Origin: a virus
Taxonomy: Duplodnaviria; Caudoviricetes
IMG/VR virus record: IMGVR_UViG_3300036829_000406
Span: 1-62,395 of that record
Direction: 5' to 3' (one strand)
DNA: 62,395 bases
The position numbers were made by a program, and so were the translations under genes. The number at the start of each line of letters is the position of its first letter. Positions within the stretch are counted from its first letter, which is position 1. This document shows, piece after piece, positions 1 to 62,395 of the stretch. The notes beneath the pieces were generated by a model that was not told the origin of the DNA, did not search any database, and worked only from the letters and a program-made list of their open reading frames with translations.

Positions 1-312
1 TCACCTGACCGCACGCAGGTGACCGCGGCCACGCGGCCACGCCGCCCGGTCCTCAGCGACCGCCCGGGCCCGCTCCGCCTCGATCACCGCCTCGCCGACG
101 TCAAGGCACCGCGCCATCGCCGCCAGGTCCTCCAGCGCCCCGACAGCCTGACTGGCCGTGACCGCCAGGGGTGCCCCCGCGTCACCGCCGCCAGCGAGGA
201 ACTCGGCCACCGCCGCCGCGCAGTCCTGCGCGGCGGCCATCATCTGCCGGCGCACATCACCCCACCCGGGTGCTGCGGGGCCGGCTGCGCTTCTTCGCGC
301 GGGTTCGGCCAT
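1..312 (-). CDS. hypothetical protein, downstream of repressor in the leftward operon
   Basis: 103-aa ORF with GGGAGG RBS upstream of the ATG; stop at the window edge. Confidence 0.7.
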   Translation of the reverse strand: MAEPARRSAAGPAAPGWGDVRRQMMAAAQDCAAAVAEFLAGGGDAGAPLAVTASQAVGALEDLAAMARCLDVGEAVIEAERARAVAEDRAAWPRGRGHLRAVR

Positions 313-503
313 CGTTTTTCCCTCCCACAGGACCGGGCCCGCCCAGGGAACACCCAGGCCTTCTCACTCCGCAGCGGGCATCTCACTTTGTGATATTTCC
401 CCTCTGTTTCGTCATATGCGATTCACACGCGGATGCGCAAGCGGTACGGCATAACCAGTACGGACGTCATGGCCACCAGTCACACCCGCACCGCCGCTGA
501 GGG

Positions 504-1079
504 TCACGCGCCGGTTACGCCCGCGCCGGATCCGGTGCTGCGGCCGGTGGCACGGCGCCGCAGGTCCGCGATGAACCACACCCGGTCGCCGACGTCCAGC
601 CGGTCGCCGATGCCATCCCACGCTTTCGCGTCGTCGGTGTCCTCGCCGAACATCTGGGCGCCGGACGGGGTGGTGATGCCGCGGGCGGCCAGGGCGACGC
701 GGCGTTCGTTGATCTCGTCGAAGTAGGGGCGGTCGGAGGCGGCGCGGGCCGGGTCGGCTGTCGGGGGTGCCCATCCGGTGTCCGGGCGGCCCGGGCCGGC
801 GGGGGTCAGGGTGTCCGCGGTGCCGTCCAGGACGGCGATGAGGGATTCGTAGGTGACCTGGTAGGCCTGCGCGATGTCCTGCAGGGTCGGGGTGAGGAAG
901 GTGTTGGGCCGGTAGGCGTTCTCGATGTCGGTGACGAGCCGGATGTTGATGCCGTGGTCGCGGGTGAACGCGGGTCTGCGCCGGTAGCCGAGTTCGCCGC
1001 GGCGGAGCTGGAGGAGGCTGCCGAGCCGCTTCCATGCGGCTTCGGGAGCCCGGACGACGGGTCGCCGGTCTGATGCCAT
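504..1079 (-). CDS. immunity repressor-like XRE helix-turn-helix protein
   Basis: N-terminal 'WKRLGSLLQLRRGELG...INIRLVTDIEN...TLQDIAQAY' XRE-like pattern; divergent from the cro-like gene. Confidence 0.7.
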   Translation of the reverse strand: MASDRRPVVRAPEAAWKRLGSLLQLRRGELGYRRRPAFTRDHGINIRLVTDIENAYRPNTFLTPTLQDIAQAYQVTYESLIAVLDGTADTLTPAGPGRPDTGWAPPTADPARAASDRPYFDEINERRVALAARGITTPSGAQMFGEDTDDAKAWDGIGDRLDVGDRVWFIADLRRRATGRSTGSGAGVTGA

Positions 1080-1262
1080 CGTGTCCCCTTTGTGCCGGGT
1101 TGTGCCCGCCCCGAACCTTACTTTGACCGTTCAAGAGGTTGCCGTCAAGCAACCACATCATACGAGAAGAAGAGGCAGCTTACACCCTCTCTGAGTTGAT
1201 TCGCAGTTGACCGATTCCGCCCTGGACACATCCGCGGCAACAGAATTTTCCTCGCCTGACAG

Positions 1263-1292
1263 TTGACGTCGGCTCCCGATAGCTCCTATTGT
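1263..1292 (+). promoter_or_regulatory. putative sigma70-type promoter for cro (leaderless transcript)
   Basis: TTGACG (1263-1268), 18 bp spacer, TATTGT (1287-1292); ATG 6 nt downstream at 1299 with no SD. Confidence 0.55.
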
Positions 1293-1298
1293 CAGCAC

Positions 1299-1562
1299 AT
1301 GCCTGTCGTAGCAACCGCCAAACCGGACGGCGCGAAAATCCGCGCGCTGATCAAGGAACGCGGCTACACCGTGACCGAATTCGCCCGCAAGATCGGCCGC
1401 GCCCGCCAGTCCATCTGGAACATCGCCGGCTACGAGCTGCCGGTCAGCATCACCTTCCTGCGCCAGATCGCCCGCGAGCTCGGCGTGAAGGTCAGCGAAA
1501 TCAGCGACTGGACCGGCGACGGCGACATGGAGAGTGACGCGGAGATGAAGGTCCCCGCCTGA
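1299..1562 (+). CDS. Cro-like HTH transcriptional regulator
   Basis: 'KIRALIKERGYTVTEFARKIGRARQSIWNI...FLRQIARELGV' is a classic XRE/Cro HTH. Confidence 0.85.
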   Translation: MPVVATAKPDGAKIRALIKERGYTVTEFARKIGRARQSIWNIAGYELPVSITFLRQIARELGVKVSEISDWTGDGDMESDAEMKVPA

Positions 1563-1569
1563 GAACACG

Positions 1570-1602
1570 AAAAAAGGCCCGGCCGCCGCAAACGACCGGG
1601 CC
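1570..1602 (-). terminator. intrinsic terminator-like hairpin
   Basis: GGCCCGG...CCGGGCC stem; A6 on the + strand gives a U-tract on the minus strand. Confidence 0.55.
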
Positions 1603-1657
1603 AACGAGCGGGATAACCGCTCAAAGAGTACCAAAAGACACGAAGGGATAACCAGAA

Positions 1658-2074
1658 GTGACACCTGACCAGCGCACCGCCTGGCTCAGCGAGACCCGCA
1701 CGATCCTCGACACCATCGAGGCGCACCCCGAACTGCCGCTGCCGTACATCAGCGGCGACGGCGCCCGCTTCTACCTGATCAGCCTGTGGGGGCCCGCCGC
1801 GCGCCGTGCCATCACCGCGGTGGAAGAAGCCCTCACCGGCAGCCTCGGCCTCACCTTCACCGGCGCCACCGAGGGCGCCGGCACCATGGCCGATTACTAC
1901 TACGTCCTGACCGCCGTCATGCCCGGCGGCCTGCCAGTCGAGATCAAGGCCGTGGCGAACGAAGTCGCCGAGCAGAAGGTCACCGGGCAGACGGTCACCG
2001 AAGTCACCGAATGGGTCCGCCGGCCAGCCGAGCCCCCGGACACGCCCCAGGACAGCACCGGAGGCGCGCCGTGA
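1658..2074 (+). CDS. hypothetical protein
   Basis: 138-aa ORF, high GC3, GTGA overlap with the next gene. Confidence 0.7.
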   Translation: MTPDQRTAWLSETRTILDTIEAHPELPLPYISGDGARFYLISLWGPAARRAITAVEEALTGSLGLTFTGATEGAGTMADYYYVLTAVMPGGLPVEIKAVANEVAEQKVTGQTVTEVTEWVRRPAEPPDTPQDSTGGAP

Positions 2075-2664
2075 CATTCCACCTGCCCCACTGGAACCGC
2101 CGGCAGCAGCCCACGTTCCGCGGCGACTTCCCCGACAGCAGCCGCGACATCACCGAAGCCATGCAGCGCGCCGACTGGGACGGCCAGACGTACGACGAGC
2201 CGCCAGCACCATGGCGGCCACCCGGCGGAAGGTTCGCCGGCCCCCGCACCTGGCGCGACGCATCCGGCGCGGCCACACCAGCCGGTGTCACCCCGATCGC
2301 GATCAAGCACGCCGGCATGGACACTGAGCCGCTCGCCCGGCTCCGCGCCCAGCCCCGCTACACGCCACCCGTCCCGCCAGCCGAACCGCCGGCGGCGGTC
2401 CTCACCGGACGGCAGGCCCCCTGGGTCATGACCGTCGAACGGCCACGCCCCGGAGGCCCCGGGCCCACACCCGAAGCCCTGGAAGTCGTCGCCTACCTGC
2501 GCGCCAGGGTCGCCATCCTGACCAGCCGCGGCCACCTCGACCGCATCTCCCAGGAAAAACTCGCCATGCTGCCCGCCGACCGGATCAGGAACCGGCGCAC
2601 CACCGCCAGGCTCATCGTCGACGAGGCCGCGGAACTGCTGCGATGCGGAGGCAACCCGCAATGA
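2071..2664 (+). CDS. hypothetical protein
   Basis: GTG start with GGAGG RBS, overlapping the previous stop. Confidence 0.6.
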   Translation: MTFHLPHWNRRQQPTFRGDFPDSSRDITEAMQRADWDGQTYDEPPAPWRPPGGRFAGPRTWRDASGAATPAGVTPIAIKHAGMDTEPLARLRAQPRYTPPVPPAEPPAAVLTGRQAPWVMTVERPRPGGPGPTPEALEVVAYLRARVAILTSRGHLDRISQEKLAMLPADRIRNRRTTARLIVDEAAELLRCGGNPQ

Positions 2665-2957
2665 CCCTGATCAGCGTCACGGCTGAGCACATCGCCAGAG
2701 GCGAACCTGACTCGTGCCGGTTCTGCCCCGTCGCACTCGCGATAAATGGAGCCTTCCCTGATGCCGGGCTGATCGCTGTAGACGGCGACCACGTCGCCTT
2801 GTGCGATGGCCCGTCGCTGAGCAACAACTGGATCGAACTAGACATGCCGGATCCCGCGAGACGCTTCATCGAGGCCTTCGACCAGGGCGGCCACGTTGAG
2901 CCGTTCACGTTCGAGCTGGACTACCAAAGGCGGCGACATCATGACCGCCGCAGATGA
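2661..2957 (+). CDS. hypothetical protein (CxxCPVALA family, paralog 1)
   Basis: ATGA overlap; similar to 3174-3443. Confidence 0.65.
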   Translation: MTLISVTAEHIARGEPDSCRFCPVALAINGAFPDAGLIAVDGDHVALCDGPSLSNNWIELDMPDPARRFIEAFDQGGHVEPFTFELDYQRRRHHDRRR

Positions 2958-3177
2958 GGCCGCGATGGTGCTGGCCCGGGACGAGGCAGCTGTCACGCTC
3001 GCCCGCGAATCAGCCGCACAGGTCGGCGAGGTCGGCGCGATGGTCGGCGCCACCGCCGAATGGGCCGACGACCAGCTCGCCGGAGGCGCACCAGCCAAAT
3101 GGGTCGCCGCGCAGATGATCGCCGCAGCCCGGATGATCGCCGCAGCCGCCCGCGGAGAAGCGGTGACGGCCCCGTGA
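2941..3177 (+). CDS. hypothetical protein
   Basis: Ala-rich ORF filling the gap between the paralogs, translationally coupled. Confidence 0.55.
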   Translation: MTAADEAAMVLARDEAAVTLARESAAQVGEVGAMVGATAEWADDQLAGGAPAKWVAAQMIAAARMIAAAARGEAVTAP

Positions 3178-3443
3178 CCACCATCATCGTTGCGCAGCGG
3201 CACCTCACCCAGGGCATCCCCGGTAACCCCTGCACCTGCCCGGTGGCCCTCGCCGTCATCGACGCCTACCCCCACGCCTGGGACGTGACCATCGGCGACC
3301 AGTACATCTCCATGCATCACCAGGCGCTGTTCAGACTCCTGACCATCCCCGCGGGCGTCCGCGCCCTGGTCACTGCCATCGACCGCGGAGAGTTCGTCAA
3401 GCCCTTCTCGTTCGAGCTGGACTATCCGGCGGTGACGCCATGA
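3174..3443 (+). CDS. hypothetical protein (CxCPVALA family, paralog 2)
   Basis: shares CPVALA and C-terminal PFxFELDY with 2661-2957. Confidence 0.65.
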   Translation: MTTIIVAQRHLTQGIPGNPCTCPVALAVIDAYPHAWDVTIGDQYISMHHQALFRLLTIPAGVRALVTAIDRGEFVKPFSFELDYPAVTP

Positions 3444-3715
3444 GCCTGTCCGAGCTCCTGCCGTCCGGGCCGGCCCCGCGGCCCGCGCTGCCGATCCGGG
3501 ACCTCATCCTCGGTGCGCTCGCCGAAGCCGTCATCACCCGCCGCACCGAAGCCGGATTCTGTGGCGACTGCCGCAAGGCTGCTGACGGGCTCTGCGGCGA
3601 CCACCGGGACGACTCGGCCGTCGCCGACGACTACGAGGCCGTCTACAAGCTCGTCACGGTCTGCTCCAGCGACCGGGCCCTGCTCGTCCTCGCCGACACC
3701 GGCAGACCACTGTGA
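3440..3715 (+). CDS. hypothetical Zn-binding protein
   Basis: CGDC...CGDH; coupled overlaps on both sides. Confidence 0.65.
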   Translation: MSLSELLPSGPAPRPALPIRDLILGALAEAVITRRTEAGFCGDCRKAADGLCGDHRDDSAVADDYEAVYKLVTVCSSDRALLVLADTGRPL

Positions 3716-4590
3716 CCGCCGCCACGGAGGCCGCCCCCGCAACGATCGTGGTCGACGAACCCGGCGTCTACGACGGCGTGCCCGAGGGCGTCTATCACGG
3801 CGACCCGGTACCGGAAGGGTCCCTGTCGGCGTCCGGCGCGAAGCTGCTTCTGCCGCCATCCTGCCCGGCCCTGTACCGCTACCGGCGCGACCACCCGAAA
3901 GTGTCCGCCGAATTCGACTACGGGACCGCCGCACACAAGCTGGTCCTCGGCACCGGCCCGCAGATCATCCTCATCGACGCCCCGGACTGGCGGACGAAAG
4001 CGGCGCAGGACGCCCGCAAGGCTGCCCGCGCCCAGGGCCACGTGGCCCTGCTGGTCCCCGAGTTCGGCGAGGTGCAGGCGATGGCCGCGGCCATCCGCAA
4101 GCACCCGATCGCCAGCGCCCTGTTCGACCCCGACCGCGGCAAGCCGGAGCAGTCCCTGTTCTGGCGCGACCCGGGCCCCGGGATCTGGCGGCGTGCACGG
4201 CTGGACTGGCTGCCCGAAACCCGGGCCCGCAGGCGGATGGTCATTCCCGACTACAAGACCACCGTCAGCGCCGCCCCGGCCAGCATCCGCAAGCACGTCG
4301 CCGACTTCGGCTACCACATGCAAGCCGCCCAGTACATCGACGGCAGCCGCGCCCTCGGCCTCGACGAGGACCCCGCGTTCCTGTTCGTCTTCCAGGAGAA
4401 AACACCGCCATACCTGGTCACCGTCGCCGAGCTGGACGACGAGGCCGAGACGGCCGGCCGGGCCCGCAACCAGCTCGCCATGGAGATCTGGCGCGACTGC
4501 ACCCAGGCCGGCGTCTGGCCCGGCTACTCCCAAGACATCGAACTCATATCGCTGCCCCCGTGGGCGCGCCGCACAGAGGAACTCCTTTGA
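3712..4590 (+). CDS. RecE/exonuclease VIII-like PD-(D/E)XK exonuclease
   Basis: 'YHGDP..LSASGAK', 'GTAAH', 'EQSLFW...RARLDW...DYKT', 'YHMQAAQY' motifs; upstream of a RecT/Bet-like gene. Confidence 0.85.
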   Translation: MTAATEAAPATIVVDEPGVYDGVPEGVYHGDPVPEGSLSASGAKLLLPPSCPALYRYRRDHPKVSAEFDYGTAAHKLVLGTGPQIILIDAPDWRTKAAQDARKAARAQGHVALLVPEFGEVQAMAAAIRKHPIASALFDPDRGKPEQSLFWRDPGPGIWRRARLDWLPETRARRRMVIPDYKTTVSAAPASIRKHVADFGYHMQAAQYIDGSRALGLDEDPAFLFVFQEKTPPYLVTVAELDDEAETAGRARNQLAMEIWRDCTQAGVWPGYSQDIELISLPPWARRTEELL

Positions 4591-5657
4591 CCAGCACCAC
4601 GCTCGACACGCACTCACCCGCCGCCCTGGCCATCCGCCCCGGCCAGCAGATGTGGAACGAAAAGCAGCAGGCCGCCCTGGCCGTCCTCGGCATCAAAGGC
4701 GCATCCAACGCCGACCTGGCCGTCTTCATGCACGTCTGCCAGAACACCGGCCTCGACCCGTTCACCCGCCAGATCCACGGCATCATGCGCCGCGAGAAGG
4801 TCACCGAATACAGCAACGGCCAGAAGACCGAAACGTGGGTCGACAAGTTCACCATCCAGGTCGGCATCGACGGGTTCCGCGTCATCCGCGACCGCATCGC
4901 CGACCGCAAAGGCCTCCGCGTCGAGTACGAGGACACCGTCTGGTACGACGCCGACGGCAACGGCCGCGACGTCTGGCTGTGGGACGAGCCACCCGCCGCC
5001 TGCCGCGTCGTCGTGCTCGTCGACGGCCGCCGCTTCCCCTCCGTCCTGAAGTTCACCGAATACTGCCAGTACAGCAAGGACGGCAAAAACCCCGTCGCCC
5101 AGTGGGCGTCCAAGCCCGCGCACATGATCGAGAAATGCGCGGAGGCCAACGGGCTCCGCCGGGCGTTCCCCAACGACATGGCCGGGATCCGCCTCGAGGA
5201 CGAGATGCCACCCCCCGAGGTGAACAGCAACGGCGACGGCAACGGCAGCGCGCGGCCCCGCGGCCGCGTCACCGTCGCCGAGGTCATCGACCGGCGCACC
5301 GAGGACTCTTCCGGCCCGGCACCCTCGGGTCAGCCTGCCGGACAGGAGCCGGCGGCCGGACCGGAAGAGGCACCCGAAGGGCAGCCAGGATCAGCCAGCC
5401 ACGACCAGCTCACCCGGCTGCACACCATCCTGACCCGTCTCGGGTTCAACGGCGAGGACCGCGAGCAGAAACTCGTCATCGCCGAGGTCATCACCGGCCG
5501 CTCCCCGCTCACCGGACCCGCACCGGGCCGGTCCAGCAAGAACCTGTCCTTCACCGAAGCCCGCAAGCTCATCGACACCCTCGACGGATTCGGGGACCGC
5601 GACGCCCTCATCGCATTCATGGCCGAACGCCAGCAGGCGGGTGACGGGGATGCCTGA
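4587..5657 (+). CDS. RecT/Bet-like single-strand annealing recombinase
   Basis: 'FMHVCQNTGLDPFTRQI', 'IQVGIDGFR', 'W..KPAHMIEKCAEANGLRRAFP' are Bet-family motifs; TTG start overlaps the recE stop. Confidence 0.85.
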   Translation: MTSTTLDTHSPAALAIRPGQQMWNEKQQAALAVLGIKGASNADLAVFMHVCQNTGLDPFTRQIHGIMRREKVTEYSNGQKTETWVDKFTIQVGIDGFRVIRDRIADRKGLRVEYEDTVWYDADGNGRDVWLWDEPPAACRVVVLVDGRRFPSVLKFTEYCQYSKDGKNPVAQWASKPAHMIEKCAEANGLRRAFPNDMAGIRLEDEMPPPEVNSNGDGNGSARPRGRVTVAEVIDRRTEDSSGPAPSGQPAGQEPAAGPEEAPEGQPGSASHDQLTRLHTILTRLGFNGEDREQKLVIAEVITGRSPLTGPAPGRSSKNLSFTEARKLIDTLDGFGDRDALIAFMAERQQAGDGDA

Positions 5658-6144
5658 ATCACACAGCAAGGGTGAGCAGCGGCACTACCGGACCGCCTCG
5701 GTCACCACCGACGACCGGTCCCTGCTGACCAGGGTCAGCGCCGGCCGGCCGTTCAAGCCGTACGTCTACAACGGCGGCGACCTGGAACCCGCCGCCGTGA
5801 CCGCGGCCCGCGAACGGCACCGGGCGCTGACCGCCGAGATGGAACGCGCCCGGGACGAGGCCGCCCAGCGGCAGCGCGAACGCAGCGAGGCCCTCACCGC
5901 CGAACGCGACGGCACCTTCGCTGTCGGGCCCGGCACCGGATGGTGGGATGCCCCGGACCGGGACGAGCTCGCCGAGCTGACCGCCGAACGCGACCGCTAC
6001 CACGCCGCCATGGCCGCTGCAGTGCCCGGGCCGCGCGCACCCGGCCCGGCACCCGCACCCCCCCCCGTTACGGCGGCCAGCCGCTGCGGCGGGTGCGGCT
6101 ACCTGACCACCGCGGCCGGGCACCGGGTGATGTGCGATGACTGA
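5650..6144 (+). CDS. hypothetical protein with C-terminal CxxC...H...C
   Basis: ORF in the coupled early operon. Confidence 0.6.
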   Translation: MPESHSKGEQRHYRTASVTTDDRSLLTRVSAGRPFKPYVYNGGDLEPAAVTAARERHRALTAEMERARDEAAQRQRERSEALTAERDGTFAVGPGTGWWDAPDRDELAELTAERDRYHAAMAAAVPGPRAPGPAPAPPPVTAASRCGGCGYLTTAAGHRVMCDD

Positions 6145-6481
6145 CGGCCTCCATCCGCTCCACCAGGCATACGCCAGCGCGCTCGACGCCGGAGGACCCG
6201 CCATCATCCCCGTCGGCCGCACGGTCCTCTGCGATATCGACGACACCGACCTGACCGGCGACCCCCGCAGCGGCGGTTACCTCTTCGGCTCCTACGCCGT
6301 CGGCCCGTGCTGCGCCGAGAGACACGAGGCGCGCGTCCGGGGCTACGGCGAGGAATGGAACATCCGCGCCCGCTGCCCAGGAAGCGTCTCCTTCGCCGAC
6401 TGGATTCGCGGCCTGCGCGGGCCGGACGCCGCCATCACCATCACACCTGGATCGCCTGGGGCGGTGAGCCGCGATGAATGA
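6137..6481 (+). CDS. hypothetical protein
   Basis: coupled ORF, high GC3. Confidence 0.65.
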   Translation: MTDGLHPLHQAYASALDAGGPAIIPVGRTVLCDIDDTDLTGDPRSGGYLFGSYAVGPCCAERHEARVRGYGEEWNIRARCPGSVSFADWIRGLRGPDAAITITPGSPGAVSRDE

Positions 6482-6731
6482 TCCGCACGTCCGCGAGATC
6501 GGCCGGCTGACCGACAGCCAGGGCCGCACCGTCATCATCGGCGTGAACGACGACGCGGTGACCCTGCGGACACTGCATACCCGCACCAGCGGCGCAGTCG
6601 AGCTCGGCATGATGCAGCAGGAGGAGCTCGGCCAGCTGCTCATCACCGCCGCCTCGCAGGCCGGATGGCGGCGCGGCCAGATGGACGCGGACGCCGCCCA
6701 GTTCGCCCGGGGCCCGGCGGACGCACCATGA
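6474..6731 (+). CDS. hypothetical protein
   Basis: coupled ORF. Confidence 0.65.
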   Translation: MNDPHVREIGRLTDSQGRTVIIGVNDDAVTLRTLHTRTSGAVELGMMQQEELGQLLITAASQAGWRRGQMDADAAQFARGPADAP

Positions 6732-7066
6732 TCCTCGCCTGCACCGCCATGACCCTCGTGGCCCTCGGCTGCGGCGCCTACGCCGCCGCCGTCCTGGCCG
6801 GCCGGGAACGGCTCGCCCGCCTGGGCGGAGCCGCCACCATCCGGATCCTCATCACCGTCAGCCTCCTGCTCATCGCCGCCGTCCTGATCGGCCGCACCGC
6901 CCGCCACCCGTTCCGCCACGCCGACTACCTCGCCACCCGGATCTTCCGCCGGATCCCCGGCAGACCGGACGACGGTGACCCGCTCACCCGCGAGGAGACG
7001 GCCACCTTCATCAGCATCTGCCGCGGCTGGAAACTCGCCACGCCCGAAAGGACCCGACACACATGA
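6728..7066 (+). CDS. putative membrane protein
   Basis: two hydrophobic segments; ATGA overlaps. Confidence 0.6.
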   Translation: MILACTAMTLVALGCGAYAAAVLAGRERLARLGGAATIRILITVSLLLIAAVLIGRTARHPFRHADYLATRIFRRIPGRPDDGDPLTREETATFISICRGWKLATPERTRHT

Positions 7067-7803
7067 CCACCGACCTCGCCGCCATCACCCTCGCCAAAGG
7101 CGGCCACGGCGAACCCTCAGCCGACTGCGGCAACCCGCAACGCTGCCTGTTCGAGTGGTACAACTGGCTCACCCGCGCCGAGCACACCGACAGCCGGCCG
7201 CCCGGCGTCTCACGGGTCCTGCACACGTTCGGGATGCGGCTCAATGACGTCCTGCCCGATGGCCGCCGCCAGGAGCTGAAGCGCTTCCTGCCGAACGGCA
7301 GCGACCGGCTCGCGGGAACCGCGGACGACGGCAAGGACGAGACCCGCGGCTACATCGCACTTGACTGGCTCATCCGCACCTGGACGCCCGCGTGGCTCGA
7401 CCTGGGCGGCCTGCCCGCCGAAGCGACCGCGCTCCGGGACCTCCGCCGCATCGCTGATCTCGTCGCGGCCCAGACTGCCGGTCCCGTCGTCCGCGAGGCC
7501 GACTCTAAGGCGGCCGCAGCCAGGGACGCAGCCAGGGACGCAGCCAGGGACGCAGCCAGGGCCGCAGCCAGGGCCGCAGCCTGGGCCGCAGCCTGGGACG
7601 CAGCCTGGGCCGCAGCCAGGGCCGCAGCCAGGGACGCAGCCAGGGACGCAGCCAGGGACGCAGCCAGGGACGCAGCCAGGGACGCAGCCAGGGACGCAGC
7701 CAGGGCCGCAGCCAGGGACAAGCTCGCACCGACTGCAGCTGAGCTGCAGACGTCCGCGATCGCACTCTACGACGTTCTCATCACCGGTGAGTGGCCATCG
7801 TGA
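7063..7803 (+). CDS. hypothetical protein with AA(R/W)(D/A) tetrapeptide repeats
   Basis: 246-aa ORF containing 17 tetrapeptide units. Confidence 0.8.
   Translation: MTTDLAAITLAKGGHGEPSADCGNPQRCLFEWYNWLTRAEHTDSRPPGVSRVLHTFGMRLNDVLPDGRRQELKRFLPNGSDRLAGTADDGKDETRGYIALDWLIRTWTPAWLDLGGLPAEATALRDLRRIADLVAAQTAGPVVREADSKAAAARDAARDAARDAARAAARAAAWAAAWDAAWAAARAAARDAARDAARDAARDAARDAARDAARAAARDKLAPTAAELQTSAIALYDVLITGEWPS
7516..7719 (+). repeat. 12-bp tandem repeat x17, GCAGCC(A/T)GGG(A/C)C
   Basis: directly visible; in frame within 7063-7803. Confidence 0.95.
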
Positions 7804-7997
7804 AACGCCGCAGCAAGCCCGGCACCGGAGAACGTGAACGCGCCGCCTGGATCACCCTGGCCGACCTCGCCCTCCGCGCCACAGACGGCGACAGGGACCG
7901 GGCGAAGGAGATGCTGCGGCCCGCACTGCAGGCCATCGGCGCGGTCCCGTACGAGCAGGCACGGCAGCACAAATACCGGTACGGCGCGGCCGGATGA
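7800..7997 (+). CDS. hypothetical protein
   Basis: GTGA-coupled small ORF. Confidence 0.6.
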   Translation: MKRRSKPGTGERERAAWITLADLALRATDGDRDRAKEMLRPALQAIGAVPYEQARQHKYRYGAAG

Positions 7998-8099
7998 CGC
8001 GCCCTGGCGAACGTCCGGCCGGGGCCAGGGCTGACATCAGCGCAGCCCCGGCCGGGTTCCAGAGTTCAGACATGCCGGCAAGCTGAGGAGACGGGACCG

Positions 8100-8579
8100 T
8101 TGAGCGTGGGCTACAGGCTCTACCGCCAGATCCGCGACCTCGCGCCGCAGAACTGGACGAGCGGGGAACTGGTCGTCGCGTTCATCATCGCCGACTCGGC
8201 CAATGACGGCACCCGCCGTTCATATCTCGACAATCCCGAGCTATGCAGGCGGGCGAGAATGAGCGGCAACGGCGTCAGGAAAGCACTCCAGCGGCTCGCG
8301 GAAAGAGGATTCGAATTCCGCGTCGGCCAGGGCAAGGATAAGAACGGGAAGGAGCTTTACGCCGTTTCGGGAAAGCCCGTCGAATACCAGGTTCCTGACA
8401 TTTTCATGCTCCTGGAAAGAGGCGCGGCGGTCGCTTACGGGCTTGTGGATAACCCTGCCGCAGCCGGTACCACAGTACCGGCTGACGGGAGGTTATCCAC
8501 AGAAACCAGCCGGTACCACAGTACCGGCCAGCCGGTACCACAGTACCGGCTCAGGCGAAGTCATGCTTCTTTCTCTTGA
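8100..8579 (+). CDS. putative replication initiator (N-terminal winged HTH)
   Basis: 'ELVVAFIIADSAND...ELCRRARMSGNGVRKALQRLAERG' resembles the HTH of phage replisome organisers; internal iterons and DnaA boxes. Confidence 0.65.
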   Translation: MSVGYRLYRQIRDLAPQNWTSGELVVAFIIADSANDGTRRSYLDNPELCRRARMSGNGVRKALQRLAERGFEFRVGQGKDKNGKELYAVSGKPVEYQVPDIFMLLERGAAVAYGLVDNPAAAGTTVPADGRLSTETSRYHSTGQPVPQYRLRRSHASFS

Positions 8580-8680
8580 ACTTAAGACCTACTAAACCAC
8601 CTAACCACCTGACGAAGCTTGATGGCCACACACCTACAGCTGGAAGGAGCGCACGCGATGGACACGGAACCTGTGGAAAA
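8444..8680. promoter_or_regulatory. putative replication origin: DnaA boxes plus three 22-bp palindromic iterons
   Basis: TGTGGATAA 8444-8452, TTATCCACA 8493-8501, TGTGGAAAA 8672-8680; CAGCCGGTACCACAGTACCGGC at 8461, 8507 and 8529; AT-richer tract 8560-8610. Confidence 0.75.
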
Positions 8681-9005
8681 CCCAGATGGCGATTATGAGG
8701 GCTGGGTAATTCTTGAGCTGATGGGCCATCGCAGGCTCACCGGCTATCTGTCGGAGCAGGAAATAGCCGGACGCGCATTCCTGCGGATCGACATCCCAAC
8801 ACAACCGCCCTGTACACAATTCTACGGGGCGGAAGCCGTTTACTGCATTACTCCCACAACCGAGGAAATGGCACGTAATGCAGCGGCGCTGAATCGCGTC
8901 GCGCCCATCCAGCGCTGGGAGCTGCCGCCAGCGCCGCCAGCGACCAGGCCCGGCGATGACGACTACGTCGACGCCGACATCGTCGGCGAGCGCTCGCCGT
9001 TCTAG
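8658..9005 (+). CDS. conserved phage hypothetical protein
   Basis: GGAAGGAG RBS; 'WVILELMGHRRLTG' motif recalled from phage proteins. Confidence 0.75.
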   Translation: MDTEPVENPDGDYEGWVILELMGHRRLTGYLSEQEIAGRAFLRIDIPTQPPCTQFYGAEAVYCITPTTEEMARNAAALNRVAPIQRWELPPAPPATRPGDDDYVDADIVGERSPF

Positions 9006-9029
9006 CCCCAGCCAGCGATGAGGTGCGCG

Positions 9030-9317
9030 ATGGACGCCGCGAAACGCCAGGCCATCACCGGCTGCGGCCGGTGCGGCCAGCCCGAGGACGCCCACAAATT
9101 CGGGCGCGACGCCAGCCCGGACGACCTCGCGCTGTTCGCCGCCCTCGGCGGACCCTGCCCGGCCTTCGTCGCCTCCGACGCGTCGGTGATCTACGCCCGG
9201 CACCTGGCCATCGCCGGCCGGGACCCCGTCCGGCGGCCCGGCCGCGTCGGCAAACGCGGCCCGCTGTGCGGCCGGTGCGGGAACCGCGGCCACCAGAAGG
9301 AGAACTGCCCGCTGTGA
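9030..9317 (+). CDS. Zn-finger/knuckle protein
   Basis: CGRC...H and C-terminal CxxCxxxxHxxxxC. Confidence 0.65.
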   Translation: MDAAKRQAITGCGRCGQPEDAHKFGRDASPDDLALFAALGGPCPAFVASDASVIYARHLAIAGRDPVRRPGRVGKRGPLCGRCGNRGHQKENCPL

Positions 9318-9664
9318 ACACACCCGACCCCGAGAACGCCACGACCGAAGAACCGGTCGGCACCGAGAACCCCGGCATCACCATGATCAAGGCCGAACGG
9401 CTCAGGCAAATCGCGGCCGAAGGCTACACACCGGAGCACGACGCGGAGCATCCAGACGGCGAGCTGGCTCGCGCCGGCGCCACATACGCGCTCTGGGCGG
9501 CCGGGACCGTGCGGCCGGGATCCATCCCGTACGACGCGATGCGCTGGTGGCCGCCCGACTGGAAATTCGGCTACGACGACGGCCCGGTGCGCGCGCTCGC
9601 CAAGGCCGGGGCGCTCATCGCCGCCGAGATCGACCGGCTCACCGCGAAGGGCTGCGTCCTGTGA
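9314..9664 (+). CDS. conserved phage hypothetical protein
   Basis: 'AERLRQIAAEGYTPEHD...ELARA...WP...KAGALIAAEIDRL' is a widespread phage family pattern. Confidence 0.75.
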   Translation: MNTPDPENATTEEPVGTENPGITMIKAERLRQIAAEGYTPEHDAEHPDGELARAGATYALWAAGTVRPGSIPYDAMRWWPPDWKFGYDDGPVRALAKAGALIAAEIDRLTAKGCVL

Positions 9665-9978
9665 AAACGACCGAACCCGAACCCGACATCCAGGCCGCCC
9701 CCGACGAGCTCGCCGCCCTCGCCAGAGCCATGCGCCCCGCCTGGGACCACGACATCCTCACCGCCGCACTCCTCGCCGCCAGGCAGGCAGGCTGGACATG
9801 GGACCGCACCCTGGCCGAAACGATCCGGCTGATGCGCTCCCCGGACGGCTCACCGTGGGACCTGCGCCGCGCCGCAGCGGACCCGTTCCATCACGCGACG
9901 GTGCCACCCGGCACGGAGAAGCGCGGCGCGGCGGCCGCCCGGGAGCTGCTCGGCTACGACCACGGTGGCGCGGCGTGA
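9661..9978 (+). CDS. hypothetical protein
   Basis: GTGA-coupled ORF. Confidence 0.6.
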   Translation: MKTTEPEPDIQAAPDELAALARAMRPAWDHDILTAALLAARQAGWTWDRTLAETIRLMRSPDGSPWDLRRAAADPFHHATVPPGTEKRGAAAARELLGYDHGGAA

Positions 9979-10175
9979 CCGCGGTCCTGGCCGTGGCCCG
10001 GGTCGTCGTTGATGCCGTCCTGGTCCTGGCCGCCATCGCGGCGGTGCTCTCGGCGGCGGCCCGCCCGCAGGGCTTCTGGACGGTGTTCTGGCTGGCAGCG
10101 ATGTTCGTGATGATCACCGGCGCGGTGGTAGGCGTAGCCGCGCTGCAGGCGCAGAGAGGGAATAGCGATGGGTGA
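9975..10175 (+). CDS. small membrane protein
   Basis: two hydrophobic helices. Confidence 0.6.
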   Translation: MTAVLAVARVVVDAVLVLAAIAAVLSAAARPQGFWTVFWLAAMFVMITGAVVGVAALQAQRGNSDG

Positions 10176-10416
10176 GGACACCGGCTTCTGCCGGGCGATG
10201 AGCCACCGCGGCGACCCGCTGACCGTGTACGCCGGCGGGAAAGCTCACCTGGTCATCGCGAGGAAACCCGGCGAATTCGTCTGCACGCAGGACCCCGGTC
10301 ACGAGAGAGGCCACGCGGCCTGCGACGGTGCAGGTCACATTCTGGCCCGCTGGCCCCGGCAGCCTGTCGAGCGCTACTGGCAGCGGGATAACTGTGAGGG
10401 CCACGACCATGGCTGA
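10168..10416 (+). CDS. hypothetical protein
   Basis: coupled ORF, Cys/His-rich. Confidence 0.55.
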   Translation: MGEDTGFCRAMSHRGDPLTVYAGGKAHLVIARKPGEFVCTQDPGHERGHAACDGAGHILARWPRQPVERYWQRDNCEGHDHG

Positions 10417-10594
10417 CATGCTGCTGAACGGCCGCGAGCCCGTCGACTGGGAACTGACCTCCCTCGCCCAGGGCCACGCGCACCTGCTCGAGCGGGACAC
10501 CCAGCAGCTCGCCGGGCTGCTGCCCGAAGAGCCGGTGCACCGGCCCGAGCCGGACGGCCGGCCGGTGCGGGACGCGTTCCTGGAGCTGCCGTGA
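10409..10594 (+). CDS. hypothetical protein
   Basis: coupled ORF. Confidence 0.55.
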   Translation: MADMLLNGREPVDWELTSLAQGHAHLLERDTQQLAGLLPEEPVHRPEPDGRPVRDAFLELP

Positions 10595-10899
10595 GCGGGG
10601 TGGCGGGCATGCCGCTGCCCGACTGCGAGCTGAAGCCGTGCGGCACCCTGGCCGCCTACCGGCGTCACCGGCGCCGCGGTGTCCCCATCGACCCGGCTTG
10701 CCGGCAGGCTGTCGTGCGGGACTGGCAGGACCGTGCCGCGGCCGGCCGGGTCCAGCGGATGCCTCGCCGCCGTACCCGTGTTCACCTGGCTGGCCCTGGC
10801 GGGGTCGCGGCGTGCGGCCGGGGTGATGTGACGGTGACCGGGGATCCGGGCCTGGTGACGTGCCTGAACTGCCGGGAGGGACACCGCCGTGCAGCCTGA
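10591..10899 (+). CDS. hypothetical Zn-binding protein
   Basis: 'PCGTLAAYRRHRRRG..IDPACR' motif common in actinophages. Confidence 0.65.
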   Translation: MSGVAGMPLPDCELKPCGTLAAYRRHRRRGVPIDPACRQAVVRDWQDRAAAGRVQRMPRRRTRVHLAGPGGVAACGRGDVTVTGDPGLVTCLNCREGHRRAA

Positions 10900-11104
10900 C
10901 CATGATCACGACGGGCGGCCCTGCGACGGGGTCGTCTGGGAGCCTGAACCGCGCTGCACCACCACTGGGCACCGTGTCGGGACGGCCGGCCGGGCGCCGG
11001 TTCAGACCCGGGAGCTGCCCGTGCGGTTCTGGCTGTTCGAGCTGGCCGCCCGGGTCGAGGCCCGTCTCCGCCGCCGCTACCCGACCCTCAGCAGGAGGCC
11101 CTGA
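10889..11104 (+). CDS. hypothetical protein
   Basis: coupled ORF. Confidence 0.5.
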   Translation: MQPDHDHDGRPCDGVVWEPEPRCTTTGHRVGTAGRAPVQTRELPVRFWLFELAARVEARLRRRYPTLSRRP

Positions 11105-11505
11105 TGGCCCGGCCGTGCCGGTTTTGCCTTGCCGCCTACCCGATCCTCTTCGAGGACGGCGATGTCGCGTCCTGCGAGTTCGGGCACCGCGACGAGCCGC
11201 GTGTCTATGATCTGGCGGCCGCGATGGCGCGCATCTTCCAGCCACGCCCGAACACCGACGAGCAGATCGCCTGGTTCCTCGGGGACGCTGACGCCGTGGT
11301 CGACGACTTCGACCCGGCGCCCGGGAAGTGGCGGATCCGGAAGCTGCCGCCCGGGAAGTCCGGCGAGTTCGTTATGCGATTCCGGGTCAATGACGTGACG
11401 TACGTCATCCGGGACGGCGACAAGGACCCGGTGCCCCCGGTCCGGCTGTCAACGCTGCGGGAGTGGCAGCGTGAGGCTGACCGCGAAGCGCAGGCACGCA
11501 GGTGA
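11104..11505 (+). CDS. hypothetical protein
   Basis: AGGAGG RBS, TGATG overlap. Confidence 0.7.
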   Translation: MARPCRFCLAAYPILFEDGDVASCEFGHRDEPRVYDLAAAMARIFQPRPNTDEQIAWFLGDADAVVDDFDPAPGKWRIRKLPPGKSGEFVMRFRVNDVTYVIRDGDKDPVPPVRLSTLREWQREADREAQARR

Positions 11506-11735
11506 GCATCGAGACGACTCTGGCCCGCACGCAGGCCATGCACGCTGGCGTGCGCTGGCACGGCCACCGGCGGGACTGCCCGCGGTGTGTCACCGCGCAG
11601 CGGGCCCGCAAGCCGGACCAGATGTGCGTCGCGGGCGTGTCGCTGTACCAGGCGCACAGGGAAGCTGAGGCCGAGCTGACCCGCCAGATCGAACTCGACC
11701 AGCAGCCGATACCCGGCCAGGAAGGACTGTTCTGA
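11502..11735 (+). CDS. hypothetical protein
   Basis: coupled ORF ending 'PGQEGLF' (beta-clamp-motif-like). Confidence 0.6.
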   Translation: MSIETTLARTQAMHAGVRWHGHRRDCPRCVTAQRARKPDQMCVAGVSLYQAHREAEAELTRQIELDQQPIPGQEGLF

Positions 11736-11875
11736 TGCCACAGGTGTACTTCAGCCTGCCCGCCGAGGACCTGGAGGCGGTGGACTTCATCGCCGAGCGG
11801 GATTTCGACGGCAACAGGTCCGAGGTGCTGAGAGCGGCGATCGGCGAGTACCTGACCGGTCGGACCGAGGGCTGA
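11735..11875 (+). CDS. ribbon-helix-helix (CopG/Arc-like) protein; below the ORF-track length cutoff
   Basis: MPQVYFSLPAEDLEAVDFIAERDFDGNRSEVLRAAIGEYL; TGATG overlaps on both sides. Confidence 0.75.
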   Translation: MPQVYFSLPAEDLEAVDFIAERDFDGNRSEVLRAAIGEYLTGRTEG

Positions 11876-12387
11876 TGGGCAGGCAGGCCAGGATCAAGCG
11901 CAAGCGGCACGAGCTGCGCCAGGAGCACCACACCGCCATGGCGAGGCTGCACGACACGGCCAGCGCGCCGGACGTGCAGGCGTGGCTCGCCTCCCATCAC
12001 GACAGCGAGTGTGTCGCGCTGAAAGAGCGCGATCGCCCCCGGCAAGTCGCCCGGCTGGAGGCCGAAGGCTGGTTGCTCCGTGAGCAGAATCTGGACGGTC
12101 TGGGTATCTGGGATCACCGCCGATGGGGGCTGCGGATCATTCACTCGGTGGCGCGCGAGCTGGATGGCCACGTGTGGGCGCACGTGTCCGTGTCGGCCCG
12201 CGAAGGTACGATGCCGGGCTGGCTGGAGACCCGCAACGCCGGCTGGCTGATGTACCCGGACCGGCTGGGGATGGTCGTGGTGGCCCCGAGGTCCGCGCAT
12301 GTGAACCTGGGTGAGGTGGCGCACGTCTGGTACTGCCTCACCGCCGATCCGGTGCCGGACTTTTCGCATGGGATCGGGTCGATATGA
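11875..12387 (+). CDS. hypothetical protein
   Basis: 'WAHVSVS...PGW....R...HVN...VAHVW' conserved phage domain pattern. Confidence 0.7.
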   Translation: MGRQARIKRKRHELRQEHHTAMARLHDTASAPDVQAWLASHHDSECVALKERDRPRQVARLEAEGWLLREQNLDGLGIWDHRRWGLRIIHSVARELDGHVWAHVSVSAREGTMPGWLETRNAGWLMYPDRLGMVVVAPRSAHVNLGEVAHVWYCLTADPVPDFSHGIGSI

Positions 12388-12397
12388 GGGGTGTCCG

Positions 12398-12922
12398 TTG
12401 AGTGATGACCTGGCGGCCGCGGGTATCTGGATCCAGTCCACCCGCGGCCCGGACGATGAGCCGGTCTGCGAGATCACCTGGGGGCCGCTGCAGTGCTACG
12501 CACCCGTCGCCGACGTGCGGGACACGGCGATCGACCTGGTGACCTGCGCCGCCTACGCCGAGATGATGATGACCCTCGTCACCCGGGTGAAGCTCTCCGC
12601 CGACGTCGTGTCCAAGTTCGCTACGCACATGCTGGATGGCCGCGATAAGCGGTACTTCGGCGCGAAGACCACGATGACCCTGCTGCCGGCCGGGTCGACG
12701 AAGCGGCGTGAGGCGCTGGTGCTGCTGAGGCGGGGGTCGCTGGACGGCGCGCTGAGCCCGGCCGGAGCCCGCGCGATGGCGCTGCGGTGGCTGGCCGTCG
12801 CGGAGGCCACCGAATCCGACCAGCTCGTCAGCGAGGCGCTGCGGGCGACCACGGCGCTGTCCGGGGACCAGGTGGAGAAGCTGTTCGGCTACCTGCGGAC
12901 GCTGAGGGCTGACCCGTCGTGA
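12398..12922 (+). CDS. hypothetical protein
   Basis: TTG start after GAGGGG; coupled to the next gene. Confidence 0.65.
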   Translation: MSDDLAAAGIWIQSTRGPDDEPVCEITWGPLQCYAPVADVRDTAIDLVTCAAYAEMMMTLVTRVKLSADVVSKFATHMLDGRDKRYFGAKTTMTLLPAGSTKRREALVLLRRGSLDGALSPAGARAMALRWLAVAEATESDQLVSEALRATTALSGDQVEKLFGYLRTLRADPS

Positions 12923-13359
12923 CGCCCTCGGCGCGGGTGCCTGCCGGGTTCGGCCCGGCCCTGTACCGGCTGCGGGCGGCCCGCAGGTGGTCGCTGCGGC
13001 GGGCTGCGGGGGAGGCGGGGGTGTCCGTGACGACAGTGATACGGGCGGAGCAGGGGCACAGCGTGCAGCTGGCGCAGGCGATCAGGCTGGCGTCCGCGTA
13101 CGGCACAACCGTCGGCGCGCTGCTCGACGAAGGCCCGGACAAGGCGACGGTCCTGCTCATCGAGGCAGCCCATGCCTGGGCCGCACTCCGCCGTCACTCC
13201 GGGGCCCCCGAGGGCAGCGCCGAGTCCCAGCGGATCGCCCGGGACGTGATGGGCATCCTTTGCCGAACGGACGCCGGCCGTGACAGCAACCGTGACAGCA
13301 ACCGGGATCGTGGACACCAGCGGACAGCGATGGACAAGGGTGCCGATGACCAGGGTTGA
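12919..13359 (+). CDS. XRE-family HTH protein
   Basis: 'LYRLRAARRWSLRRAAGEAGVSVTTVIRAEQG...AIRLASAYG'; C-terminus runs into the attP arm repeats. Confidence 0.8.
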   Translation: MTPSARVPAGFGPALYRLRAARRWSLRRAAGEAGVSVTTVIRAEQGHSVQLAQAIRLASAYGTTVGALLDEGPDKATVLLIEAAHAWAALRRHSGAPEGSAESQRIARDVMGILCRTDAGRDSNRDSNRDRGHQRTAMDKGADDQG

Positions 13360-13395
13360 CCGCACTGGAGTCCGCCAGTGTCCGGCGGTGCCCAG

Positions 13396-13442
13396 GACTA
13401 CGGATCAGAAGGTTGGGGGTTCGAGTCCCTCCGAGCGCGCCA
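13396..13442 (+). mobile_element. attP core identical in form to the 3' half of tRNA-Arg(ACG)
   Basis: GACTACGGATCAGAAGGTTGGGGGTTCGAGTCCCTCCGAGCGCGCCA: anticodon loop CTACGGA, T-loop TTCGAGT, CCA end; no 5' half; near a tyrosine integrase. Confidence 0.88.
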
Positions 13443-13533
13443 CGCTGACCAGCGGAAATAGCTCCGGTTGCGAGTCGGTAACGCCACAGAAGGTCGCCAC
13501 TGACAGCAACCGTGACAGCAACGCCGAGCGATC

Positions 13534-14082
13534 ATGAAAACCTGCACCGCCTGCTGGCGACCTCCCGGGAGCGAAGAGCAGACGTGCGGCGAGCCCGCGC
13601 CGTACGAAGCGGCCGACAGCTACTTCTGCGATTACCACTACGAGCGGGCCATCAAGTGGGCCGCCGAAGTCGCCCGTATCGAGACCAGCCTCGTCTACTA
13701 CGCCCGGCGCGAGTCCGACAGCATCAAGATCGGCACATCGCGAACGATCGCCAGTCGCTGGACCACGCTGAGGCAAGAGCACGGACCGCTCATTCTCATG
13801 GCGGCGCACCGCGGCGCGCACCGCGAAGAGCACATGATCCACGACCGGTTCGCCGCGCTGCGAGTTGAGGGGGAGTGGTTCCGGCCCGGGCTGCCGCTGA
13901 TCGAGCACATCCTGAAGGCGCGGAAGGTGACCGATCTCCGCGCGACTGAAGAGCTGCCGCCGCTGCTAGACCTTCTGGAACTTGGCAGGATGTTCCGCAG
14001 GCTCAAGCGCGAGGCCAAAACCGCGTTTCCGCGCGACGGCGTTCAGTCCAGGCCGCCCCGGTGGCCGCTCGTGCAACCGTGA
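13534..14082 (+). CDS. GIY-YIG-like (T5orf172/MUG113-type) nuclease-domain protein
   Basis: 'VYY...IKIGTS....R...L...E..IH.RF...R..GEWF' signature; N-terminal Cys/His cluster. Confidence 0.8.
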   Translation: MKTCTACWRPPGSEEQTCGEPAPYEAADSYFCDYHYERAIKWAAEVARIETSLVYYARRESDSIKIGTSRTIASRWTTLRQEHGPLILMAAHRGAHREEHMIHDRFAALRVEGEWFRPGLPLIEHILKARKVTDLRATEELPPLLDLLELGRMFRRLKREAKTAFPRDGVQSRPPRWPLVQP

Positions 14083-14105
14083 CAGCAACCGCGCCGGGGT
14101 TCCAT

Positions 14106-14531
14106 TCACTTGCCGTCCTCGCGCCGAACGGCACGAAGCGCGGCGGCCGGCCACATGCCCGGTTCCTCGCCCCGGATGATCCGGCAGACCCGCGCTACCT
14201 GCATCCGTAGCTGTCCCTCGTCTCCGGTGTCGTCAACGCGGAAGATGACCCAGCCACGGTTCCGTAGCCACGCGTCTCGCACGGCGTCTCTCGCCGCGCC
14301 AGTGGGCATCCGGTGAAACGGGCCGTCGGTCTCGAGCACCATCAGGCGGGACGGCCACGCGAAATCCAGGCGGTACCTGCCGACCCGGTACTGCTGCCGC
14401 GTCTTGAATGTCGAGTGTGGCCCGAACCCGAATCGGGACAGCTCCCATGCGACCCGGTTTTCCAGCGTCGTCCCGCCGCGCCACCCTTCCTCTGTGATGA
14501 CTTGCTCAGTCGCCCGCTCGGCGAGATTCAC
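14106..14531 (-). CDS. DUF559/Vsr-like PD-(D/E)XK endonuclease
   Basis: 'QYRVGRYRLDFAW....LETDGPFH....RDAVRDAWL..RGW.IFR'; GTG overlaps the integrase stop. Confidence 0.8.
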   Translation of the reverse strand: MNLAERATEQVITEEGWRGGTTLENRVAWELSRFGFGPHSTFKTRQQYRVGRYRLDFAWPSRLMVLETDGPFHRMPTGAARDAVRDAWLRNRGWVIFRVDDTGDEGQLRMQVARVCRIIRGEEPGMWPAAALRAVRREDGK

Positions 14532-15784
14532 GACCGCCCTCTCAGTCCTTCGAGTACCCGGTCCATCACGTCGGCCCCGGCCCGCGGCACGTCCTCCAGG
14601 GCGTGCACGTACACCGCCGTTGTCGAGATCCGCGAGTGCCGAAGCATCCGCTGCACCGTCTTCAGGTCCGCGCCGCCGGCCAGCGCGTACGACGCGCACG
14701 CGTGCCGCAGATCATGCAGCCGGACCGGCCGCTCGATCCCGGCGCGGGCCCGGACCTTCTCCCACTGCCGGTTGATGTTCCGCGGCTCGACCGCCGTCCC
14801 CAGCCCGGTGGTGAACACGAGCTCGAGGTCCGCCCACGCTGGCGCGGCCATCCGGGTCTTGCGCTGTTCCCGCTGCCACTGGGCCAGCGCCTCGACGGCC
14901 GAGACGGGCAGCGCGACCCGCTCCCTCGATGCGCGGGTCTTCAGCTCCCTGGCCACCAGGCGCCCGCGGCCGCGTTTCCCGGTGACGGGGTCGGGGTCGC
15001 CGCGGAGCCGCTGCACCTGCAGGCCCGGTGTCCAGATCCGCCGATCGAGGTCGAGGTCTGTCCATCGCATGCCGAGGCCTTCGCCGCGGCGGAAGCCGAG
15101 CAGGAACGCGACGAGCCAGTAGCACCACCAGCGGTCGGCGGCCATCGCGGTCAGGAGCGCGGATACCTCGGCGGGTGCGAGGATGACGGGTTCGGCCGGG
15201 TTGGCCTTGGGTGGGGCTACGAGGTCGACGACGTTGCGGGTGAGTCCGGCGGTTTCGTCGCGGATCGCGTCGGCGATCATTTTGTGGAGGATCTCCCGGC
15301 AGTAGGCGACGGTGCGGGGTGACAGGGTGCGGCGTGGTCCGTCGCGGGGCTGGCGTCCGGCTGGCTTGCGGGAGAGGCGGTCCTGCCAGTCGCGGACGGT
15401 GGCGGCGGACAGGTCGGCGAGTTTGACGTGGCCGATGCCGTCTTTGCGGGTGAGGATGTGCAGGCGGGCGTTGTCCCGGTAGGAGTCCATGGTGGATGCG
15501 GCGAGGCGCCCGGCGCGGACGTACTGGGGGAGGGTGGTGCCGAGCCACCGGGTGAACGCGTCGGCGACGGTCTGGTGCGGGTCCTCGGGCAATCCCTGGG
15601 CGAGTTTGGCCTCGAGTTCGGCGCGGTTGTCTACGGCTTGTTTGCGGGTTTTGCCGTAGACGTAGCGGGGTTTGGTGTCGATGCCGCCTTCGGGTGGGTA
15701 GGCGCGGGCTTGCCAGCGTCCGTCTTTGCGCCGCCAGGGTTTGCCTTCGCGGTTGGGCCGCGCCCCGGCCGGCTTGCCGGTCAT
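14528..15784 (-). CDS. int: tyrosine integrase
   Basis: 'GFRRGE' (R), 'LKT' (K), 'HDLRH', 'LRHS...TTAVYVH' (H, Y); N-terminal arm-binding 'RRKDGRW'. Confidence 0.95.
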   Translation of the reverse strand: MTGKPAGARPNREGKPWRRKDGRWQARAYPPEGGIDTKPRYVYGKTRKQAVDNRAELEAKLAQGLPEDPHQTVADAFTRWLGTTLPQYVRAGRLAASTMDSYRDNARLHILTRKDGIGHVKLADLSAATVRDWQDRLSRKPAGRQPRDGPRRTLSPRTVAYCREILHKMIADAIRDETAGLTRNVVDLVAPPKANPAEPVILAPAEVSALLTAMAADRWWCYWLVAFLLGFRRGEGLGMRWTDLDLDRRIWTPGLQVQRLRGDPDPVTGKRGRGRLVARELKTRASRERVALPVSAVEALAQWQREQRKTRMAAPAWADLELVFTTGLGTAVEPRNINRQWEKVRARAGIERPVRLHDLRHACASYALAGGADLKTVQRMLRHSRISTTAVYVHALEDVPRAGADVMDRVLEGLRGRS

Positions 15785-16065
15785 GGGTGAGCCCACTCAG
15801 GAATCAGCGGCTCCCCGGTATACGGATTGTGGTCGATATGCCAGCTGACGTCCTGGCTGACGGGATCAAGGTGCCAGTACCCGCATCGAGGGCAGTGCGC
15901 GCCGATCCCCCCATCCTTTGCCGGTACCGGCTCGAGCGGAGACTGATGGCGCGGGCATAGTCCCTCGCTGAGCGACATGCAGCTGTGCCGCCAGTACACC
16001 TGCTCGGCCGTGGTGCCGTGGGGGATGGGCAGAATCGCCCCGCCCGGCAATTGCAGTTTGTCCAT
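15781..16065 (-). CDS. hypothetical Zn-ribbon protein
   Basis: CPRH...CPRC; ATGA overlap with int. Confidence 0.6.
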   Translation of the reverse strand: MDKLQLPGGAILPIPHGTTAEQVYWRHSCMSLSEGLCPRHQSPLEPVPAKDGGIGAHCPRCGYWHLDPVSQDVSWHIDHNPYTGEPLIPEWAHP

Positions 16066-16196
16066 GCCTCGCAACACTACCCAGGATGGACATGTCTGGT
16101 CTACAGTGGACTCCGGATGTCTCCATTTACCGTCAACCGTGGCGGGAGAGCACGGGAGCCTGTCTCCAGGCCCCGGCAGAGGTGAAGGGGTTCACG

Positions 16197-16427
16197 ATGA
16201 CCGACCCGGCCCCCGGGATGACCGACGTAGGCCCTGAAGCGCTCGACCTGCTGACGATGGCCGAGGTGGCTGAGCGGCTGAGGACGTCGGAGAAGACGGT
16301 GCAGCGCATGATCCGGCAGGGTGTGTTCACGAAGCTGAAGATGGGCAGCCTGGTCCGCATCGATCCGGCGGAGGTCGCGGCTTATAAGAGGCAGCTGCAC
16401 GAGCAGGCGGCCGCTGCGGCCCGGTGA
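16197..16427 (+). CDS. xis: excisionase-like HTH_17 protein
   Basis: 'LLTMAEVAERLRTSEKTVQRMIRQG....KMG.LVRI' divergent from int. Confidence 0.8.
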   Translation: MTDPAPGMTDVGPEALDLLTMAEVAERLRTSEKTVQRMIRQGVFTKLKMGSLVRIDPAEVAAYKRQLHEQAAAAAR

Positions 16428-16433
16428 TGCCGG

Positions 16434-16664
16434 ATGTCGAAGGCGAGGAACGGTGCCAGGTCGCAGCAGGGCCGGCTGGCGGACATGTCGCTGCCGCCGG
16501 AGGAACGAGGCCGCCGGGGCCGGGGGAAGCGTCAGGCGAAGCAGCTGGGTGGGACGCCCCCGGCGCAGATGAGTCACGCGCAGGGCGCGAAGGGCCGCAG
16601 GAAGGCCCGGGAAGGTGAGGCCAAGATGAGACGGTGGCGGCGCGGGGAGGCGAGCGGGGCATGA
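16434..16664 (+). CDS. small basic hypothetical protein
   Basis: ATGA overlap with the methylase. Confidence 0.5.
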   Translation: MSKARNGARSQQGRLADMSLPPEERGRRGRGKRQAKQLGGTPPAQMSHAQGAKGRRKAREGEAKMRRWRRGEASGA

Positions 16665-17515
16665 AGCCGCCGTTTACCTACTTCGGCGGCAAGACGGCGA
16701 TTGCCGGCCAGATCGCGGCGCTGCTGCCCGCGCACGAGCACTATGTGGAGCCGTTCGCCGGGTCGCTCGCTGTGCTGCTGGCCAAGAAGCCATCACCGAT
16801 GGAAACGATCAATGACCTCGACGGCGACCTGATGCACTTCTGGCGGACGCTGCGCGACGACCCGGAAGGCCTCGAGCGCGTCTGTGCGCTCACCCCGCAC
16901 TCTCGCGCCGAGTACCTCCAGTCGTATGACCTGGATGGCACCGAGGGCATCGAGCGCGCCCGGCGCATCTGGGTGCGGCTCACTCAGGGCCGCGGTAGAT
17001 CCATGCGCCGGACCGGCTGGCGGTATTACGTCAATCCCCGCGGTTCGTCCTCGTCGATGCCGGATTACCTCGAGGCCTATACGACACGCACCGCCGCGGC
17101 GGCGGCCCGGCTGGCCGCGGTATCGCTGGAGTGCAAACCGGCGCTCGAGCTCATAGTCCAGTACGGCCAGCATGACGGCGTGCTCATCTACGCCGACCCG
17201 CCTTACCTCGGTTGCGTCCGCAATCCGCGGGCGAACCGCGCCGGGAGTGGCCGCGAATACTCTGCGGAGATGCTGACCGAGGACCAGCATCGCGAGCTGG
17301 CGGACGCTCTGCTCGAGGCCTGCGCCGTAGTCGTGCTCAGCGGCTACGACAGCCCGTTGTACCAGGACCTGTACGCAGCCTGGCATCGCGTCGAGATTCC
17401 GACCTTCAACGGCAACGGGACCGGTGACCGCAGCCGTGTCGAGGTCCTGTGGTCTAACCGGCCGTTCCCGGCGCAGGGATCGCTGTTCGACCTCGACGGC
17501 GTCGCGTCCGCCTGA
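16661..17515 (+). CDS. dam: DNA adenine methyltransferase (D12/Dam family)
   Basis: 'YFGGK', 'YVEPFAGS', 'NDLD', 'YADPPY'. Confidence 0.92.
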   Translation: MKPPFTYFGGKTAIAGQIAALLPAHEHYVEPFAGSLAVLLAKKPSPMETINDLDGDLMHFWRTLRDDPEGLERVCALTPHSRAEYLQSYDLDGTEGIERARRIWVRLTQGRGRSMRRTGWRYYVNPRGSSSSMPDYLEAYTTRTAAAAARLAAVSLECKPALELIVQYGQHDGVLIYADPPYLGCVRNPRANRAGSGREYSAEMLTEDQHRELADALLEACAVVVLSGYDSPLYQDLYAAWHRVEIPTFNGNGTGDRSRVEVLWSNRPFPAQGSLFDLDGVASA

Positions 17516-17681
17516 CACGAAAGATGAGGTGGCGTCGGCGTGGGCACAACGGCTGACCTGATCATCCGCGGGCTGAACGGCGAGCACCTGAGGCGGGCAT
17601 CGATGAGACCAAGAACGCGCTGATCCGCCACGGCTGCGAGCAGCTCCAGGTCCAGGACGCGCTGTTCTGAGACGGCAAAGA

Positions 17682-17714
17682 GCCCCCCGCACGCCACAGG
17701 GCGCGCGGGGGGCA
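17682..17714. terminator. terminator between the convergent early and late operons
   Basis: GCCCCCCGC.CGCC / GGCG.GCGGGGGGC stem with short T-tracts on both sides. Confidence 0.7.
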
Positions 17715-17752
17715 TTTACCTTTCACCCCAGACGGGGCAGGTAATTCCTTGC

Positions 17753-18559
17753 CTACGGGCAGAACTGATACCCGGTGGACAGCACGTCGGCGGGCTGCGT
17801 GCAGCCGATGATCGACCACTGCTCGTTCAGCCCGTCGTTCTCCGGGTAGGCCAGCAGCGCGGTGCCCGGGCCGCCGTTCCCCTTGATGTCCAGCACATTC
17901 TGGACGTTCCCGGACCGGAACCCGTGAGACAGGGTGTCGTTGACCATGAGCAGCCCGGACGCCCCGGTGACCGGAGCCCATTCCTGCCAGGCGTTGGCGT
18001 GCCCGGCGGTAACCGCGTTCTCGACGGTGGTGTCGTTGCCCATCGTGAAGGTGCCGTTGGTGTTGCAGTTCCGCAGGACCGCGTTCCACCGGGCCGCGCC
18101 CTTGGGTCCGTTGTTCTCCGAGACGACGGACAGGCACAGGTCGGAGCTGTTCGCGGTGAATGTGGTGCCGGGCGCCGGCTGGGCGGTGAACCCGGGGATC
18201 TTGCCGTCGGGGGTGTACATGGCGACGTACCGGCCGAGGTTGCCGGGGCCGCCGCTGGTGGCACCGCCGACGGCGAAGACGGTGAAGTCCTCGCGGACGT
18301 TCGCCTGGGAGTCGGTCTGGACGCCGACGGGGCTGTTGTAGTAGTTGCCGCTGGCGGTGCCGGTGCCGAGGACAGCCATGTCGAGGGTGCCGTGGGCGGT
18401 GAACGCGGACTGGAGGCCGCCGCAGCCGATGGGGTCGGTGGTGGCGGAGGCGGTGTTGGTGCAGGTGAGGGTGGTGGCGTGCGCCGTGGTGGCGCCGGTG
18501 AGGGCAAGGCCGGCGGTGAGGATGGCGCCCGCTGCGAGCGCTGCAATGCGTCTGCTCAT
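17753..18559 (-). CDS. secreted protein, possible ricin-B/beta-trefoil-like lectin
   Basis: signal peptide ending AHA; AAGGAG RBS; QxW motifs (WQEW, EQW), 'LCLSV', 'VLDIKG'. Confidence 0.65.
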   Translation of the reverse strand: MSRRIAALAAGAILTAGLALTGATTAHATTLTCTNTASATTDPIGCGGLQSAFTAHGTLDMAVLGTGTASGNYYNSPVGVQTDSQANVREDFTVFAVGGATSGGPGNLGRYVAMYTPDGKIPGFTAQPAPGTTFTANSSDLCLSVVSENNGPKGAARWNAVLRNCNTNGTFTMGNDTTVENAVTAGHANAWQEWAPVTGASGLLMVNDTLSHGFRSGNVQNVLDIKGNGGPGTALLAYPENDGLNEQWSIIGCTQPADVLSTGYQFCP

Positions 18560-18695
18560 GGGCAGGCGTCTCCTTATGTCGTCAGATGAGGTCACCTTAC
18601 AGACGCGCAACCGGGCCGCGCGGATTACGGGCGCCCCGGCCCGTCTCCTGATAGCGGCATTTAAGCGCGGCTCTCCGCCTGGATGAAAGGTAAAT

Positions 18696-18788
18696 TGGAG
18701 CACAGAGGAAGACGCTGCGCGTGCTTACGACGCTGCTGCGCTGGCCGCGTGGGGCGACTACGCCTTCCTGAACTTCCCTCACGCCTGA
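18696..18788 (+). pseudogene. AP2 DNA-binding domain remnant
   Basis: frame reads WSTEEDAARAYDAAALAAWGDYAFLNFPHA*; in-frame stop just upstream, no start codon. Confidence 0.75.
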
Positions 18789-19312
18789 CCGAGCCACCGG
18801 TTCTGGATAAGCCACGCAGTCCAGTCGCCGGGGGTCACGTGCGCGTAATCCGCTGGGTCCGGCGCACTGAGGCCGGCCTTGTCGTAGGCGTATGCCGCCA
18901 GGCTGGAGCAGACGATCTCGCCGGGTGGCTTGCCGTCGACCCGTTCGGCCCATACATCCTTCAGGCCGAACGCCATCCCGGCGTCCTCGATGATCGCCTG
19001 CCAGGAGTATGGCGTGCCGAGCATCGCTTCCATGGTTTTGCACACGGCGGCACGCTGGACATCTGTCTTCGGCTGCATCCGGTTGGTGATGGTCCATGGC
19101 GATTCGAGGTAGGCCTTGGCGTCGCGCCAGCCGACGCCGCCGGGACGTCCCTCGATCAGCCACAGGACACCGTGGGCGTCGGTGTGGTGCGCTACTGCGA
19201 CGTGGTTCTGCAAGTTGGCGCGTCCGCGCAGGGCGGCGCCGAGCCGGATCATGGCCGAGGCGAGACCGCCGGTGCGGACCAGGATCACGTCGCCCGGCTG
19301 GACGTCTGTCAT
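18779..19312 (-). CDS. permuted papain-like NlpC/P60 (YiiX/YaeF-type) enzyme
   Basis: 'PGDVILV...NHVAV...IEG...LGTPYS...VCSSLAAYAY...VTPGD' (His before Cys). Confidence 0.75.
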   Translation of the reverse strand: MTDVQPGDVILVRTGGLASAMIRLGAALRGRANLQNHVAVAHHTDAHGVLWLIEGRPGGVGWRDAKAYLESPWTITNRMQPKTDVQRAAVCKTMEAMLGTPYSWQAIIEDAGMAFGLKDVWAERVDGKPPGEIVCSSLAAYAYDKAGLSAPDPADYAHVTPGDWTAWLIQNRWLGQA

Positions 19313-19316
19313 CGAC

Positions 19317-19838
19317 TCACGCTCCGCAGATCCGGCACGGCGTGAAGTTGGACGCCTGATGCTCGCATTCGTGTGCGAGCGCCGGCGGGTTCACGTCGCC
19401 TCGGAATGATGTCCGGCGGTCCAGGTCGGTGCCAACCTCGCGGATCAGGTACGGGTCATTCCCGGGCCCGTGACTGGGGGCGTACGGCTTCGCGGAATGC
19501 TCGCTGCCCGGCGAGTCGTGGATGGTGAAGAACTCCATGGCCTCGTGGCGCTCCACCAGCAGGATCTGATCGAACAGCCACCGCTGCCAGGACCGCACGT
19601 CGTATGCCGCTGGCGGGACAAGCATGTAATGGACGACGCTGCGCCGCTTGTCTTGGTCGTAGCTGTCCGCCGTGTGGATCGTGATGAGCAGGGTCAGGCC
19701 TCGGCTGTCCTGGCCCCGGTCAAGGTCCGCCAGCTCAAACGTCCAGCCGCGCCGGTACTCCAGGCGGTCCGCCAGGCCGGCCAGCGCGTCCGGGTACGGA
19801 GCCTCTTGGCGCATGATGCGCTCGCTTCCGGCCGTCAT
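19317..19838 (-). CDS. hypothetical protein
   Basis: ATGA overlap with the endolysin stop; 'VERHEAMEFF...PYAPSH'. Confidence 0.7.
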   Translation of the reverse strand: MTAGSERIMRQEAPYPDALAGLADRLEYRRGWTFELADLDRGQDSRGLTLLITIHTADSYDQDKRRSVVHYMLVPPAAYDVRSWQRWLFDQILLVERHEAMEFFTIHDSPGSEHSAKPYAPSHGPGNDPYLIREVGTDLDRRTSFRGDVNPPALAHECEHQASNFTPCRICGA

Positions 19839-20809
19839 GCGTTCGTGTGCCATGCCACCGTCGCCGCGCCGGCATCGACGCGGGTGAACGAGCAGCCGTT
19901 GCAGTCCGCCGGCGTCCCGACCGTGTAGGTGAGGGTGCCGTCGACGGTCAGGCGGCCAGCGTCGAAGGTGGCGCTGTTCAGGTGGGCGATCCGGAGCTCC
20001 ACGACCGGCGCCGTGGGCTGCTCGCCTTTCCAGTCGGAGTACAGCACGATCTGGCCGGCTGCGCCGGCTGGCCAGCTGCGGGACTCCCGGGTGCCCGGGG
20101 TGGTGCGGATGACTCCTGATGGCATGCCGTCCTCCTGTGATGCGGGTGCCCCGCCTGCGGCCGGGGCAGCCTGTGCGGGGCGGGGCCACTGGCCGAAGTC
20201 CGGTGCGGTGCCCTCGTGGATGTTGACGTCGGCGCCGGCCAGCGGCGCGGGCCCGGCCAGCTGGTACAGCACGGCGCGCGGGTCGCGGTGGCCGCCGGAC
20301 CAGGCGACGGTCTGCCAGGCCATGACCGCCAGGCCCGCGTCGAGGACCCGCTTGCAGGCCCAGTAGCCGCCGTAGACGCCGACCCGGTATGCCCGGCCGG
20401 CCAGCACCGTGATCGCGCGGAAGTAGTCCGCTGCGGGCCCGAGCTTGGCGGCCGCGTTAGCCGGGGTGTCCGGCAGGTGGGGTGCGTAGTCGGGCAGGTC
20501 GAAGTCGATGGCGAAGTAGACGGTGATCCCGTCGGGGGCGCCGAGGTCGGCCAGCTGGGTGATGGCGAGGCGGCCGTCCGCGCGGCCCTGCGCGGCGCCC
20601 TTGGTGACCGCGTCGGCGCCGTATTCGAAAGCGAGGAACACGGCGATCCCGGCGCCGGTCAGCTGCTCCGCCTCGGCCCTGGTGATGTTCTTGCCGATCG
20701 AGGAGAAGCCGGGCACCGAGTCCCAGCCGATGTACCGGCCGGCGGCGGTGACCCCGGCCGCTTTGAGTGTGGAGACGGGTGGCCGGATGGTCGAGTAGTC
20801 GACGATCAA
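19835..20809 (-). CDS. endolysin, DUF1906/GH25-like glycoside hydrolase
   Basis: 'RYIG...KNITRAE...FEY...YFAIDFD...GVYG...WQTVAWS...LYQ...DVN'; next to the holin. Confidence 0.85.
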   Translation of the reverse strand: MIVDYSTIRPPVSTLKAAGVTAAGRYIGWDSVPGFSSIGKNITRAEAEQLTGAGIAVFLAFEYGADAVTKGAAQGRADGRLAITQLADLGAPDGITVYFAIDFDLPDYAPHLPDTPANAAAKLGPAADYFRAITVLAGRAYRVGVYGGYWACKRVLDAGLAVMAWQTVAWSGGHRDPRAVLYQLAGPAPLAGADVNIHEGTAPDFGQWPRPAQAAPAAGGAPASQEDGMPSGVIRTTPGTRESRSWPAGAAGQIVLYSDWKGEQPTAPVVELRIAHLNSATFDAGRLTVDGTLTYTVGTPADCNGCSFTRVDAGAATVAWHTNA

Positions 20810-20979
20810 TGCGTGCCTCCTGATGGCTGGGGCTGCGTGCGGTATCCCGGGGCGGCCGGGTGCCAGCTGTCCCGGCAGTCGGCGCACATGGCGGCGGCGT
20901 CGAGGTCGGCGAACCGGCCGCAGCGGTGGCAGTAGGCCATGGGCGGGGTTTGGTAGGCGGCCCTGCCGCACCGGGTCAC
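20806..20979 (-). CDS. small Zn-finger protein (57 aa; not in ORF track)
   Basis: CHRC...CADC; overlaps the holin stop and the endolysin start. Confidence 0.55.
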   Translation of the reverse strand: MTRCGRAAYQTPPMAYCHRCGRFADLDAAAMCADCRDSWHPAAPGYRTQPQPSGGTH

Positions 20980-21242
20980 TCCGGCGCGGCAGGAGGGGGC
21001 AGCGTCTCAGCTGCAGGCGCTGCGGGGGCTGCAGGCTGAACAGCGGCCGGCCGGGGGGTGTGCCTGGCGAAGTATCCGGCGGTGAAGGTGACCGCGGACG
21101 GCACGATCACGTAAATCCAGGAGGCGACCACGTCGGGTACCGACCCGCGGAACACGTACCGGCCCAGGGCCCACAGGGCAAGCCCGGACACCGCTGCGGC
21201 GGCCGTGGACGCCTGCACCTTGCGTTCGACGGGTGCGGTCAT
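20976..21242 (-). CDS. holin
   Basis: two TM helices, 'VERKV.AST...TFTAGY.A.HTPR' actinophage holin pattern. Confidence 0.75.
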   Translation of the reverse strand: MTAPVERKVQASTAAAAVSGLALWALGRYVFRGSVPDVVASWIYVIVPSAVTFTAGYFARHTPRPAAVQPAAPAAPAAETLPPPAAPE

Positions 21243-21251
21243 GACGGCCTC

Positions 21252-21620
21252 CTAGCTGATGGGCAGGTGGTAGAACTTCGCCCATTTCGCGAATGACGGG
21301 TCGGCCGGGGGCAGCTTCCCGCAGTCCTGCCCGGCGTATGCCGCGCGTGATTCGGCGATGATCGAGATGCCGAGGCTGGACGGCCTGCCGGTCTGCTGGG
21401 CGATCGTGACTGGCAGGGGCGCCAGGGTGCGCCAGAACCGGCAGGAGGCGCTGAGTCTGCCGTTCTGCTGGGCGTACAGGACGGCGAGGGTGATCACGGC
21501 GGCGCACAGGACGGCGATGACACCGGCGGCGGTCAGCCACCTGGTCCGCTGGTAGTCCCGCAGTGATGCGCGGATCAGCTTGTCGACGTCGGCGACCGGC
21601 CGTGGGCTGGTGCCGTCCAT
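21252..21620 (-). CDS. membrane protein of the lysis cassette
   Basis: single TM plus Cys pair. Confidence 0.6.
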   Translation of the reverse strand: MDGTSPRPVADVDKLIRASLRDYQRTRWLTAAGVIAVLCAAVITLAVLYAQQNGRLSASCRFWRTLAPLPVTIAQQTGRPSSLGISIIAESRAAYAGQDCGKLPPADPSFAKWAKFYHLPIS

Positions 21621-21991
21621 CAGGGGGTCTCGAGCATCTGGTGCACCTGCTTGACCTCGGTCCTGGTCTCGCCTATGAGCTGCAGCGCTTCGCTGATCTT
21701 GGTTTCGAGGATTTCCCATGCCGCGCGGCCGGTGAGGGCGTCCTGGAGCACGGTGACTTTGCCGTCGAGTTCGGCGATCCTGCGGTCTTTGGTGGCGGCG
21801 TCGGCTTGGAGGTCGGCGATGAGCGCGTCCTGGGCTCGGGATTTCCCTTCCCAGGCGCGGGCGGTTTCGCGGTACTGGGTGAGCGCGGATCCGGAGCGTG
21901 AGGCTCGCCAGGATCCGGCGATGCCGACGACGGCGAAGGCGAAGGAGATGAATGTGAGGATGGCCAGGAACGTGCTGGTATCGATGTGCAC
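21620..21991 (-). CDS. membrane/coiled-coil protein of the lysis cassette
   Basis: N-terminal TM then heptad-rich region. Confidence 0.65.
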   Translation of the reverse strand: MHIDTSTFLAILTFISFAFAVVGIAGSWRASRSGSALTQYRETARAWEGKSRAQDALIADLQADAATKDRRIAELDGKVTVLQDALTGRAAWEILETKISEALQLIGETRTEVKQVHQMLETP

Positions 21992-22039
21992 CTGTCCCCC
22001 CCGCTGATCAGGTCATCCCGTGGCCGTCCCTGGCCTCTG

Positions 22040-22369
22040 TCAGCCGATTTGCCCTCCCCATACCTGCGAAAGCTCTTCGTCGAAGTTGAATTCGCTGGCC
22101 TGTGCGGCGGTGCCGAAGTAGACGGCGGCGACGGTGTTGAGGTAGCCGATCATGTTGAGCGCGTACTGGGCGTCGCTGATCCCGCCCGGGTTGGCCTGGT
22201 TGGCGTCCGGGCTGTACCCGATGGATTCCAGGTAGGCCAGCCCGGTGGCCTGCCCGTTGACGGCGAGGTTCAGGTTGGCGATCTGCCGCATGATGTTGCG
22301 GAGGTTCACGGCCAGGTTCGTGATCACGTTGTCGACCTGGCTGCTGCCGATGGCGGCACCGACTGGCAT
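22040..22369 (-). CDS. putative minor tail/accessory protein
   Basis: abuts the tail protein gene. Confidence 0.6.
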   Translation of the reverse strand: MPVGAAIGSSQVDNVITNLAVNLRNIMRQIANLNLAVNGQATGLAYLESIGYSPDANQANPGGISDAQYALNMIGYLNTVAAVYFGTAAQASEFNFDEELSQVWGGQIG

Positions 22370-25300
22370 CTAGTCTCTCCTTGTCAGCTTGGTCCGGTAG
22401 GTGGTCAGCTGCTGGCTGCCGGAACCGGTGCCCGTGGCGACGGTCCACCGGGCCTTGACCTGGAAGGTGTGATTTGCCGTCCAGTCGACGGCGACGCCGG
22501 TCGCGATCGCGTTCAGGGTCGTGCTGTCCCCGCTGGTCTTGTTCGCAGACCAGGAGATTGATCCGTCCGAGTTGACGGCGGCTGTGCCGGACGCCCCGGC
22601 CGCAGTGACCGAGATGAAGAACCGCAGCGTGTAGGCGAAGAACGTGCCGAGCTGCCAGAAGGTGGCCCCGATGGTAGGGGACGCCCCCATGGAGACGCCA
22701 TCCATCAGCAGGTCGAAGACCAGCTGGCTGGTGGTGATCCCGCCGCTGGCCGCCGGGCTGCCGTTCCCGGAGATCTCGATCTCGAACTCGCTGGACAGCG
22801 CGGCCTCGCTGGCCAGGTAGCCCAGGGGTGCCGCGATGTTCGTCAGCGTGGCCGTGTTCCCGACGGTGAACTGGGAGACGTTGACGGTGCTGCGTTCGAT
22901 GATCGAGTCGGCCCCGGCCGCCGACAGGTACCGTGGCCGGCCGCCGGTGCTGGAGTAGATCACGCTGGCCGCCGACACCGCGGTCGGCCCGGACGCCTGG
23001 TTGTCCAGGACCAGGCCGCCGGATTTGATCTCCAGGCCCTGGGCGTAAGGGTTGCCGGAGCCGTCCGTGCCGGACGACCCGGACCAGGACCCGATCAGGT
23101 TCCCCGACGCCGGGACCCCCGAGTAGACCAGGATCTCCCCGGCCGTGCCGTCCGCGACGATCGTCGCACCCGTGATGGTGGTGCCGTTCACGATGCCGGC
23201 CACGACGATGCCCGCGGCGAGCAGCGCGGCGGTGATCGTCCCCCCGGCGATGTTGGACGCGACGATGGTGGACGCGGCGATCGACGCGGCAGTGATCGAC
23301 GCGGCCTGGATGGCAGCGGTGCCGTCGAACTTGAACGGCACCCACGTGGTGCCGTTCCACTGGCTGATCAGCCCGGTCGCCGACGCGATCCAGATGTCGC
23401 CGGTGTTCGGGGTGGCCGGGGCGCTGGCCGAGATGGTGACCGCGCTGCCGCCCAGGGTGTGGATGGTGATGCCCTCGTTCAGCATCGCCGGGGTGATCGA
23501 CCCGTTGACGATGACCCCGCCGAGGCCCCCCGCGCCGGGGGCCGTCGAGGTGACCGCCCCGGACCCGGGCAGCTGCGCTGTCTGCACCGTGCCGGGCGAG
23601 AACCCGGTCTCGTACGGGGATTCGGGGACGGCGTTATAGGCGACGTCCCACTGGTTGACGCCGATCGTCTCGCTGTACCCGAACGTCAGCTGCCTGATCG
23701 TGGAGGCGGTCAGGAACGACGGCGGGGACGTGATCTGCAGGTAATCCCCGGGCCGCAGCCCCGGGATGACGGCGAACAGCGCGGCGGCGGCGGCCTTGGC
23801 CAGCCGGATCGTGATGACGGGGAACCGGACCTCGTCCACGCTGCCGACGTTCAGCAGCCACGTCGCGATCCCCGCAACCTGGGAGTCGGCGGCGGCGTTG
23901 ACGGACCGGGTGTAGGCGTAGCCGTTGCCGATGCCGGACGGCGGGTTGAGGATGGACATGGTCCCGGCGGTCAGGATGGCCTGCTGGGTGTATCCGGTCC
24001 AGTTGGTGATGGTGACGTTGTTGCGGGTCAGCTGGTCGTCGTAGACGGGTGCGAGGCTGGGGTCCAGGATCGCGGCCGGGTAGGAGATCGTCGCGGCGGC
24101 GGACTGGTTCGCCATCGAGGTCAGGGTGCGGTAGCCGAGCCCGAACTGGGTCCGCGACTCAAACAGCAGCCCCATGTCGGTGTCCTCGATGGACTGCAGG
24201 ACGCCGGTGAGGGTGTCGTCGACCTGGGGTCCCATCGCCGCCGACGTCGATGAGGTGCCGATCGTCTCGGCTGTGATGCCCATCTCGCCGCAGATCCGGG
24301 TGAACCGGTCCAGGGCGAACTCGCCCACATACCCGCCGAGGGCGCTGGCGGCGGCGACCATGGACGGGACCGCGCCGTAGGTGACGGACAGGTGCCCGAC
24401 GGCGGTGTCCATCAGGACGTTGGCCCGGCCCAGCACGACCTTGCTGATGGCCCCGGCCGATGCGCTGGTCAGGGTGCCGGTCAGGGATTCGGTGATCCCG
24501 GTTGCGCCCGGGGTGATGATGCGGAACGCGAACGCCACGTTCGACCCGGATGGGGTCAGCTCGCAGGACGCCAGGACGGGTTTGCCGTGGACGTTCGTGG
24601 TGGTGGTCCCCGACGCGATCACGGTGCCGCCGGAGTTGCGGAGGTTTATTGTCAGCGTTCCGGCCGGGAGCAGGTACACCTCGAATTTGGCGACGGTCCC
24701 GGCCGAGTCGATCTCGGAGATGTTCCAGTTCGTGGTGCCGGAGGCGCTGTCGCCGGCGGTGGGGACGGAGATCAGGAACCGGGTGACGTTGTTGGTGGCG
24801 GTGCCGCCGGCCGGGACGGTCGCGGTGATCGCCGCGGCGTTCAGCTGCGGGATCCCGTCGGAGCCTTTGAAGTCCGTGCATGCGGCGAGGGACAGGCCGG
24901 CCTGCCCGGTGGTGAACGACTGGACGGCGTTCCCTGTCCCGGCGACCGAGTCGTAGGAGACGAGCTGCCCGGATCCGGTGCCGTCTTCCATCGGCCAGTA
25001 GGCGCGGGGGGCGCTGGTCCCGGTCAGGGTGATCGCGTTGTACCGGGTGAACGCCGATCCGAGGGTCGTTTCCAGCTGCGACATGCGCCGCCAGATCCCG
25101 GCCGCGGTGATGTCGCACCACACGTCGCGGCTGGAGACGTCCCACGTCGGCGGCCACGACGTGACCTCACCCCAGAACCGGTATCCGCTGTAGGCCACGG
25201 CCGTCACCGACGTGGCGTTTACGCTGACGCGGATCTGCACGTTCCGGGTGATGTACGGGTAGTTGGCTCCGGCCGTGTTTTTCGGGGTGAAGTTCCCGCC

Positions 25301-25489
25301 GCGGTTGTTGATGGTCAGGGTCAGCTGGGCGGCCTGCAGCGTGGAGGTCCAGTCGGCCCGGCCCGCGTCCGTGATCTGCACGGGGTTCCGCAGCCGGACC
25401 TGGCTGGTGATATCGGTCCAGACGGAATTGAGCAGGAGCTCGACCTTGACGCCGAGGGCATTGGAGCCGGTCCCGGGGAAGGTGGCCAC
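22370..25489 (-). CDS. minor tail/baseplate protein (LamG-like middle region)
   Basis: follows the TMP; 'WTDITS.VR...LTINNR.G.FTP', 'AYWPMED'. Confidence 0.8.
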   Translation of the reverse strand: MATFPGTGSNALGVKVELLLNSVWTDITSQVRLRNPVQITDAGRADWTSTLQAAQLTLTINNRGGNFTPKNTAGANYPYITRNVQIRVSVNATSVTAVAYSGYRFWGEVTSWPPTWDVSSRDVWCDITAAGIWRRMSQLETTLGSAFTRYNAITLTGTSAPRAYWPMEDGTGSGQLVSYDSVAGTGNAVQSFTTGQAGLSLAACTDFKGSDGIPQLNAAAITATVPAGGTATNNVTRFLISVPTAGDSASGTTNWNISEIDSAGTVAKFEVYLLPAGTLTINLRNSGGTVIASGTTTTNVHGKPVLASCELTPSGSNVAFAFRIITPGATGITESLTGTLTSASAGAISKVVLGRANVLMDTAVGHLSVTYGAVPSMVAAASALGGYVGEFALDRFTRICGEMGITAETIGTSSTSAAMGPQVDDTLTGVLQSIEDTDMGLLFESRTQFGLGYRTLTSMANQSAAATISYPAAILDPSLAPVYDDQLTRNNVTITNWTGYTQQAILTAGTMSILNPPSGIGNGYAYTRSVNAAADSQVAGIATWLLNVGSVDEVRFPVITIRLAKAAAAALFAVIPGLRPGDYLQITSPPSFLTASTIRQLTFGYSETIGVNQWDVAYNAVPESPYETGFSPGTVQTAQLPGSGAVTSTAPGAGGLGGVIVNGSITPAMLNEGITIHTLGGSAVTISASAPATPNTGDIWIASATGLISQWNGTTWVPFKFDGTAAIQAASITAASIAASTIVASNIAGGTITAALLAAGIVVAGIVNGTTITGATIVADGTAGEILVYSGVPASGNLIGSWSGSSGTDGSGNPYAQGLEIKSGGLVLDNQASGPTAVSAASVIYSSTGGRPRYLSAAGADSIIERSTVNVSQFTVGNTATLTNIAAPLGYLASEAALSSEFEIEISGNGSPAASGGITTSQLVFDLLMDGVSMGASPTIGATFWQLGTFFAYTLRFFISVTAAGASGTAAVNSDGSISWSANKTSGDSTTLNAIATGVAVDWTANHTFQVKARWTVATGTGSGSQQLTTYRTKLTRRD

Positions 25490-25490
25490 G

Positions 25491-28400
25491 TCAGTGCGTC
25501 CCGAACGCCCGCTGCACGTCGCCGCCGCCCTTGATCTTGACGTGCTTGCGGACCCACTGCACCATGAGGCTGTCGAAGGCGCTGCTCCCGGTGCCGTCGA
25601 TCTCCAGGGCGACGTTCACGCCGCCGCGGCCGCCGCCTCGGGCCGGGGTGACCTGCTCGGGCCGGCCGGTGCCGTTGTAGGCCATGGTGACCCCTGGCCG
25701 CAGCCAGCCGCCCTGGTCGTAGCTGACCAGGGCGCCGCGGGCGGCGCCGGTGAACGGCCCCAGCGCGGACGCCAGGACCGCGCCGAGGTTGTTTGCGACG
25801 TCACCGCCGTACGTGTGGGTGATCGCCGGGAGCGCCGCCGCGGCCGCCTTCGCCGCCGCGGCTTTCGTGGCCGCCGCCTGCTGCGTCCCGGTCAGGCCGA
25901 GCATCGCCGAGATTTTCCCGATGGTGGCCTTCTGCGTGGCGATCTCCTTCTTCCAGGCGGTGACGTTCTTCGCCAGTGACTTCGTGGACCCGGCCGCGTG
26001 GATCGACGCGGTGAGGTGGGTGTCGGAGGTGCCGAGCATGGTCCGCCAGGACCGTTCGGTGGCCCGTTCTGAGGTCAGCGCGGCCACCCGCTTCTTCTCG
26101 TCCGCCGCGGCTGCCGTGTAATGCCGGTGCTGGGCCGCGGTCAGGCCGGGTGAGCCGGCCAGGACGGCGGCGCGGTGCTGCGCCGCGGTCATCGCGTCGA
26201 TCTGCGGGTTCACCGGGATCGGTCCCCAGGCGGCGCCGAACCCGCCGCCGCGGCGGGACTGCCACGCCTTCAGGTAGGCCGCGCCCCGCGCCGGGACGGT
26301 CCCGCCGGAGGCGAACCCGGGGATCAGGCCGCCGCGGGCATACCAGTGGTCGGCTATCTCGTGCGCCTCAGCGCCGGCTGGGCTGCCGTACCGTCCCTTG
26401 ATATAGGACAGGCCCCAGTTGATCTGCGCGGCGGCTGAGCTGGTGGGCGGGTTCGCCGCGGCGCCCATCTTGGAGGCGGGCAGCGCCTGCGGGATGCCGT
26501 ACGCGCCGGAGGACGGGTTCAGCGCGAACCGGTTCCAGCCGGACTCCTGGTTCCACAGCTCGATCAGGTCGGCCATCTGGTCGATGGACCAGCCGTACGC
26601 GCCGAGCCGGGACCTGGCGTACGCCTGCGCGGCGAGGGCATCGGCCGACACCGGGCCGCCCAGGCCGCCGGGCGCGCCGATCCCGGCCGAGGCGGCCGCT
26701 GCGGCGGCGTTCTTGGCCGCGACGAGTTTCCTGGCCGCGGCCATGGCCTCGGTGACGCCTGCGGTGACGGCTTCCTTGGAGTCGTTCCCGGCGAACGCCG
26801 CGGCGGCGGGGACCGCGCCGGCTATCGAGTTCTCCAGGCCGACGAGGCCGCCCGCGGCGAACCCGGGGATCTTGCCGCGCAGATGATCGACCGCGCCAGC
26901 CCGGACCATGCCCGCGGGCACGATCAGCTCACCCCTGGACACCCGGGCCAGCACATCATCGGCGGTCGGTCCGGAGCCCGCGTTGACGTAGGCGCCCTGG
27001 GCGGCGTGGAACCGGATATTGCCCGACCCTGTCGCCCAGCCCGAGCCCTGGATCGAGATGGTCCCGGACCCCTGGGCTTCCACGACGGTGGTGACGGTCT
27101 TGCCGTGCATGGCGTTGATCGAGGCCTGCAGCTGGTCGACCAGCCCCTTGGCCTTAGTCGCGGACACCCCGGCGGTTTCCAGGTCGGTGATCAGCTGCTG
27201 CCGGGCGCCGTGGCTGGCCGCCGATTTGGTGCCGGTGTTGACGATGCTGTCGACGAGATCGTCGACGTCGCTGCGGACCTTCGGGGTGTTGGCGTGCATG
27301 GATGCCAGCTGGGGCAGCAGGTTCGCCTGGATCGCTGCGGCGCTGGCTTTCGTCGCCTTCGTCCACCCGTCTGTGCTGGTGGCCACCGCGTCGGCGGCGG
27401 CTTTCATCCCCGTGAGCTGCCTGGTCTCCTCGGTGTTCAGCGGCCCGGACTTCTGCAGCGCCGAGATCTGGCTGAGCAGGTCGTTATAGATCGTCCTGGC
27501 GGGGGTGTGCGCGGACTGCAGCGCGGTGACCATCTGCCCGATAGAGGTGACGGCGGACTCGAACCCGAGCTTGGCGGTGAGGGAACCGGCGCCGGCCTGC
27601 TTGACGTCTGTGGCGAAGGTGGCCACGGCCTGCCGCGCGTTCAGCACCGCGGTCTCGGACGAGGCGAAGTTCCCGACCAGGATGTTCCACGCGTCGGTCA
27701 GTGCGGTGGTCTGGTTCGCCGCGGTCGCCGTGTCGCTGCCCAGGATCTGCACGTCGGCGGTGAGGCTGGTGGTGGATGGCTTCGCGTTCTGCTGGGCGGT
27801 GGCGAGCTTGGCTGTGGCGGCGGCGGCTTTGCCGGTGCTGCCGGGGATGGCGTCCATCGCCGACTTGTAGGAGCCTGCCAGGACACCGCCGGGCTTCATG
27901 AAGGCCGATACGTTCGCCACGGCCCGGGACAGCAGCCCGAGTACCCCGGTGTTGGTGCCGACAGAGGCGCTGACCTGGTTGTTGCTCTTGCCGAAGTTCA
28001 CGACGGCGCTGGTTGCTGAGGTGAAGTTGGTGACCAGGCTGAGCATCTGCTCCGCGACGGGCTGGAGGTCTTCCAGGACCCCGGGGAGCACGTTCAGCAG
28101 GGAGGTGAACGCGGTCCCGAGCATCGTGACGTCCGGGCCGGCGGTGGTCGCCATGAACGTGAAGAACTGCTGCCACTGGGTGGTTTTCAGGTCGGCGCCC
28201 AGGTCGGCGAGGACCCCGTCGAGGGCCTTGCTCGCGGATTGCGCGACTGGCGCGGCGCCGGCCAGGAGTGTTTTGGCGATGCCCAGGCCGCTGTTGAACG
28301 CGGAGAACACCTCGGGCTGCAGCGACTTGGTGAAGCTGCTGTAGCTGCCCTGCAGGCCGAGGAGCCCCTTGGCGACCTGCTGCTGCTCGGGGTTCAGGCC

Positions 28401-28910
28401 GGACATGTTCGCCTTGAGGCCGCCGGTGGCCTGGGCGGCCGCGAGGATGGGGCGGCCGGCGGATACGGCGGCGGCGGCGAACCCGGCCAGCCCGACACCG
28501 GCCGTTATGATCACCGGGGACAGTGCGACCCCGGCTGCGATGGCCGCGCCGATGCCGCCGCCGGGGATGCCGCCGTCTCCGGCCAGGGCGCTGAATCCGC
28601 CGCTGGCCTCGGCCGCGTCTCTCCCGGCTTTCTGCGCCGCGTCGCCCTGGCTGCGCAGTGCCTCGTCGGCGAGCGCGGCCCGGCCGGCCAGCTCGTCCTC
28701 AGCGTCGGCGAGGATCTGGTCGGCTTTGGCCAGGGCCAGTGTCGCCCCGGCGGAGGTGTCCGCGGCCTTGCGCTGCGCGGACAGCGCGTCGGCGCACAGG
28801 CGGGCGCCCTTCGCGGCCAGGGTGGCGTTGTCGCCGGTCTTCTTGAAGCTGTCGGCGAGCTGGTCGGCGCCCCGGCCCACGAAATCGAAGGTGATCGACT
28901 CGCCGGCCAC
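25491..28910 (-). CDS. tape measure protein with lytic transglycosylase domain
   Basis: 1139 aa, Ala-rich; 'LWNQESGWN..A.NPSSGAYGIPQALP...QINWGLSYIKGRYG'. Confidence 0.9.
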   Translation of the reverse strand: MAGESITFDFVGRGADQLADSFKKTGDNATLAAKGARLCADALSAQRKAADTSAGATLALAKADQILADAEDELAGRAALADEALRSQGDAAQKAGRDAAEASGGFSALAGDGGIPGGGIGAAIAAGVALSPVIITAGVGLAGFAAAAVSAGRPILAAAQATGGLKANMSGLNPEQQQVAKGLLGLQGSYSSFTKSLQPEVFSAFNSGLGIAKTLLAGAAPVAQSASKALDGVLADLGADLKTTQWQQFFTFMATTAGPDVTMLGTAFTSLLNVLPGVLEDLQPVAEQMLSLVTNFTSATSAVVNFGKSNNQVSASVGTNTGVLGLLSRAVANVSAFMKPGGVLAGSYKSAMDAIPGSTGKAAAATAKLATAQQNAKPSTTSLTADVQILGSDTATAANQTTALTDAWNILVGNFASSETAVLNARQAVATFATDVKQAGAGSLTAKLGFESAVTSIGQMVTALQSAHTPARTIYNDLLSQISALQKSGPLNTEETRQLTGMKAAADAVATSTDGWTKATKASAAAIQANLLPQLASMHANTPKVRSDVDDLVDSIVNTGTKSAASHGARQQLITDLETAGVSATKAKGLVDQLQASINAMHGKTVTTVVEAQGSGTISIQGSGWATGSGNIRFHAAQGAYVNAGSGPTADDVLARVSRGELIVPAGMVRAGAVDHLRGKIPGFAAGGLVGLENSIAGAVPAAAAFAGNDSKEAVTAGVTEAMAAARKLVAAKNAAAAAASAGIGAPGGLGGPVSADALAAQAYARSRLGAYGWSIDQMADLIELWNQESGWNRFALNPSSGAYGIPQALPASKMGAAANPPTSSAAAQINWGLSYIKGRYGSPAGAEAHEIADHWYARGGLIPGFASGGTVPARGAAYLKAWQSRRGGGFGAAWGPIPVNPQIDAMTAAQHRAAVLAGSPGLTAAQHRHYTAAAADEKKRVAALTSERATERSWRTMLGTSDTHLTASIHAAGSTKSLAKNVTAWKKEIATQKATIGKISAMLGLTGTQQAAATKAAAAKAAAAALPAITHTYGGDVANNLGAVLASALGPFTGAARGALVSYDQGGWLRPGVTMAYNGTGRPEQVTPARGGGRGGVNVALEIDGTGSSAFDSLMVQWVRKHVKIKGGGDVQRAFGTH

Positions 28911-28928
28911 AGCTCACCCGCCTCACGA

Positions 28929-28979
28929 TTGACAGTGTGGTATTACCGCGTAGGATCACAGGCGGGTGGTATTACCACC
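28929..28979 (+). promoter_or_regulatory. promoter with two palindromic operators
   Basis: TTGACA 28929-34, 16 bp spacer, TAGGAT 28951-56; GTGGTATTACCGC 28937-49 and GGTGGTATTACCACC 28965-79. Confidence 0.7.
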
Positions 28980-29000
28980 GTCCAGGAGAAGAGGCGTGCC

Positions 29001-29615
29001 ATGCACCCCAGCGGTCCTGCAGGTCCCCGCAAGCTGCGCCGTTTCGCGCGGGCCGCCGCGCTGATCCTGCTGGCCGCCGTCGCCGCTGGCTGCAGCGGCG
29101 GCAGCATCGGCAGCGGCACGGCGGCCAGCGCGCCCGCATCCCGGGCGCCCGCTGCCCCCAGCCAGGTGGCCATGTTCAAGGACCCGAACGGCCTGTCCTG
29201 CCTGGCGTCTGAGAAAGAAAGCTCCGGATACTGCCCAGGTGATGACCCGACGCCGGCCCCGGCCGTGAACCCGGCCACCAAGGTCACTTTCGTCGTCACC
29301 GGGACCGGCGAGCCGTCGATCACTTACGGCAGCGACAGCGACAACCGCGACGGCGGTGGCACCCTCGGGGAGCTCGGTGAGGGAAACGCGCTGCCCTGGA
29401 CCCGCAGCCTGCATTTCAGCGGCGCCGCCCTGTACTACTTCATGGACGCCCAGCTCGAAGGCGCCGGCGACATTTCATGCAAGATCGTTGTCGCTGGCCC
29501 CGGTGATGACCCGCTCACCGTGGCCAGCGGCCACGCTGACGGCGGCTATAACATCTGCTCCGCGCAGGCCGCCCCGTCTGATCCGTCGGGGACGTCGTGG
29601 CAGGCCGAGGGCTGA
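29001..29615 (+). CDS. lipoprotein with MmpS-like C-terminal domain (moron)
   Basis: lipobox VAAG-C; 'VTFVVTG...ITYG...LPW...ISCKIVV...IC'. Confidence 0.75.
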   Translation: MHPSGPAGPRKLRRFARAAALILLAAVAAGCSGGSIGSGTAASAPASRAPAAPSQVAMFKDPNGLSCLASEKESSGYCPGDDPTPAPAVNPATKVTFVVTGTGEPSITYGSDSDNRDGGGTLGELGEGNALPWTRSLHFSGAALYYFMDAQLEGAGDISCKIVVAGPGDDPLTVASGHADGGYNICSAQAAPSDPSGTSWQAEG

Positions 29616-29619
29616 CCGG

Positions 29620-29793
29620 ATGGCCGACCGGCACAAGTCCAGCCCGATCCCGTTCCGGCCGCCGGAGGCCGACCGGGTGTGGCTGATGGCGCACGCCCAG
29701 CGGACCGGGAAAGCTGTCAACGCGATCCTGGCCGCCGCGCTCGCCGCCTACCGCGAGCATCATGAGAAGGAAGAGGGGCCGCGGGGGTCCTGA
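29620..29793 (+). CDS. Arc-like ribbon-helix-helix protein
   Basis: 'PIPFRPPEADRVWL...GKAVNAILAAALAAY'. Confidence 0.7.
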   Translation: MADRHKSSPIPFRPPEADRVWLMAHAQRTGKAVNAILAAALAAYREHHEKEEGPRGS

Positions 29794-30296
29794 TCATTTG
29801 CCGCTCAGGATGGTTTCCTCAACGAAGTCGATCAGGGCTTCGAAGTCCTCGACTTCGAGGAGCCCGATTTCCCACGGGCGGATCCCGAGGTGGAGCGCGA
29901 AGATCCCGAGGTACCGGTCCCGGTCCCATCCGTGCCAGCCGGGTCCGGGTCGGCCTGCGTAGGGTTTGCGGTGCTCTTTTCCGCCGCGGCCGCCTCCGCG
30001 TCCGCGGCCGCGTCCAGCGCGGCCTGCGCCGCGTCGAGCATTGACTGCAGCATCTCGCTCAGGTCGAAATCGGTGGTGCCGTCGAGGATGTCCTGGAACG
30101 CGGTGTCCACGTCCCGGCCGTCGCGGCGCCAGATGAGGCATGCGAGCATGGCCAGGGCTTTCGCGGACCCGGCCTCGAGGTCGTCCTGCCATTCGGCGTA
30201 CCGGCGTTTGTAGACACCCTCGATCCACAGCGCCTCGGACATGGGCTGCCTGGTGCCGTCGTAGTCGAACGTCTCACCGTTGATGACGATCTTCAC
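29794..30296 (-). CDS. tail assembly chaperone with probable -1 frameshift extension
   Basis: ORF 29832-30296 plus -1 frame ORF ending 29794 ('LGIRPWEIGLL..EDF'); GGAAAAG slippery-like site at 29976-29982; upstream of the TMP. Confidence 0.75.
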
Positions 30297-30871
30297 CGCG
30301 GCGCTCCTGTCACGGCCGGCTGGACCCCGGCGTCATCCCATGCGGCCTGGGCGCCGTCGGGCCACGCCCAGTCTGCGGGCTTGCGTGCCTGGACGAGCAC
30401 TCCCGGGTCGGTGGGCAGGTCCGCCTCGAGCTGGAGCACGTCCAGGCCCGCGCCCTTGATGATGGCGTCCATCGCCTCGGTGGTGAACCGCCAGTGGTCT
30501 TCGGGGTAGCCGTGCAGCGGGAACCCGGGCCCGCGGGCGGTCAGCACCAGCAGGCCGCCGGGCGCGAGCAGGGTGATCATGCCGCGGACCGCTGCCTGCC
30601 AGTCCGCGGCGTGCTCGAGCATTTCCGTGGAGATCACCACGTCCGCGCTGTCCTCGCCGAGCTCGGCGGGGAGGTCCTCGGCGAGGCACACCAGGTCGAC
30701 GCCCGGGCCGGCCCGCATGTCCGTCCCGGTGTAGGACGCGGGCTGCAGCGCCTCGGTGTGGCCGCGGACTGAGCCGTTCACGTCGAATGCCCCGGCTTCC
30801 ACCACCTTCTTGCCGGTCACGTCGTCCCCGGTGAGCGCGGAGGTGGCGAATGCGTATGCGCTGGGGTGCAT
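30293..30871 (-). CDS. class I SAM-dependent methyltransferase
   Basis: 'VVEAGAFDVNGS...GTDM..GPGVD...DVVISTEMLEH...PGG.L...HGYPED.WRFT'. Confidence 0.85.
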   Translation of the reverse strand: MHPSAYAFATSALTGDDVTGKKVVEAGAFDVNGSVRGHTEALQPASYTGTDMRAGPGVDLVCLAEDLPAELGEDSADVVISTEMLEHAADWQAAVRGMITLLAPGGLLVLTARGPGFPLHGYPEDHWRFTTEAMDAIIKGAGLDVLQLEADLPTDPGVLVQARKPADWAWPDGAQAAWDDAGVQPAVTGAPR

Positions 30872-31341
30872 CAGGGTCCTTTGCTGGCTGCTTGTGTGGC
30901 GACGTCTTCCAGTGCCTGCTCGATCCCCGCGCGGACCCGGGGCTGGGCGTCGCGTGCCGGGCCGCTGAACCATCCGGACTGCACACGCTGGGTGTACCAG
31001 TGCTCGCGGTCGCCGTACAGGGGATGGGTGAGCAGCCCCGAGTCCAGGCGGCGCAGCTTGCGGCCCTTGCCGCCGCCGCTCAGGGTCCGGGCGGTCAGGG
31101 TCACGCCGGGGTCACGGTCGCTGGTGCGGACATTGGAGCTGAGGCGCAGGTCCGCGTCCAGGGTTGCCGCGTACCGGTCCGGGAGGTGGGCCTTGAGGCC
31201 GTCGCGGATCTGGTCCTGCACCGGGGTGACCGCGCGGCGCATCGCCGCGGTGAGTTCCCGGACCAGGTCGCCGTCGCCAGCCAGGCGCAGGTGCCGGGCG
31301 ATGGATTCCAGCTCCGATGCCGCGTCGTCCAGGCCGGCCAT
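30871..31341 (-). CDS. neck/tail completion protein (HK97 gp10-like)
   Basis: position; 'LTHPLYGDREHWYTQ...GWF'. Confidence 0.6.
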   Translation of the reverse strand: MAGLDDAASELESIARHLRLAGDGDLVRELTAAMRRAVTPVQDQIRDGLKAHLPDRYAATLDADLRLSSNVRTSDRDPGVTLTARTLSGGGKGRKLRRLDSGLLTHPLYGDREHWYTQRVQSGWFSGPARDAQPRVRAGIEQALEDVATQAASKGP

Positions 31342-31766
31342 CAGGTGTTCAGGCCGCCTGTCGCCGGGTTGTACCGCTGGATCCGGCTGGCGGCGTTCCA
31401 GGTGGTTTTGGTGTTGACTGGGCCGCCGATTGCCCCGTCCATCTCGAAATCAGGCAGCACTGTTCCGAAGAAGTAGGCGTTTGGGTCCGATGACACATTC
31501 GGGTAAAGGTACATGTTGCGGGGCAGTCCGTCAGTTGCCGCCAGGTACGTCTGACCTGTGGCGTCGTCCCAGAACCCGGAGAAGTCCCCGGAGGCGTCCG
31601 GGAGGCCGGCCACGTAGATCTTGTTCTGGTCCCCGAACGCGGTGACGTCCTGCTTGTCGACCGTCATGCTCATGGTCCAGGACGCCTGGAATGTGACCGG
31701 TGATGCCGCGGCGCCGGTGGTCACACCAAGGTAAACGGCGCCGTTCCTTCCATGACTGCGTGCCAT
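31341..31766 (-). CDS. major tail protein
   Basis: 'HGRNGAVY...W.M....DKQDVTAFGD..K.YVAGL.D.SG.FSGFWD'. Confidence 0.8.
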   Translation of the reverse strand: MARSHGRNGAVYLGVTTGAAASPVTFQASWTMSMTVDKQDVTAFGDQNKIYVAGLPDASGDFSGFWDDATGQTYLAATDGLPRNMYLYPNVSSDPNAYFFGTVLPDFEMDGAIGGPVNTKTTWNAASRIQRYNPATGGLNT

Positions 31767-31769
31767 CTC

Positions 31770-32813
31770 TTACCCCTTGCTGATCATGCGCAGTAGCGCC
31801 TTGGCGTTATTGGTGAAGGTCCTGCCGGCGATGGCCGCGCGGGCTTTCGCCGCTGCCGCCGTACGCTCGTCCGGGTGTGCAAGAGCCCAGCGCAGCAGCT
31901 CTGATGCCTCTTGGGGGCTGCTGTAGGACGGCAGCATGGGGAACAGCTCGTCTGATTCGGGGCGGGGGTCGCGCAGGAAATACGTGCCGCACGCGGCGAG
32001 CTCGACCTCCCTCGGGCCGATGGCCCAGCCTTCCCCGGCGTGCGCGTCTTCGGCTTCGCGCCGGTAGAAGTTCAGGCTGCACCGGGCCTGCCGGTAGATT
32101 TCCGCGGTCTGCGCGTTGTCGACGCAGTTGTCCGGGTCGGTGGCGGTCCAGTCGCGCAGCGGAGAGTCCTCGGGGAGGTCCAGCCACGGCCCGGCGAGGT
32201 GCACGTCCAGGCCGGTCAGGTCCATCTGCTCGAAGAACCTGACCCTGCTCGGGAATCCGGTGCCGATGAACGCGAAGTCCCACTTCTCCGCCGACCCAGG
32301 GGGGGCCGGGTAGTGGACGCGCGGCCGGTAGGCGTGCGGCATGTACGCCGAGGTGCACAGCGCCTGGTACGCCGTGATGTTCTGCGGGTCGTTGAGCAGG
32401 TTGATGTCGGCGTGGGCGGCCCGGGCGAGCTGCTCGTCGTCCTGGTACGGCGATTCGGTGTGCAGCAGGACCACTTTCATGCCGCGGCCGCGTATCACGT
32501 CGAGGAGGTAAGGCGGGTACCAGAACGCGGAGACCAGCAGTACCACGTCGGGCCAGCACAGGAACGCGCCCCGCAGGATCTCGTGGGCGGCGGTGTCCAG
32601 GGCCGTCTGGCGGTCCAGGGCTTTGCGCATCGCGGGCCGGCCGTGCTCGTCGTTGAAGCCGGCTTCGATGTGGGCGGCTTCGTAGAAGCTGATCCGGTCG
32701 CCGAGGTTGAAGGTGTAGACGTCTTCGCCGAGGCCGCGGAGGGCTTCGGTCCAGCCCTCGTAGAGGTCGTGGACGCTGAAGTGCGGTCCAGGATGCCCGA
32801 TCAGCCAGCGCAC
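31770..32813 (-). CDS. glycosyltransferase (GT-B, CgeB/DUF3880-like)
   Basis: 'HTESPY...PHAYRP..H...FIGTGFPSR...LNF.R...PRE.ELAACG.Y.L..PR'. Confidence 0.8.
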   Translation of the reverse strand: MRWLIGHPGPHFSVHDLYEGWTEALRGLGEDVYTFNLGDRISFYEAAHIEAGFNDEHGRPAMRKALDRQTALDTAAHEILRGAFLCWPDVVLLVSAFWYPPYLLDVIRGRGMKVVLLHTESPYQDDEQLARAAHADINLLNDPQNITAYQALCTSAYMPHAYRPRVHYPAPPGSAEKWDFAFIGTGFPSRVRFFEQMDLTGLDVHLAGPWLDLPEDSPLRDWTATDPDNCVDNAQTAEIYRQARCSLNFYRREAEDAHAGEGWAIGPREVELAACGTYFLRDPRPESDELFPMLPSYSSPQEASELLRWALAHPDERTAAAAKARAAIAGRTFTNNAKALLRMISKG

Positions 32814-32815
32814 GC

Positions 32816-32926
32816 TCAGGCCGGTCCGTAAACGCGGCGGATGTAGTCGATTCCCCACTGGATCTGGGTCTTGATCTGGCGGCGATTGCGGCGGCGCACT
32901 ATGGCGCGCCAGACGGATCCGATCAT
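32816..32926 (-). CDS. 36-aa peptide resembling the C-terminal helix of SLT transglycosylases
   Basis: KTQIQWGIDYIRRVYG versus TMP AAQINWGLSYIKGRYG. Confidence 0.4.
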   Translation of the reverse strand: MIGSVWRAIVRRRNRRQIKTQIQWGIDYIRRVYGPA

Positions 32927-32928
32927 TT

Positions 32929-33402
32929 TTATCCCCATGGTGCGGAGTAGGCGACGCGGTAGGCGCACATGACGACGACCCCGGCTGCGCCCTGCCGGTA
33001 GGTGAACCGGCCGTCGGTGGTCCCGTCGAATGTGAGGTGGGCCGCGCCGCCGTCTGCGGCGGCGTCCTCGGCGGCGGCGAGCAGCTGGGTGACGCGGGCG
33101 CGGCGGCCGGGCAGGTCGGTGGTGTCGCCGGTCTGGGAGATGATCAGGCAGCCGACTGACCCGCGCTCGTCCTGCCCGGTGGTCATGTCGGCCCATTGCT
33201 GGGTGTAGGTCCCGGCCAGTGCGGTGGCCTGCAGGGTGCCGTCGGAGGTCATGGAGCCGTCGTGGCCGACGACGACGAAGTCCGCGTCGGTGGCGCCGGT
33301 GGGCTGTGCCCCGTCGTAGATGGGGACCCCGGCCAGGGCGGCCGCGGCGGTGTAGGCGGCGAGCAGCGCGGTCACAGCGTCAGCGAACCGTGTGGTGCTC
33401 AC
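32929..33402 (-). CDS. putative tail terminator
   Basis: position; 'VPIYDG.QP....DFVVVG'. Confidence 0.55.
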   Translation of the reverse strand: MSTTRFADAVTALLAAYTAAAALAGVPIYDGAQPTGATDADFVVVGHDGSMTSDGTLQATALAGTYTQQWADMTTGQDERGSVGCLIISQTGDTTDLPGRRARVTQLLAAAEDAAADGGAAHLTFDGTTDGRFTYRQGAAGVVVMCAYRVAYSAPWG

Positions 33403-34283
33403 AGGTACGCCTCGGACATGAACGGGATGCCGCCCTGGCTGCCGTTGAGCAGCTCGGCGGCCATGTTCGGGACCGCGAACCCGAACCCTGGCACGGTCAC
33501 CATCTCGCCGCCGCCCATCGGCAGCGCAGCCGGGCCGCGCTGGCTCGTCCACAGGTGCTGGAGGACGATCCGGGCGAAGCTGTTGAACGCGGCCGGGACC
33601 GCGGTGCCCCATCCGGCGACGTAGGTGACGTTGACCTGTGGCAGCCAGGAGAAAAACGGCCCGTAGAACGGCAGGCCCAGCTGGCGCCGGATCAGCCCGG
33701 CGTTGACGTCGAGGTCGAGGCCGGCGGAGATGTCGATGGCGCCGCCGGACGCGGAGATGATCGAGGTGACGGAGACCAGGGGCCGCTGCCGGACCGGGAT
33801 GACCGTCTGGTCTGCCATCATCTCGGATCGTTCGGTGACGGACCGGTTGACGAGGGGGCCGCCGGTGGCGCGTTCGAGGTTGCTCTCGATCGTCGCGATG
33901 TAGCTTTGTATCTCTGTGTCGAAGGTGGTTGTGGCCTGCAGGATGTTCAGGGTGTCCTTGGCGTCCTGGAGTGGCAGCACGGACGTCTCGAACGGGTCGA
34001 AGACGTCGAATTCGCCGAAGGAGACCCCGGCGCCGGTGCCGGTCGCTGTCCACGCGTACTGGTAGTGGCCGGTGGTGGCCAGGTCGGTGATGGGGATGTC
34101 CTGGTGGTAATTGCCTGTCGAGTCGAGCGTGGGGGTGGCGTAGGTGCCGGTGGTCAGCTGGGTGCCGTCGGCCTGGGCCAGTTTGGCGGTCAGGGTGAGC
34201 GTCCCGGCGTTGACCGGTGTGCCAGCGGTGTCCCGGACGGCGGTCGACAGGCGGATGGGCTGCCCGAGCGGGTAGCGGCTCAA
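33399..34283 (-). CDS. head-to-tail adaptor with N-terminal Ig-like domain
   Basis: 'LQDAKDTLN....FDTEIQSYI....ERATG...VTYVAGW...VP...ARIVLQHLW'. Confidence 0.75.
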   Translation of the reverse strand: MSRYPLGQPIRLSTAVRDTAGTPVNAGTLTLTAKLAQADGTQLTTGTYATPTLDSTGNYHQDIPITDLATTGHYQYAWTATGTGAGVSFGEFDVFDPFETSVLPLQDAKDTLNILQATTTFDTEIQSYIATIESNLERATGGPLVNRSVTERSEMMADQTVIPVRQRPLVSVTSIISASGGAIDISAGLDLDVNAGLIRRQLGLPFYGPFFSWLPQVNVTYVAGWGTAVPAAFNSFARIVLQHLWTSQRGPAALPMGGGEMVTVPGFGFAVPNMAAELLNGSQGGIPFMSEAYL

Positions 34284-37200
34284 TCCGGTCCTCCTGTCCG
34301 CTGGTCGGCTGCCGTGAGGGTGGCCTGTGCTGCCGTGCTGCCCGTCAGGGTGCCGACGGTGAACGCCAGGAGCTGCCCGGCGGCCGCGGTCAGGGTGCCG
34401 GTGCCGGCGAGTACCGCGGGCGCCCTGGCGGCGGTGGGTGCGGTCAGGGTGCCGAGCGCGGTCAGCGCCGCGGCGGCGGAGGTCCGGGCGGCCGTGGTGA
34501 GGGCTGCGCTGGCGGTGAGGGTGGTGGTGCCGGAGGTGACCGCGGCCGCGGTCGCGGGCAGCGACCCGGCCGCCGTGAGGGGTGCGCTGGCGGGGGTGAC
34601 CCCGCCGCCGCTGCCGGTGATCGCCCCGGCCGCGGTCAGGCTGGTGGTGGCCCGCTGCCCGGGTGTGGTGGTGAGCTGCCCGGCGGCGGCTAGTGTGGTG
34701 GCGGCCTGCCCGGCGGCCCCGGCGGTGACCGATCCGGTGCCTGCCATGGTGGCGGGGGCGGTCACGCCAGCGCCTGCGGTCAGGTGGGCGGCGCCTGGCA
34801 GGGAGCTGCCCTGGACGGTGCCGCCCGTGATCGAGGCTGCGGCGCCGAGGACGGCGCCGGCCTGCTGGGTGACCCCGGTGGCCACCGACCCGGTTCCGGT
34901 CAGGGTGACGGCCGCGCCCTGGGCCGCGCCGCCTGTGAGCGTCCCAGTCGCGGTCAGGGGCGCCCCGGCGCGCAGTGTGACCGGGACGGTGAGGTTTCCC
35001 GTGCCATCCAGGGCTGCGCCGCCGCCCTGGACTTCGGTGCTGCTGAGCGATCCGGCCCCGGCCAGTGTGGCCCCGGCCTGCCCGGCAGGCCCGGCGGACA
35101 GTGACGCACGGCCAGCCACGGTGATGGCACCGGCGGCCAGGGCCGCCCCGGCGGCCAGTGAGGCGGCCCCGCCCAGCGTCTTTCCTGCCTGGACGGCCGA
35201 GGCCGGTGCGTTCACCGACCCGGCGCCGCGCGGCGCCGCGCCAGCCTGCTGGACGGCGCCGGCGGCCAGCGTCCCGGCCGCGGTCAGGGTGACAGCGGCC
35301 GGCTGCAGCCCGGGGGCGGTGCCGAGCGATCCGGCCGCGGCCAGCATCACGGCCGTCTGCTGCGCTGGGCCGGCCGGAATTGAGCCTGCCCCGGTTAGTG
35401 CCGTCCCGGCCCGCTGGGCCGACGGGGCCGCGACCGAACCCGCAGCGTCCAGGGCCGTCCCGGCCCGCTGTACCGCCGGTGGTGCGCTCACCGACCCGGC
35501 CCCGGTCAGGCCCGCTGCCCCGGCGATGCCGCCGCCCGCGGCCAGCGACCCGGCCCCGGCCAGGTCCGCCGACGGCGTGGGGAACACGTCAGTCTGGCTG
35601 ACCTGCGCGATGCCGGCGACCGCATCCCAGCCCTGGAACGCGACCGTGATGGACGAGCCGTTATCGGTGAACGCTAGCCGGCCGTACTGGCGGCATTCCC
35701 CGCCGGAGTTGCTGTAATGCTGGTCGAACGTGGTCTGCATCAGGCCGCCGCCGACGTTGAGCAGCGGGGCCGCGCAGTACACCGGGAAACCGCCCCAGCT
35801 GTTGTTCGCGCCCACAGTGCAGCCGACCAGGTGCGAGTCGCCGTGCCACAGCACCACGTTCTTGACCAGGTGCCTGTTCGCCGCGATGTAGCTGATGATG
35901 GCCTGGCGTTCGGTGTCGTAGGACCACCATTTGTCCGGGCCGTTGGTGATCGTCGCTGTGCCCATCCAGGCGACGTCGGAGATGATCACTTTCAGCGGCT
36001 CGGGCTGGATCAGCTGGTTTTCCAGCCAGGCGAGCTGGGTGGCGCCCAGCATCGTCTTGGTGCCGTTGTCGGTGTTGCCCCCGGGCGACCGGTCGGTGTT
36101 CCGGATGTCGATCATGATGAACCGGACCCGGCCTGATACCCACGCCTGGTACAGGCCATGCGGTGGGCTGTTGACCGTATCGCCCAGGACGCCCATCGGG
36201 AAAACGGACTGGGCCGCCGCGATGTTCGTCGCGGTGTAGGTGTTGTCGGAATCGCCGTTGTCCGGGCCGGCCTCGTGGTCGGAGCGGCAGTAGTAGCCCC
36301 ACGCGGTGGCCACCATGGACGACAGCGACGGGATGAAGCCGATCTGGGTTTCGTAGACGCCGACCTGGGTGGCCAGCACGGTGCTGGTGGTGCCGGAGTA
36401 GTCGAAGTCTCCGGTGAAGACGTTCAGGTCGGCGCCGTAGCTGATCCAGTCGCTGATGGCCGCGGCGGTCGCCGGGGGGGTCACCGTGTCGCCCTGGGCG
36501 ATGCAGGAGACCAGGGCGACGGTGTAGTTCGCGGGGGTCCCGGCGGTCGCCAGGGTCTTGCATGCCCCGATGGGGCCGATCAGCGATTCCATCCCGCCGG
36601 ACGGGGTGTCGGCGACCTGCACGTAGTAGCGGGTGAAGGCGGACAGTCCGGTCAGGGTGTACCGGAGGTACCCGGATGCGTCCGGGGTCTGCGCTGTGAT
36701 GTAGGACGGTGAGGTCATCGACGGCGACGTGGAGTACGCCAGCCTGCAGGAGGTGGCCCCGGAGGTTTTCGCGTACACCTGGAAGCCGGCGGCGGCGGGG
36801 GCGCCCGCGACGAGCTGGGAGACGGTGCCGGGTACCGGGCCGCCCGGCGCGGCGACCGAGATGAGCAGCGCGCCGCCGTCGGCGGAGGCGGCCAGCGTCC
36901 CGGACAGGGCGCCGGTGGCCCCGGCGGTGGTCTGGGTCATCGTGGCCGCGTACACGTCCACGTTGGCGTGGCCCGCGCCGCCGCCGGAGTCAGCCTGGGC
37001 CAGGGCGGTGGTGAACCCGGACGGCGGCGTGATGGCCGGTACGGCGGCGCCGGCGCCCAGGCGGCCGGTGGCCAGCCAGATCAGCAGGTCGCCGTTCTGG
37101 CCGGTGGTGATCCCGGGGGCGGTCAGGGTCGTCCCGACCGAGCCCAGGCACGTCCCGGAGCCGGACAGTGACGGGTCGAACGGTGAGCTGGTGTCAGCCC

Positions 37201-38272
37201 CGGATACCGCGATGCCGCCGATCACCACGATGAACGAGCCGGTCATCGTGACGGTGAACGTGGCGCCTTCGCTGCCGTCGCTGACCCGCCACAGGAGCTG
37301 CTGGGCGATATTCGACCCGTTCGCCACTGTGGCGGCGGTGAACCCGGTGCAGGCGAACGTGTCGGTGGCGTTGACCGAGCCGGACCACAGCAGGATCAGC
37401 AGCCCCGCGGGGGTGCCTGACCCGTTCCAGCCGGGATTGTTTACCGCCTGGCTGGACACGTTGGCGGCGCCGGAGCCGGCGCTGCTGGTCCCGGTGACCG
37501 CCAGGGCAGATACCGGGGCTGCGGCCAGCGACCCGGCCCCGGTCAGGGTGGCGCCGGGCGGCCCGCCGCCGGCTGCGATGGCCGATCCGGTGCCGGTCAG
37601 GGTGGCGCCGCCGGAGACGGCGCTCCCGGCCGCCTTGTAGCTGGCGATCGAGCAGTCGGCGTTGGTGGAACTGGCCGGCGTCCAGGTGACCGAGTACAGC
37701 GACGCCGACCCCACGCCGATCTGGTATGCGCCGTCCACGCCGTTGACGGAGAACGCGTGGTCGTGCCAGGTGCCGCCGGAATCGGGGTCGGATGTGGCCA
37801 GGGTGAAGGTGCCGGCGTTGGCCGAGCAGGCCACCGCCGAGACCACCAGGTCCCCGGCCGAGCTGGTCGCTGTGGTCGCGGCGGTGATCGCACCGGAAGA
37901 CGCGTTGTGTGTGCTGGCGGACTGGTCAAGTACGGGGGCGCCGGAGACTATCTGGAGCCCGGAGTATTCCGCGACCCCGATCTCGCGGTTCGAGGATGCC
38001 GACATGGTGACACTGATGGTGTCGCCGGACAGCAGCGCCGTGGCCAGGTATGCGGAGCAGATATGAGCGGCGGAGTTGGACGATCCGCTGATGACATCCA
38101 GGTTCCAGGTGTTGCCCCGGCTGTCGCTGATCGCGGTGGGGTGCACGCCGCCCGCGCACCGGATGTACATGACCAGGACGTTGCCCTGGGTGGTGTTCAC
38201 GCCCAGGGTGACGGTCGGGTTGCCGGTCGCCGACGGCACGGTGCCGGCGATCTGGACGAAGGCGACCGCCAC
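34280..38272 (-). CDS. large structural-region protein with internal PhoD-like metallophosphoesterase and G/A/T-rich repeats
   Basis: 'VSC', 'FTGDFDY', 'SDHE', 'MIDIR', 'TMLGATQLAWL', 'KWWSY..ERQ', 'HGDSH' at about 35580-36830; 'LTGAGSL'-type repeats. Confidence 0.8.
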   Translation of the reverse strand: MAVAFVQIAGTVPSATGNPTVTLGVNTTQGNVLVMYIRCAGGVHPTAISDSRGNTWNLDVISGSSNSAAHICSAYLATALLSGDTISVTMSASSNREIGVAEYSGLQIVSGAPVLDQSASTHNASSGAITAATTATSSAGDLVVSAVACSANAGTFTLATSDPDSGGTWHDHAFSVNGVDGAYQIGVGSASLYSVTWTPASSTNADCSIASYKAAGSAVSGGATLTGTGSAIAAGGGPPGATLTGAGSLAAAPVSALAVTGTSSAGSGAANVSSQAVNNPGWNGSGTPAGLLILLWSGSVNATDTFACTGFTAATVANGSNIAQQLLWRVSDGSEGATFTVTMTGSFIVVIGGIAVSGADTSSPFDPSLSGSGTCLGSVGTTLTAPGITTGQNGDLLIWLATGRLGAGAAVPAITPPSGFTTALAQADSGGGAGHANVDVYAATMTQTTAGATGALSGTLAASADGGALLISVAAPGGPVPGTVSQLVAGAPAAAGFQVYAKTSGATSCRLAYSTSPSMTSPSYITAQTPDASGYLRYTLTGLSAFTRYYVQVADTPSGGMESLIGPIGACKTLATAGTPANYTVALVSCIAQGDTVTPPATAAAISDWISYGADLNVFTGDFDYSGTTSTVLATQVGVYETQIGFIPSLSSMVATAWGYYCRSDHEAGPDNGDSDNTYTATNIAAAQSVFPMGVLGDTVNSPPHGLYQAWVSGRVRFIMIDIRNTDRSPGGNTDNGTKTMLGATQLAWLENQLIQPEPLKVIISDVAWMGTATITNGPDKWWSYDTERQAIISYIAANRHLVKNVVLWHGDSHLVGCTVGANNSWGGFPVYCAAPLLNVGGGLMQTTFDQHYSNSGGECRQYGRLAFTDNGSSITVAFQGWDAVAGIAQVSQTDVFPTPSADLAGAGSLAAGGGIAGAAGLTGAGSVSAPPAVQRAGTALDAAGSVAAPSAQRAGTALTGAGSIPAGPAQQTAVMLAAAGSLGTAPGLQPAAVTLTAAGTLAAGAVQQAGAAPRGAGSVNAPASAVQAGKTLGGAASLAAGAALAAGAITVAGRASLSAGPAGQAGATLAGAGSLSSTEVQGGGAALDGTGNLTVPVTLRAGAPLTATGTLTGGAAQGAAVTLTGTGSVATGVTQQAGAVLGAAASITGGTVQGSSLPGAAHLTAGAGVTAPATMAGTGSVTAGAAGQAATTLAAAGQLTTTPGQRATTSLTAAGAITGSGGGVTPASAPLTAAGSLPATAAAVTSGTTTLTASAALTTAARTSAAAALTALGTLTAPTAARAPAVLAGTGTLTAAAGQLLAFTVGTLTGSTAAQATLTAADQRTGGPD

Positions 38273-38321
38273 TGCTCACCTCCCGGGAGTCACGGGACCT
38301 CGCCCGGAGGTCAGGGCGGCG

Positions 38322-38762
38322 TCAGTACCCGCCTGCCGCGATGGCGCCGATCGCGACCTGGAACGTGTTGCCGTTCGCCACCGCGACCGGCTGGCCGTTC
38401 CAGTTGCCGTACCACACCCGGGCCGCCGCGCTGTCGGGGATTTCCAGTGAGACGATCGACCAGGCACCCCCGGACCCGTTGGTCCAGGTGATCGCGGTGA
38501 ACGGGATGAGGACGTCCGCGCCGCCGGTCGACGTGGTGGGGGTGCCGGAGAACGCGGTGCCGCCGGAGGTGTACCCGGTGCCGGTCAGCTCAGTGCCCGA
38601 CGCGGACCCGGTCGACGCGGTGGAGGTCAGCTTCAGCTTCATCGCCCCGGTGCCCAGCGCGGTCAGCTGCGTGCCGGGGACACCGGCGGCGCCGACGGGC
38701 AGGTTGGCGTTCAGCATCAGCGAGGACCGCGTCTGGTCGATCGCCGTCTGGTGGTTAGTCAT
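38322..38762 (-). CDS. putative virion structural protein
   Basis: 'ELTGTGYTSGG...ITW...W.G......VANG.TF' phage structural pattern. Confidence 0.6.
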   Translation of the reverse strand: MTNHQTAIDQTRSSLMLNANLPVGAAGVPGTQLTALGTGAMKLKLTSTASTGSASGTELTGTGYTSGGTAFSGTPTTSTGGADVLIPFTAITWTNGSGGAWSIVSLEIPDSAAARVWYGNWNGQPVAVANGNTFQVAIGAIAAGGY

Positions 38763-38766
38763 GACC

Positions 38767-39195
38767 TCACCTGGCTGTGGTGATCGTGGTGCCCGGCAGC
38801 ACCGTGATGATCAGCGGGCGGCAGACCGTGCAGCCGTCCACGTCCTTGTGGCAGTGGCCGCCGGGGCACGGCGGCGGGGTGGTGCCCTCGTACAGGGGGT
38901 GGCTGCCGTCGCTCAGCGGGTGGGACGCGTCGGCGATCGCGCCTTTCCACACCCGGCAGACGTCCGGCTCGGGACACGCCGCACCGTCATGGGCGGCCGG
39001 GCAGGCGTTCGCTGCCGCGCCGTGATCATGATCTTCGGTGCAGCACCCTGACCCCGGCGCGCAGCGGACAGCCGCGTCGATGTTCTCGTGAGTGCAGCCG
39101 GGCTGATGCGCCCCGGCGGCGGCAACATAACCCGGCGGGCAGGTGCACTCCAGGAACACCTGCGTCATGCAGCCGGGGCACTGGACTTGGAGCAT
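38767..39195 (-). CDS. Cys/His-rich hypothetical protein
   Basis: about 16 Cys in 142 aa; GAGG RBS. Confidence 0.6.
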   Translation of the reverse strand: MLQVQCPGCMTQVFLECTCPPGYVAAAGAHQPGCTHENIDAAVRCAPGSGCCTEDHDHGAAANACPAAHDGAACPEPDVCRVWKGAIADASHPLSDGSHPLYEGTTPPPCPGGHCHKDVDGCTVCRPLIITVLPGTTITTAR

Positions 39196-39253
39196 GCCTC
39201 ACCTCAGATCAGCATCGTTTGTTTTCATGCCGCGCCGCGCCCGGCAGGTGCAT

Positions 39254-39457
39254 CTACTTCGCGTCGCCCGTATCTGCGGCCGCATCCGGGTCCGGGGTAC
39301 CGCCGGGGTCGTGGACGGGGCCGTTGACCTGATCGCCGGCGAACTGCGACCTGTCCGTCCCGAACCTGCCCTGCCCCAGCAGCTTCCGCAGCCGCTCGGC
39401 CAGGTCCTGATGGGTGCCCTCGGGGGCGTCACCCTCAGCGTGCACATGCCACCTCAT
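39254..39457 (-). CDS. hypothetical protein
   Basis: ATGA overlap with the methyltransferase stop. Confidence 0.5.
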   Translation of the reverse strand: MRWHVHAEGDAPEGTHQDLAERLRKLLGQGRFGTDRSQFAGDQVNGPVHDPGGTPDPDAAADTGDAK

Positions 39458-39981
39458 CGCGCCTTCTTCCGTACGACCGCCAGCCCGTAGCGGTAGGTGA
39501 TGTCCTCAACACTGCTGTCCTTCGTGAGCAGCGTCAGCAGCCCCTGAGCCGCCGTCAGCATCGACGAGCCGTACTCCGGCCAGATCCCGGGCAGCCCGAC
39601 CATCCAGTCCTCGACGACGTAAAACCCGCCGGGGCTGACGAGCGGCCACAGCAGGTCAAATGTCGCCCGGGTCGCCGCCCCGTCGTGGGAGGCGTCGTCC
39701 ACAACCAGGTCCCACTGCTCCGCGTGCAGGGTCAGGAGCGCCGGAAGGGCCTGGTCATCCTGGGCGGCCACGATCCGGCCGGTGCCTTCCGGCCAGCGGG
39801 ACGACGGGTCCGCGTCCACCCCGGTGAGCTGCCCGGCGGGGAACAGCGCCTGGAACAAGTCCAGGCCATCACCGCGGTACACGCCGACCTCACACACCCG
39901 CGCGGCCGGGCCGAGCTCAGCCGCGATCCGCAGGTACACCGGGAGGTACCCGTGGGTGACCTTATCGGTCGCGAACCTCAC
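39454..39981 (-). CDS. SAM-dependent (sugar) O-methyltransferase-like protein
   Basis: 'TDK..HGY...Y...EVGV..G...GVD...VDDASH...PGGFYVVED' resembles MycE/ElmM-type sugar O-methyltransferases. Confidence 0.8.
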   Translation of the reverse strand: MRFATDKVTHGYLPVYLRIAAELGPAARVCEVGVYRGDGLDLFQALFPAGQLTGVDADPSSRWPEGTGRIVAAQDDQALPALLTLHAEQWDLVVDDASHDGAATRATFDLLWPLVSPGGFYVVEDWMVGLPGIWPEYGSSMLTAAQGLLTLLTKDSSVEDITYRYGLAVVRKKAR

Positions 39982-39987
39982 CCGGGA

Positions 39988-40245
39988 TCAGGACCGGCCG
40001 CGCTCATTGGCCCGCGCCTGCTTCTGCGCGGCCTTCTCTTCCTCCCGGGCGTCGTCGACAGCCGCCTGCGCTGCCAGGTCAGCCTCCGCACGCCGCTTCG
40101 CCTGCTTGGCCTGCTCCGCCTCCAGCTCCTCCCGCGTCTGGGTGGCGTGCTCGGCGGCCTGCGCCGACTGCTGAGCCTGCCCGGCGGCAGCGTCCTTCTC
40201 CGCCTGCGTGACAGCTTCCCTGCGTACCTTGCCCGCGTCGCTCAC
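39988..40245 (-). CDS. Ala/Glu/Gln-rich hypothetical protein
   Basis: AGGAG RBS, helical low complexity. Confidence 0.6.
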   Translation of the reverse strand: MSDAGKVRREAVTQAEKDAAAGQAQQSAQAAEHATQTREELEAEQAKQAKRRAEADLAAQAAVDDAREEEKAAQKQARANERGRS

Positions 40246-40253
40246 AGCGTCTC

Positions 40254-40922
40254 CTAGATCAGCATCGTTGTTTTCATGTGCCCGACGTGGACACCCGTTG
40301 CTACGTGGACCGGGATCCCGGCGGCGGCGCAGCGCAGGCAGAACGTCATGTCCTCACCCACCAGCGCCGACCCGATCACGCTCTCCCGGAACCACGGCGC
40401 CGCCCGGTCCCCGGACGCCTCCGCCACACGCCCGAGCGCGTCCCGGTGCATCAGCAGGAACGCCGCCCCGGTCGCGCCGACAGGCACGCACGCGTCCTCC
40501 GCCCAGGTCCTGTACCGGGCGAACCCCACCTGGCCGCCGCCGGGCTCCTGGACGAGCTCGTACATCGTCGGCTGCTTCTCCCCTGTCGTCCCGTCCTGGG
40601 AGTAGCACAGGGCGCCCAGGACGGGACGCGCCACCGGGTCGGCCGCCTCCGTCAGGCGGTCCACCTCGGCGGGACCGAACACCATGTCCGTGTCGGCCAT
40701 CAGCAGCCACGGCGCCCGGCACTCCTCCAGGAACCGGCGGACCAGCAGGTTCCTGGCCTCGGAAATGTTCGGGCCGGACGGCGCGGCCAGGAACACATCC
40801 ACCCGGGCACCGCCGGGCTTGCGGGCCACGGCCAGCAGCGATGCGAGGAACTCCGCGCGCACCTGGCCGCCGTGCACGTAGCCGACCGCGACATGCTGCG
40901 GCGGGGTGCGGCCGTGCGGCAT
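40254..40922 (-). CDS. glycosyltransferase family 2-like
   Basis: 'ARN.LV..FL...WLLMADTDM' (DxD), 'TGAAFLL.HR', 'GEDMTFC', 'GH.K'. Confidence 0.85.
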   Translation of the reverse strand: MPHGRTPPQHVAVGYVHGGQVRAEFLASLLAVARKPGGARVDVFLAAPSGPNISEARNLLVRRFLEECRAPWLLMADTDMVFGPAEVDRLTEAADPVARPVLGALCYSQDGTTGEKQPTMYELVQEPGGGQVGFARYRTWAEDACVPVGATGAAFLLMHRDALGRVAEASGDRAAPWFRESVIGSALVGEDMTFCLRCAAAGIPVHVATGVHVGHMKTTMLI

Positions 40923-40925
40923 CGC

Positions 40926-41339
40926 CTAGCTGGTGCCGTATGTCGGCAGGCCGTCCTGCGTCGTGCCGGGATAGTCGCCCATCCCCTGGATGGGGGTCTC
41001 CATGTCCGGGCCCGGGCCGATGTCAGCGTTCCCGTAGTCAGCGAACCCGGCGGTCACGTTCACTGCCCCAGCGCCAGCCGGGGACATCAGCAGCGCCTCC
41101 GCCTCGGCCTGCCGTGGCCCGCGCGGGTACAGCACGCCCGACCCCGTCAGCGCATTAGCCGCGTCAAACGCACCGCTGATCCCCGTGACGTCCTGCGGCG
41201 CGGCGATGTCGTACGGCGCCGTGCCCGGACCGGCCGGGGTCACGCCCGAGTACCCGGCGGCATCCCCCGGACTGTCCGCAGGCGTTGCCGGATCGGGCGC
41301 GCCGGCCGGGTCCAGGGACTGGAAAAACTCAGACATCAC
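40926..41339 (-). CDS. acidic Pro/Gly-rich hypothetical protein
   Basis: AAGGAG RBS. Confidence 0.6.
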   Translation of the reverse strand: MMSEFFQSLDPAGAPDPATPADSPGDAAGYSGVTPAGPGTAPYDIAAPQDVTGISGAFDAANALTGSGVLYPRGPRQAEAEALLMSPAGAGAVNVTAGFADYGNADIGPGPDMETPIQGMGDYPGTTQDGLPTYGTS

Positions 41340-41544
41340 TGCGCTCCTTCGCGTGCTTACGGCAGTAGCCGTTCATGTGGTGCCGCGCGGGACGACGGCA
41401 GCGGGGCTCATGGCAGTTCAGGTGATGCCACAGCACCGCGACGATGCTGCCCTTCAGGATGAACGAGCCGGAGCCGGAGTAGAAGAGGTAGACCAGCCCG
41501 GAGGCGCTGTCCAGGCCGAGCCAGTGAAGCAGCAAGTGCGCCAC
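41329..41544 (-). CDS. small membrane protein
   Basis: hydrophobic N-half, C-terminal CH...C...C..H. Confidence 0.55.
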   Translation of the reverse strand: MAHLLLHWLGLDSASGLVYLFYSGSGSFILKGSIVAVLWHHLNCHEPRCRRPARHHMNGYCRKHAKERSDV

Positions 41545-41556
41545 CCGCCCGGCTCG

Positions 41557-42057
41557 TTACGCAGGGTTGGTCTCGGGGAAGAACGGCCCCTCGAACGGCG
41601 GGTTATCCGCCGCGTTCGTGCCCACCGCGGGATTCATCGGCGAGTGCGGCAGATCCATCAGGTCCCCGATGGTGGATCCCGCGCCGACGTCGCCCTGGAA
41701 CTCCTGCCAGCGGCCGGCCGCGTTCGCCACCGCGCCGGCCACCGTAGCGGACACATCATCGCGGCCGCCCGCGTCGTCATCGCCCATCGCGTTGATAGGC
41801 GACAGCGGGCCCGGGTAGTACGGCGCGTCCGAGGGGCCCGCGTTCACGTCATGAGCGGATGGCGACTCCGTCGTGCCCAGGCCCGTGACCCCGGACATCA
41901 CGTCTGCGGCCGGGTCGGACAGCGGGCCGATGTCCGCCGCGTAGCCGGGCGGTTCAGGGGACATGCCCGCGCCCCCGTACGGCACAGGAGCCGGCCCCGG
42001 GTTCGGTGCAGCGGGCATCTGCGGCGCATCCGCCGGCGACCCATGGATCTCAGTCAT
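41557..42057 (-). CDS. acidic Pro/Gly-rich hypothetical protein
   Basis: TGATG overlap. Confidence 0.6.
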   Translation of the reverse strand: MTEIHGSPADAPQMPAAPNPGPAPVPYGGAGMSPEPPGYAADIGPLSDPAADVMSGVTGLGTTESPSAHDVNAGPSDAPYYPGPLSPINAMGDDDAGGRDDVSATVAGAVANAAGRWQEFQGDVGAGSTIGDLMDLPHSPMNPAVGTNAADNPPFEGPFFPETNPA

Positions 42058-42308
42058 CAGGACCGGCCGCCGGCAGCTGCCCTCGCCGGCGCCTTCGCGG
42101 GCATGGCCTTCGCAGGTGCGTTTTTGGGCTCCTCGTCCTCGCCGCCCAGATCCAGCGGCCGGAACAGCGTCCCGGACCCCTCCCGGTCCCGCTTGACCAG
42201 CTCATGGCCAAACGGCAGCACCTGCCCCTTGGTCACCAGCTGATCACTGCCGTCCTTCATCGTCGCCACGAACGTGTCCGTCGCCTGCATCGGCGGCTGC
42301 TGCGCCAT
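42057..42308 (-). CDS. small post-capsid protein
   Basis: AGGAGG RBS; 'GQVLP.GH.LV....LF.P' pattern typical after the capsid. Confidence 0.65.
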   Translation of the reverse strand: MAQQPPMQATDTFVATMKDGSDQLVTKGQVLPFGHELVKRDREGSGTLFRPLDLGGEDEEPKNAPAKAMPAKAPARAAAGGRS

Positions 42309-42316
42309 TACGCCTC

Positions 42317-42856
42317 CTAGAATTCCGGGCCCGCCGGGTGAACCGCCAGGTACTGCGCCATCGCCGGGCTCACATGTCCCTGGCCGGCCACCGGCGCCAC
42401 CGTGCTGAACGCATTCGGGTTGGCCACCACCGCCGGGTGGGTGCTGTCCCGCATCGCGCCCGCCTGCGTCAGCTGCGAGCTGACCTCCGCCGTGGACACC
42501 GCGGGCGGCACGGCCGCCACCCCGGCGGTCCCCGTATCCGTGTAGGTCACCACCGCGCCGAGCGTCGCGACCAGCACATTTTCTGTGTTCGTCACGGTGC
42601 CGCGGTACACCTTCACCCCGGTTGTGCCCGACGGCAGCGCCGCCCACGTCAGCGTCGCCGTCCCGTTCGCGGCGACAGCGGTCGTCGCCTCATTCGAGGC
42701 GGTCGTCTCACCGCGGCCGTTGACGCCGGTGATCTTCCAGAAGTACGTGGCCGCCGCGAACGTCCCGCCGCCCACGTTCGGCGACGCGGCCAGCGTCGAC
42801 GGGGGCGCCAGGATCGTCGCGAGGACGAAGCTGTCCGTGCAGTAGCGTGCGGCCAT
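42317..42856 (-). CDS. putative capsid decoration/Fn3-like protein
   Basis: 'YFWKITGVN..GET..S.E...LTW....G..VYRG...YTDTG'. Confidence 0.6.
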   Translation of the reverse strand: MAARYCTDSFVLATILAPPSTLAASPNVGGGTFAAATYFWKITGVNGRGETTASNEATTAVAANGTATLTWAALPSGTTGVKVYRGTVTNTENVLVATLGAVVTYTDTGTAGVAAVPPAVSTAEVSSQLTQAGAMRDSTHPAVVANPNAFSTVAPVAGQGHVSPAMAQYLAVHPAGPEF

Positions 42857-42858
42857 CG

Positions 42859-43539
42859 TCAGCCTGCTTTCCCCGGCGGCAGTTCCAGCCGCCGGTGCTT
42901 TGCCACGTACCTGGCCGCGGCCCTGATGATCTCCGGGTCGTCCAGGAGAAACCCGATGCCCATATTGCAGCGATGGCACAGCAGCCCGCGGACCTGGCCC
43001 GTCACATGATCGTGATCAATGTGCCAGCGTTCCCCGCGACCGCCGGGCCTGTCTGTCTTGCACACTGCGCACTGGTTGCCCTGATGCTTGATGAGCGCAT
43101 CCCAGCCGGCTTGCGTCAGCCCGTACAGCCGCAGCGTGCGGGCGCGCTCGCGGACCTGAGCGTCCGGGCGCGGGTCCTTCCGGCAGCCTGGGCAGACGGG
43201 CTTCCCGACCAGGGTACTGACCTCCGCGCCGCACGCGCAGCGACGAGGGCCCAGCGCGGAGTTCCGCTCGATCTTCCGCTGCTCAGATGCCGCCATCGTG
43301 CACCGGCGCGAGCAGTAGACCTGCGGGTTACCGGCGGTGCGCGACCGGGTGAACTTAGCGCCGCACTGCGGGCAGATCATCACCTCGGGTCCATGCACCC
43401 GCGGGACGTACCTGGATCTCATGTATTCGAGATGGCATTCCTTGCAGTCCGACCGGACGCCGCCAGCGCCCGCGATCATCCTGTGAAACTCAGTCAGCGG
43501 CTTCGTCTTATGGCAATGCGAGCATGTCTTTTCGTCCAT
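42859..43539 (-). CDS. endonuclease VII-family (His-Me) free-standing homing endonuclease
   Basis: N-terminal Zn fingers (CSHC..KPLTEFH..CKEC; CPQC..YCS..C); C-terminal 'YGLT...Q...CAVC...IDHDH.TG.VRGLLC..CN..IG'. Confidence 0.9.
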   Translation of the reverse strand: MDEKTCSHCHKTKPLTEFHRMIAGAGGVRSDCKECHLEYMRSRYVPRVHGPEVMICPQCGAKFTRSRTAGNPQVYCSRRCTMAASEQRKIERNSALGPRRCACGAEVSTLVGKPVCPGCRKDPRPDAQVRERARTLRLYGLTQAGWDALIKHQGNQCAVCKTDRPGGRGERWHIDHDHVTGQVRGLLCHRCNMGIGFLLDDPEIIRAAARYVAKHRRLELPPGKAG

Positions 43540-43556
43540 ACAGACATACTAGTTCG

Positions 43557-43631
43557 GCTGGTTTCCCCAGGCTGACGACCGGCGGATGCACGATTATCAA
43601 CTCGGGGAAACCAGCGCCAGAACATGAACCA
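43557..43631 (-). other. 18-nt copy of capsid sequence fused to a long hairpin (candidate ncRNA/operator)
   Basis: 43614-43631 identical to 43693-43710; 12-bp inverted repeat 43557-43568/43604-43615 with further internal pairing. Confidence 0.7.
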
Positions 43632-43638
43632 GGGAAGG

Positions 43639-45072
43639 TCAGAGGCCCTTCATCACGCGGAATGCTCCCGGCACAGCGACCTGGCTGGATGTGCGCCAGA
43701 ACATGAACCATCCGGCCTCGCCCTGGGGCCGGCCGGTGGTGGGGTCCTTGATCAGAGGCTCATAAATAAGGCTGACCCCCACGCGGTCGACCACGATGAA
43801 CTGCCCGAAGTCGCCCATGACGGCTTCGAGACTGCCGACAGAGGTAGCACCAGACATGGTGGTCGACTCGTAGATCGGGGCGCCGAGCAGGGTTTCCGGC
43901 TGGCCCTTGCCGAGGTTCGTCCAGAACGACGCGCCACCCGCGGTGTCGAGCTGCCGGAACTTGTTGATGATCGCCACGTTCGCGACCCACGCGCAGCCCG
44001 GCGCGTTCCGGAACCTGGGCGGCAGAGCACCCTGGACGGCGTAGATGTCGCCGACCGCGATGACCAGCGTGGTCGCGGTGGTGACGACGGTGGTGGCACC
44101 GGTAATGACACCCTGCGGGACACCCCCGGAACCCGCGCCGGTCGCGAACGCGGCCTCTTCCAGCCGGTCCTTGGCGTCCGCGAGGAGCCGCGGGAGCTGC
44201 TGCCCGAAGTCGGTGTCCTCCAGCACCTCATAGGTGCCGAACACCCACGCGGCGGCCTTCTGCGGGGTGATCTGGACGTTCCCGACGGTCGGCGTGTTGT
44301 CGGTGGCGACGCCGCCCTCAGCAAGCCACGCCGCGTTGACACCGGCCGACGTCACACCGTTCCACGTGTTGCTCGTGGTCTGCTTGACGTTGCTGATGCG
44401 CCGCCACGGGTTCGCGCTCCCCGTGTTCGTTAGTATGATCGTTGGGTCTAGTACGAACGGAAGGAGGTACCCTCCGTTGGCCAGGGTGAGCGACAGCGCG
44501 GCACGCTGGGCCATGCCCTGCGGGTCCTCGATATACGCGCGGAACGTCTCCTGGTACTCCTCGGAGCCGGTGGCCAGGATGTGCTCGGCGATACCGCGGC
44601 CGTAGGTGCCGGGGTTCTCCTGAACGATCCGCGTGGCGTTCTCCGCGAAGTCCTGGGCGAGGTTCCCCCGCTTGGCCTCCAGCTCGATCGCGTCGAACGC
44701 GCGGCCGCGGAGCTCGGAGGTGCGGACCAGGTGGGACCGCACCGCGCCGAGGTCCTCGTACGGGTTGCGGAACTTGCCGCGGGAGCCGAGGTCCGGGGCG
44801 CCGTCATGCCACACCCCGGAGGGGGCGGTGCCGCCGTCGCCGTCGGGGCGCTCGAGGTTCGCCGGGTCGTCAGCGGTGCGGGTGATGGCCTGGATCTGCT
44901 CCATCCGCTCGATGATCGGCTTGCACTCCTCATCGAGCTGCTTCCACCGGTCGACAAGAGTGTCGCGGTAGTCGCCGTCGTTCTCCTCCGTAGTCTCCTC
45001 GGAGGTCTCCATCCGCCGGAGCTCGCCCTTAATGCGGGCCATCTCGTCCAGCTTGTCTTTCAGCGTCGCCAT
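43639..45072 (-). CDS. major capsid protein (HK97 fold)
   Basis: N-terminal coiled delta domain; 'GGYLLP', 'AWLAEG', 'G.G...PQGV', 'LLG.P', 'GDF..F..VDR'. Confidence 0.95.
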   Translation of the reverse strand: MATLKDKLDEMARIKGELRRMETSEETTEENDGDYRDTLVDRWKQLDEECKPIIERMEQIQAITRTADDPANLERPDGDGGTAPSGVWHDGAPDLGSRGKFRNPYEDLGAVRSHLVRTSELRGRAFDAIELEAKRGNLAQDFAENATRIVQENPGTYGRGIAEHILATGSEEYQETFRAYIEDPQGMAQRAALSLTLANGGYLLPFVLDPTIILTNTGSANPWRRISNVKQTTSNTWNGVTSAGVNAAWLAEGGVATDNTPTVGNVQITPQKAAAWVFGTYEVLEDTDFGQQLPRLLADAKDRLEEAAFATGAGSGGVPQGVITGATTVVTTATTLVIAVGDIYAVQGALPPRFRNAPGCAWVANVAIINKFRQLDTAGGASFWTNLGKGQPETLLGAPIYESTTMSGATSVGSLEAVMGDFGQFIVVDRVGVSLIYEPLIKDPTTGRPQGEAGWFMFWRTSSQVAVPGAFRVMKGL

Positions 45073-45095
45073 GACGCGGTACTCCTGTCGGCTGG

Positions 45096-46457
45096 TTACC
45101 AGACCAGTCCCGCCTGCTCGCGCAGCTCCTTGGAGCGCATCGCGTAGAGGGCGTGCTGGTGATACCGGGCCGAGTGCTCCTCGCCGTCAGGCTGGGGCGG
45201 CTCACCGGCGGCGGCTTCGCCATCGGGGGAAGTGCCAGTGTCGAACTCTTCGTGCTCTTCGTGCTCGTCGTGCTCGTCCGGCTCCGGGTCGCCGAAGGTG
45301 CCGGGAGTGGACATTCGGACGCCGAGGATCTCAGCGCCCGAATACGCCTCGAAAGGCGTCGGGCCGAACTCTTTCAGCCCCAGCTCAGTGCGGCGGACCC
45401 TGGGCAGCTGCCCGCCACGCGGGCGGTACCTGTCGCCGGGCCGCAGCTGCGGGGTGGACCGGACGATCCGGCCGGTGAACGACTGGGCGGTGATCGACCC
45501 GTTCCGGATGTTCTCCAGGACCTCGTCAGCGAACGGCGTGTCGGAGTACCTGGCCAGGGTCAGCAGCCCGCGGGCTTCGGGGCGGATCTCCACGGGCGTG
45601 GCGATCGGCATGGATCCCCGCTCGGACGGGGTGCCGTGAATCGTCATGCCGTGGTTGTACATGACCTTGACCTTGCCGAACCCGGCGCGGGACCGGCCGA
45701 TGTCGGCCAGGACCTTGTTGAACGCGGCCGGGTCGATCTCCTCGATGTAGTGGCCCTCGAAGTCCTGGATCTCGGCGGGTGAGTTGAACGCTGTGGCGTA
45801 CGCCTCGACGAGCCGACCGGTCGAGTCGCCCTGGGCCGCGCGGACGATGTGGATGTCCTCGAGCTCGTAGGTGCGGAAGTACACCGGGTCAGCCCGGGAC
45901 GCGCTGCTGCCACCACCGCCGTCGTCGCTGGCGTCGACCCCGAACCTCCTGGCCGCGGCCTTGATCTTGGTCAGAGCCTGCGCCTTGGCCGCGGCGGGGA
46001 TGTCCGTCTGCGGCAGCCTGGCCAGCGCATTCTGCACGTGGGTCTTGTCGTGGACCGGCAGGTACCGGTTGCTGCGGGGGACGGTCCTCCCGGAGCCGTC
46101 CTTGGTGCCGCCCGGTGCAATGTAGGCGAAGTCGCTGTCGGGCAGGTCGTTGATCGACGAGGCGGTCATCTCCGCTCGCTGGGTAACCGTCACCGCTGAC
46201 CTCCCGGTCGCTTTCTTTTCCATTGCCGCGTGCTGCGCGGGCCAGATGCCGAGGGCCGCGTGATGAGCTAGGTTGCAGTAGCCCTGCGGGTCCTTGATGT
46301 ACTTGCCGAGCTCGGCCACACACCTGTCAAAGTCCCCGGGCGTCCCCCAGGCGACCTTGGCCGCGCCTTCACCGTGGACCCAGTACTCGTGCAGCCGCTC
46401 GGTGGCACGCGGGTCGGTGACCTGCCCGGCGACCCGGACCGCGCCGCGTTCATCCAC
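45096..46457 (-). CDS. prohead protease (HK97-type) with two extra N-terminal domains
   Basis: 'YATAFN...EEIDP.AF...YNHG...SFTG...LKEFGPTPF.AY.GA.I'; N-terminal 'LPDSDFAY...LPVHDK.HV.NALAR' (DUF6582-like) and 'EYWVHGEGAAK..WGTPGDFDRC'. Confidence 0.85.
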   Translation of the reverse strand: MDERGAVRVAGQVTDPRATERLHEYWVHGEGAAKVAWGTPGDFDRCVAELGKYIKDPQGYCNLAHHAALGIWPAQHAAMEKKATGRSAVTVTQRAEMTASSINDLPDSDFAYIAPGGTKDGSGRTVPRSNRYLPVHDKTHVQNALARLPQTDIPAAAKAQALTKIKAAARRFGVDASDDGGGGSSASRADPVYFRTYELEDIHIVRAAQGDSTGRLVEAYATAFNSPAEIQDFEGHYIEEIDPAAFNKVLADIGRSRAGFGKVKVMYNHGMTIHGTPSERGSMPIATPVEIRPEARGLLTLARYSDTPFADEVLENIRNGSITAQSFTGRIVRSTPQLRPGDRYRPRGGQLPRVRRTELGLKEFGPTPFEAYSGAEILGVRMSTPGTFGDPEPDEHDEHEEHEEFDTGTSPDGEAAAGEPPQPDGEEHSARYHQHALYAMRSKELREQAGLVW

Positions 46458-46460
46458 CGG

Positions 46461-46925
46461 CTACCAGGCCAGCCCGGCCGCCTCGCGGAGTTCCCGCGAG
46501 CGGAGCACATAGAGGTCGTGGCCGCCGCCCCCGCGTTTGGCTGCCTTCGGTGCCGCGACGTGCTTCGCGGCCGCATGCTCACCGCGGAGCGCCGCCGTCG
46601 TCTTCGGGCCGACGAGCCCGTCGACCTTCAGGCCGTGCGCCTTCTGGAACTCCCGAACCGCGGCGAGCGTCTTCGGGCCGAAGGTCCCGTCGACCTTCAG
46701 TGGCGGCTTCACGCCGAGCGCGTTGAGCCGGGCCTGCAGGTCCGATACGCGCTTGCCGGTCTCACCGTCGCCGACCGGGTGGGCGTCCGTCGGCGTGGGC
46801 CGCGTGTCCTTGGCGGTCTTGCCGGTTTTGCTGCTGCTGCCGGATGCGGCGGCGAACTGGCCGCCCGTCGCGGACCCGGCCGGGGCGTGGTTCGGGTTGA
46901 ACCGCCACGCGGCAAAATCATCCAC
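46461..46925 (-). CDS. peptidoglycan-binding domain protein
   Basis: 'VSDLQARLN.LG....VDG.FGPKT.AAV.EFQ..HGL.VDG.VGPKT'. Confidence 0.85.
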   Translation of the reverse strand: MDDFAAWRFNPNHAPAGSATGGQFAAASGSSSKTGKTAKDTRPTPTDAHPVGDGETGKRVSDLQARLNALGVKPPLKVDGTFGPKTLAAVREFQKAHGLKVDGLVGPKTTAALRGEHAAAKHVAAPKAAKRGGGGHDLYVLRSRELREAAGLAW

Positions 46926-48339
46926 GGCCGTTCGCCTCCTCGAGTGCCCGCCGCGCGCTGGCCGGCCGCGGCGTCGGCCGGGTGCTGTTCCCGCCGTCAC
47001 CCGGCGACGTCGACCCGCCCGGCAGCCGCGGCATCGACGGCGGCAAAGGATCCGCGGTCACCCCCGGCGGCGTCTGGCCCAGCAGATGCTGCACGTTCCC
47101 CGCCGGAGGCGGCGGCGCATCCGGCTTTGCCTCCAGCTGGGACATGTCCCCGGCCTCGATCGCGGCGACCGCCGACTCCAGCGTCGAACCCGCCTGCACC
47201 AGCGCCAGCGCGGCCTGCGCCCGGATCAGCGTCACCTGCGCCCGGACCTGCTCACCCTCCTGCAAAGCCGCGATGTCACCGGTATCCACCCACAGCCGGG
47301 ACCCGGCCGGCAGATCCGGGATCAGCGGCTCCAGCGCCGCGCACATCGACCGCCACTCCGGCCGCAACGTCAGGTCCGCGAACCGGCGGATCACATCCTC
47401 ATACGATTTCCCCGCGCCCTTGATCGACTCCAGGCCGATCAGCATCGCCGGAACCCCCGACGGGGCCAGGATCCGCTCGATCCCGTCCTGGCTGACGTTG
47501 GAGAAATCCATGTCGGCCAGGCTGTTCCCCGCCACGGTCAGGTCCGCGCCCTGGTCCAGGACCAGCGTCTTGCCCGCGTTGTCCGGGCCCGCGTACCGGG
47601 CGTTCATCCGCTCCCGGATGCTGTCGACCGTCCCGGGCTGCAGCTTCTGCGCGTACTTGATGATCACGTTCGGGGTCGCGTTGTTCTGCAGGTACCGGAT
47701 CTTGTACCGGGCCATGGCGTCGTCACCCTGGATGTCCCGCATCACCGGGGTCAGCCAGCTCATGCCACGGAAGTCGGCCTGCGGGTCCGGGATGGGATGC
47801 CAGTGGGCGACCTCATCGGCGGGGGCCATGAACCCGCCGCCCTGGCTGAGGGTGTTCCTGGGCGGCTCACACCAGTAGCCGATCTTGCGGCGGTACCAGC
47901 CGCCGCCGGGCACCGCGACCCTCTCGGACACGATCGTGGTCCAGCCCGGCCGCAGCCGCACCAGCAGCCCCTCACCGGGAGGCGCCCACGTGTAAGAGTT
48001 CCCGGCCAGGCAGACGTCCTGCTCCATCCGGGCGATCAGCTCACCCGACGTGCCGTCCGGCCACGGCTTCTCCAGCACCTGCAGGGACGTGTTCCCGTAC
48101 AGGTGCTTGTCGGCTTTCGCCTGGTAGATGAACCGTCCCTCGGACAGCAGCATCATCCGGACCAGGATCGCGGAGAACACCGGGGAGCCAGAGGCGTTGG
48201 CCTGCTGCGCCCACGCGGTGACCTGCGGGAGGATCTGCTCCCGGTCCGGGCTGCCGTAAGTGGAGGTCAGGACGGCGGCGCCGGACGCCTGGCCTTCCCA
48301 GTAGCCCTGGCGGCGGATCAGCCGGTCAATCAGCCTCAC
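46918..48339 (-). CDS. portal protein (HK97-type)
   Basis: 'GNSY...LRP...EVAH...RGMS.L...NNATP...NAGKTLVL..G...GVP..LIG'. Confidence 0.9.
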   Translation of the reverse strand: MRLIDRLIRRQGYWEGQASGAAVLTSTYGSPDREQILPQVTAWAQQANASGSPVFSAILVRMMLLSEGRFIYQAKADKHLYGNTSLQVLEKPWPDGTSGELIARMEQDVCLAGNSYTWAPPGEGLLVRLRPGWTTIVSERVAVPGGGWYRRKIGYWCEPPRNTLSQGGGFMAPADEVAHWHPIPDPQADFRGMSWLTPVMRDIQGDDAMARYKIRYLQNNATPNVIIKYAQKLQPGTVDSIRERMNARYAGPDNAGKTLVLDQGADLTVAGNSLADMDFSNVSQDGIERILAPSGVPAMLIGLESIKGAGKSYEDVIRRFADLTLRPEWRSMCAALEPLIPDLPAGSRLWVDTGDIAALQEGEQVRAQVTLIRAQAALALVQAGSTLESAVAAIEAGDMSQLEAKPDAPPPPAGNVQHLLGQTPPGVTADPLPPSMPRLPGGSTSPGDGGNSTRPTPRPASARRALEEANGRG

Positions 48340-48593
48340 TCAGGCTCACGCCCTACAGCAACCTGCATCCAGCCGTTTCCGACATCGATCGCGCGGAACG
48401 CCAGGGACTTACTCTCGGCCATGCGCATGACCATCTCGGTGTTCTCGGCGTGTATCAGCTGCGCGGCGAAGCCGTCACGCTCCAGCCGCTCCCACAGCTG
48501 GCCAGCCTCAAATCCGCGCGTGAACTCGGCGTCATCAGAGTCGAAGGCCAGGATCAGGCCGTATTCCGCCTTGTATTCTGCGTCGTCGCTCAT
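48336..48593 (-). CDS. hypothetical protein
   Basis: coupled on both sides; 'EFTRGFEAG'. Confidence 0.65.
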   Translation of the reverse strand: MSDDAEYKAEYGLILAFDSDDAEFTRGFEAGQLWERLERDGFAAQLIHAENTEMVMRMAESKSLAFRAIDVGNGWMQVAVGREPE

Positions 48594-48811
48594 CCGGACC
48601 CTCGCGCCCTTTCCAGGACCTGCGCCAGCGTCGGCACCTCATGCACAGACGGCTCCTGCTCACGCCGGCCGTCATCACGGAACAGCACCCACAAGCCCAG
48701 CATCATCGAATCGGCCATGACCGCCAGGCCCACCACCCACATGCCGATCAGCGCCGCACCGCCGACGAGACCCAGCATCGACACGACCAGGAGGCTGCCG
48801 GACAGACGCAC
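48590..48811 (-). CDS. small membrane protein preceding the portal
   Basis: GGAGG RBS, two TM segments. Confidence 0.6.
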   Translation of the reverse strand: MRLSGSLLVVSMLGLVGGAALIGMWVVGLAVMADSMMLGLWVLFRDDGRREQEPSVHEVPTLAQVLERARGSG

Positions 48812-48935
48812 GGGGACCTCCCTGAATGCTTGGCCACGGCCACGGCCGCTCGATGCGCCGACCTGCGGAAATGTAATACGCGAATCGCGTAATTGCAGGT
48901 CATGGGACTGGCCAGGACCTGGGTTCCTCGGACGT

Positions 48936-49442
48936 TCAGACCTGCCAGACGCCCGGCGTGGCCAGCTCCTCCCAGCGGACGAACGCCCAGCAAGCCAGCG
49001 TCGCACCCACCAGCGGCCCCTGATCCACCGCCACCTTCGGATCCCACGCCTTCGCACCCGCCAGCGGCCGCTGATGCGCCGCCCGCACCGCGGCGGTAAG
49101 CGGCGGCTGATCGAGATGCTCCAGACCTTCATTGCTGACCAGATCCAGGAACTCCCCATGCGCGACAGCGACATCCTGCGCCGACACTTCCAGCACCAGA
49201 ACCCCCGCCTCACCCAGGGGCTTCACCAGCGTCCCCGACTGGCTCTTAGGGTTCACCACGACCGCCACCGGATCATGCTTCTCCCACAAGACAGCCATCC
49301 GGGCCACGAGCAGCCGCGGGTGATCATAGAACGGCGCCAGGTCCACCAGAATCTTCCCCGACCCGCTGCGGCCAGCCGCCACAATCGACCCATGCTTACG
49401 GTCCTCACTGATCGCGCACCCGAACGCGACAGGATCACTCAC
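48936..49442 (-). CDS. terL: terminase large subunit, nuclease domain (separate ORF)
   Basis: 'VAFG...DR..GSI.AAG...L.H.DQPPL..AV.....R....AW......D..PLVG.TLA.W'. Confidence 0.75.
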   Translation of the reverse strand: MSDPVAFGCAISEDRKHGSIVAAGRSGSGKILVDLAPFYDHPRLLVARMAVLWEKHDPVAVVVNPKSQSGTLVKPLGEAGVLVLEVSAQDVAVAHGEFLDLVSNEGLEHLDQPPLTAAVRAAHQRPLAGAKAWDPKVAVDQGPLVGATLACWAFVRWEELATPGVWQV

Positions 49443-50386
49443 AGCAGCCCCCGCGGGACAGCAGCCGCACCCCAGGTGTCCTCACCGATGACACCCCAGC
49501 CAGGCTTAGCGACCTCCGGCCACTGGCACAGATAGGCCCGCCGGAACTCAGGCAGGTCCATCAGCCCGAAATCCGTCTTCACCGTCTCCTCGGACACCGT
49601 GATCCCCAGCGCAGGCATCCGCCGCCGCCACGTCACCGGATCCCCCGGATCCTCATCATCAGCCGCCGAATAGCCGATATAACAGCCGCCCTCCGTCACG
49701 CCCATCTCCGCGCGGGCCCGCCCGTCCTCAACCTTGGCGCGGAAATAAGCCGACCTCTCCGTCCCAGCCGCCGACACAATCCACAGCTGCGCGTCGCGGG
49801 TCATCATCGCCGGGCGCATCGCCTGCTCAAGATGATCATCCTCCTGCGCCCACGCCTCATCGATCACGCCCAGGTCCAGGTTGTCACCATGGCCGCTCGT
49901 CTGCGTCCCGGACACCAGACCCAGCATCGACCCGTTACGGAACAGGTACGCCTCCGACCCTGAACCCCTGCGCACATCGATGAACCGGCGCAGCTTCGAC
50001 CGCTCGATCATCGGCCACCACACATCCAGCAGCCGGTGCCGCGCATCCAGCCGCGTCTGCGCCGTGTAGGAGATCTGCGTCCCCGGCCGCCGCAGCCCGC
50101 GGGCGATCATCATCGCCAGCAGATCAACCGTCTTACCCTGCTGCCGCATCACCTCGACCACCACCTGCCGGTACGCGAACCGGCCCTCCGGCGTCAGCTC
50201 CGTCGCCACCGCGTTCACGTCCTCGTGCTGCCACGGCATCAAACCTGGCCCCAGCACCGTACGGAAACCGAGCAGCTCGGCGGTCTTGCTGATCCCGCCC
50301 GCCAGGTTCGGGCGGCCAGGCGTCGCCGGTGTGGCGAACCTAGGCTTGCAGAGCGCCGAAGAGCCCGGTGAGGTCGGCGTCGGCAT
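49439..50386 (-). CDS. terL: terminase large subunit, ATPase domain
   Basis: 'LMPWQ', Walker A 'RQQGKT', Walker B 'VIDEA', 'SAAG', 'FRRAYLCQW'. Confidence 0.88.
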   Translation of the reverse strand: MPTPTSPGSSALCKPRFATPATPGRPNLAGGISKTAELLGFRTVLGPGLMPWQHEDVNAVATELTPEGRFAYRQVVVEVMRQQGKTVDLLAMMIARGLRRPGTQISYTAQTRLDARHRLLDVWWPMIERSKLRRFIDVRRGSGSEAYLFRNGSMLGLVSGTQTSGHGDNLDLGVIDEAWAQEDDHLEQAMRPAMMTRDAQLWIVSAAGTERSAYFRAKVEDGRARAEMGVTEGGCYIGYSAADDEDPGDPVTWRRRMPALGITVSEETVKTDFGLMDLPEFRRAYLCQWPEVAKPGWGVIGEDTWGAAAVPRGLL

Positions 50387-50654
50387 CCTGCTTGCCCTTC
50401 GGCATCAACTCGAGCAGCGTCTTGCGCAGCTCCGCACCCAGGACCGCGTTGCCCGGGTCGCTCCGGTGCGCCTCGGCCATCCGGTACGCCAGCTGACGCA
50501 GCTCCGCGCGGGCGTCAGTCACCTCGCCGGCAGGCGCAGCCGCGGGCGCAGCCAGCTTCAGGGCCGCGCAGCTGCCACGGCACAGGGAATGGTCACCACC
50601 CTTATGCCGGCGCGACCGGCGAGCGCGGAGGGCCTCCGAATCAGCCAAAATCAC
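50340..50654 (-). CDS. terS: terminase small subunit (putative)
   Basis: position upstream of terL; 'RRHK.GDHSLC...ELRKTL.EL'. Confidence 0.6.
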   Translation of the reverse strand: MILADSEALRARRSRRHKGGDHSLCRGSCAALKLAAPAAAPAGEVTDARAELRQLAYRMAEAHRSDPGNAVLGAELRKTLLELMPKGKQDADADLTGLFGALQA

Positions 50655-50802
50655 CCTCCGTCACGTGACGCGATACCGGCAAATATATGACCATGGCTGC
50701 GGCAGTCATCCGGAATCGGACATTTCGGACGCGATTCGACCTGTTTTCCGCCCTGGCCGTCTGACCTGCATTGATGCCGGTGCATGGTGGGTGGTTGGCG
50801 GG

Positions 50803-50870
50803 TGGTCACTGATGACCGGTCGATGGTCACTGATGACCGGGCGGGTGGTCGGTGCAGACCGTGGTCACTG
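50803..50870. repeat. palindromic direct repeats TGGTCACTGATGACCGG (putative cos/packaging region)
   Basis: exact copies at 50803-50819 and 50824-50840, partial copy at 50862; non-coding gap upstream of terS. Confidence 0.6.
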
Positions 50871-50937
50871 TCTGTGACGGTGGTCGTGGTCGCTATCTGC
50901 CGTCTGCATGTGCAGCGGGCGTGTGCGGGTGCAACGG

Positions 50938-51159
50938 TCATACCGCGTGTGCACTGCCGGCGCCGTCTGCCGCTTCGGCTTCGGCTCGCTTGATGACCTC
51001 GTTGATGTAGGTGCGTGCTTTGTACAGGTCGTCGACGCCGTTCTTCTTGCGCCAGCGGACGATGTACTTGACGGCGTTGCCTTCGTAGAAGTCGAGGCCG
51101 AATGCGTCTATGACGTCGAACGGCTGCATGCCGCCAGCGCCGTTGTAGTAGTCAGGCAT
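50938..51159 (-). CDS. DUF3310-like protein
   Basis: 'PDYY...QPFDVI...F.EGNAVKYI.RW.KKNG.DDL.KA..YI'. Confidence 0.85.
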   Translation of the reverse strand: MPDYYNGAGGMQPFDVIDAFGLDFYEGNAVKYIVRWRKKNGVDDLYKARTYINEVIKRAEAEAADGAGSAHAV

Positions 51160-51168
51160 CCGTCACCA

Positions 51169-51468
51169 CTACCGCAGTTTGGCTGGGCTGCCGTCGACTA
51201 GGTGCGGTGTTCCGCCGTCCTCAGTCACGGTGATGTCGTAGCCGAAAACCATGTCGCCGTGCGCCGGCTTCCACTTCGTCTCATCCCTAGCGTCGTCGTC
51301 GGCATCGGGCGACAGGAACGCGCGGCGGATCGCCTTGTACCATTCCAGGTTCATCACCCAGTGCGTCGTGCGCAGCTGCCGCCACGCCGGGTGTGCGTCG
51401 TACGCGGCGTGGCTGAGCAGGTCGTACATCTTTTTGCCGCTGGTCACCACCGTCGTGATGTCTGCCAT
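51169..51468 (-). CDS. hypothetical protein
   Basis: ORF in the late operon. Confidence 0.55.
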   Translation of the reverse strand: MADITTVVTSGKKMYDLLSHAAYDAHPAWRQLRTTHWVMNLEWYKAIRRAFLSPDADDDARDETKWKPAHGDMVFGYDITVTEDGGTPHLVDGSPAKLR

Positions 51469-51749
51469 GTTCTGATCCTGCCACGTGCCCGGTTGCCGCG
51501 TACCGCGCCGTCTGCCCTGTTATGCCGTCTGCACGCGAGTCCGGGCAGATAACCAGAACGGTCGGCGGTGTGCGGCAAGTCCAGGAACCGGCGTGCGACG
51601 GACAGCGGCCACCAGGTGAGTGGTTCGCCGCCGTGTGCGCAGAGGTCGCCTGGCCGGTACAGGAGCAGGCGGCGTTCCCGTTCGGCCTGGTGTGCTGGCC
51701 CGTAGCCACGTTGTGCTGTGGTGCCGCGCCAGCGCACCCGTGCGGCCAT
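51444..51749 (-). CDS. HNH-like endonuclease (terminase-associated, degenerate)
   Basis: 'TTAQRGYG..H...R....C..G....LDL.H..DR..Y..GL.C..HNR..G'. Confidence 0.65.
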   Translation of the reverse strand: MAARVRWRGTTAQRGYGPAHQAERERRLLLYRPGDLCAHGGEPLTWWPLSVARRFLDLPHTADRSGYLPGLACRRHNRADGAVRGNRARGRIRTWQTSRRW

Positions 51750-51752
51750 GGG

Positions 51753-52055
51753 TCAGCTGGCGGCTGGCGGTGCGAGCGCGGTGACGCTGGACACGGCGCC
51801 GGTCAGGTCGGCGGCGGCCTTGTCGAGGCCGGACAGGTCGAGCTGCGGGTTGGCGGCCTTGAGCGCGTCGATCTCGGCCTGGATCGCGGTTACGGCGGTG
51901 CCGAGGTTCGCGACGCCGGCCTCGATGGTGGTGACGTCGGCGGTGATGTCGTCTTGCTGGCTCATGAGCACATCCAGTTTCTTGTTGACGGTTTTGAGCT
52001 GGTTGAGGATCTGGGTGAGGGTGACGGGCATTTTGAGCGGGTTCCAGGTGGGCAC
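51753..52055 (-). CDS. coiled-coil hypothetical protein
   Basis: heptad pattern. Confidence 0.6.
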   Translation of the reverse strand: MPTWNPLKMPVTLTQILNQLKTVNKKLDVLMSQQDDITADVTTIEAGVANLGTAVTAIQAEIDALKAANPQLDLSGLDKAAADLTGAVSSVTALAPPAAS

Positions 52056-52057
52056 GG

Positions 52058-52399
52058 TCAGCGGGTGATAGTGCGGCCGGGATGAGCTTGGGCTTCGGTC
52101 ATGGCGTCGCGGATCCGGTCCTCATCGGACGGCGCGTCTGCCACCGGCTCGTAGGTGGCCGCGAAGATGTCCGGCTTGCACGGGTAGAACTCGCCCTGGA
52201 CACCCTTGATGATCCAGTCGCCGGGCATGGCGGTCATGGTGCCTTCGAGCGTGTTGATGCTCAGCGCGCTCGGGTGGTCGTGGTAGCTGGCCGTGCCACC
52301 ATGGGCGAGTATCCAGTCGATGGTCGCCTTGGCCGCGCTGACGGTGCCGTCCCATTGGACAGCCTCGATGACGACGGGCTTCTTGCGGTACAGCGCCAT
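52058..52399 (-). CDS. conserved phage protein (RKKPVVIEA / GDWIIKG family)
   Basis: 'YRKKPVVIEAVQW...I.TLEG.M....GDWIIKGV.GEFYPCKPDIF..TYE'. Confidence 0.85.
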   Translation of the reverse strand: MALYRKKPVVIEAVQWDGTVSAAKATIDWILAHGGTASYHDHPSALSINTLEGTMTAMPGDWIIKGVQGEFYPCKPDIFAATYEPVADAPSDEDRIRDAMTEAQAHPGRTITR

Positions 52400-52401
52400 G
52401 G

Positions 52402-52614
52402 TCACGCGGCTGGCCCTGGGATGCGGATCTGGGCGGTGATGGTGCCGTCAGGCTCGCGGGCCAGCTCGGCCACGGCTCCATCGATGATGGTGCCGGCGGG
52501 GATGGGCGCGGCCGCGGCCAGGGTGAGGATGCTATCCATGGTGATGCTCCCTGATGGTGTGCACGGCGGCGGCGGTACGAGCCTGGCAGACCCGCCGCCG
52601 CGCAGGATGCCCAT
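52402..52614 (-). CDS. hypothetical protein
   Basis: small ORF; start may be 52539 (GGGAG RBS). Confidence 0.45.
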   Translation of the reverse strand: MGILRGGGSARLVPPPPCTPSGSITMDSILTLAAAAPIPAGTIIDGAVAELAREPDGTITAQIRIPGPAA

Positions 52615-52616
52615 GG

Positions 52617-52826
52617 TCAGGAATCCTCCACGTGGAGGCTGCCGGAGACGTGGGAACCGCCGAAGCTGGACGCCGCCGTCCCGTACTTCGGGTCAGCCAG
52701 GACCGCCTTGAGCGCCTCGTACAGCTCCACCTCAACCGCCATCGCGCTGGGCGCGGGTGCCGCGTCGGGAGAATCGGACTGAGCCGGTACGGGGACGTGA
52801 CCGGCGGCGTTCAGGCTCCAGGACAT
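52617..52826 (-). CDS. hypothetical protein, first gene after the late leader
   Basis: GGAGG RBS. Confidence 0.65.
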   Translation of the reverse strand: MSWSLNAAGHVPVPAQSDSPDAAPAPSAMAVEVELYEALKAVLADPKYGTAASSFGGSHVSGSLHVEDS

Positions 52827-52839
52827 GGGTCCTCCGTAT

Positions 52840-53014
52840 CGCAGGCGTCAGGCCCGGCACGGGGGGGGTGTACCGGGCCTGCTGTGCGCCGGGTGGAATC
52901 CGCACCAGCAAAGCTTGGGGAGGGGTGCGGGTCCTGACGCGGTGGAGCTGCCCAGTTGGGGGTCTGGGCATGGGGTGCCAGGGCCAGTTAACTTCACGGA
53001 ACGGAACTTTGCAA
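52840..53014 (-). promoter_or_regulatory. putative late promoter and structured 5' leader
   Basis: TTGCAA 53014-53009, 17 bp spacer, TTAACT (weak -10); several nested inverted repeats in the following 150 nt. Confidence 0.45.
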
Positions 53015-53035
53015 GGAGGCACCCGGAGCTGGACG

Positions 53036-53272
53036 TCATGTCTCTCCTGATGGCAGGGTGAGCCATGGTGCGAGGGCGGCGTGCAGGCGCTGCAGCTGCC
53101 CGATGTCGTAGAGGAGCTGGCCGCGTCCGCCGCGCTGCCCTGATGCTGTCTCGCCGACGGCCTTGAGCCGCACGGCGCGGATGGCTATGCGGAACTGGGC
53201 CGGGTCGACGGGCAGCCCGGCGCGCTCGAACTCGGCGCAGGCCTCGCTGAGGGTCCAGCCGTGGACGGTCAC
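53036..53272 (-). CDS. MerR-like winged-HTH DNA-binding protein (possible late regulator)
   Basis: 'WTLSEA...G......FR......L...G......GR...LYD...L..LH'. Confidence 0.55.
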   Translation of the reverse strand: MTVHGWTLSEACAEFERAGLPVDPAQFRIAIRAVRLKAVGETASGQRGGRGQLLYDIGQLQRLHAALAPWLTLPSGET

Positions 53273-53409
53273 GGCGTCCAGTCCGGCACGTCGAACATGC
53301 CCTGGTCGCGCATGACCCAGATCGCCTCGTTCACCTCGTCCTCGTCGAGGCCCTGGTCGCGCAGCTGGTCGCGGACTTCGGCTTCAAGGATCTCGTCGCG
53401 TTCAGCCAC
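53269..53409 (-). CDS. small acidic protein
   Basis: GTG start, GTGA overlap. Confidence 0.45.
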   Translation of the reverse strand: MAERDEILEAEVRDQLRDQGLDEDEVNEAIWVMRDQGMFDVPDWTP

Positions 53410-53507
53410 GCCCGTCGGCTTTCGTGGGTGGGTCGCCGCACGGGTCACCACGGCGGGCGCGTGGCCCGGGAACCCAGCTGCTGTCCGCGAACTCGAGCCA
53501 CATCGCG

Positions 53508-53711
53508 TCAGCGAAGCCGAGGAACGACGCGGTAGCCGCCGCGGGACAGGCAAGGCTCATTCTTGCGGTGCGTGGCAGTGCGGGTGTGCGGTGCGAGGGC
53601 GACGAACCGGCGGTCGGCGTGGGCGGCCTCGATACCGACGGCACGCCCGGAGATGGTCCGGCCGCATTCCGGGCAGACACCCCTGGCTCGCGGCGCGCCC
53701 CGATTGGCCAT
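53508..53711 (-). CDS. small Zn-ribbon protein
   Basis: CPECGR...H...C. Confidence 0.5.
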   Translation of the reverse strand: MANRGAPRARGVCPECGRTISGRAVGIEAAHADRRFVALAPHTRTATHRKNEPCLSRGGYRVVPRLR

Positions 53712-53718
53712 CGCGGCA

Positions 53719-53868
53719 TCATCCGAACGCCATCGGGTGCGCTTCGGCGACGTGCTTCCACCAGTTCCGGAAAGCGTCCACCACGGCGTCACCGAAGCAG
53801 CGGACGCCGCATTCGCAGGTCCACACGGGAGCCGCGTCGCCGAAATCGGCCGTCACCGTAACTGCCAT
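53719..53868 (-). CDS. small Zn-finger protein (49 aa; not in ORF track)
   Basis: MAVTVTADFGDAAPVWTCECG...WKHVAEAH; GGAG RBS. Confidence 0.5.
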   Translation of the reverse strand: MAVTVTADFGDAAPVWTCECGVRCFGDAVVDAFRNWWKHVAEAHPMAFG

Positions 53869-53872
53869 GGGA

Positions 53873-54526
53873 TCACGTCTCCACGTCCGCTGCGGTCTCT
53901 ACCAGGCCGTCCGACCAGGCGAGCGCCGGCCGGCCATGAACATCAGTGCCAGCAGCCGCCACCGGCCGCACACCGTTCCTGTCAGCACAGCCGACAGCGA
54001 AACACTCAACATGCCCCGTCGGCCGGCCCGCCGCGTCAAGCAGCACCTTCAGGGTCACCAGGCACCCGCAGTACGGGCACGCCCGGCCGCGCACATGCCG
54101 CCACTGCTGCGCCTCATCGATCGCCGGGTCCGCCCGGGCGGCGTTCACCCACCGGTCCAGGATGCGGATCGCGGCGGCCTCAGCGTCCCGGCCCAGCCCG
54201 GCGGCCAGCCGCGGGATGGCATCCAGCGCCGCCGACGTGTTCCCCGGCGAGCCGCCGCGGCGTGCACCCGGATGGCCGGTGACCGCGTACCGGAGGGCGG
54301 CTTCGAGGCGGCGTGCACCCTCATGGCCGTCCAGGAGGGCCCGGCCGGCGGGGGCGTTCCACGGTTCGGGTGTCTCGGCGGCGCGGGGGGCCATGCCGGG
54401 TGAGCCGCCTGGCGCCGACGTGGGCTCGGCGACAAGACGTTCCAGGACGTCCATGTACCCGGCGAGCATGGTGCAGGCTTCACGCACAAGATCGACCGGG
54501 CCAGCCAAGGGAGCACCTGCCTGCAT
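53873..54526 (-). CDS. hypothetical Zn-binding protein (CPYCG...C...C)
   Basis: resembles actinophage genes found before late operons. Confidence 0.65.
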   Translation of the reverse strand: MQAGAPLAGPVDLVREACTMLAGYMDVLERLVAEPTSAPGGSPGMAPRAAETPEPWNAPAGRALLDGHEGARRLEAALRYAVTGHPGARRGGSPGNTSAALDAIPRLAAGLGRDAEAAAIRILDRWVNAARADPAIDEAQQWRHVRGRACPYCGCLVTLKVLLDAAGRPTGHVECFAVGCADRNGVRPVAAAGTDVHGRPALAWSDGLVETAADVET

Positions 54527-54553
54527 CAGGAGTTACCGGGAGCTAACCGGAGT

Positions 54554-54781
54554 CTAAGGTATTGGCGCAGGTGAGGCGATTGTCTTCCCCGGTGTTTTCC
54601 CGGCGGTGCCGATGCCGAACTCGGCGAGCATCAGCGCGCCGAGCCGGACGAGCCGCGGGCCGTTCTCGTGCGTGATCAGCGGAGCATGGCCGCGCAGAGC
54701 CAGCGCCTGTGCCGCGTCGGCGACCAGCGCCGCCGCGTCGGCCTCGCGGACCATGCGTCCTCCTCGCGGGGACAAGGCCAT
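54554..54781 (-). CDS. hypothetical protein
   Basis: GAGGAGG RBS before an internal ATG. Confidence 0.55.
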   Translation of the reverse strand: MALSPRGGRMVREADAAALVADAAQALALRGHAPLITHENGPRLVRLGALMLAEFGIGTAGKTPGKTIASPAPIP

Positions 54782-54834
54782 GCACGGGCGATGGCGGAAA
54801 GCCGATGGGGAACGACCGAACGGTCAGGACAATC

Positions 54835-54999
54835 CTAGCGGCGCGGGCCGTCGCATGAAGGGCACCGGCCGCACCCTGCGCACGCGGGCCCGTCGCACCT
54901 GGGACAGGGAACTGACGGGGTGGCGTGCCGGCATTTCCTGCACCAGGCGATGATGATCGCCGTGGGCCTGTCCGGCTCCTGGGGGACGCCGTCAGCCAT
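54835..54999 (-). CDS. Cys-rich small protein
   Basis: four CxxC pairs. Confidence 0.5.
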   Translation of the reverse strand: MADGVPQEPDRPTAIIIAWCRKCRHATPSVPCPRCDGPACAGCGRCPSCDGPRR

Positions 55000-55309
55000 G
55001 AGCGGCCTCATCGCCGTCGGGGTCGCGAAGATGACCGGTGTCCAGGTCATCGTCCCCGTGTTCGCGGATGTAGGCGTCGTCGTCCAGCCGCTCGGCCAGG
55101 TCGGCGAGCTCTTTCAGCAGCCATCCGGCCAGCCGGTCACGGTCGCTGCTGCTGGCGCGCAGCGCGGGTCCCAGCGCGCGGGCGCGGGTGATCATGTCGC
55201 GGTCGTCATCGGTGAGACCGGCGCGCGGAGCCGGAGGGCCGGCGCCGAGTTCATTGATCGCTTCTGACACCTTCCTGGCGCGCTCGGCCCACTCGTGGAT
55301 GCCGCTCAT
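54992..55309 (-). CDS. hypothetical protein
   Basis: AAGGAG RBS, ATGA overlap. Confidence 0.65.
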   Translation of the reverse strand: MSGIHEWAERARKVSEAINELGAGPPAPRAGLTDDDRDMITRARALGPALRASSSDRDRLAGWLLKELADLAERLDDDAYIREHGDDDLDTGHLRDPDGDEAAHG

Positions 55310-56322
55310 GGTGTGCTCCTTGCGAGGTCGTTCCGGGCGCGCTGGACCGTCTTGGCGGACACGGCCGCCTGGACGGCTACCTTGTCGTTGTCCCAGCCCG
55401 GGTTGGCCCGGATGATGGCCGCGGCCTTGTCCCGGCCGGTGCGGGGCGCCGCGGTCTTGCGGGGTGCTGGTTTGTCCGCTGTCCTGTCCTCGCGTGGCGG
55501 GACAGAACCGCTGGCCGGCGGCGTGTCCTGGCGTGTGTCCTGAGCCTTGGTGTCCGGCGCCCTGTCCATGGTCCTGTCCTGTCCGCTGACAGGCGCGGGC
55601 AGCAGGGCGATGGCGGCCTTCGGCCTGTTCTCACCATCCCAGGTCGCCAGCCGCATGACCCGGTACGACAGGACCGGATGCCACGTCCACCGGGTCATGC
55701 CAAGCCGGACAGCGTGCGCCTCGATCTGATTGTCCGCCTTCAGCGCGTCCCGGGACACCCGCCGGGAATGCACCGACCACAGCCACGGCGACGACACCGA
55801 CATCAGCCCGAACGTGACCGCCGCGAACGTCGGCCGCCAGCCAGCCGCCATGTAGTGGCTGTAGTTCATGGTGCCGATCACCGCGGCGAACGCGTACGCG
55901 GCCAGCCGCAGCCGCAGCGCCGAGTCGTCGGCGGCCAGCGCCAGGTGGGCCTGCCACGCCAGGTAGACCGCGACAGATTCCAGGGTGACGGCAACGAGGA
56001 CCTGCCCGGCCAGGATCCATGGCAGGTGGCCGCGGAGGAACGCGAGCTGGCCGGCGAACGCGACAGCGTTGACCAGGACGATGGGGATGGCGGCCAGCCA
56101 GCCGCGGTGCGCGGACATGGCATGCCACCAGCGGCTGGCCTTGTCCGGGATCGTCCGCAGCTGTCCAGGATCGTCCCGCTGCGGCTGACTCGCCGGCGTC
56201 AGGGCCGCAGGTGGCCAGTGGGCAAGCCCAGACGCTGCCCTGAAATCATGCAGAGGGACAGACACCGGCCCGCTATGGCCGTTCGCCTGCGGTGCCGCTG
56301 GTGTCGTCAGCATGCCGTTCAT
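55306..56322 (-). CDS. multi-pass membrane protein with C-terminal HTH (DUF2637/Spd-like plasmid transfer protein)
   Basis: four TM helices ('VAVTLES..VYL', 'GTMNYSH'), linker, then 'NDKVAVQAAVSAKTVQRAR' HTH; architecture of actinomycete plasmid/AICE spread proteins. Confidence 0.65.
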   Translation of the reverse strand: MNGMLTTPAAPQANGHSGPVSVPLHDFRAASGLAHWPPAALTPASQPQRDDPGQLRTIPDKASRWWHAMSAHRGWLAAIPIVLVNAVAFAGQLAFLRGHLPWILAGQVLVAVTLESVAVYLAWQAHLALAADDSALRLRLAAYAFAAVIGTMNYSHYMAAGWRPTFAAVTFGLMSVSSPWLWSVHSRRVSRDALKADNQIEAHAVRLGMTRWTWHPVLSYRVMRLATWDGENRPKAAIALLPAPVSGQDRTMDRAPDTKAQDTRQDTPPASGSVPPREDRTADKPAPRKTAAPRTGRDKAAAIIRANPGWDNDKVAVQAAVSAKTVQRARNDLARSTP

Positions 56323-56918
56323 CGTGCCCTCGCTTCCTCGGTCAGGAAATCGCCGCCGTACGGCAGCTCGCCGCCCTCGCGGACGTACAGGTAAGGCGTC
56401 TCATAGGTGCTGTCCAGGTCGACGGGAACCCGCCGCAGGCAGTCGAGCGCGTGGGCGAGCCGCTGGCCTGCGCCGTCGATGATCTCCAGGGCGGCGTCGC
56501 AGTCGGCGATGACGGCGCTGGCCGCGCCCAGGGCGTTCTCGGCTGCGGCTCTGGCCTGCGGGTTCGCGGCGGAAGCCATCGCCGCCCGCGCGTCGGCCGC
56601 GGCGGCGCACGCAGCGGCCCGGTCGGCACGCCAGGCCGCGGCCATACCACTGGCGCAGCGGAGCATGCTGACCAGGTAACCCTCGATCTCCTCCGCGGCC
56701 TCGACCAGGACCTGATCGGATCCGCACGGCCGGTCTGAGGTCCACAGCAGCGCGCCCGCTTCCCCTGCCGTCAGGGCCAGGGCGGCGCCGATGAGGCCGC
56801 CGGTCGCCTGCGGGTTCACCCCGGCCGCCCAGGCGCTGCCGTTGAGGCGGGCGCAGGCGAATCCGGGTTCGCGGATGTCCTCGGCGAACGTCAGCGCCAG
56901 GCCTGTCCGGGTGCTCAC
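56319..56918 (-). CDS. hypothetical protein
   Basis: helical Ala-rich ORF coupled to the Spd-like gene. Confidence 0.6.
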   Translation of the reverse strand: MSTRTGLALTFAEDIREPGFACARLNGSAWAAGVNPQATGGLIGAALALTAGEAGALLWTSDRPCGSDQVLVEAAEEIEGYLVSMLRCASGMAAAWRADRAAACAAAADARAAMASAANPQARAAAENALGAASAVIADCDAALEIIDGAGQRLAHALDCLRRVPVDLDSTYETPYLYVREGGELPYGGDFLTEEARAR

Positions 56919-56946
56919 GGACCCCTCTTTTCGCTACAGGGAGTGA

Positions 56947-57037
56947 CGCTCAAAGCGGCTGATTTTTGAGCGGGACGAGGGCTGCCGCTCAAAGAAAACC
57001 CCTCCCCTATGCAGGGCTGGACGCTCAAACACTCAAA
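56947..57037. repeat. clt-like 8-bp repeats CGCTCAAA
   Basis: direct copies at 56947, 56986, 57022, variant CACTCAAA at 57030, inverted copy at 56965; non-coding, immediately downstream of the traB-like gene. Confidence 0.65.
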
Positions 57038-57072
57038 GATTGGGTGAGGATGGCTGTGGGACGAACGCGCGA

Positions 57073-59223
57073 TCACGGTGTGTCACCGCCGGGTGGTTCG
57101 GTGAGCAGCCAGCGGGCCGTCCGCTTCTCCCCCGCCATCCGCACCAATCCCTCGGTCCGCAGACGCTCGAGGTAGGTGCGGGCTGTCCATTTGGTCACCT
57201 CGAGCACGCGGGCGACCTCGCTGATGGTGGTCCCGGCGGACAGCAGCCCGAGCAGCTTCCCGCGGGCCTCGTCCGGGATCTCGGTGGCCTCGCCGACCTG
57301 GCGCCACCGCTCGGCGGCGTGGGCCAGCTGGGCCTCGTGCGGGATGTCGGGCACGGGCTCGGCGGAGGCCTCGGCGAGCAGCCGGCGGGTTGCGGCGTTG
57401 CGTCTCCCCTGCTCGACCCAGCGGCGGCGCAGCGGATCGCTCTCGTCCAGGGTGCTCAAGTGGTCCTCCGCTTCGCGGTCGTAGGCGTCGAGGCTGGCCC
57501 GCTCCTCGATCTTCAGGGCGTTGGCCAGCGTCTCGGCGGTCTCGCCATCCGCTTCCACGGTGCCGTCGCGGACGGCTAGGGCGAGGGCATGGAGCGGGTT
57601 GTGCGGATCCGCGCCACGGGGAGCAGACGGGGACACCGGTTCCGGTTCCGGCCCGGCACCGATCTTCCGCCGGCCGTGCGCCCACCGGGTGAACGGCTCG
57701 TCGCTCAGAAGCCGCGCATAGGAATCACCCAGGAAACTCTCAAGTTCAGGTTCAAGGTTAGGCTGGTCCATGGCCCGTTCCTCGGCCATCCTCCGCAGGT
57801 CACCTGGCTCTTTCAGCAGGAATGTGCGGCCCGTCCGGACGCTCCCGCCGAGCTCGGCGATTGCCCAGACGCCCTTATGGCCGTCGCCGTAGCTGGCCAT
57901 GTCGGGCATCTCCAGGCCCAGATCCCCGGCGGCGTGCATCATCTCGCCGCGGCGGGACACCGCGCCGATACAGAACACGTCGACCAGGGCGCGGACATCG
58001 CCGCCGCCGATCCACTCGGCGGTGCCACGCTGCCCGGCGATCACCGGGGCGACCGCTTCGGAACCGCCCTTGCTGTAGATGGTCTTCAGTGCCTCACGGG
58101 CCGCGGGGATGGAGGCCAGGGCGTCGATCTCGTCGCCGATGAACAGGATCAGGGGATGCCCGGCCGACGGCTGGAACACCGCGGTGTCCCGGGGCTGCTG
58201 GGAACGCCATTCGATGGTCCGCTCCAGCATCCGCAGGATCTTCACGGCCCGGGTCGCCTGCTGGCGGGTGATCGCGGTCAGGTGGCAGGCGACATCCCAT
58301 TGCCTGTCCTCGATGCCCTTGGACAGGTTGAGGTTGACGACCAGCACGTCCGGTGCTTTCGTGGCGCGCTCGCGCAGGTTGTTGATCAGGACGGTTTTGC
58401 CTGCCCGGCTGGTCGCCACGATGAGGATCCGCTTGGCGCCGTCCTGATCCCATACGGTCAGGGTGAGCGGGGTGCCGGTCTCAGGGTCCTGGCCGATGAT
58501 GAACGGCTCCCGGCAGGTGCACAGGCCGGACAGGTCGATCTCCGGGTCCGGGTCAAGCGCCGGGTGGATGATCGGCTTGGCCCATGGGTCGGTGCGGCGG
58601 ATGGAGATCTCCACGCGGCCAGCGAGCCTGTGCCGTTTCACCTGCACCCGCGACACAGGCAGGCCTTCGTCCTCGGCGATCCGCTCGGCGACGTCGCCGC
58701 CGGCGATCTGGGAGGCCCGCTTCCCGGTGCCCTTGACGTCGATGATCTTCCGCTCGCCCAGCCGGGTCACCTCGTGGTGCAGCAGGTGGGAGCCTTTCAG
58801 ACCGTACCGGTGGGCGGTGGCCAGCCAGTCTTCCGACGCGAGCCGCTTGCCTCTGGCCTCCAGGACAGCCGGGTGGCTGCGGGCCCACCGCCAGCCTGTG
58901 AACGTCAGGGCCGCCCATGCCCCGGTGAGCGGGAAGTACCAGCCAGGGCCGGCGAGCGGGCCGAAGCGGGCGGCCAGCGCCGACCAGGCTCCCGCGGCCA
59001 GCAGCCAGCCGGCGCCCCCGCGGGCGCCCTTGCCGTAGACGGCACCCGCGGCGGCGAGCGTCCCGAGGCCGATGTCGAGCCAGGGGATGCCGGTGGCGTG
59101 CATGATCTCGGCGGCCGTCCAGACGCCCGCACCGGCCAGCGGCACCGCGCGGGCCGCTTTCTCGGCAGGCTTGCGCCGCAGCTGCGGCGGGGCAGCTGCC
59201 GGGGCGTCCTGGACTTCGGTCAC
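57073..59223 (-). CDS. traB: TraB-like FtsK/SpoIIIE DNA translocase
   Basis: N-terminal TM helices, Walker A 'ATSRAGKT', Walker B 'LFIGDE', 'AGQR', C-terminal wHTH 'TISEVARVLEVTKWTARTYL'. Confidence 0.8.
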   Translation of the reverse strand: MTEVQDAPAAAPPQLRRKPAEKAARAVPLAGAGVWTAAEIMHATGIPWLDIGLGTLAAAGAVYGKGARGGAGWLLAAGAWSALAARFGPLAGPGWYFPLTGAWAALTFTGWRWARSHPAVLEARGKRLASEDWLATAHRYGLKGSHLLHHEVTRLGERKIIDVKGTGKRASQIAGGDVAERIAEDEGLPVSRVQVKRHRLAGRVEISIRRTDPWAKPIIHPALDPDPEIDLSGLCTCREPFIIGQDPETGTPLTLTVWDQDGAKRILIVATSRAGKTVLINNLRERATKAPDVLVVNLNLSKGIEDRQWDVACHLTAITRQQATRAVKILRMLERTIEWRSQQPRDTAVFQPSAGHPLILFIGDEIDALASIPAAREALKTIYSKGGSEAVAPVIAGQRGTAEWIGGGDVRALVDVFCIGAVSRRGEMMHAAGDLGLEMPDMASYGDGHKGVWAIAELGGSVRTGRTFLLKEPGDLRRMAEERAMDQPNLEPELESFLGDSYARLLSDEPFTRWAHGRRKIGAGPEPEPVSPSAPRGADPHNPLHALALAVRDGTVEADGETAETLANALKIEERASLDAYDREAEDHLSTLDESDPLRRRWVEQGRRNAATRRLLAEASAEPVPDIPHEAQLAHAAERWRQVGEATEIPDEARGKLLGLLSAGTTISEVARVLEVTKWTARTYLERLRTEGLVRMAGEKRTARWLLTEPPGGDTP

Positions 59224-59244
59224 CGGGATCAGTCCTCTCGCTAA

Positions 59245-60075
59245 CTACAGGTCGCCAGTGAGAAACTCGCGGGCCTTGTGCGGCAGCGGGCCGTGAGCGG
59301 ACACCCATTCCTTGACCGCCCCGTAGATCACGCCGAACCGCTTGTGGATCTGCGCCAGCAGCGACCCGTGGCCGCCCGCGCTGTCCCCGGCCTCGAGGAT
59401 CCCAGCGACGTACGCGGGGTCCAGGCCGACGCTGTTCAGGCAGGTGTCGGCGAACGCGTGCCAGGCATCGGCGATCAGGACCGACCCGGCGGCGTTGCCT
59501 TCCATGAACATCCGCAGCGCCATGTCGTCCTCGGGTTCGAACCCCGCGATGAACTGGGCCAGCGACGCATACGGGGCCGGGGCGACACCATGCCCGGCGA
59601 GCAGCTCGGCGGGCTCGGGCATCGGGCCGAGGGCTGCGTCTTCCAGGATCGAGGGGATGGACCGCCGGGTTATGGCGTCGGCGACGACCGCGGGGGCACT
59701 GCCCTGGGCCGGGATCGATCCGCCGTCCCGCCGGCGGCGCACCCAGTGCATCAGCTCGCGGGCGTCTTCGGCTGGTGCGGTAAGGGCCTCCCGCAAAGCG
59801 GCCGCTAGATCGCGGAGCCCGTTTACGGTCCACGCTCGCGCCGTGAGGGCGGCAGCGCAGAAGGCGATGCCAGCGACGACTGCCCCCGCATCTGGGCCTG
59901 CCGCTCCGGCCAGGGTCAGGGCGGCCATCGTCACGGTGACCTGGAGGGCCAGTACGGTCCAGTTGGCGAGCACGGCCACAGCGTCTTTCCCGACGCTCAG
60001 CATGCGGAATGTGCGCCAGCCGGTGACGGCAGCGAAAAGGATGGCCACCAGCCAGCCGATAGCGGTAAGGATCAT
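59245..60075 (-). CDS. membrane protein, TraA-like position
   Basis: three N-terminal TM helices; AAGGAAGG RBS; immediately upstream of traB. Confidence 0.6.
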   Translation of the reverse strand: MILTAIGWLVAILFAAVTGWRTFRMLSVGKDAVAVLANWTVLALQVTVTMAALTLAGAAGPDAGAVVAGIAFCAAALTARAWTVNGLRDLAAALREALTAPAEDARELMHWVRRRRDGGSIPAQGSAPAVVADAITRRSIPSILEDAALGPMPEPAELLAGHGVAPAPYASLAQFIAGFEPEDDMALRMFMEGNAAGSVLIADAWHAFADTCLNSVGLDPAYVAGILEAGDSAGGHGSLLAQIHKRFGVIYGAVKEWVSAHGPLPHKAREFLTGDL

Positions 60076-60088
60076 GAAGATGCCTTCC

Positions 60089-60694
60089 TTAGCAGGTCGC
60101 GGTCAGGGTGCCGCCGTAGCGGCTGGCCGCCCACGGGCTGGCCATGATGGCGTTGCATACCGCCTGTGCGCTGGCGCCCCGGCGAAGTGCAGCGAGGATG
60201 CCGCTGTAGTAGCCGTTGTTCAGCGTGGCGACCGTGTACCGGAGGCCCGTCTGGGCGTCAGGAAATGCCCACGCGCCTATGACATTGCGTCCGGGCCAAT
60301 CTGCGCCAGCGCCCGGATTGACATTCAGCGGGTTATAGGCGGCCTGGTTGCCGAACCCGCCGCCTTCCCTGGCTTCCCATTCGCGGATCGCGGACAGGTT
60401 GCAGGCGGTACGGGGCAGGCTGTCCGCGGCGAGCAGTGCGGCGGCCCAGCCGGACGGGGTGTTCAGGCTGCTGCCGGACGGGATGGCCGCCTGGGCTTCG
60501 GTCGCGTGCCCGGAGCTGCTGCCGTGGTGCGCGGCGGCTGCCCTGCTGCCGTGGTGCGCGGCGGCTGCCCTGGTGCCGGTCGCGGCGGCCAGCACGACGG
60601 CCACGGTCACGGCGATGACCGGGCCCGCGCTGCCGCTCTTGCCGTAGCTGCGGTAGCGGTACTTGCGCGGCAGGCGGTAGGTGAAGGCGGCCAT
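60089..60694 (-). CDS. membrane-anchored lysozyme-like/transglycosylase protein
   Basis: TM then 'WEAREGG......YNPLN......F.....GL..TV.TL.NG.Y..I..AL......SPWA...Y'. Confidence 0.6.
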   Translation of the reverse strand: MAAFTYRLPRKYRYRSYGKSGSAGPVIAVTVAVVLAAATGTRAAAAHHGSRAAAAHHGSSSGHATEAQAAIPSGSSLNTPSGWAAALLAADSLPRTACNLSAIREWEAREGGGFGNQAAYNPLNVNPGAGADWPGRNVIGAWAFPDAQTGLRYTVATLNNGYYSGILAALRRGASAQAVCNAIMASPWAASRYGGTLTATC

Positions 60695-60966
60695 CAGCGG
60701 CGCCTCCGGCACTGGCGCGCGTTACGACCAGGCAGGACGCGGGAGCGCATGTTGGTGGACGAAGAAGCGCTGCCGAGCGAGATCCAGCCGCCACAGTTTC
60801 GGCACTCGCCTTCGTAAGTGCCGCTGTTAATCTTCCTGAGCCTCACCGAATGCCCCGTATCACGAAGCTTTCCGGCCCATTCGTTCTTGGATGCGGCCAG
60901 CCAGCCGGCCGGGGTATCGGAGTACTCGCGACCGTCGTAGGAAGACCTGAACTTGCGGCGGGCCAT
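60694..60966 (-). CDS. hypothetical Zn-ribbon protein
   Basis: TGATG overlaps; CRNC. Confidence 0.6.
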   Translation of the reverse strand: MARRKFRSSYDGREYSDTPAGWLAASKNEWAGKLRDTGHSVRLRKINSGTYEGECRNCGGWISLGSASSSTNMRSRVLPGRNARQCRRRR

Positions 60967-61664
60967 CAGAGAATCCTCAGCAGCTTCAGCAGCCCACGGA
61001 GGAGCGCGATCCCGACGACGATGACGACCAGCCAGCCAGCCCAGTCGGAGGGCAGGTGGGTCGGCATCCTGGCGCTATCGGACGCCGGGCTGGCCTGGGC
61101 GTGGGCGGGAGCTGCGGTGTCCTGTGACGGGCCGGCAGTCGGCGGCCCCGAGATCGACGGGACCGGCGCAGGATGCACCGCGCAGGATGCGGGCTGGCCA
61201 GCGTGCGGGCCGACGTTCACAACCAGCGGGGTTTCCGCCGCCGCGCTGAACTGGGCGATTCCGCCCGCGGCCGCCGACTTGGCCCCGGGGCCGGTCTCGG
61301 CGATCAGGTTCGCGACGTACCGGCCCGGCCTGGTGCCGGCCGGGATCGCGACCGACAGCGGCACGCTCGCCGTCTTCCCTGCGTCCACGGGAACGGAGTT
61401 CCGCTGGAAGAACCACAGGTCACGGGGGTAGCTGACGTGGACCCAGGATGCGGGGAGCGCACGGCCGGCCTGCCCGGCCGGCGCCCCGGCGGCAACCGAG
61501 ATTGCCTCCTGGGAGTCGCCGGTGTTCGCGACCGTGACCGTTCCCAGGCTCCAGGTGTGGCCCGGGGACAGGGTGACGTCCATGCACACGGGGCTGGCGG
61601 AGATGCCGACGCCGATGCTGGCGGGCAGCAGCAGGCCGAGGGCCAGGGCCGTCGCGGTGATCAT
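60966..61664 (-). CDS. secreted, C-terminally anchored Ig-like protein
   Basis: signal peptide, 'VTVANTGD...V.LSVAIP.GT.PG.Y', Pro linker, C-terminal TM. Confidence 0.65.
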   Translation of the reverse strand: MITATALALGLLLPASIGVGISASPVCMDVTLSPGHTWSLGTVTVANTGDSQEAISVAAGAPAGQAGRALPASWVHVSYPRDLWFFQRNSVPVDAGKTASVPLSVAIPAGTRPGRYVANLIAETGPGAKSAAAGGIAQFSAAAETPLVVNVGPHAGQPASCAVHPAPVPSISGPPTAGPSQDTAAPAHAQASPASDSARMPTHLPSDWAGWLVVIVVGIALLRGLLKLLRIL

Positions 61665-61671
61665 CGGTGGC

Positions 61672-61917
61672 TTACCTGCGCTTCGCGGTGCCGTAGGTGT
61701 AGCCCGGGGTGCGCGTGGCGGTCTTCTTCTTGGGCTTGATGACGGCCAGCACCACGCAGGCGATGACGAAGGCGCCCGCGGCGGTGCCGATCAGCATCGC
61801 GTGCTGCGTGCCGGGCGTGGCGGTGTGGTAGGCCTTCAGGGTCGTCACCCAGCCGACGGCGCCGATAGCGGCGAGGATCAGGATGCCGTTGATGACGGCG
61901 CGGAAGAACGTGCGCAT
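61672..61917 (-). CDS. small two-TM membrane protein
   Basis: two hydrophobic helices, basic tail. Confidence 0.65.
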   Translation of the reverse strand: MRTFFRAVINGILILAAIGAVGWVTTLKAYHTATPGTQHAMLIGTAAGAFVIACVVLAVIKPKKKTATRTPGYTYGTAKRR

Positions 61918-62237
61918 TACGCTGCCTGCTCTCGTGGTTGCGGGATTGACGCTGGGATGTTCCGGCGGTAGAGCCGGCGGCGTTCCCGTTCGGACATGCC
62001 GCCCCAGATGCCGAACCGCTCCTCATGCTCGAGCGCGTACTCCAGGCACTGCGCGCGCACGTCGCAGGCCGCGCAGACCCGTTTGGCTTCGCGGGTCGAG
62101 CCGCCCTTTTCCGGGAAGAAAACCTCCGGATCTGTCTGCGCGCACAGGGCCAGGTCGGTCCAGTCGGGAGGAGTCAGGCCGATGGGGTCCGGCTCGGCGT
62201 GCTCGCCGTACATGCGGGAGATGCTGTAAGGGTTCAC
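61917..62237 (-). CDS. whiB: WhiB-family transcription factor
   Basis: 'W...ALCAQTDPEVFFPEKGGSTREAKRVC..C.VR..CLEYAL...ERFGIWGG.SERERR'. Confidence 0.95.
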   Translation of the reverse strand: MNPYSISRMYGEHAEPDPIGLTPPDWTDLALCAQTDPEVFFPEKGGSTREAKRVCAACDVRAQCLEYALEHEERFGIWGGMSERERRRLYRRNIPASIPQPREQAA

Positions 62238-62395
62238 CGGGCCACCTCCTGCGCCTGGTCCTGGTCCTGCGGGACGTCGAACCGCGGCTGCGGCCCGGGC
62301 GCGAAGTACGACGCCAGGATGGCGTCCGCTTCGCCGCTGTCGATCTCGCCGCGGAACACGGCGAGCACGTCGGCCGCGGTCGCGGGGCCGCTCAT
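62234..62395 (-). CDS. small hypothetical protein (53 aa)
   Basis: ATG at the window end, GTGA overlap with whiB. Confidence 0.55.
   Translation of the reverse strand: MSGPATAADVLAVFRGEIDSGEADAILASYFAPGPQPRFDVPQDQDQAQEVAR

Follow-up and report, generated by a model that had tools for sequence, protein, structure and literature searches.

Gene order at the locus

The window (the whole stretch of viral DNA that was analysed, 62,395 nt in length) carries on its minus strand a major capsid protein gene of the HK97 type (43639..45072; 477 aa; Phage_capsid PF05065, E 4.4e-36), a free-standing homing-endonuclease gene (42859..43539; 226 aa; Endonuclease_7 PF02945, E 6e-21), and the next conserved structural gene (42317..42856; 179 aa; no Pfam family), which forms the right border of the slot that the endonuclease gene occupies. 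The capsid open reading frame ends in ...GWFMFWRTSSQVAVPGAFRVMKGL, with its TGA stop codon at 43641-43639, and the ribosome-binding region of the 42317..42856 gene is made up of the final codons of the endonuclease ORF (..GGGAAAGCAGGCTGA). Between the capsid and endonuclease genes lie a second copy of 18 nt of the capsid coding sequence, a hairpin, and a sequence resembling a -10 promoter element.

Relatives of the capsid gene were found in viral contigs (n = 63; related loci are cited below by numbers with the prefix L). The phage GenBank collection contained just three weak matches, to Gordonia phage, each with 5% query coverage, and no annotated close relative, and a search of genome contigs gave one locus, in a MAG of an uncultured Actinomycetota bacterium; the host phage of the locus is an actinobacterial phage or prophage. 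The tail of the window's capsid gene is nearest to those of L007, L006, and L024 (44, 42, and 40 of 54 nt, respectively), with L015 among them at 41/54.

The endonuclease

The 226-aa protein consists of three N-terminal Cys4 modules followed by a C-terminal EndoVII (DHHRN-type) domain. The DHHRN family is defined, in the part of PMC6083498 drawn on here, by a central DHDH that has a CX2-4C on its N-terminal side and a CX2C on its C-terminal side, together with conserved R and N residues. The protein possesses each of the motifs of the F-CphI family (CX2C, DHDH, R, CX2C-N) as CAVC157 (C157xxC160), DHDH175-178, R184, CHRC188 (C188xxC191), and N192. Among nine aligned homologs these residues are invariant except for H178, which is missing in L061, and 12 cysteines of the N-terminal part are also invariant. 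The Cys4 zinc modules are probably the DNA-binding part of the nuclease. The sequence matches in the PDB were to Hpy99I (1.6e-5) and T4 endonuclease VII (6e-3). A structure model (mean pLDDT 74.7, pTM 0.40) had no Foldseek match in the PDB at E <= 0.001, the best being Hpy99I at 2.2e-3, no gain over the sequence search. Pfam, fold, and sequence searches found no RuvC or TnpB-like domain in this protein, the nuclease domain of which is of the beta-beta-alpha-Me type, and its fold match to IscB was insignificant (E 1.4).

An exact repeat of capsid codons

The sequence TGGTTCATGTTCTGGCGC at 43631-43614 (copy B; 43614..43631, minus strand), separated from the capsid stop codon by 7 nt (43638-43632), is an exact direct repeat of the WFMFWR codons of the capsid gene at 43710-43693 (copy A; 43693..43710, minus strand), with a start-to-start distance of 79 nt; an earlier note on this DNA had described the same exact 18-nt match 7 nt past the stop, and the observation is confirmed. 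With <=3 mismatches, the 18-mer is found in just these 2 places in the window, compared with an expectation of 0.00 from 100 dinucleotide shuffles. The final 2 nt of copy B are within the stem of the hairpin. The same note had denied that the copies are a target-site duplication, and rightly so, because both are upstream of the nuclease gene, on one side of it. Other candidate explanations were rejected: a tandem duplication of the capsid 3' end, since the window shares no sequence beyond the 18 nt; a genome-wide regulatory motif, since the motif is absent elsewhere; an alternative 3' splice site, since there is no intron in the window; and a remnant of an intron 3' end preceding the intergenic copy, since the likeness extends to only ~5 nt.

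A slot for endonucleases behind the capsid gene

The slot behind the capsid gene was compared in 62 related loci, with occupants classified by tblastn and families confirmed by Pfam; clustering of first ORFs was dropped, many of these being spurious high-GC frames. HNH_3 genes occupy the slot in 21 loci, EndoVII genes in 11, and GIY-YIG genes in three, eight loci are unclear, and in 19 the slot is empty, with the next structural gene directly behind the capsid gene. L002 and L037 are counted here as having no occupant, the 385-aa GIY-YIG query extending into the out-of-frame next gene in these loci. The endonuclease gene of the window is an optional, free-standing gene between two conserved genes, present as EndoVII in 11/62 loci and replaced by other nuclease families in 24, and the slot is a hot spot for homing endonucleases. 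In L038, L047, and L030, a motif resembling copy A is followed by an active HNH_3 promoter, an arrangement that fits serial replacement of occupants.

A putative group I intron site in the capsid gene of relatives

In 7/62 loci, the capsid gene contains an insertion of ~270 nt whose last base immediately precedes the TGG of the 18-mer. In these seven relatives the coding 18-mer opens exon 2, adjoining a putative group I intron insertion site on its 3' side. The last base of exon 1 is T, and that of the intron is G. The insertion of L007 (5365-5590) matches the whole Rfam model Intron_gpI with 35.4 bits (E 1.4e-7), a score below the gathering score of 50, and contains a P7-like AGACUA/UAGUC pairing. 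The candidate introns are ORF-less members of one family inserted at several sites, with up to three per capsid gene. Six of the seven loci with the intron site have an endonuclease gene behind the capsid gene; in L068, an EndoVII homolog stands behind a capsid gene with a candidate intron at the 18-mer site.

A capsid-like motif at the left border of the slot

A match of at least 10 of 12 positions to the core TTCATGTTCTGG within the region stop-4..+95 was found in 21/62 loci, compared with 23/4883 control pieces, an enrichment of ~70-fold. The motif was not found anywhere else in the loci or the window. It is present in both orientations, and its frequency is about equal whatever the occupant of the slot (EndoVII 4/11, HNH_3 8/21, GIY-YIG 2/3, none 6/19, unclear 1/8); the copy is accordingly a feature of the slot's left border. 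The intergenic copy of the window is the positional counterpart of motifs resembling copy A at stop +7 to +9 in L006, L002, L015, L001, L024, and L037, and its position, stop+7, is the same as that in L006. At 18/18 it is the best preserved of all, L037 having 17/18 in inverted orientation and most others 11-15/18. Exact 10-mers common to the capsid tail and the 150 nt past the stop occur in 9/61 loci, whereas 2958 control pieces gave 134 hits; the enrichment beyond the WFMFW motif is modest. A scan of viral contigs for exact patterns matched only the L006 contig for direct duplicates, and found no inverted duplicates at 60-90 nt spacing.

One possible but doubtful explanation of these copies is that they are I-TevI-like mimics of the homing site serving as operators or decoys: the zinc modules would bind the intergenic 18-mer, where the enzyme cannot cut, and the bound nuclease would block read-through transcription or tune its own expression. 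Other endonuclease families of the slot would use the same mimic because they are aimed at the same conserved capsid sequence. The copy in the window matches the conserved capsid sequence beside the putative intron insertion site exactly, and the enrichment over controls also favours this explanation. L003, L011, L026, L062, and L008 share an identical 12-nt core, TGGTTTATGTTC/T, despite divergent flanks, which hints at constraint on the motif itself. The motif of HNH_3 loci is always at or just upstream of the -10 element or start: it abuts the -10 element in L006, L007, L024, L038, L030, and L047, and covers the -10 element, start site, and ATG in L010, L028, L050, and L045. Overlap of the putative operator with a promoter is seen in the HNH_3 relatives L006, L007, L010, L028, and L050, but not in the window, where the end of the copy (43614) and the TAGTAT box (43551-43546) downstream of it are 63 nt apart, with the hairpin between them, so that the copy does not overlap the putative promoter.

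The distribution of the motif also speaks against an operator. Among the 11 EndoVII loci adjacent to a capsid gene, a direct exact copy is present in one (the window), an inverted partial copy in three (L012, L061, and L078), and none in seven, including L022, which has the same hairpin as the window. On the EndoVII tree the motif is patchy and its orientation flips between close relatives, being direct in the window, inverted in L012, and absent in L022. Loci without an endonuclease carry the motif as often as EndoVII loci do. Furthermore, the copies past the stop do not track the capsid allele of their own locus: matches to the own allele number 310 and the permuted mean is 309.7 (275 and 276.4, respectively, when the window and L037 are left out). 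The fuller proposal, that the motif is a working homing-site mimic common to the unrelated HNH_3, EndoVII, and GIY-YIG families that compete for the one slot, bound by each occupant as operator or decoy at its promoter, and that the 18-mer of the window is maintained for this purpose, is about as doubtful. If true, it would extend I-TevI-type autorepression from the intron enzymes of T4 to free-standing endonucleases of actinophages, and would tie the regulation of the endonuclease gene to the targeted intron insertion site.

Another explanation, which is improbable, makes the copies an RNA element of the capsid message: copies and complements of the WFMFWR sequence past the stop, born by local direct or inverted duplication, would form the arms of a terminator or another 3'-end structure. 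In L037 and L001, the arms of a hairpin past the stop are indeed direct and inverted copies, and in L078 the final capsid codons supply both arms, one as a direct and the other as an inverted copy. The inverted TAA-CTCCAGAACGTGAA copies could, by eye, form 10-14 bp with the coding copy when G-U pairs are allowed, and the presence of the motif in 6/19 loci without an endonuclease agrees with a function for the capsid message. A direct copy such as that of the window, however, cannot pair with the coding copy, and just the last bases of the 18-mer enter the stem there. At the one informative position, the Arg codon's first base and its partner, an informal hand tally over 18 loci found 10 that fit and 8 that do not, approximately the chance level, and the permutation test detected no allele tracking.

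The hairpin and the start of the endonuclease gene

The hairpin (59 nt; 43557..43615, minus strand) has an outer stem of 13 bp (GCUGGUUUCCCC / GGGGAAACCAGC) and three inner stems (6, 4, and 2 bp) that include G-U pairs. A 116-nt segment folds with -48.4 kcal/mol (z -5.2), and 0/200 shuffles folded equally well. Next come the -10-like sequence TAGTAT (43546..43551, minus strand) and, 6 nt further on, the ATG of the nuclease gene at 43539, so that the anatomy matches the earlier description of a hairpin with G-U-containing inner stems, TAGTAT, and the nuclease ATG. Homologous hairpins are present in L022, L018, L052, L059, and L004, and pairing is kept in 9/22 pairs by changes on both sides. These compensatory changes support the proposal, likewise made earlier, that the hairpin acts at the RNA level. 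The GGGAGG ribosome site of HNH_3 genes is enclosed by the homologous hairpins of L018, L052, L059, and L004. Among the EndoVII relatives, the hairpin of the window is common only to L022, which has the homologous gene as well, yet shares only ..CTGGCGC of the 18-mer; L012, L027, L061, L029, and L078 have other hairpins. All six of the other EndoVII loci that were folded have a strong hairpin (z from -3.4 to -5.5). Thus, of the suggestion that an I-TevI-style operator is combined with an attenuating hairpin, the hairpin half gains support from the compensatory changes and from the strong hairpin in every EndoVII locus folded, whereas the operator half is a possibility.

The hairpin is probably an insulator or terminator between the capsid and endonuclease genes. 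It is not followed by a T-run (U-tract in the RNA), and a scan with E. coli-type terminator and sigma-70 promoter consensus sequences gave 0 terminator-like sites and 0 promoters. Terminators that lack such a tract are common in Actinobacteria. No Rfam family matched the window or nine other loci at the gathering score, and at an E-value threshold the window region had chance-level matches only. The TAGTAT sequence may be the promoter of a leaderless mRNA, as the arrangement TAGTAT-N6-ATG is kept in six of the ten EndoVII loci that were displayed (the window, L012, L022, L027, L061, and L068).

The earlier note had also proposed that the 18-mer is a 5' guide which, with the hairpin as its scaffold, aims the EndoVII nuclease at the capsid genes of competitors. 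An exact match to a conserved capsid sequence beside a structured hairpin, upstream of a nuclease gene, has the appearance of such a system, and the G-U pairs and compensatory changes are signs that the hairpin is selected as RNA. Comparison of homologs, the test that the note itself had set, nevertheless makes RNA-guided homing extremely unlikely. A match upstream of the nuclease gene in every homolog, with a covarying hairpin, would be expected of a guide and scaffold, but ten of the 11 homologous loci have no direct copy at this position (three having an inverted partial copy and seven none), and the hairpins are unconserved across homologs, most of them being non-homologous. The hairpin family of the window is common to HNH_3 genes, where it encloses a ribosome-binding site, and it has no Rfam match. 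The zinc modules suit the reading of DNA, and the domains of known RNA-guided nucleases are absent. The guide would match the capsid gene of the phage itself, which would aim the nuclease at its own genome, and if transcription starts at the ATG served by TAGTAT, both 18-mer and hairpin are outside the transcript of the nuclease. The likeness to the IscB/TnpB omega-RNA (OMEGA) systems, in which a nuclease gene, a structured non-coding stretch, and a target-matching sequence adjoin one another, is only superficial: unlike those systems, the locus lacks a RuvC domain and a conserved scaffold RNA, and its homologs have no segment that matches a target. Since the RNA-guided reading fails the homolog comparison, it does not call for follow-up as a new class of programmable nuclease.

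A probable homing cassette and its relation to known systems

The explanation considered probable, though not by much, is a protein-guided cassette similar to F-CphI, with a hairpin that serves as insulator and a promoter that is leaderless, next to which the 18-mer is a relic or a product of templated repair. A free-standing homing-endonuclease cassette, guided by protein, would occupy the slot directly behind the major capsid gene. In co-infecting relatives whose capsid alleles lack an endonuclease, the nuclease would probably cut these alleles near the conserved WFMFWR codons, its presumed target, and repair of the break would copy the cassette into the cut allele. The RNA hairpin may insulate the nuclease gene from the strong capsid transcript, and a weak TAGTAT promoter of its own may yield a leaderless nuclease mRNA; the internal AUG of read-through transcripts would be poorly translated because it has no Shine-Dalgarno sequence.

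The 18-mer would be a DNA-level copy of the probable homing-target region at the left border of the slot, outside the EndoVII cassette. Its most likely origin is as a relic left by earlier endonuclease occupants, considering that promoters of relatives abut such motifs, or as a product of templated repair, and as a relic it would have no dedicated EndoVII function. A decaying relic should match worse than 18/18, so recent conversion must be assumed: exact identity may have been restored from the coding copy, at a distance of 79 nt, by template switching or short-patch gene conversion. The capsid gene of the window has the consensus 18-mer and no intron, and would be exposed to self-cleavage, which counts against this reading.

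F-CphI of cyanophage S-PM2, a member of the DHHRN family that takes part in 'collaborative homing' with a psbA intron, is similar in being a free-standing gene beside a conserved gene with a group I intron site (a putative one in the present loci), and in having a C-terminal EndoVII motif (CX2C, DHDH, R, CX2C-N) joined to an N-terminal part of another kind, according to the portion of PMC6083498 that concerns it. In contrast to F-CphI, the locus of the window has an actinobacterial host, a capsid gene as its neighbour, and three Cys4 modules at the N-terminus of the nuclease, and since its capsid gene lacks an intron, self-protection cannot come from the intron.

[quoted passage not shown] It differs in having a free-standing gene, with 63 nt between the copy and a -10-like box downstream, and in that such copies are missing from most homologs but present in endonuclease-free loci. 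A stable hairpin just upstream of the gene with a promoter downstream of the hairpin is also a feature of the control of T4 I-TevI, segB, and mobE (same source and portion), and this arrangement would leave read-through transcripts poorly translated. Unlike the T4 hairpins, that of the window covers no ribosome-binding site and lacks a U-tract, and the gene presumably has a leaderless start.

The locus illustrates clearly how selfish elements turn over in nature: one slot has received three nuclease families, the adjoining capsid gene has been colonised by one ORF-less family of putative group I introns at several sites, and sequences resembling the probable target are found repeatedly at the slot border. 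It raises the questions of whether free-standing endonucleases regulate themselves through target mimics, and how partnerships of intron and endonuclease ('collaborative homing') originate in soil actinophages. A further system for comparison, within what the relevant part of PMC3706429 covers, is that of the Cluster J mycobacteriophages, which have a capsid intron and free-standing HNH genes; the candidate introns of the present relatives differ in being ORF-less and of one family at several sites, and their endonucleases are encoded behind the capsid gene, outside the intron.

Anatomy of the capsid-nuclease junction

On the minus strand of the window, a capsid ORF (43639..45072; Phage_capsid PF05065, E 4.4e-36) ends ...GWFMFWRTSSQVAVPGAFRVMKGL-TGA, and seven bases past its stop begins an intergenic 18-mer, TGGTTCATGTTCTGGCGC (43631-43614), that is identical to the WFMFWR codons of the same gene at 43710-43693. 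At up to three mismatches the 18-mer has two places only in the whole window, where shuffles expect 0.00, and a whole-window scan for short-range direct repeats found no other coding-stretch repeats in adjoining non-coding DNA. The 18-mer continues into a hairpin of 59 nt (43615-43557); the fold of 116 nt reaches -48.4 kcal/mol (z-score -5.2), a stability not matched by any of 200 shuffles. TAGTAT (43551-43546) and six bases lead to the ATG, at 43539, of a 226-aa ORF (Endonuclease_7 PF02945, E 6e-21), the end of which supplies the ribosome site of the next gene. The exact capsid match, hairpin, TAGTAT and nuclease ATG are all present as the earlier note described them.

The protein possesses C157xxC160, D175-H-D-H178, R184 and C188xxC191-N192, all of the motifs that define the F-CphI (DHHRN) family in section 7 of PMC6083498. 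Of the solved structures, it matches best Hpy99I (1.6e-5), a beta-beta-alpha-Me restriction enzyme, and T4 endonuclease VII (6e-3); a fold search with an AlphaFold model (pLDDT 74.7) turned up nothing significant other than Hpy99I and, among RNA-guided nucleases, nothing significant at all. The N-terminal 120 residues contain twelve cysteines, arranged in pairs of the CxxC type, that do not vary among nine homologs; they probably form three zinc modules for DNA recognition. An EndoVII homolog at a related capsid locus, L061 (6100-6771), is without two residues inside DHDH (DHD--T) and may be an inactive, decaying copy.

Turnover of endonuclease genes behind the capsid gene

The window is catalogued in IMG/VR as a provirus. 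Its capsid has 63 relatives among viral contigs and one more in a MAG of an uncultured Actinomycetota bacterium; in the annotated phage collection, the matches were to distant Gordonia phages only. The space between the capsid gene and the next conserved structural gene was classified by tblastn in 62 loci in which the end of the capsid gene could be recognised and 150 nt or more followed it; duplicate contigs (L065-67, L069, L077 and L090) were left out. EndoVII genes occupy it in 11 loci, HNH_3 genes in 21 and GIY-YIG genes in three; the next structural gene lies directly behind the capsid in 19, including L002 and L037, which were reassigned by hand from a false GIY-YIG label, and eight are unclear. 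Pfam matches bear out HNH_3 in seven representatives (PF13392, in most cases alongside zinc-finger modules) and GIY-YIG in L005 (PF01541). The space is therefore a slot with turnover of free-standing homing-endonuclease genes of three catalytic families. Clustering of homing endonucleases near essential phage genes, including capsid genes, is described in a passage of PMC10448857. The GIY-YIG ORF of L005 (5552-6706, 385 aa) reads on out-of-frame into the next structural gene; probably the real gene is shorter or carries a frameshift.

Probable introns at the 18-mer in related loci

In seven of the 62 loci (L006, L007, L024, L059, L035, L062 and L068) the capsid gene is interrupted by about 250-275 nt of inserted sequence, the last base of which directly precedes the TGG of the 18-mer; exon 1 there ends ...GCCGGT and the insertion ...AACAATCCG. 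The L007 insertion matches the full Rfam Intron_gpI model, including a P7-like AGACUA...AUAGUC, at 35.4 bits, below the gathering score of 50 (E 1.4e-7 in a small search). The family occurs in 16 more places in 11 loci, at other capsid-gene positions too. An endonuclease gene follows the capsid in six of the seven loci with this probable intron at the 18-mer (five with HNH_3, L068 with EndoVII), the same layout as F-CphI and the psbA intron of cyanophage S-PM2, for which "collaborative homing" is described in section 3 of PMC6083498. Capsid introns in high-GC phages are reported in part of PMC3706429.

The insertions of this one group-I-intron-like family are ORF-less, about 230-275 nt long and 72-92% identical to the L007 copy, and they interrupt related capsid genes at various positions. 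Three copies each lie within a single capsid gene in L059 (4880-5137, 5611-5851, 5958-6230) and L062 (4654-4885, 5110-5337, 5897-6151), two in L061 (4658-4885, 5117-5357), and one each in L054 (4639-4874) and L055 (4023-4253). Their 5' ends differ beside a common CTGGCCGCC/GCCGCCT block, as if a guide sequence had been retargeted.

Hairpin and putative promoter

A strong hairpin separates capsid and nuclease genes in all six other EndoVII loci that were folded (z -3.4 to -5.5), of which L022 alone has one homologous to the window's. HNH_3 genes in L018, L052, L059 and L004 have hairpins of this family too, with the 3' arm enclosing a GGGAGG ribosome site just before the ATG. The earlier note's guess of structure at the RNA level is borne out: nine of 22 pairs stay paired through changes on both sides among six sequences, and the hairpin is thus selected as RNA. 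Unlike a guide scaffold, the hairpin behaves like the insulating and translation-blocking hairpins of T4 endonuclease genes, treated in part of PMC2988022.

TAGTAT-N6-ATG is kept in six EndoVII loci, and a Shine-Dalgarno sequence takes its place in L029 and L088; the EndoVII transcript is probably leaderless. Leaderless starts are common in Actinobacteria. Behind the capsid stop of L078 (1385-1505), the last capsid codons recur in direct orientation (AGGGTCATGAAGGGCG) and the unit 'VMKGA codons, TAA, 4 nt, TGGTTCATGTTCTGGAG' recurs inverted; the two jointly form a terminator-like hairpin before the EndoVII gene.

The 18-mer as a border element

Among 11 capsid-adjacent EndoVII loci gathered from viral and metagenome contigs, the window alone has a direct exact copy of the 18-mer. 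A partial, inverted copy (CTCCAGAAC[G/A]TGAA..) is present in L012, L061 and L078, and in L022, L027, L029, L068, L088, L074 and L089 no copy reaches 10 of 12 positions; L022, with its window-type hairpin and 78% identical protein, has only CTGGCGC of the 18-mer in common. Both the presence and the orientation of the motif vary patchily over the EndoVII tree. This distribution speaks against an RNA guide, one of the two options that the earlier note had put forward, and we consider that reading extremely improbable.

Between stop-4 and stop+95, the core TTCATGTTCTGG was found at 10 or more of 12 positions in 21/62 loci versus 23/4883 control pieces, at 11 or more in 9/62 versus 1/4883, and at all 12 in 4/62 versus none. 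Exact TTCAYRTTCTGG occurs as the coding copy and post-stop only, with no further instance in any locus or elsewhere in the window. At the 10/12 threshold the rate is about equal whatever occupies the slot (EndoVII 4/11, HNH_3 8/21, GIY-YIG 2/3, endonuclease-free 6/19, unclear 1/8), and both orientations are present. Judged by these sequence comparisons, the intergenic copy belongs to the border of the slot. The window copy stands at stop+7, as in L006, and the 54-nt capsid tail of the window is closest to those of L007 (44/54), L006 (42/54), L015 (41/54) and L024 (40/54), which hints weakly at shared ancestry of the border with those loci.

In endonuclease-free L002, L015, L001 and L037, the motif is one arm of a post-stop hairpin (in L037 with an inverted 17-mer), and L078 has an inverted copy of the whole unit of last capsid codons, stop, 4 nt and motif. 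Post-stop copies do not follow the capsid allele of their own locus; that the 18-mer has a role in the capsid message seems improbable. The Arg of WFMFWR is AGG or AGA in many relatives (e.g. L003, L007, L015, L038, L044, L051), which as an impression only is unusual in G+C-rich DNA; it may have arisen through escape from a factor reading this sequence, or through pairing with one.

The reading we favour, at about an even chance, is that an F-CphI-like, protein-guided free-standing cassette replaced an earlier occupant. The EndoVII cassette of hairpin, leaderless promoter and ORF would have taken over the slot, and the 18-mer would be a left-border survivor, a look-alike of the probable target beside the site of intron insertion; the coding copy 79 nt off would have served as the source from which short-patch conversion or template switching made it exact. 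However, the window copy is better preserved than all others, the 12-nt core is kept in five loci with differing flanks, and the motif lies at HNH_3 promoters, where an operator would sit: it adjoins a TGn-TAnnnT box that stands 6-7 nt before the ATG in L006, L007, L024, L038, L030 and L047, and covers box and ATG in L010, L028, L050 and L045. Because of these three features, an I-TevI-like operator or decoy, with precedent in part of PMC2988022, is a real rival that we rate as possible, on the unlikely side. Autorepression outside the T4 intron enzymes was not found in the literature searched, which had few subscription journals.

In the first 60 nt past the capsid stop of L038, L047 and L030, a capsid-like motif (CTCCAGGACGTGA and similar) precedes a second similar stretch that holds an active-looking TAnACT box and the HNH_3 ATG, as if the 5' end of an older cassette had been left ahead of a newer one.

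Free-standing EndoVII-motif endonucleases, collaborative homing, target look-alikes upstream of endonuclease genes, regulatory hairpins and capsid introns have all been described; the present locus adds a member of that kind from soil actinophages, and its density is unusual, a single slot serving three nuclease families and a single capsid gene holding as many as three related intron-like insertions.

Other repeats in the window

At 7464-7765 a 12-nt unit (GGACGCAGCCAG and variants) is repeated in tandem about 18 times or more, presumably encoding a peptide repeat. A palindromic 22-24-nt unit (CAGCCGGTACCACAGTACCGGCTG) occurs three times at 8461-8564, with spacing of 46 and 22 nt, and may serve as an array of operators or terminators. 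Two identical 22-nt stretches (TGACAGCAACCGTGACAGCAAC) lie 220 nt apart at 13281 and 13501 (13281-13522), and a perfect 27-nt tandem duplication lies at 60516-60569.

Follow-up and report, generated by a model that had tools for sequence, protein, structure and literature searches.

Actinomycete plasmids and AICEs use DNA pumps for their transfer. According to PMC4447253 and PMC3583192, the winged helix-turn-helix (wHTH) of TraB binds the 8-bp repeats of clt and is assisted by Spd membrane proteins; direct as well as inverted repeats in plasmid clt regions are described in PMC3583192. FtsK-like genes are described for lytic Streptomyces phages (bioRxiv 10.1101/2024.02.16.580700), and Streptomyces plasmid-phages of the pZL12 type, which have a tra locus, have already been published. 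Here, IMG/VR record IMGVR_UViG_3300036829_000406 (Caudoviricetes according to its header) was analyzed over its whole 62,395 nt, which is referred to as the window. On balance, its right-hand 7 kb appears to encode a dsDNA pump of the actinomycete plasmid/AICE kind that would spread the phage genome without virions. For pSVH1, TraB, clt and Spd accomplish transfer; the window encodes an FtsK-fold wHTH ATPase and membrane proteins and contains a repeat cluster. The plasmid-phage pZL12 with its tra locus is a precedent, and the idea of a phage with a transfer locus is less new than the preliminary description assumed.

The following phage features were located in the window.
504-1079, minus strand: 191-aa candidate immunity repressor (from sequence reading), facing plus-strand early genes
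8461-8564: palindromic repeats
14528-15796, minus strand: tyrosine integrase
16182-16427, plus strand: HTH_17 excisionase-type gene
48936-50386, minus strand: large terminase encoded by two overlapping ORFs, one for the ATPase part (49439-50386) and one for the nuclease part (48936-49442)

A portal, a major head protein, a head-tail adaptor, a tape measure, an Rv2525c-like glycoside hydrolase and RecT were also detected. The presence of phage parts, as stated beforehand, was confirmed by these features. The head module said to be intact does hold the portal, major head protein and head-tail adaptor, but its terminase lies in two frames, each ORF matching phrog_9 of PHROGs. This is probably not damage, since the same two-ORF layout occurs in 72 of 77 related contigs. 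That the phage is complete, as had been proposed, is not shown: IMG/VR classes the record as a provirus of 89% completeness, and approximately 2.9 kb was trimmed, as its protein is listed on a 65291-bp contig. A stop codon opens the record, and a start codon closes it. Because the integrase and excisionase-type gene lie mid-window (14528-16427), the window ends are not at the att site of that integrase; no tRNA gene was found within the 62 kb. The candidate repressor gave no match in Pfam or PHROGs, and its homologues are present in the relatives G023, G014 and G019.

The block from 55306 to 62395 consists of co-oriented minus-strand genes, as the preliminary description had stated.
61917-62237, minus strand: WhiB-family regulator (Pfam Whib, E 3.8e-27; PHROGs WhiB families)
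61672-61917, minus strand: 81-aa protein with two hydrophobic segments (hydropathy)
60966-61664, minus strand: 232-aa protein with hydrophobic N- and C-terminal segments (hydropathy)
60694-60966, minus strand: 90-aa Cys-containing protein (ORF)
60089-60712, minus strand: 207-aa protein, conserved, with a single hydrophobic segment near the N-terminus (homologues)
59245-60075, minus strand: 276-aa protein whose N-terminal part has three hydrophobic segments (hydropathy)
57073-59223, minus strand: 716-aa protein with FtsK-fold motor and C-terminal wHTH (AlphaFold2, Foldseek, profiles)
56919-57072: 154-bp spacer with an 8-mer cluster directly 3' of the ATPase gene, a candidate clt-like docking site
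56319-56918, minus strand: 199-aa protein, a partner conserved 3' of the ATPase gene
55306-56322, minus strand: 338-aa protein with four uncharged hydrophobic stretches (hydropathy)

The 716-aa protein is predicted to consist of four N-terminal helices (residues 19-115), a P-loop motor (approximately 235-500) and a wHTH (approximately 650-707). Its AlphaFold2 model (mean pLDDT 84) retrieved FtsK motor domains from the PDB as the top Foldseek matches (E 1.4e-10 to 7.6e-10), followed by the conjugation coupling protein TcpA and EccC; these alignments covered the alpha-plus-beta region over approximately 410-430 columns. A profile of 30 homologues searched against the PDB also matched FtsK (E 1.5e-4), from Walker B to the QR motif. 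Walker A residues G275 and K276, Walker B residue E365, and Q398 and R399 are invariant among these homologues, and the other Walker B residue, D364, is nearly so. The modeled protein thus has the motor fold of FtsK and, at its C-terminus, a winged helix, which Pfam detects only below the cut-off (HTH_29, 20 bits; FaeA, 19.9 bits). The TM anchor ascribed to it was not borne out: the Ala/Gly/Trp-rich N-terminal helices are weakly hydrophobic, and no segment exceeds the Kyte-Doolittle threshold. Identity with canonical TraB was rejected, as the protein gave no match to PF01580 (FtsK_SpoIIIE) at E 0.01. A homologue reached 21.6 bits against this family (cut-off 24), PHROGs and NCBIfam models gave no match to the protein, and tblastn found none in 50,697 phage records. 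The comparison with TraB and chromosomal FtsK that had been suggested was made with hhalign: the ATPase profile matched seven PF01580-positive TraB-like proteins (~500 aa) with probability 93.9 and E 1.5e-7 over 273 columns, versus probability 62.6 and E 7e-5 over 129 columns for four chromosomal FtsK proteins. The A1 HMM scored 79.4 bits on a 797-aa protein encoded by a phage-plasmid of Streptomyces, 19.1-23.5 bits on TraB-like proteins and 10.7-11.9 bits on FtsK. By these profiles, TraB-like proteins of the PF01580 type are closer to the ATPase than chromosomal FtsK is.

The genes around the ATPase recur to different degrees. The 276-aa protein, whose three segments confirm the predicted 3-TM character, is by its conservation the upstream partner of the ATPase: a homologue lies immediately 5' of the ATPase gene in all but one of the nine genome loci and in seven of the nine viral loci. 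The 199-aa homologue lies immediately 3' in five of nine loci of either kind; this protein has no family match in Pfam, PHROGs, NCBIfam or PADLOC, and a protein atlas yielded no usable information on it. WhiB, the first recognizable gene of the block, has homologues 5' of the ATPase gene in 7/9 viral and 2/9 genome loci. The 81- and 232-aa proteins, correctly called membrane proteins according to hydropathy, both have homologues in L012, that of the former at the equivalent position with 55% identity; the 232-aa protein has no match above the cut-off in Pfam, PHROGs or NCBIfam. Homologues of the 90-aa protein occupy the matching position in L019, L016, L017 and L004. The 207-aa protein had been called lysozyme-like, which found no support: Pfam, PHROGs, NCBIfam and PADLOC gave no family match, and its model (pLDDT 53.7) was too poor for a structure search. 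Its homologues lie 5' of the 276-aa homologue in seven loci, and a tape-measure-transglycosylase-like domain takes its position in L004, L007 and L016. For the 338-aa protein, described as 4-TM plus HTH, the four hydrophobic stretches stand, but none of the libraries searched detected an HTH; DUF2637 remained below the Pfam cut-off (17.5 vs 22.8 bits). Its homologues occur in G014 (45%) and G019 (74%), the latter lacking the ATPase family. Among 13 other loci, 11 encode at the equivalent position a protein with one or more hydrophobic stretches (two or more in 10 of them), with no detectable similarity to the 338-aa protein, which is only loosely tied to the transfer-type module.

The repeat cluster near the ATPase gene was confirmed. 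In the spacer, CGCTCAAA occurs exactly at 56947, 56986 and 57022 (plus strand) and 56965 (minus strand), four copies within 83 bp (56947-57029), and a one-mismatch copy at 57030-57037 abuts them. The whole window contains six copies versus 0.97 expected, a number reached in 0 of 100 shuffles; two lie outside the cluster in 62 kb. A locus-specific cluster, defined as at least three copies of some 8-mer within 200 nt 3' of the stop codon, follows the ATPase gene in 18 of 19 loci, and background windows attained an equal count in from 0/430 to 24/432 cases. The 8-mer varies among loci while the cluster position is fixed. Motif and helix do not co-vary strictly: AATGTCCC and helix SRMGAWR are both common to L002, L006 and L009, and KWTART with CGCTCAA(A/G) to the window and L013, whose proteins share only 41% identity overall, but L011 and L018 share one motif with differing helices, and the helix of the window is almost the same as that of L011 while their motifs differ. 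No terminator was found on the gene strand of the spacer. The cluster is a candidate clt-like docking site.

The ATPase family, which has no name, has 195 or more members. In genomes of Planomonospora and Planobispora (Streptosporangiaceae), it is the only large ATPase of AICE-like islands of 12-14 kb, too small for virion genes, whose core is the 276-aa homologue, ATPase and 199-aa homologue with a repeat cluster. This context was taken from annotation of both isolate loci. L006 contains Nudix, GntR/UTRA, two SsgA genes, the core module, an HTH_36 protein and a tyrosine integrase; L009 (Planobispora) contains GntR/UTRA, WhiB (Pfam Whib), SsgA, the core module, HTH_36, HTH_17 and an integrase, and its two copies of the integrase region are separated by 14.4 kb. 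The GntR regulator and tyrosine integrase are thus common to both islands, Nudix is present in Planomonospora only, and an excisionase was Pfam-confirmed in Planobispora only. The TraB/clt module of the preliminary description therefore holds as to its AICE/plasmid DNA-transfer kind, its core being shared with the islands, though not as canonical TraB. The family also occurs in nine other viral contigs, five with terminase; the terminase lies downstream on the module's strand in the window, L011, G003, G001, G004 and G005, with direct terminal repeats present in two of these, G001 and G005. Terminase thus co-occurs with the pump gene in these five contigs and G014. Capsid and portal genes were looked for in the five larger viral records and not found: phrog_10 and PF05065 each matched 0/5, and the window portal gave only one weak match (E 4.6e-4), interrupted by stop codons. 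The phage nature of these five consequently rests on terminase and the IMG/VR classification. Streptomyces plasmids of 86-99 kb are a further precedent, and one of them was confirmed to be a phage-plasmid with a distant ATPase homologue; on the 99-kb circular plasmid, the distant homologue adjoins a DUF2637 gene, 5' of terminase and capsid genes.

Comparison with close relatives indicates that the site of the module is a slot of variable content, with the immunity region on one side and, on the other, the small genes preceding the terminase. The slot-flanking genes (g80 and lower; g1 and g2) are common to relatives with other cargo, and two of these, G023 and G019, were compared gene by gene. 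In the complete relative G023, the candidate repressor borders the slot, with g1 and g2 homologues on one slot side. The circularity and the place of the module downstream of the repressor, as postulated earlier, rest on this gene order, although plus-strand genes intervene between slot and repressor side in G023. The slot of G023 contains a full host-type FtsK, which has the alpha, motor and gamma domains and differs little from host FtsK (775-784 bits), and that of G019 a weakly FtsK-like 687-aa protein; an SLT_3 lysozyme-like gene lies near the FtsK-type gene in both. The G023 protein is as compatible with chromosome-like segregation as with transfer. The join of module and phage genes recurs in G014 and five other viral contigs. 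Since both G023 and G019 have other FtsK-type proteins in the slot, the phage-AICE hybrid picture is too narrow.

For the same reason, a segregation-type role is a live rival, albeit one we consider unlikely: within the lysogen, the pump would act in cis from an anchor at the cross-walls or sporulation septa, reading phage 8-mers as FtsK reads KOPS, so that the episome or replicating phage DNA reaches every compartment or spore and none leaves the mycelium. Besides the two slot proteins, sub-threshold PF01580 matches within 662-702-aa open frames of three further relatives, the SsgA-type sporulation-division genes accompanying the module in both islands, and the FtsK-like genes of lytic Streptomyces phages agree with such a role. 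However, the other home of the family is small AICE-built islands, and the known AICE lifestyle is transfer; the ATPase profile is closer to TraB-like proteins; the repeats form one tight clt-like cluster instead of a polar genome-wide spread; and the phage has an integrase, which makes a partition device unnecessary for the lysogen.

It is rather improbable that the module is a regulator or exclusion device, in which the repeats, bound by the ATPase wHTH or by another protein, are operators of the downstream operon and the ATPase serves another end, such as blocking or expelling incoming DNA of rival phages or plasmids. The repeats could be operators, since in most loci a conserved TATAG-like element close to the 5' side of the next gene has direct and inverted copies around it, 60-150 bp before the start of that gene; the slot lies beside the immunity region, a frequent site of lysogen-expressed accessory genes in phages, and the family is in few close relatives, as is typical of accessory genes. 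Nevertheless, plasmid clt regions have the same mixture of repeats, a simple scan of the spacer found no sigma-70-like promoter, PADLOC defence families matched none of eight proteins except for a wHTH-only Csa3 match, and the FtsK motor fold points to a DNA pump instead of a plain regulator. Least of all do we expect a useless AICE fragment beside or inside a prophage, or a chimeric assembly, despite the module's position at the extreme end of a trimmed provirus record, the absence of the family from most close terminase relatives (present in 1/16 records, and in 0/7 of those with terminal repeats) and Logan contigs of the runs too short (up to ~1 kb) to bridge the joins, because the order whiB, ATPase, 199-aa homologue, 338-aa homologue, terminase is repeated in the close relative G014 (terminase 87%) and the module-terminase order in five other viral contigs, the flanks are shared by relatives with other cargo, GC is even over the join (0.69-0.72), the module-adjacent genes tested have no integrase, replication initiator, Nudix or GntR match (Pfam, PHROGs, NCBIfam), and, as a weak indication, word depth in the likely source run is 10.5-14.8 for the phage part and 11.2-11.9 for the module part.

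If the module is a transfer-type pump, as we favor, the winged helix would dock a probably hexameric motor on the clustered repeats in the circular DNA of the phage itself, and the N-terminal helices and the adjacent membrane and wall-associated proteins may anchor the motor where hyphae touch or at a septum. Powered by ATP hydrolysis, it would then move the phage genome into the neighboring hyphal compartment or into another mycelium in contact, so that the prophage or episome could spread without virions, like pSVH1. The action may be either between mycelia (conjugation) or within one mycelium (spreading). If this is true, the genome of a soil actinomycete phage may also move between hyphae without virus particles.

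Every gene from 62395 down to 55306 lies on the minus strand, and the block so formed contains, in gene order, the following features:

53-aa ORF, minus strand, first gene of the block
WhiB protein, minus strand, second gene (Pfam E 3.8e-27)
81-aa protein, minus strand, two hydrophobic segments
232-aa protein, minus strand, hydrophobic at both ends
90-aa protein, minus strand
60089-60712, minus strand, 207-aa protein, one hydrophobic segment
59245-60075, minus strand, 276-aa protein, three hydrophobic segments
57073-59223, minus strand, 716-aa protein (the ATPase)
56919-57072, 154-bp spacer
56319-56918, minus strand, 199-aa protein
55306-56322, minus strand, 338-aa protein, four hydrophobic stretches

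Among these proteins, only WhiB passed the curated cut-offs of Pfam, PHROGs and NCBIfam. The 207-aa protein matched no family and its predicted model had a pLDDT of only 53.7, so that the name "lysozyme-like" given to it in the preliminary description found no support. The best score of the 199-aa protein in a protein atlas was 0.78, which is unusable. The 338-aa protein scored 17.5 bits with DUF2637 (cut-off 22.8) and was aligned by BLASTP with the DUF2637 protein of a Streptomyces phage-plasmid at E 0.084.

Searched as a single sequence, the 716-aa protein gave weak AAA_22 and winged helix-turn-helix (wHTH) matches in Pfam, no match to PF01580 (FtsK_SpoIIIE; gathering cut-off, 24 bits) at E 0.01, and only wHTH noise against the PDB with phmmer. 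Its AlphaFold2 model (pLDDT 84) consists of four N-terminal helices (residues 19–115), an alpha/beta motor (approximately 235–500) and an HTH with a wing (651–707), which is the three-part architecture of TraB (membrane anchor, translocase and wHTH) with a weakly hydrophobic anchor; HTH_29 and FaeA matches to the wHTH fell under the cut-off. Foldseek ranked FtsK motors best in the PDB (E ~1e-10, 410–430 aligned columns, target-normalised TM-score 0.58–0.68), followed by the conjugation coupling protein TcpA and then EccC. A profile built from 30 relatives of the protein (A1) picked up FtsK in the PDB (E 1.5e-4), the alignment covering the stretch from Walker B to the QR motif. The features of the FtsK/HerA superfamily are present, namely the RecA-like fold with Walker A, Walker B and a Q/R that follows strand 4; the residues G275, K276, E365, Q398 and R399 are all invariant, and D364 is nearly so. 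A search of 5.8 billion proteins, in which 8000 candidates were scored, yielded at least 195 relatives, and nearly all of them are unnamed or hypothetical. PF01580 was absent from all 120 homologues among the matches listed. In the genome annotation, no PF01580 match is listed at the positions of the homologues in the L006 and L009 islands, and the homologue at locus L002 reached 21.6 bits, under the 24-bit cut-off. With tblastn, the protein gave three weak matches, at 24% identity, to Streptomyces plasmids; among 50,697 deposited phage records none reached E 1e-3, indicating that it belongs to another family than the FtsK-like proteins of actinophages. Two relatives of ~1100 aa (P0102 and P0104) carry LAGLIDADG_3 (PF14528), an intein-like insertion in the ATPase.

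The preliminary description had proposed that this ATPase is of the TraB type and not a chromosomal FtsK. We compared it with four chromosomal FtsK and seven PF01580-positive proteins of ~450–540 aa (the usual AICE Tra type), all taken from four Streptosporangiaceae genomes in which relatives are encoded, leaving out five further PF01580 stretches for which the Walker A pattern picked no ORF. A1 scored 19.1–23.5 bits on the PF01580 Tra type and 10.7–11.9 bits on chromosomal FtsK, and hhalign gave E 1.5e-7 over 273 columns for the Tra type and E 7e-5 over 129 columns for FtsK. The Tra type is itself nearer to FtsK (hhalign E 1.1e-13) than to the A1 family. Judged by these alignments, the family is a far outlier of the FtsK/TraB group that stands somewhat nearer to the transfer branch. 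The proposed kinship is supported as to the nearer branch, but not as to membership of the PF01580 family. Some relatives (L007:9854-12469 and L020:5263-7656), among them the Streptomyces phage-plasmid protein, end in an FtsK-gamma-like C-terminus (…FLQRKLR…) instead of a wHTH, which indicates that the DNA-reading domain was swapped within the wider family.

The comparative picture of the repeats behind the ATPase gene is the strongest single result. The 8-mer CGCTCAAA is present six times in the window, where 0.97 copies are expected; four of these fall in an 83-bp part of the spacer, immediately 3' of the ATPase stop codon, and a one-mismatch copy abuts them. We examined 19 loci, consisting of the window, nine genome loci and nine viral loci; two of them, L004 and L010, come from a single MAG and nearly duplicate each other. 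At least three copies of some 8-mer were found in the 200 nt 3' of the ATPase gene in 18 of the 19, the exception being L008. Background windows of the same locus held ~1.8 copies on average, and the share of them reaching the observed count ranged from 0 of 430 to 24 of 432. The repeated word is specific to the locus, for example AATGTCCC, ATCGACCC, AACGTGCG, GGCCGGCCAA or CGCTCAAG, and the usual layout consists of direct copies, a central TATAG-like element and inverted copies. Three loci (L002, L006 and L009) share both the presumed recognition helix and the word, and the window and L013, whose proteins are only 41% identical, both have KWTART and CGCTCAA(A/G). Such covariation of helix and 8-mer, counted irrespective of common descent, is suggestive. 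It does not amount to a code, since one and the same word goes with different helices in L011 and L018, and similar helices go with different words in the window and L011. A scan of the spacer gave neither a consensus promoter nor, on the gene strand, a terminator.

In GTDB, relatives were found at nine loci, in Sphaerisporangium, Streptosporangium, Planomonospora, Planobispora and MAGs. The homologue of the 276-aa protein lies directly upstream at eight of these nine loci, and that of the 199-aa protein directly downstream at five. Two isolate loci, annotated in full, are AICE-like islands of ~12–14 kb without room for virion genes, in which the family member is the only large ATPase:

L006, Planomonospora: Nudix, GntR/UTRA, two SsgA, small proteins, core module, HTH_36, 69-aa ORF, tyrosine integrase
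L009, Planobispora: GntR/UTRA, WhiB, SsgA, core module, M48 peptidase, PycTM, HTH_36, HTH_17 (excisionase-type), integrase

The L006 island has a CRISPR array on one side and a tRNA-Arg gene ~1.6 kb past the integrase, beyond an LRV/HEAT-repeat gene. The integrase regions of L009 are duplicated 14.4 kb apart at 72–80% identity. Both islands stand beside or between CRISPR arrays (L006:1980-2863; L009:3004-3389 and 17140-17419) with a period of 61 nt and the repeat GTCCTCCCCACGCCCGTGGGGGTGAGCCG. Sporulation and cell-division genes of the SsgA family adjoin the transfer module (L006:6424-7247; L009:6753-7172), and the cargo of L009 includes the M48 peptidase and PycTM, a protein of the Pycsar effector type. 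An AICE, as defined in PMC2440964 and PMC3218068, comprises an integrase with attP beside it, Rep, Tra and a GntR/XRE regulator, often with Xis and Nudix, in an island of 9–24 kb that has no virion genes. Most of these features are found in the two islands: both have the integrase and GntR, HTH_17 is confined to L009 and Nudix to L006, and the Rep position is occupied only by the HTH_36 protein. The window lies outside this definition, as it has an integrase and an excisionase-type gene but a full virion set. PF01580 is the model with which AICE Tra genes were sought in PMC3218068. Surveys based on it would miss such islands, whose homologues stay under its cut-off, and AICE counts in Streptosporangiaceae are therefore probably too low.

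Nine IMG/VR contigs also carry relatives, with WhiB upstream in seven, the 276-aa homologue upstream in seven and the 199-aa homologue downstream in five. Seven of the contigs, all but the fragments G007 and G008, were searched for a large terminase. It follows downstream on the same strand in L011, G003, G001, G004 and G005, of which G001 and G005 measure ~125 kb and bear direct terminal repeats; none was found in G002 and G006. The window portal gave no match in five of the nine viral records and one weak match among the other four, and the head families phrog_10 and PF05065 were each found in none of the five larger records, which limits the claim that all these contigs are phages. A more distant version is present on a circular 99-kb plasmid of S. 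atratus, where DUF2637, a 656-aa protein, a 797-aa FtsK-like gene and a terminase are followed by ParB, a minor head protein, a major capsid protein and a peptidoglycan-recognition protein. The 797-aa protein scored 79.4 bits with A1 and is 24% identical to the window ATPase. Five further Streptomyces plasmids of 86–94 kb share it at 66% identity or more, and it links at 25–45% identity to plasmid genes annotated FtsK/SpoIIIE.

The remainder of the window encodes the set of a tailed temperate phage, comprising terminase, portal, major head protein, tape measure, lysin, integrase and an inferred repressor. The features are as follows:

candidate repressor, facing the early genes, named from its position and a reading of the sequence
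PDDEXK-like protein and RecT
14.5–15.8 kb, tyrosine integrase, with an HTH_17 excisionase-type gene
D12 methylase and Rv2525c-like glycoside hydrolase
tape measure with transglycosylase domain, head-tail adaptor, major head protein, portal and large terminase

No GntR, Nudix or Rep family was found among ~40 window proteins scanned, nor any ParA, ParB or Rep family among the scanned share of the 90 candidate genes; ParB is present in the Streptomyces phage-plasmid, L007 and L016. A megablast search of 55306-62395 against deposited phages gave no match, and a distant blastn search with the head region matched nothing but short portal stretches, at 67–73%, in Gordonia, Microbacterium and Mycobacterium phages. 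Further repetitive regions were observed. Within the ORF 7063-7803, a 12-nt unit (GGGACGCAGCCA, with variants) is repeated in tandem ~25 times at 7464-7765 and would encode a 4-residue repeat protein, which matched no family. Three copies of a palindrome-containing unit, CAGCCGGTACCACAGTACCGGCTG, at 8461-8564 lie inside a ~1-kb stretch (7997-9030) without a called gene, and these are probably the repeats that had been described as an origin. The gene at 34280-38272, placed between the head and tail genes, encodes a 1330-aa protein with many degenerate repeats phased at 54 nt and matches the PHROGs "hydrolase" phrog_13624.

The record had been taken for a complete phage, which is unsupported: its 62,395 bp are classed as a provirus in IMG/VR and are 89% complete by CheckV. 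The sequence opens with the reverse complement of a stop codon and closes on the ATG of a minus-strand ORF, and the 716-aa ATPase is on record on a 65,291-bp contig, indicating that the record was cut at gene borders and that ~2.9 kb is missing. GC is 0.67–0.75 throughout, and the trimming probably removed phage or cargo genes, not host DNA. The window was not cut at the att site of its integrase, because the integrase lies mid-window with phage genes on both sides and the window has no tRNA gene; no att-like pair was found among direct repeats of at least 16 nt in the whole window. The large terminase (48936-50386) consists of ATPase and nuclease ORFs in different frames that overlap by 4 nt (GTGA). 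The ATPase half has 77 close relatives in viral contigs, at 61–88% identity, and in 72 of the 77 (loci L038–L114) the two halves are also in different frames, in some of them with 180–700 nt between. A Logan contig of the likely source run shows the same junction as well. We therefore rejected a frameshift that makes the prophage defective, and regard the two-frame layout as a trait of the lineage; it points to a conserved split or recoded gene.

Close relatives of the terminase were also searched for the pump. The A1 family occurs in one (G014) of 16 longer records with related terminases, and in none of the seven among them that have terminal repeats. Short flanks were rejected as the cause of the missing ATPase at 12 loci, where the sequence upstream of the terminase measured 8.4 kb or more, as a search of whole records still found it absent from 15 of the 16. 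Comparison of three whole records (G014, G019 and G023) revealed a common backbone and one variable slot. In G023, a complete relative with terminal repeats, the circular order runs from homologues of the repressor and of the flanking gene g1 through ~10 kb of unrelated genes to homologues of the small genes g80, g79 and g77 and the terminase, followed by head, tail, and integrase with excisionase. This order indicates that the window ends adjoin in the phage genome and that the module lies in the slot. It also led us to reject a tandem pair of elements (1–16 kb and 16–62 kb), which the mid-window integrase had suggested.

The slot of G014 holds a block from whiB to the 338-aa gene like that of the window, with an ATPase 33% identical. 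The slot of G023 holds a 681-aa full FtsK (L117:12711-14756, that is, G023 52711-54756) with FtsK_alpha, FtsK_SpoIIIE at 210 bits and FtsK_gamma, along with an SLT_3 lysozyme-like protein. This FtsK scored 775–784 bits against chromosomal FtsK of Streptosporangiaceae and thus looks like a recently captured host ftsK. In G019 the slot contains a 687-aa protein with weak likeness to FtsK (~19 bits against host FtsK, no Pfam match), together with an SLT_3 gene and a counterpart of the 338-aa gene whose product is a 74% homologue. Open frames of 662–702 aa in a further three relatives gave PF01580 matches under the threshold. A membrane DNA pump thus looks like a recurrent and interchangeable fitting of this phage group, with a lysozyme-like gene near it in two of the three relatives. 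Since plus-strand genes separate the repressor from the pump in G023, a single operon running from the repressor into the module is unsupported as a general rule.

The properties of TraB/clt/Spd systems and of AICE Tra proteins, as published in PMC4447253, PMC3583192 and PMC2440964, were compared with the module. Like TraB (pSVH1, pIJ101 and pWTY27) and the AICE Tra of pSAM2, the window ATPase has an N-terminal membrane part, an FtsK-type motor and a C-terminal wHTH. As in TraB/clt, a candidate cluster of short repeats is placed at or just 3' of the gene, with predicted small membrane proteins alongside. Like AICE Tra, the family occurs in small integrated islands with an integrase, GntR, an excisionase (Pfam-confirmed in one) and Nudix (in one). 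Unlike both, it has no PF01580 match and is ~700 aa long, against ~450–560 aa for the PF01580 proteins in the same genomes, and the window pump has two conserved partner genes without a family and sits in a phage. The second parallel is pZL12/phiZL12, a Streptomyces plasmid-phage reported to have replication, transfer and phage cycles, with pSLE1 and phiNon1 as its look-alikes. The window resembles pZL12 in combining virion genes with a putative conjugal transfer locus that has a three-gene core; the six Streptomyces plasmids of 86–99 kb that share the 797-aa FtsK-like protein belong to the same likeness. Unlike this type, the window has an integrase and an excisionase and no ParA/ParB among the proteins scanned, and its ATPase is only 24% identical to the phage-plasmid protein. 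In PMC5431353, phiNon1 of Nonomuraea (59,257 bp, 70.0% GC, integrated and circular) is likened to pZL12, and it is similar to the window phage in size, GC and host family. FtsK-like, WhiB-like and Lsr2-like genes are reported for Streptomyces phages (bioRxiv 10.1101/2024.02.16.580700), and SpdB2 homologues on actinophages were proposed to aid the spread of phage DNA (PMC4447253); these reports go without a docking site, partner genes or a link to AICEs. In the literature searched, neither the family nor its 8-mer clusters are described, and no integrating phage was found that carries a pump of the AICE type along with a docking site; the search did find the pZL12 line and the listing of a "conjugative prophage" of Streptococcus. 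The supplementary AICE lists of PMC3218068 may bear on the Streptosporangiaceae islands.

By analogy with these systems, we lean modestly towards a function in which the pump recognises self-DNA at the 8-mers and translocates dsDNA with ATP, for inter-mycelial transfer or intramycelial spreading. The pump would recognise the phage's own DNA at the cluster, and ATP would then drive the dsDNA across the membrane or septum, as is described for TraB/clt in PMC4447253 and PMC3583192. The main rival, which we consider unlikely, is an FtsK-like segregation role inside the lysogen, for which the host-type FtsK in the G023 slot speaks. The C-terminal DNA-reading domain of FtsK/SpoIIIE recognises 8-bp words (KOPS/SRS), and the window protein shares with chromosomal FtsK the motor fold, Walker A/B and the QR motif. 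Unlike chromosomal FtsK, it is very distant in sequence (10.7–11.9 bits), lacks FtsK_gamma and has its repeats clustered in one place. An operator or exclusion device is less probable still; PADLOC gave no defence match for the eight proteins tested, apart from a match of the wHTH alone to Csa3, which counts against exclusion or defence. That the module is a passenger or a chimera is very improbable. No Logan contig of three soil runs (all 1.3 kb or shorter) bridged the joins, and the joints among the Logan matches listed have sides of 20–27 letters and resemble GC-rich noise. A second study contains near-identical pieces of the head region and of the module, unlinked to each other. No RNA run is among the sequencing runs listed, which has no bearing on whether the block is expressed. 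An exact 42-base pattern from the window end had no match in metagenome contigs.

Beyond the transfer reading lies a wider and more doubtful proposal, which we put forward tentatively: in temperate phages of mycelial actinomycetes, the slot beside the immunity region may be a site of interchangeable pump cassettes, virion-free passage of the phage genome from one hyphal compartment or mycelium to another may be a regular third route, and AICEs may share the cassette. The versions seen are an AICE-type pump with its own 8-mer candidate docking site, a captured host FtsK and orphan FtsK-like types, and a lysozyme-like gene lies close by in several cases. If this is true, AICEs and such phages trade, or descend from, the same cassette, and a whole class of AICEs may be overlooked, as the AICE-type family is invisible to PF01580 surveys. 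For the ~700-aa pump family, which numbers 195 proteins or more, a predicted docking site accompanies the gene in 18 of 19 loci, and each locus provides a ready pair of protein and 8-mer for work on binding specificity. The slot variants with a host-type FtsK or an FtsK-like protein form a natural experiment on the use of such pumps to phages, which was left open by the actinophage papers listing "FtsK-like" genes. Conjugation in mycelial actinomycetes requires little beyond a single DNA pump and a site where it docks. A temperate phage that possesses the two could travel as a virus and also pass silently from one hypha to the next, and such double spread would alter models of how prophages spread, of their host range and of gene flow among actinomycetes in soil.
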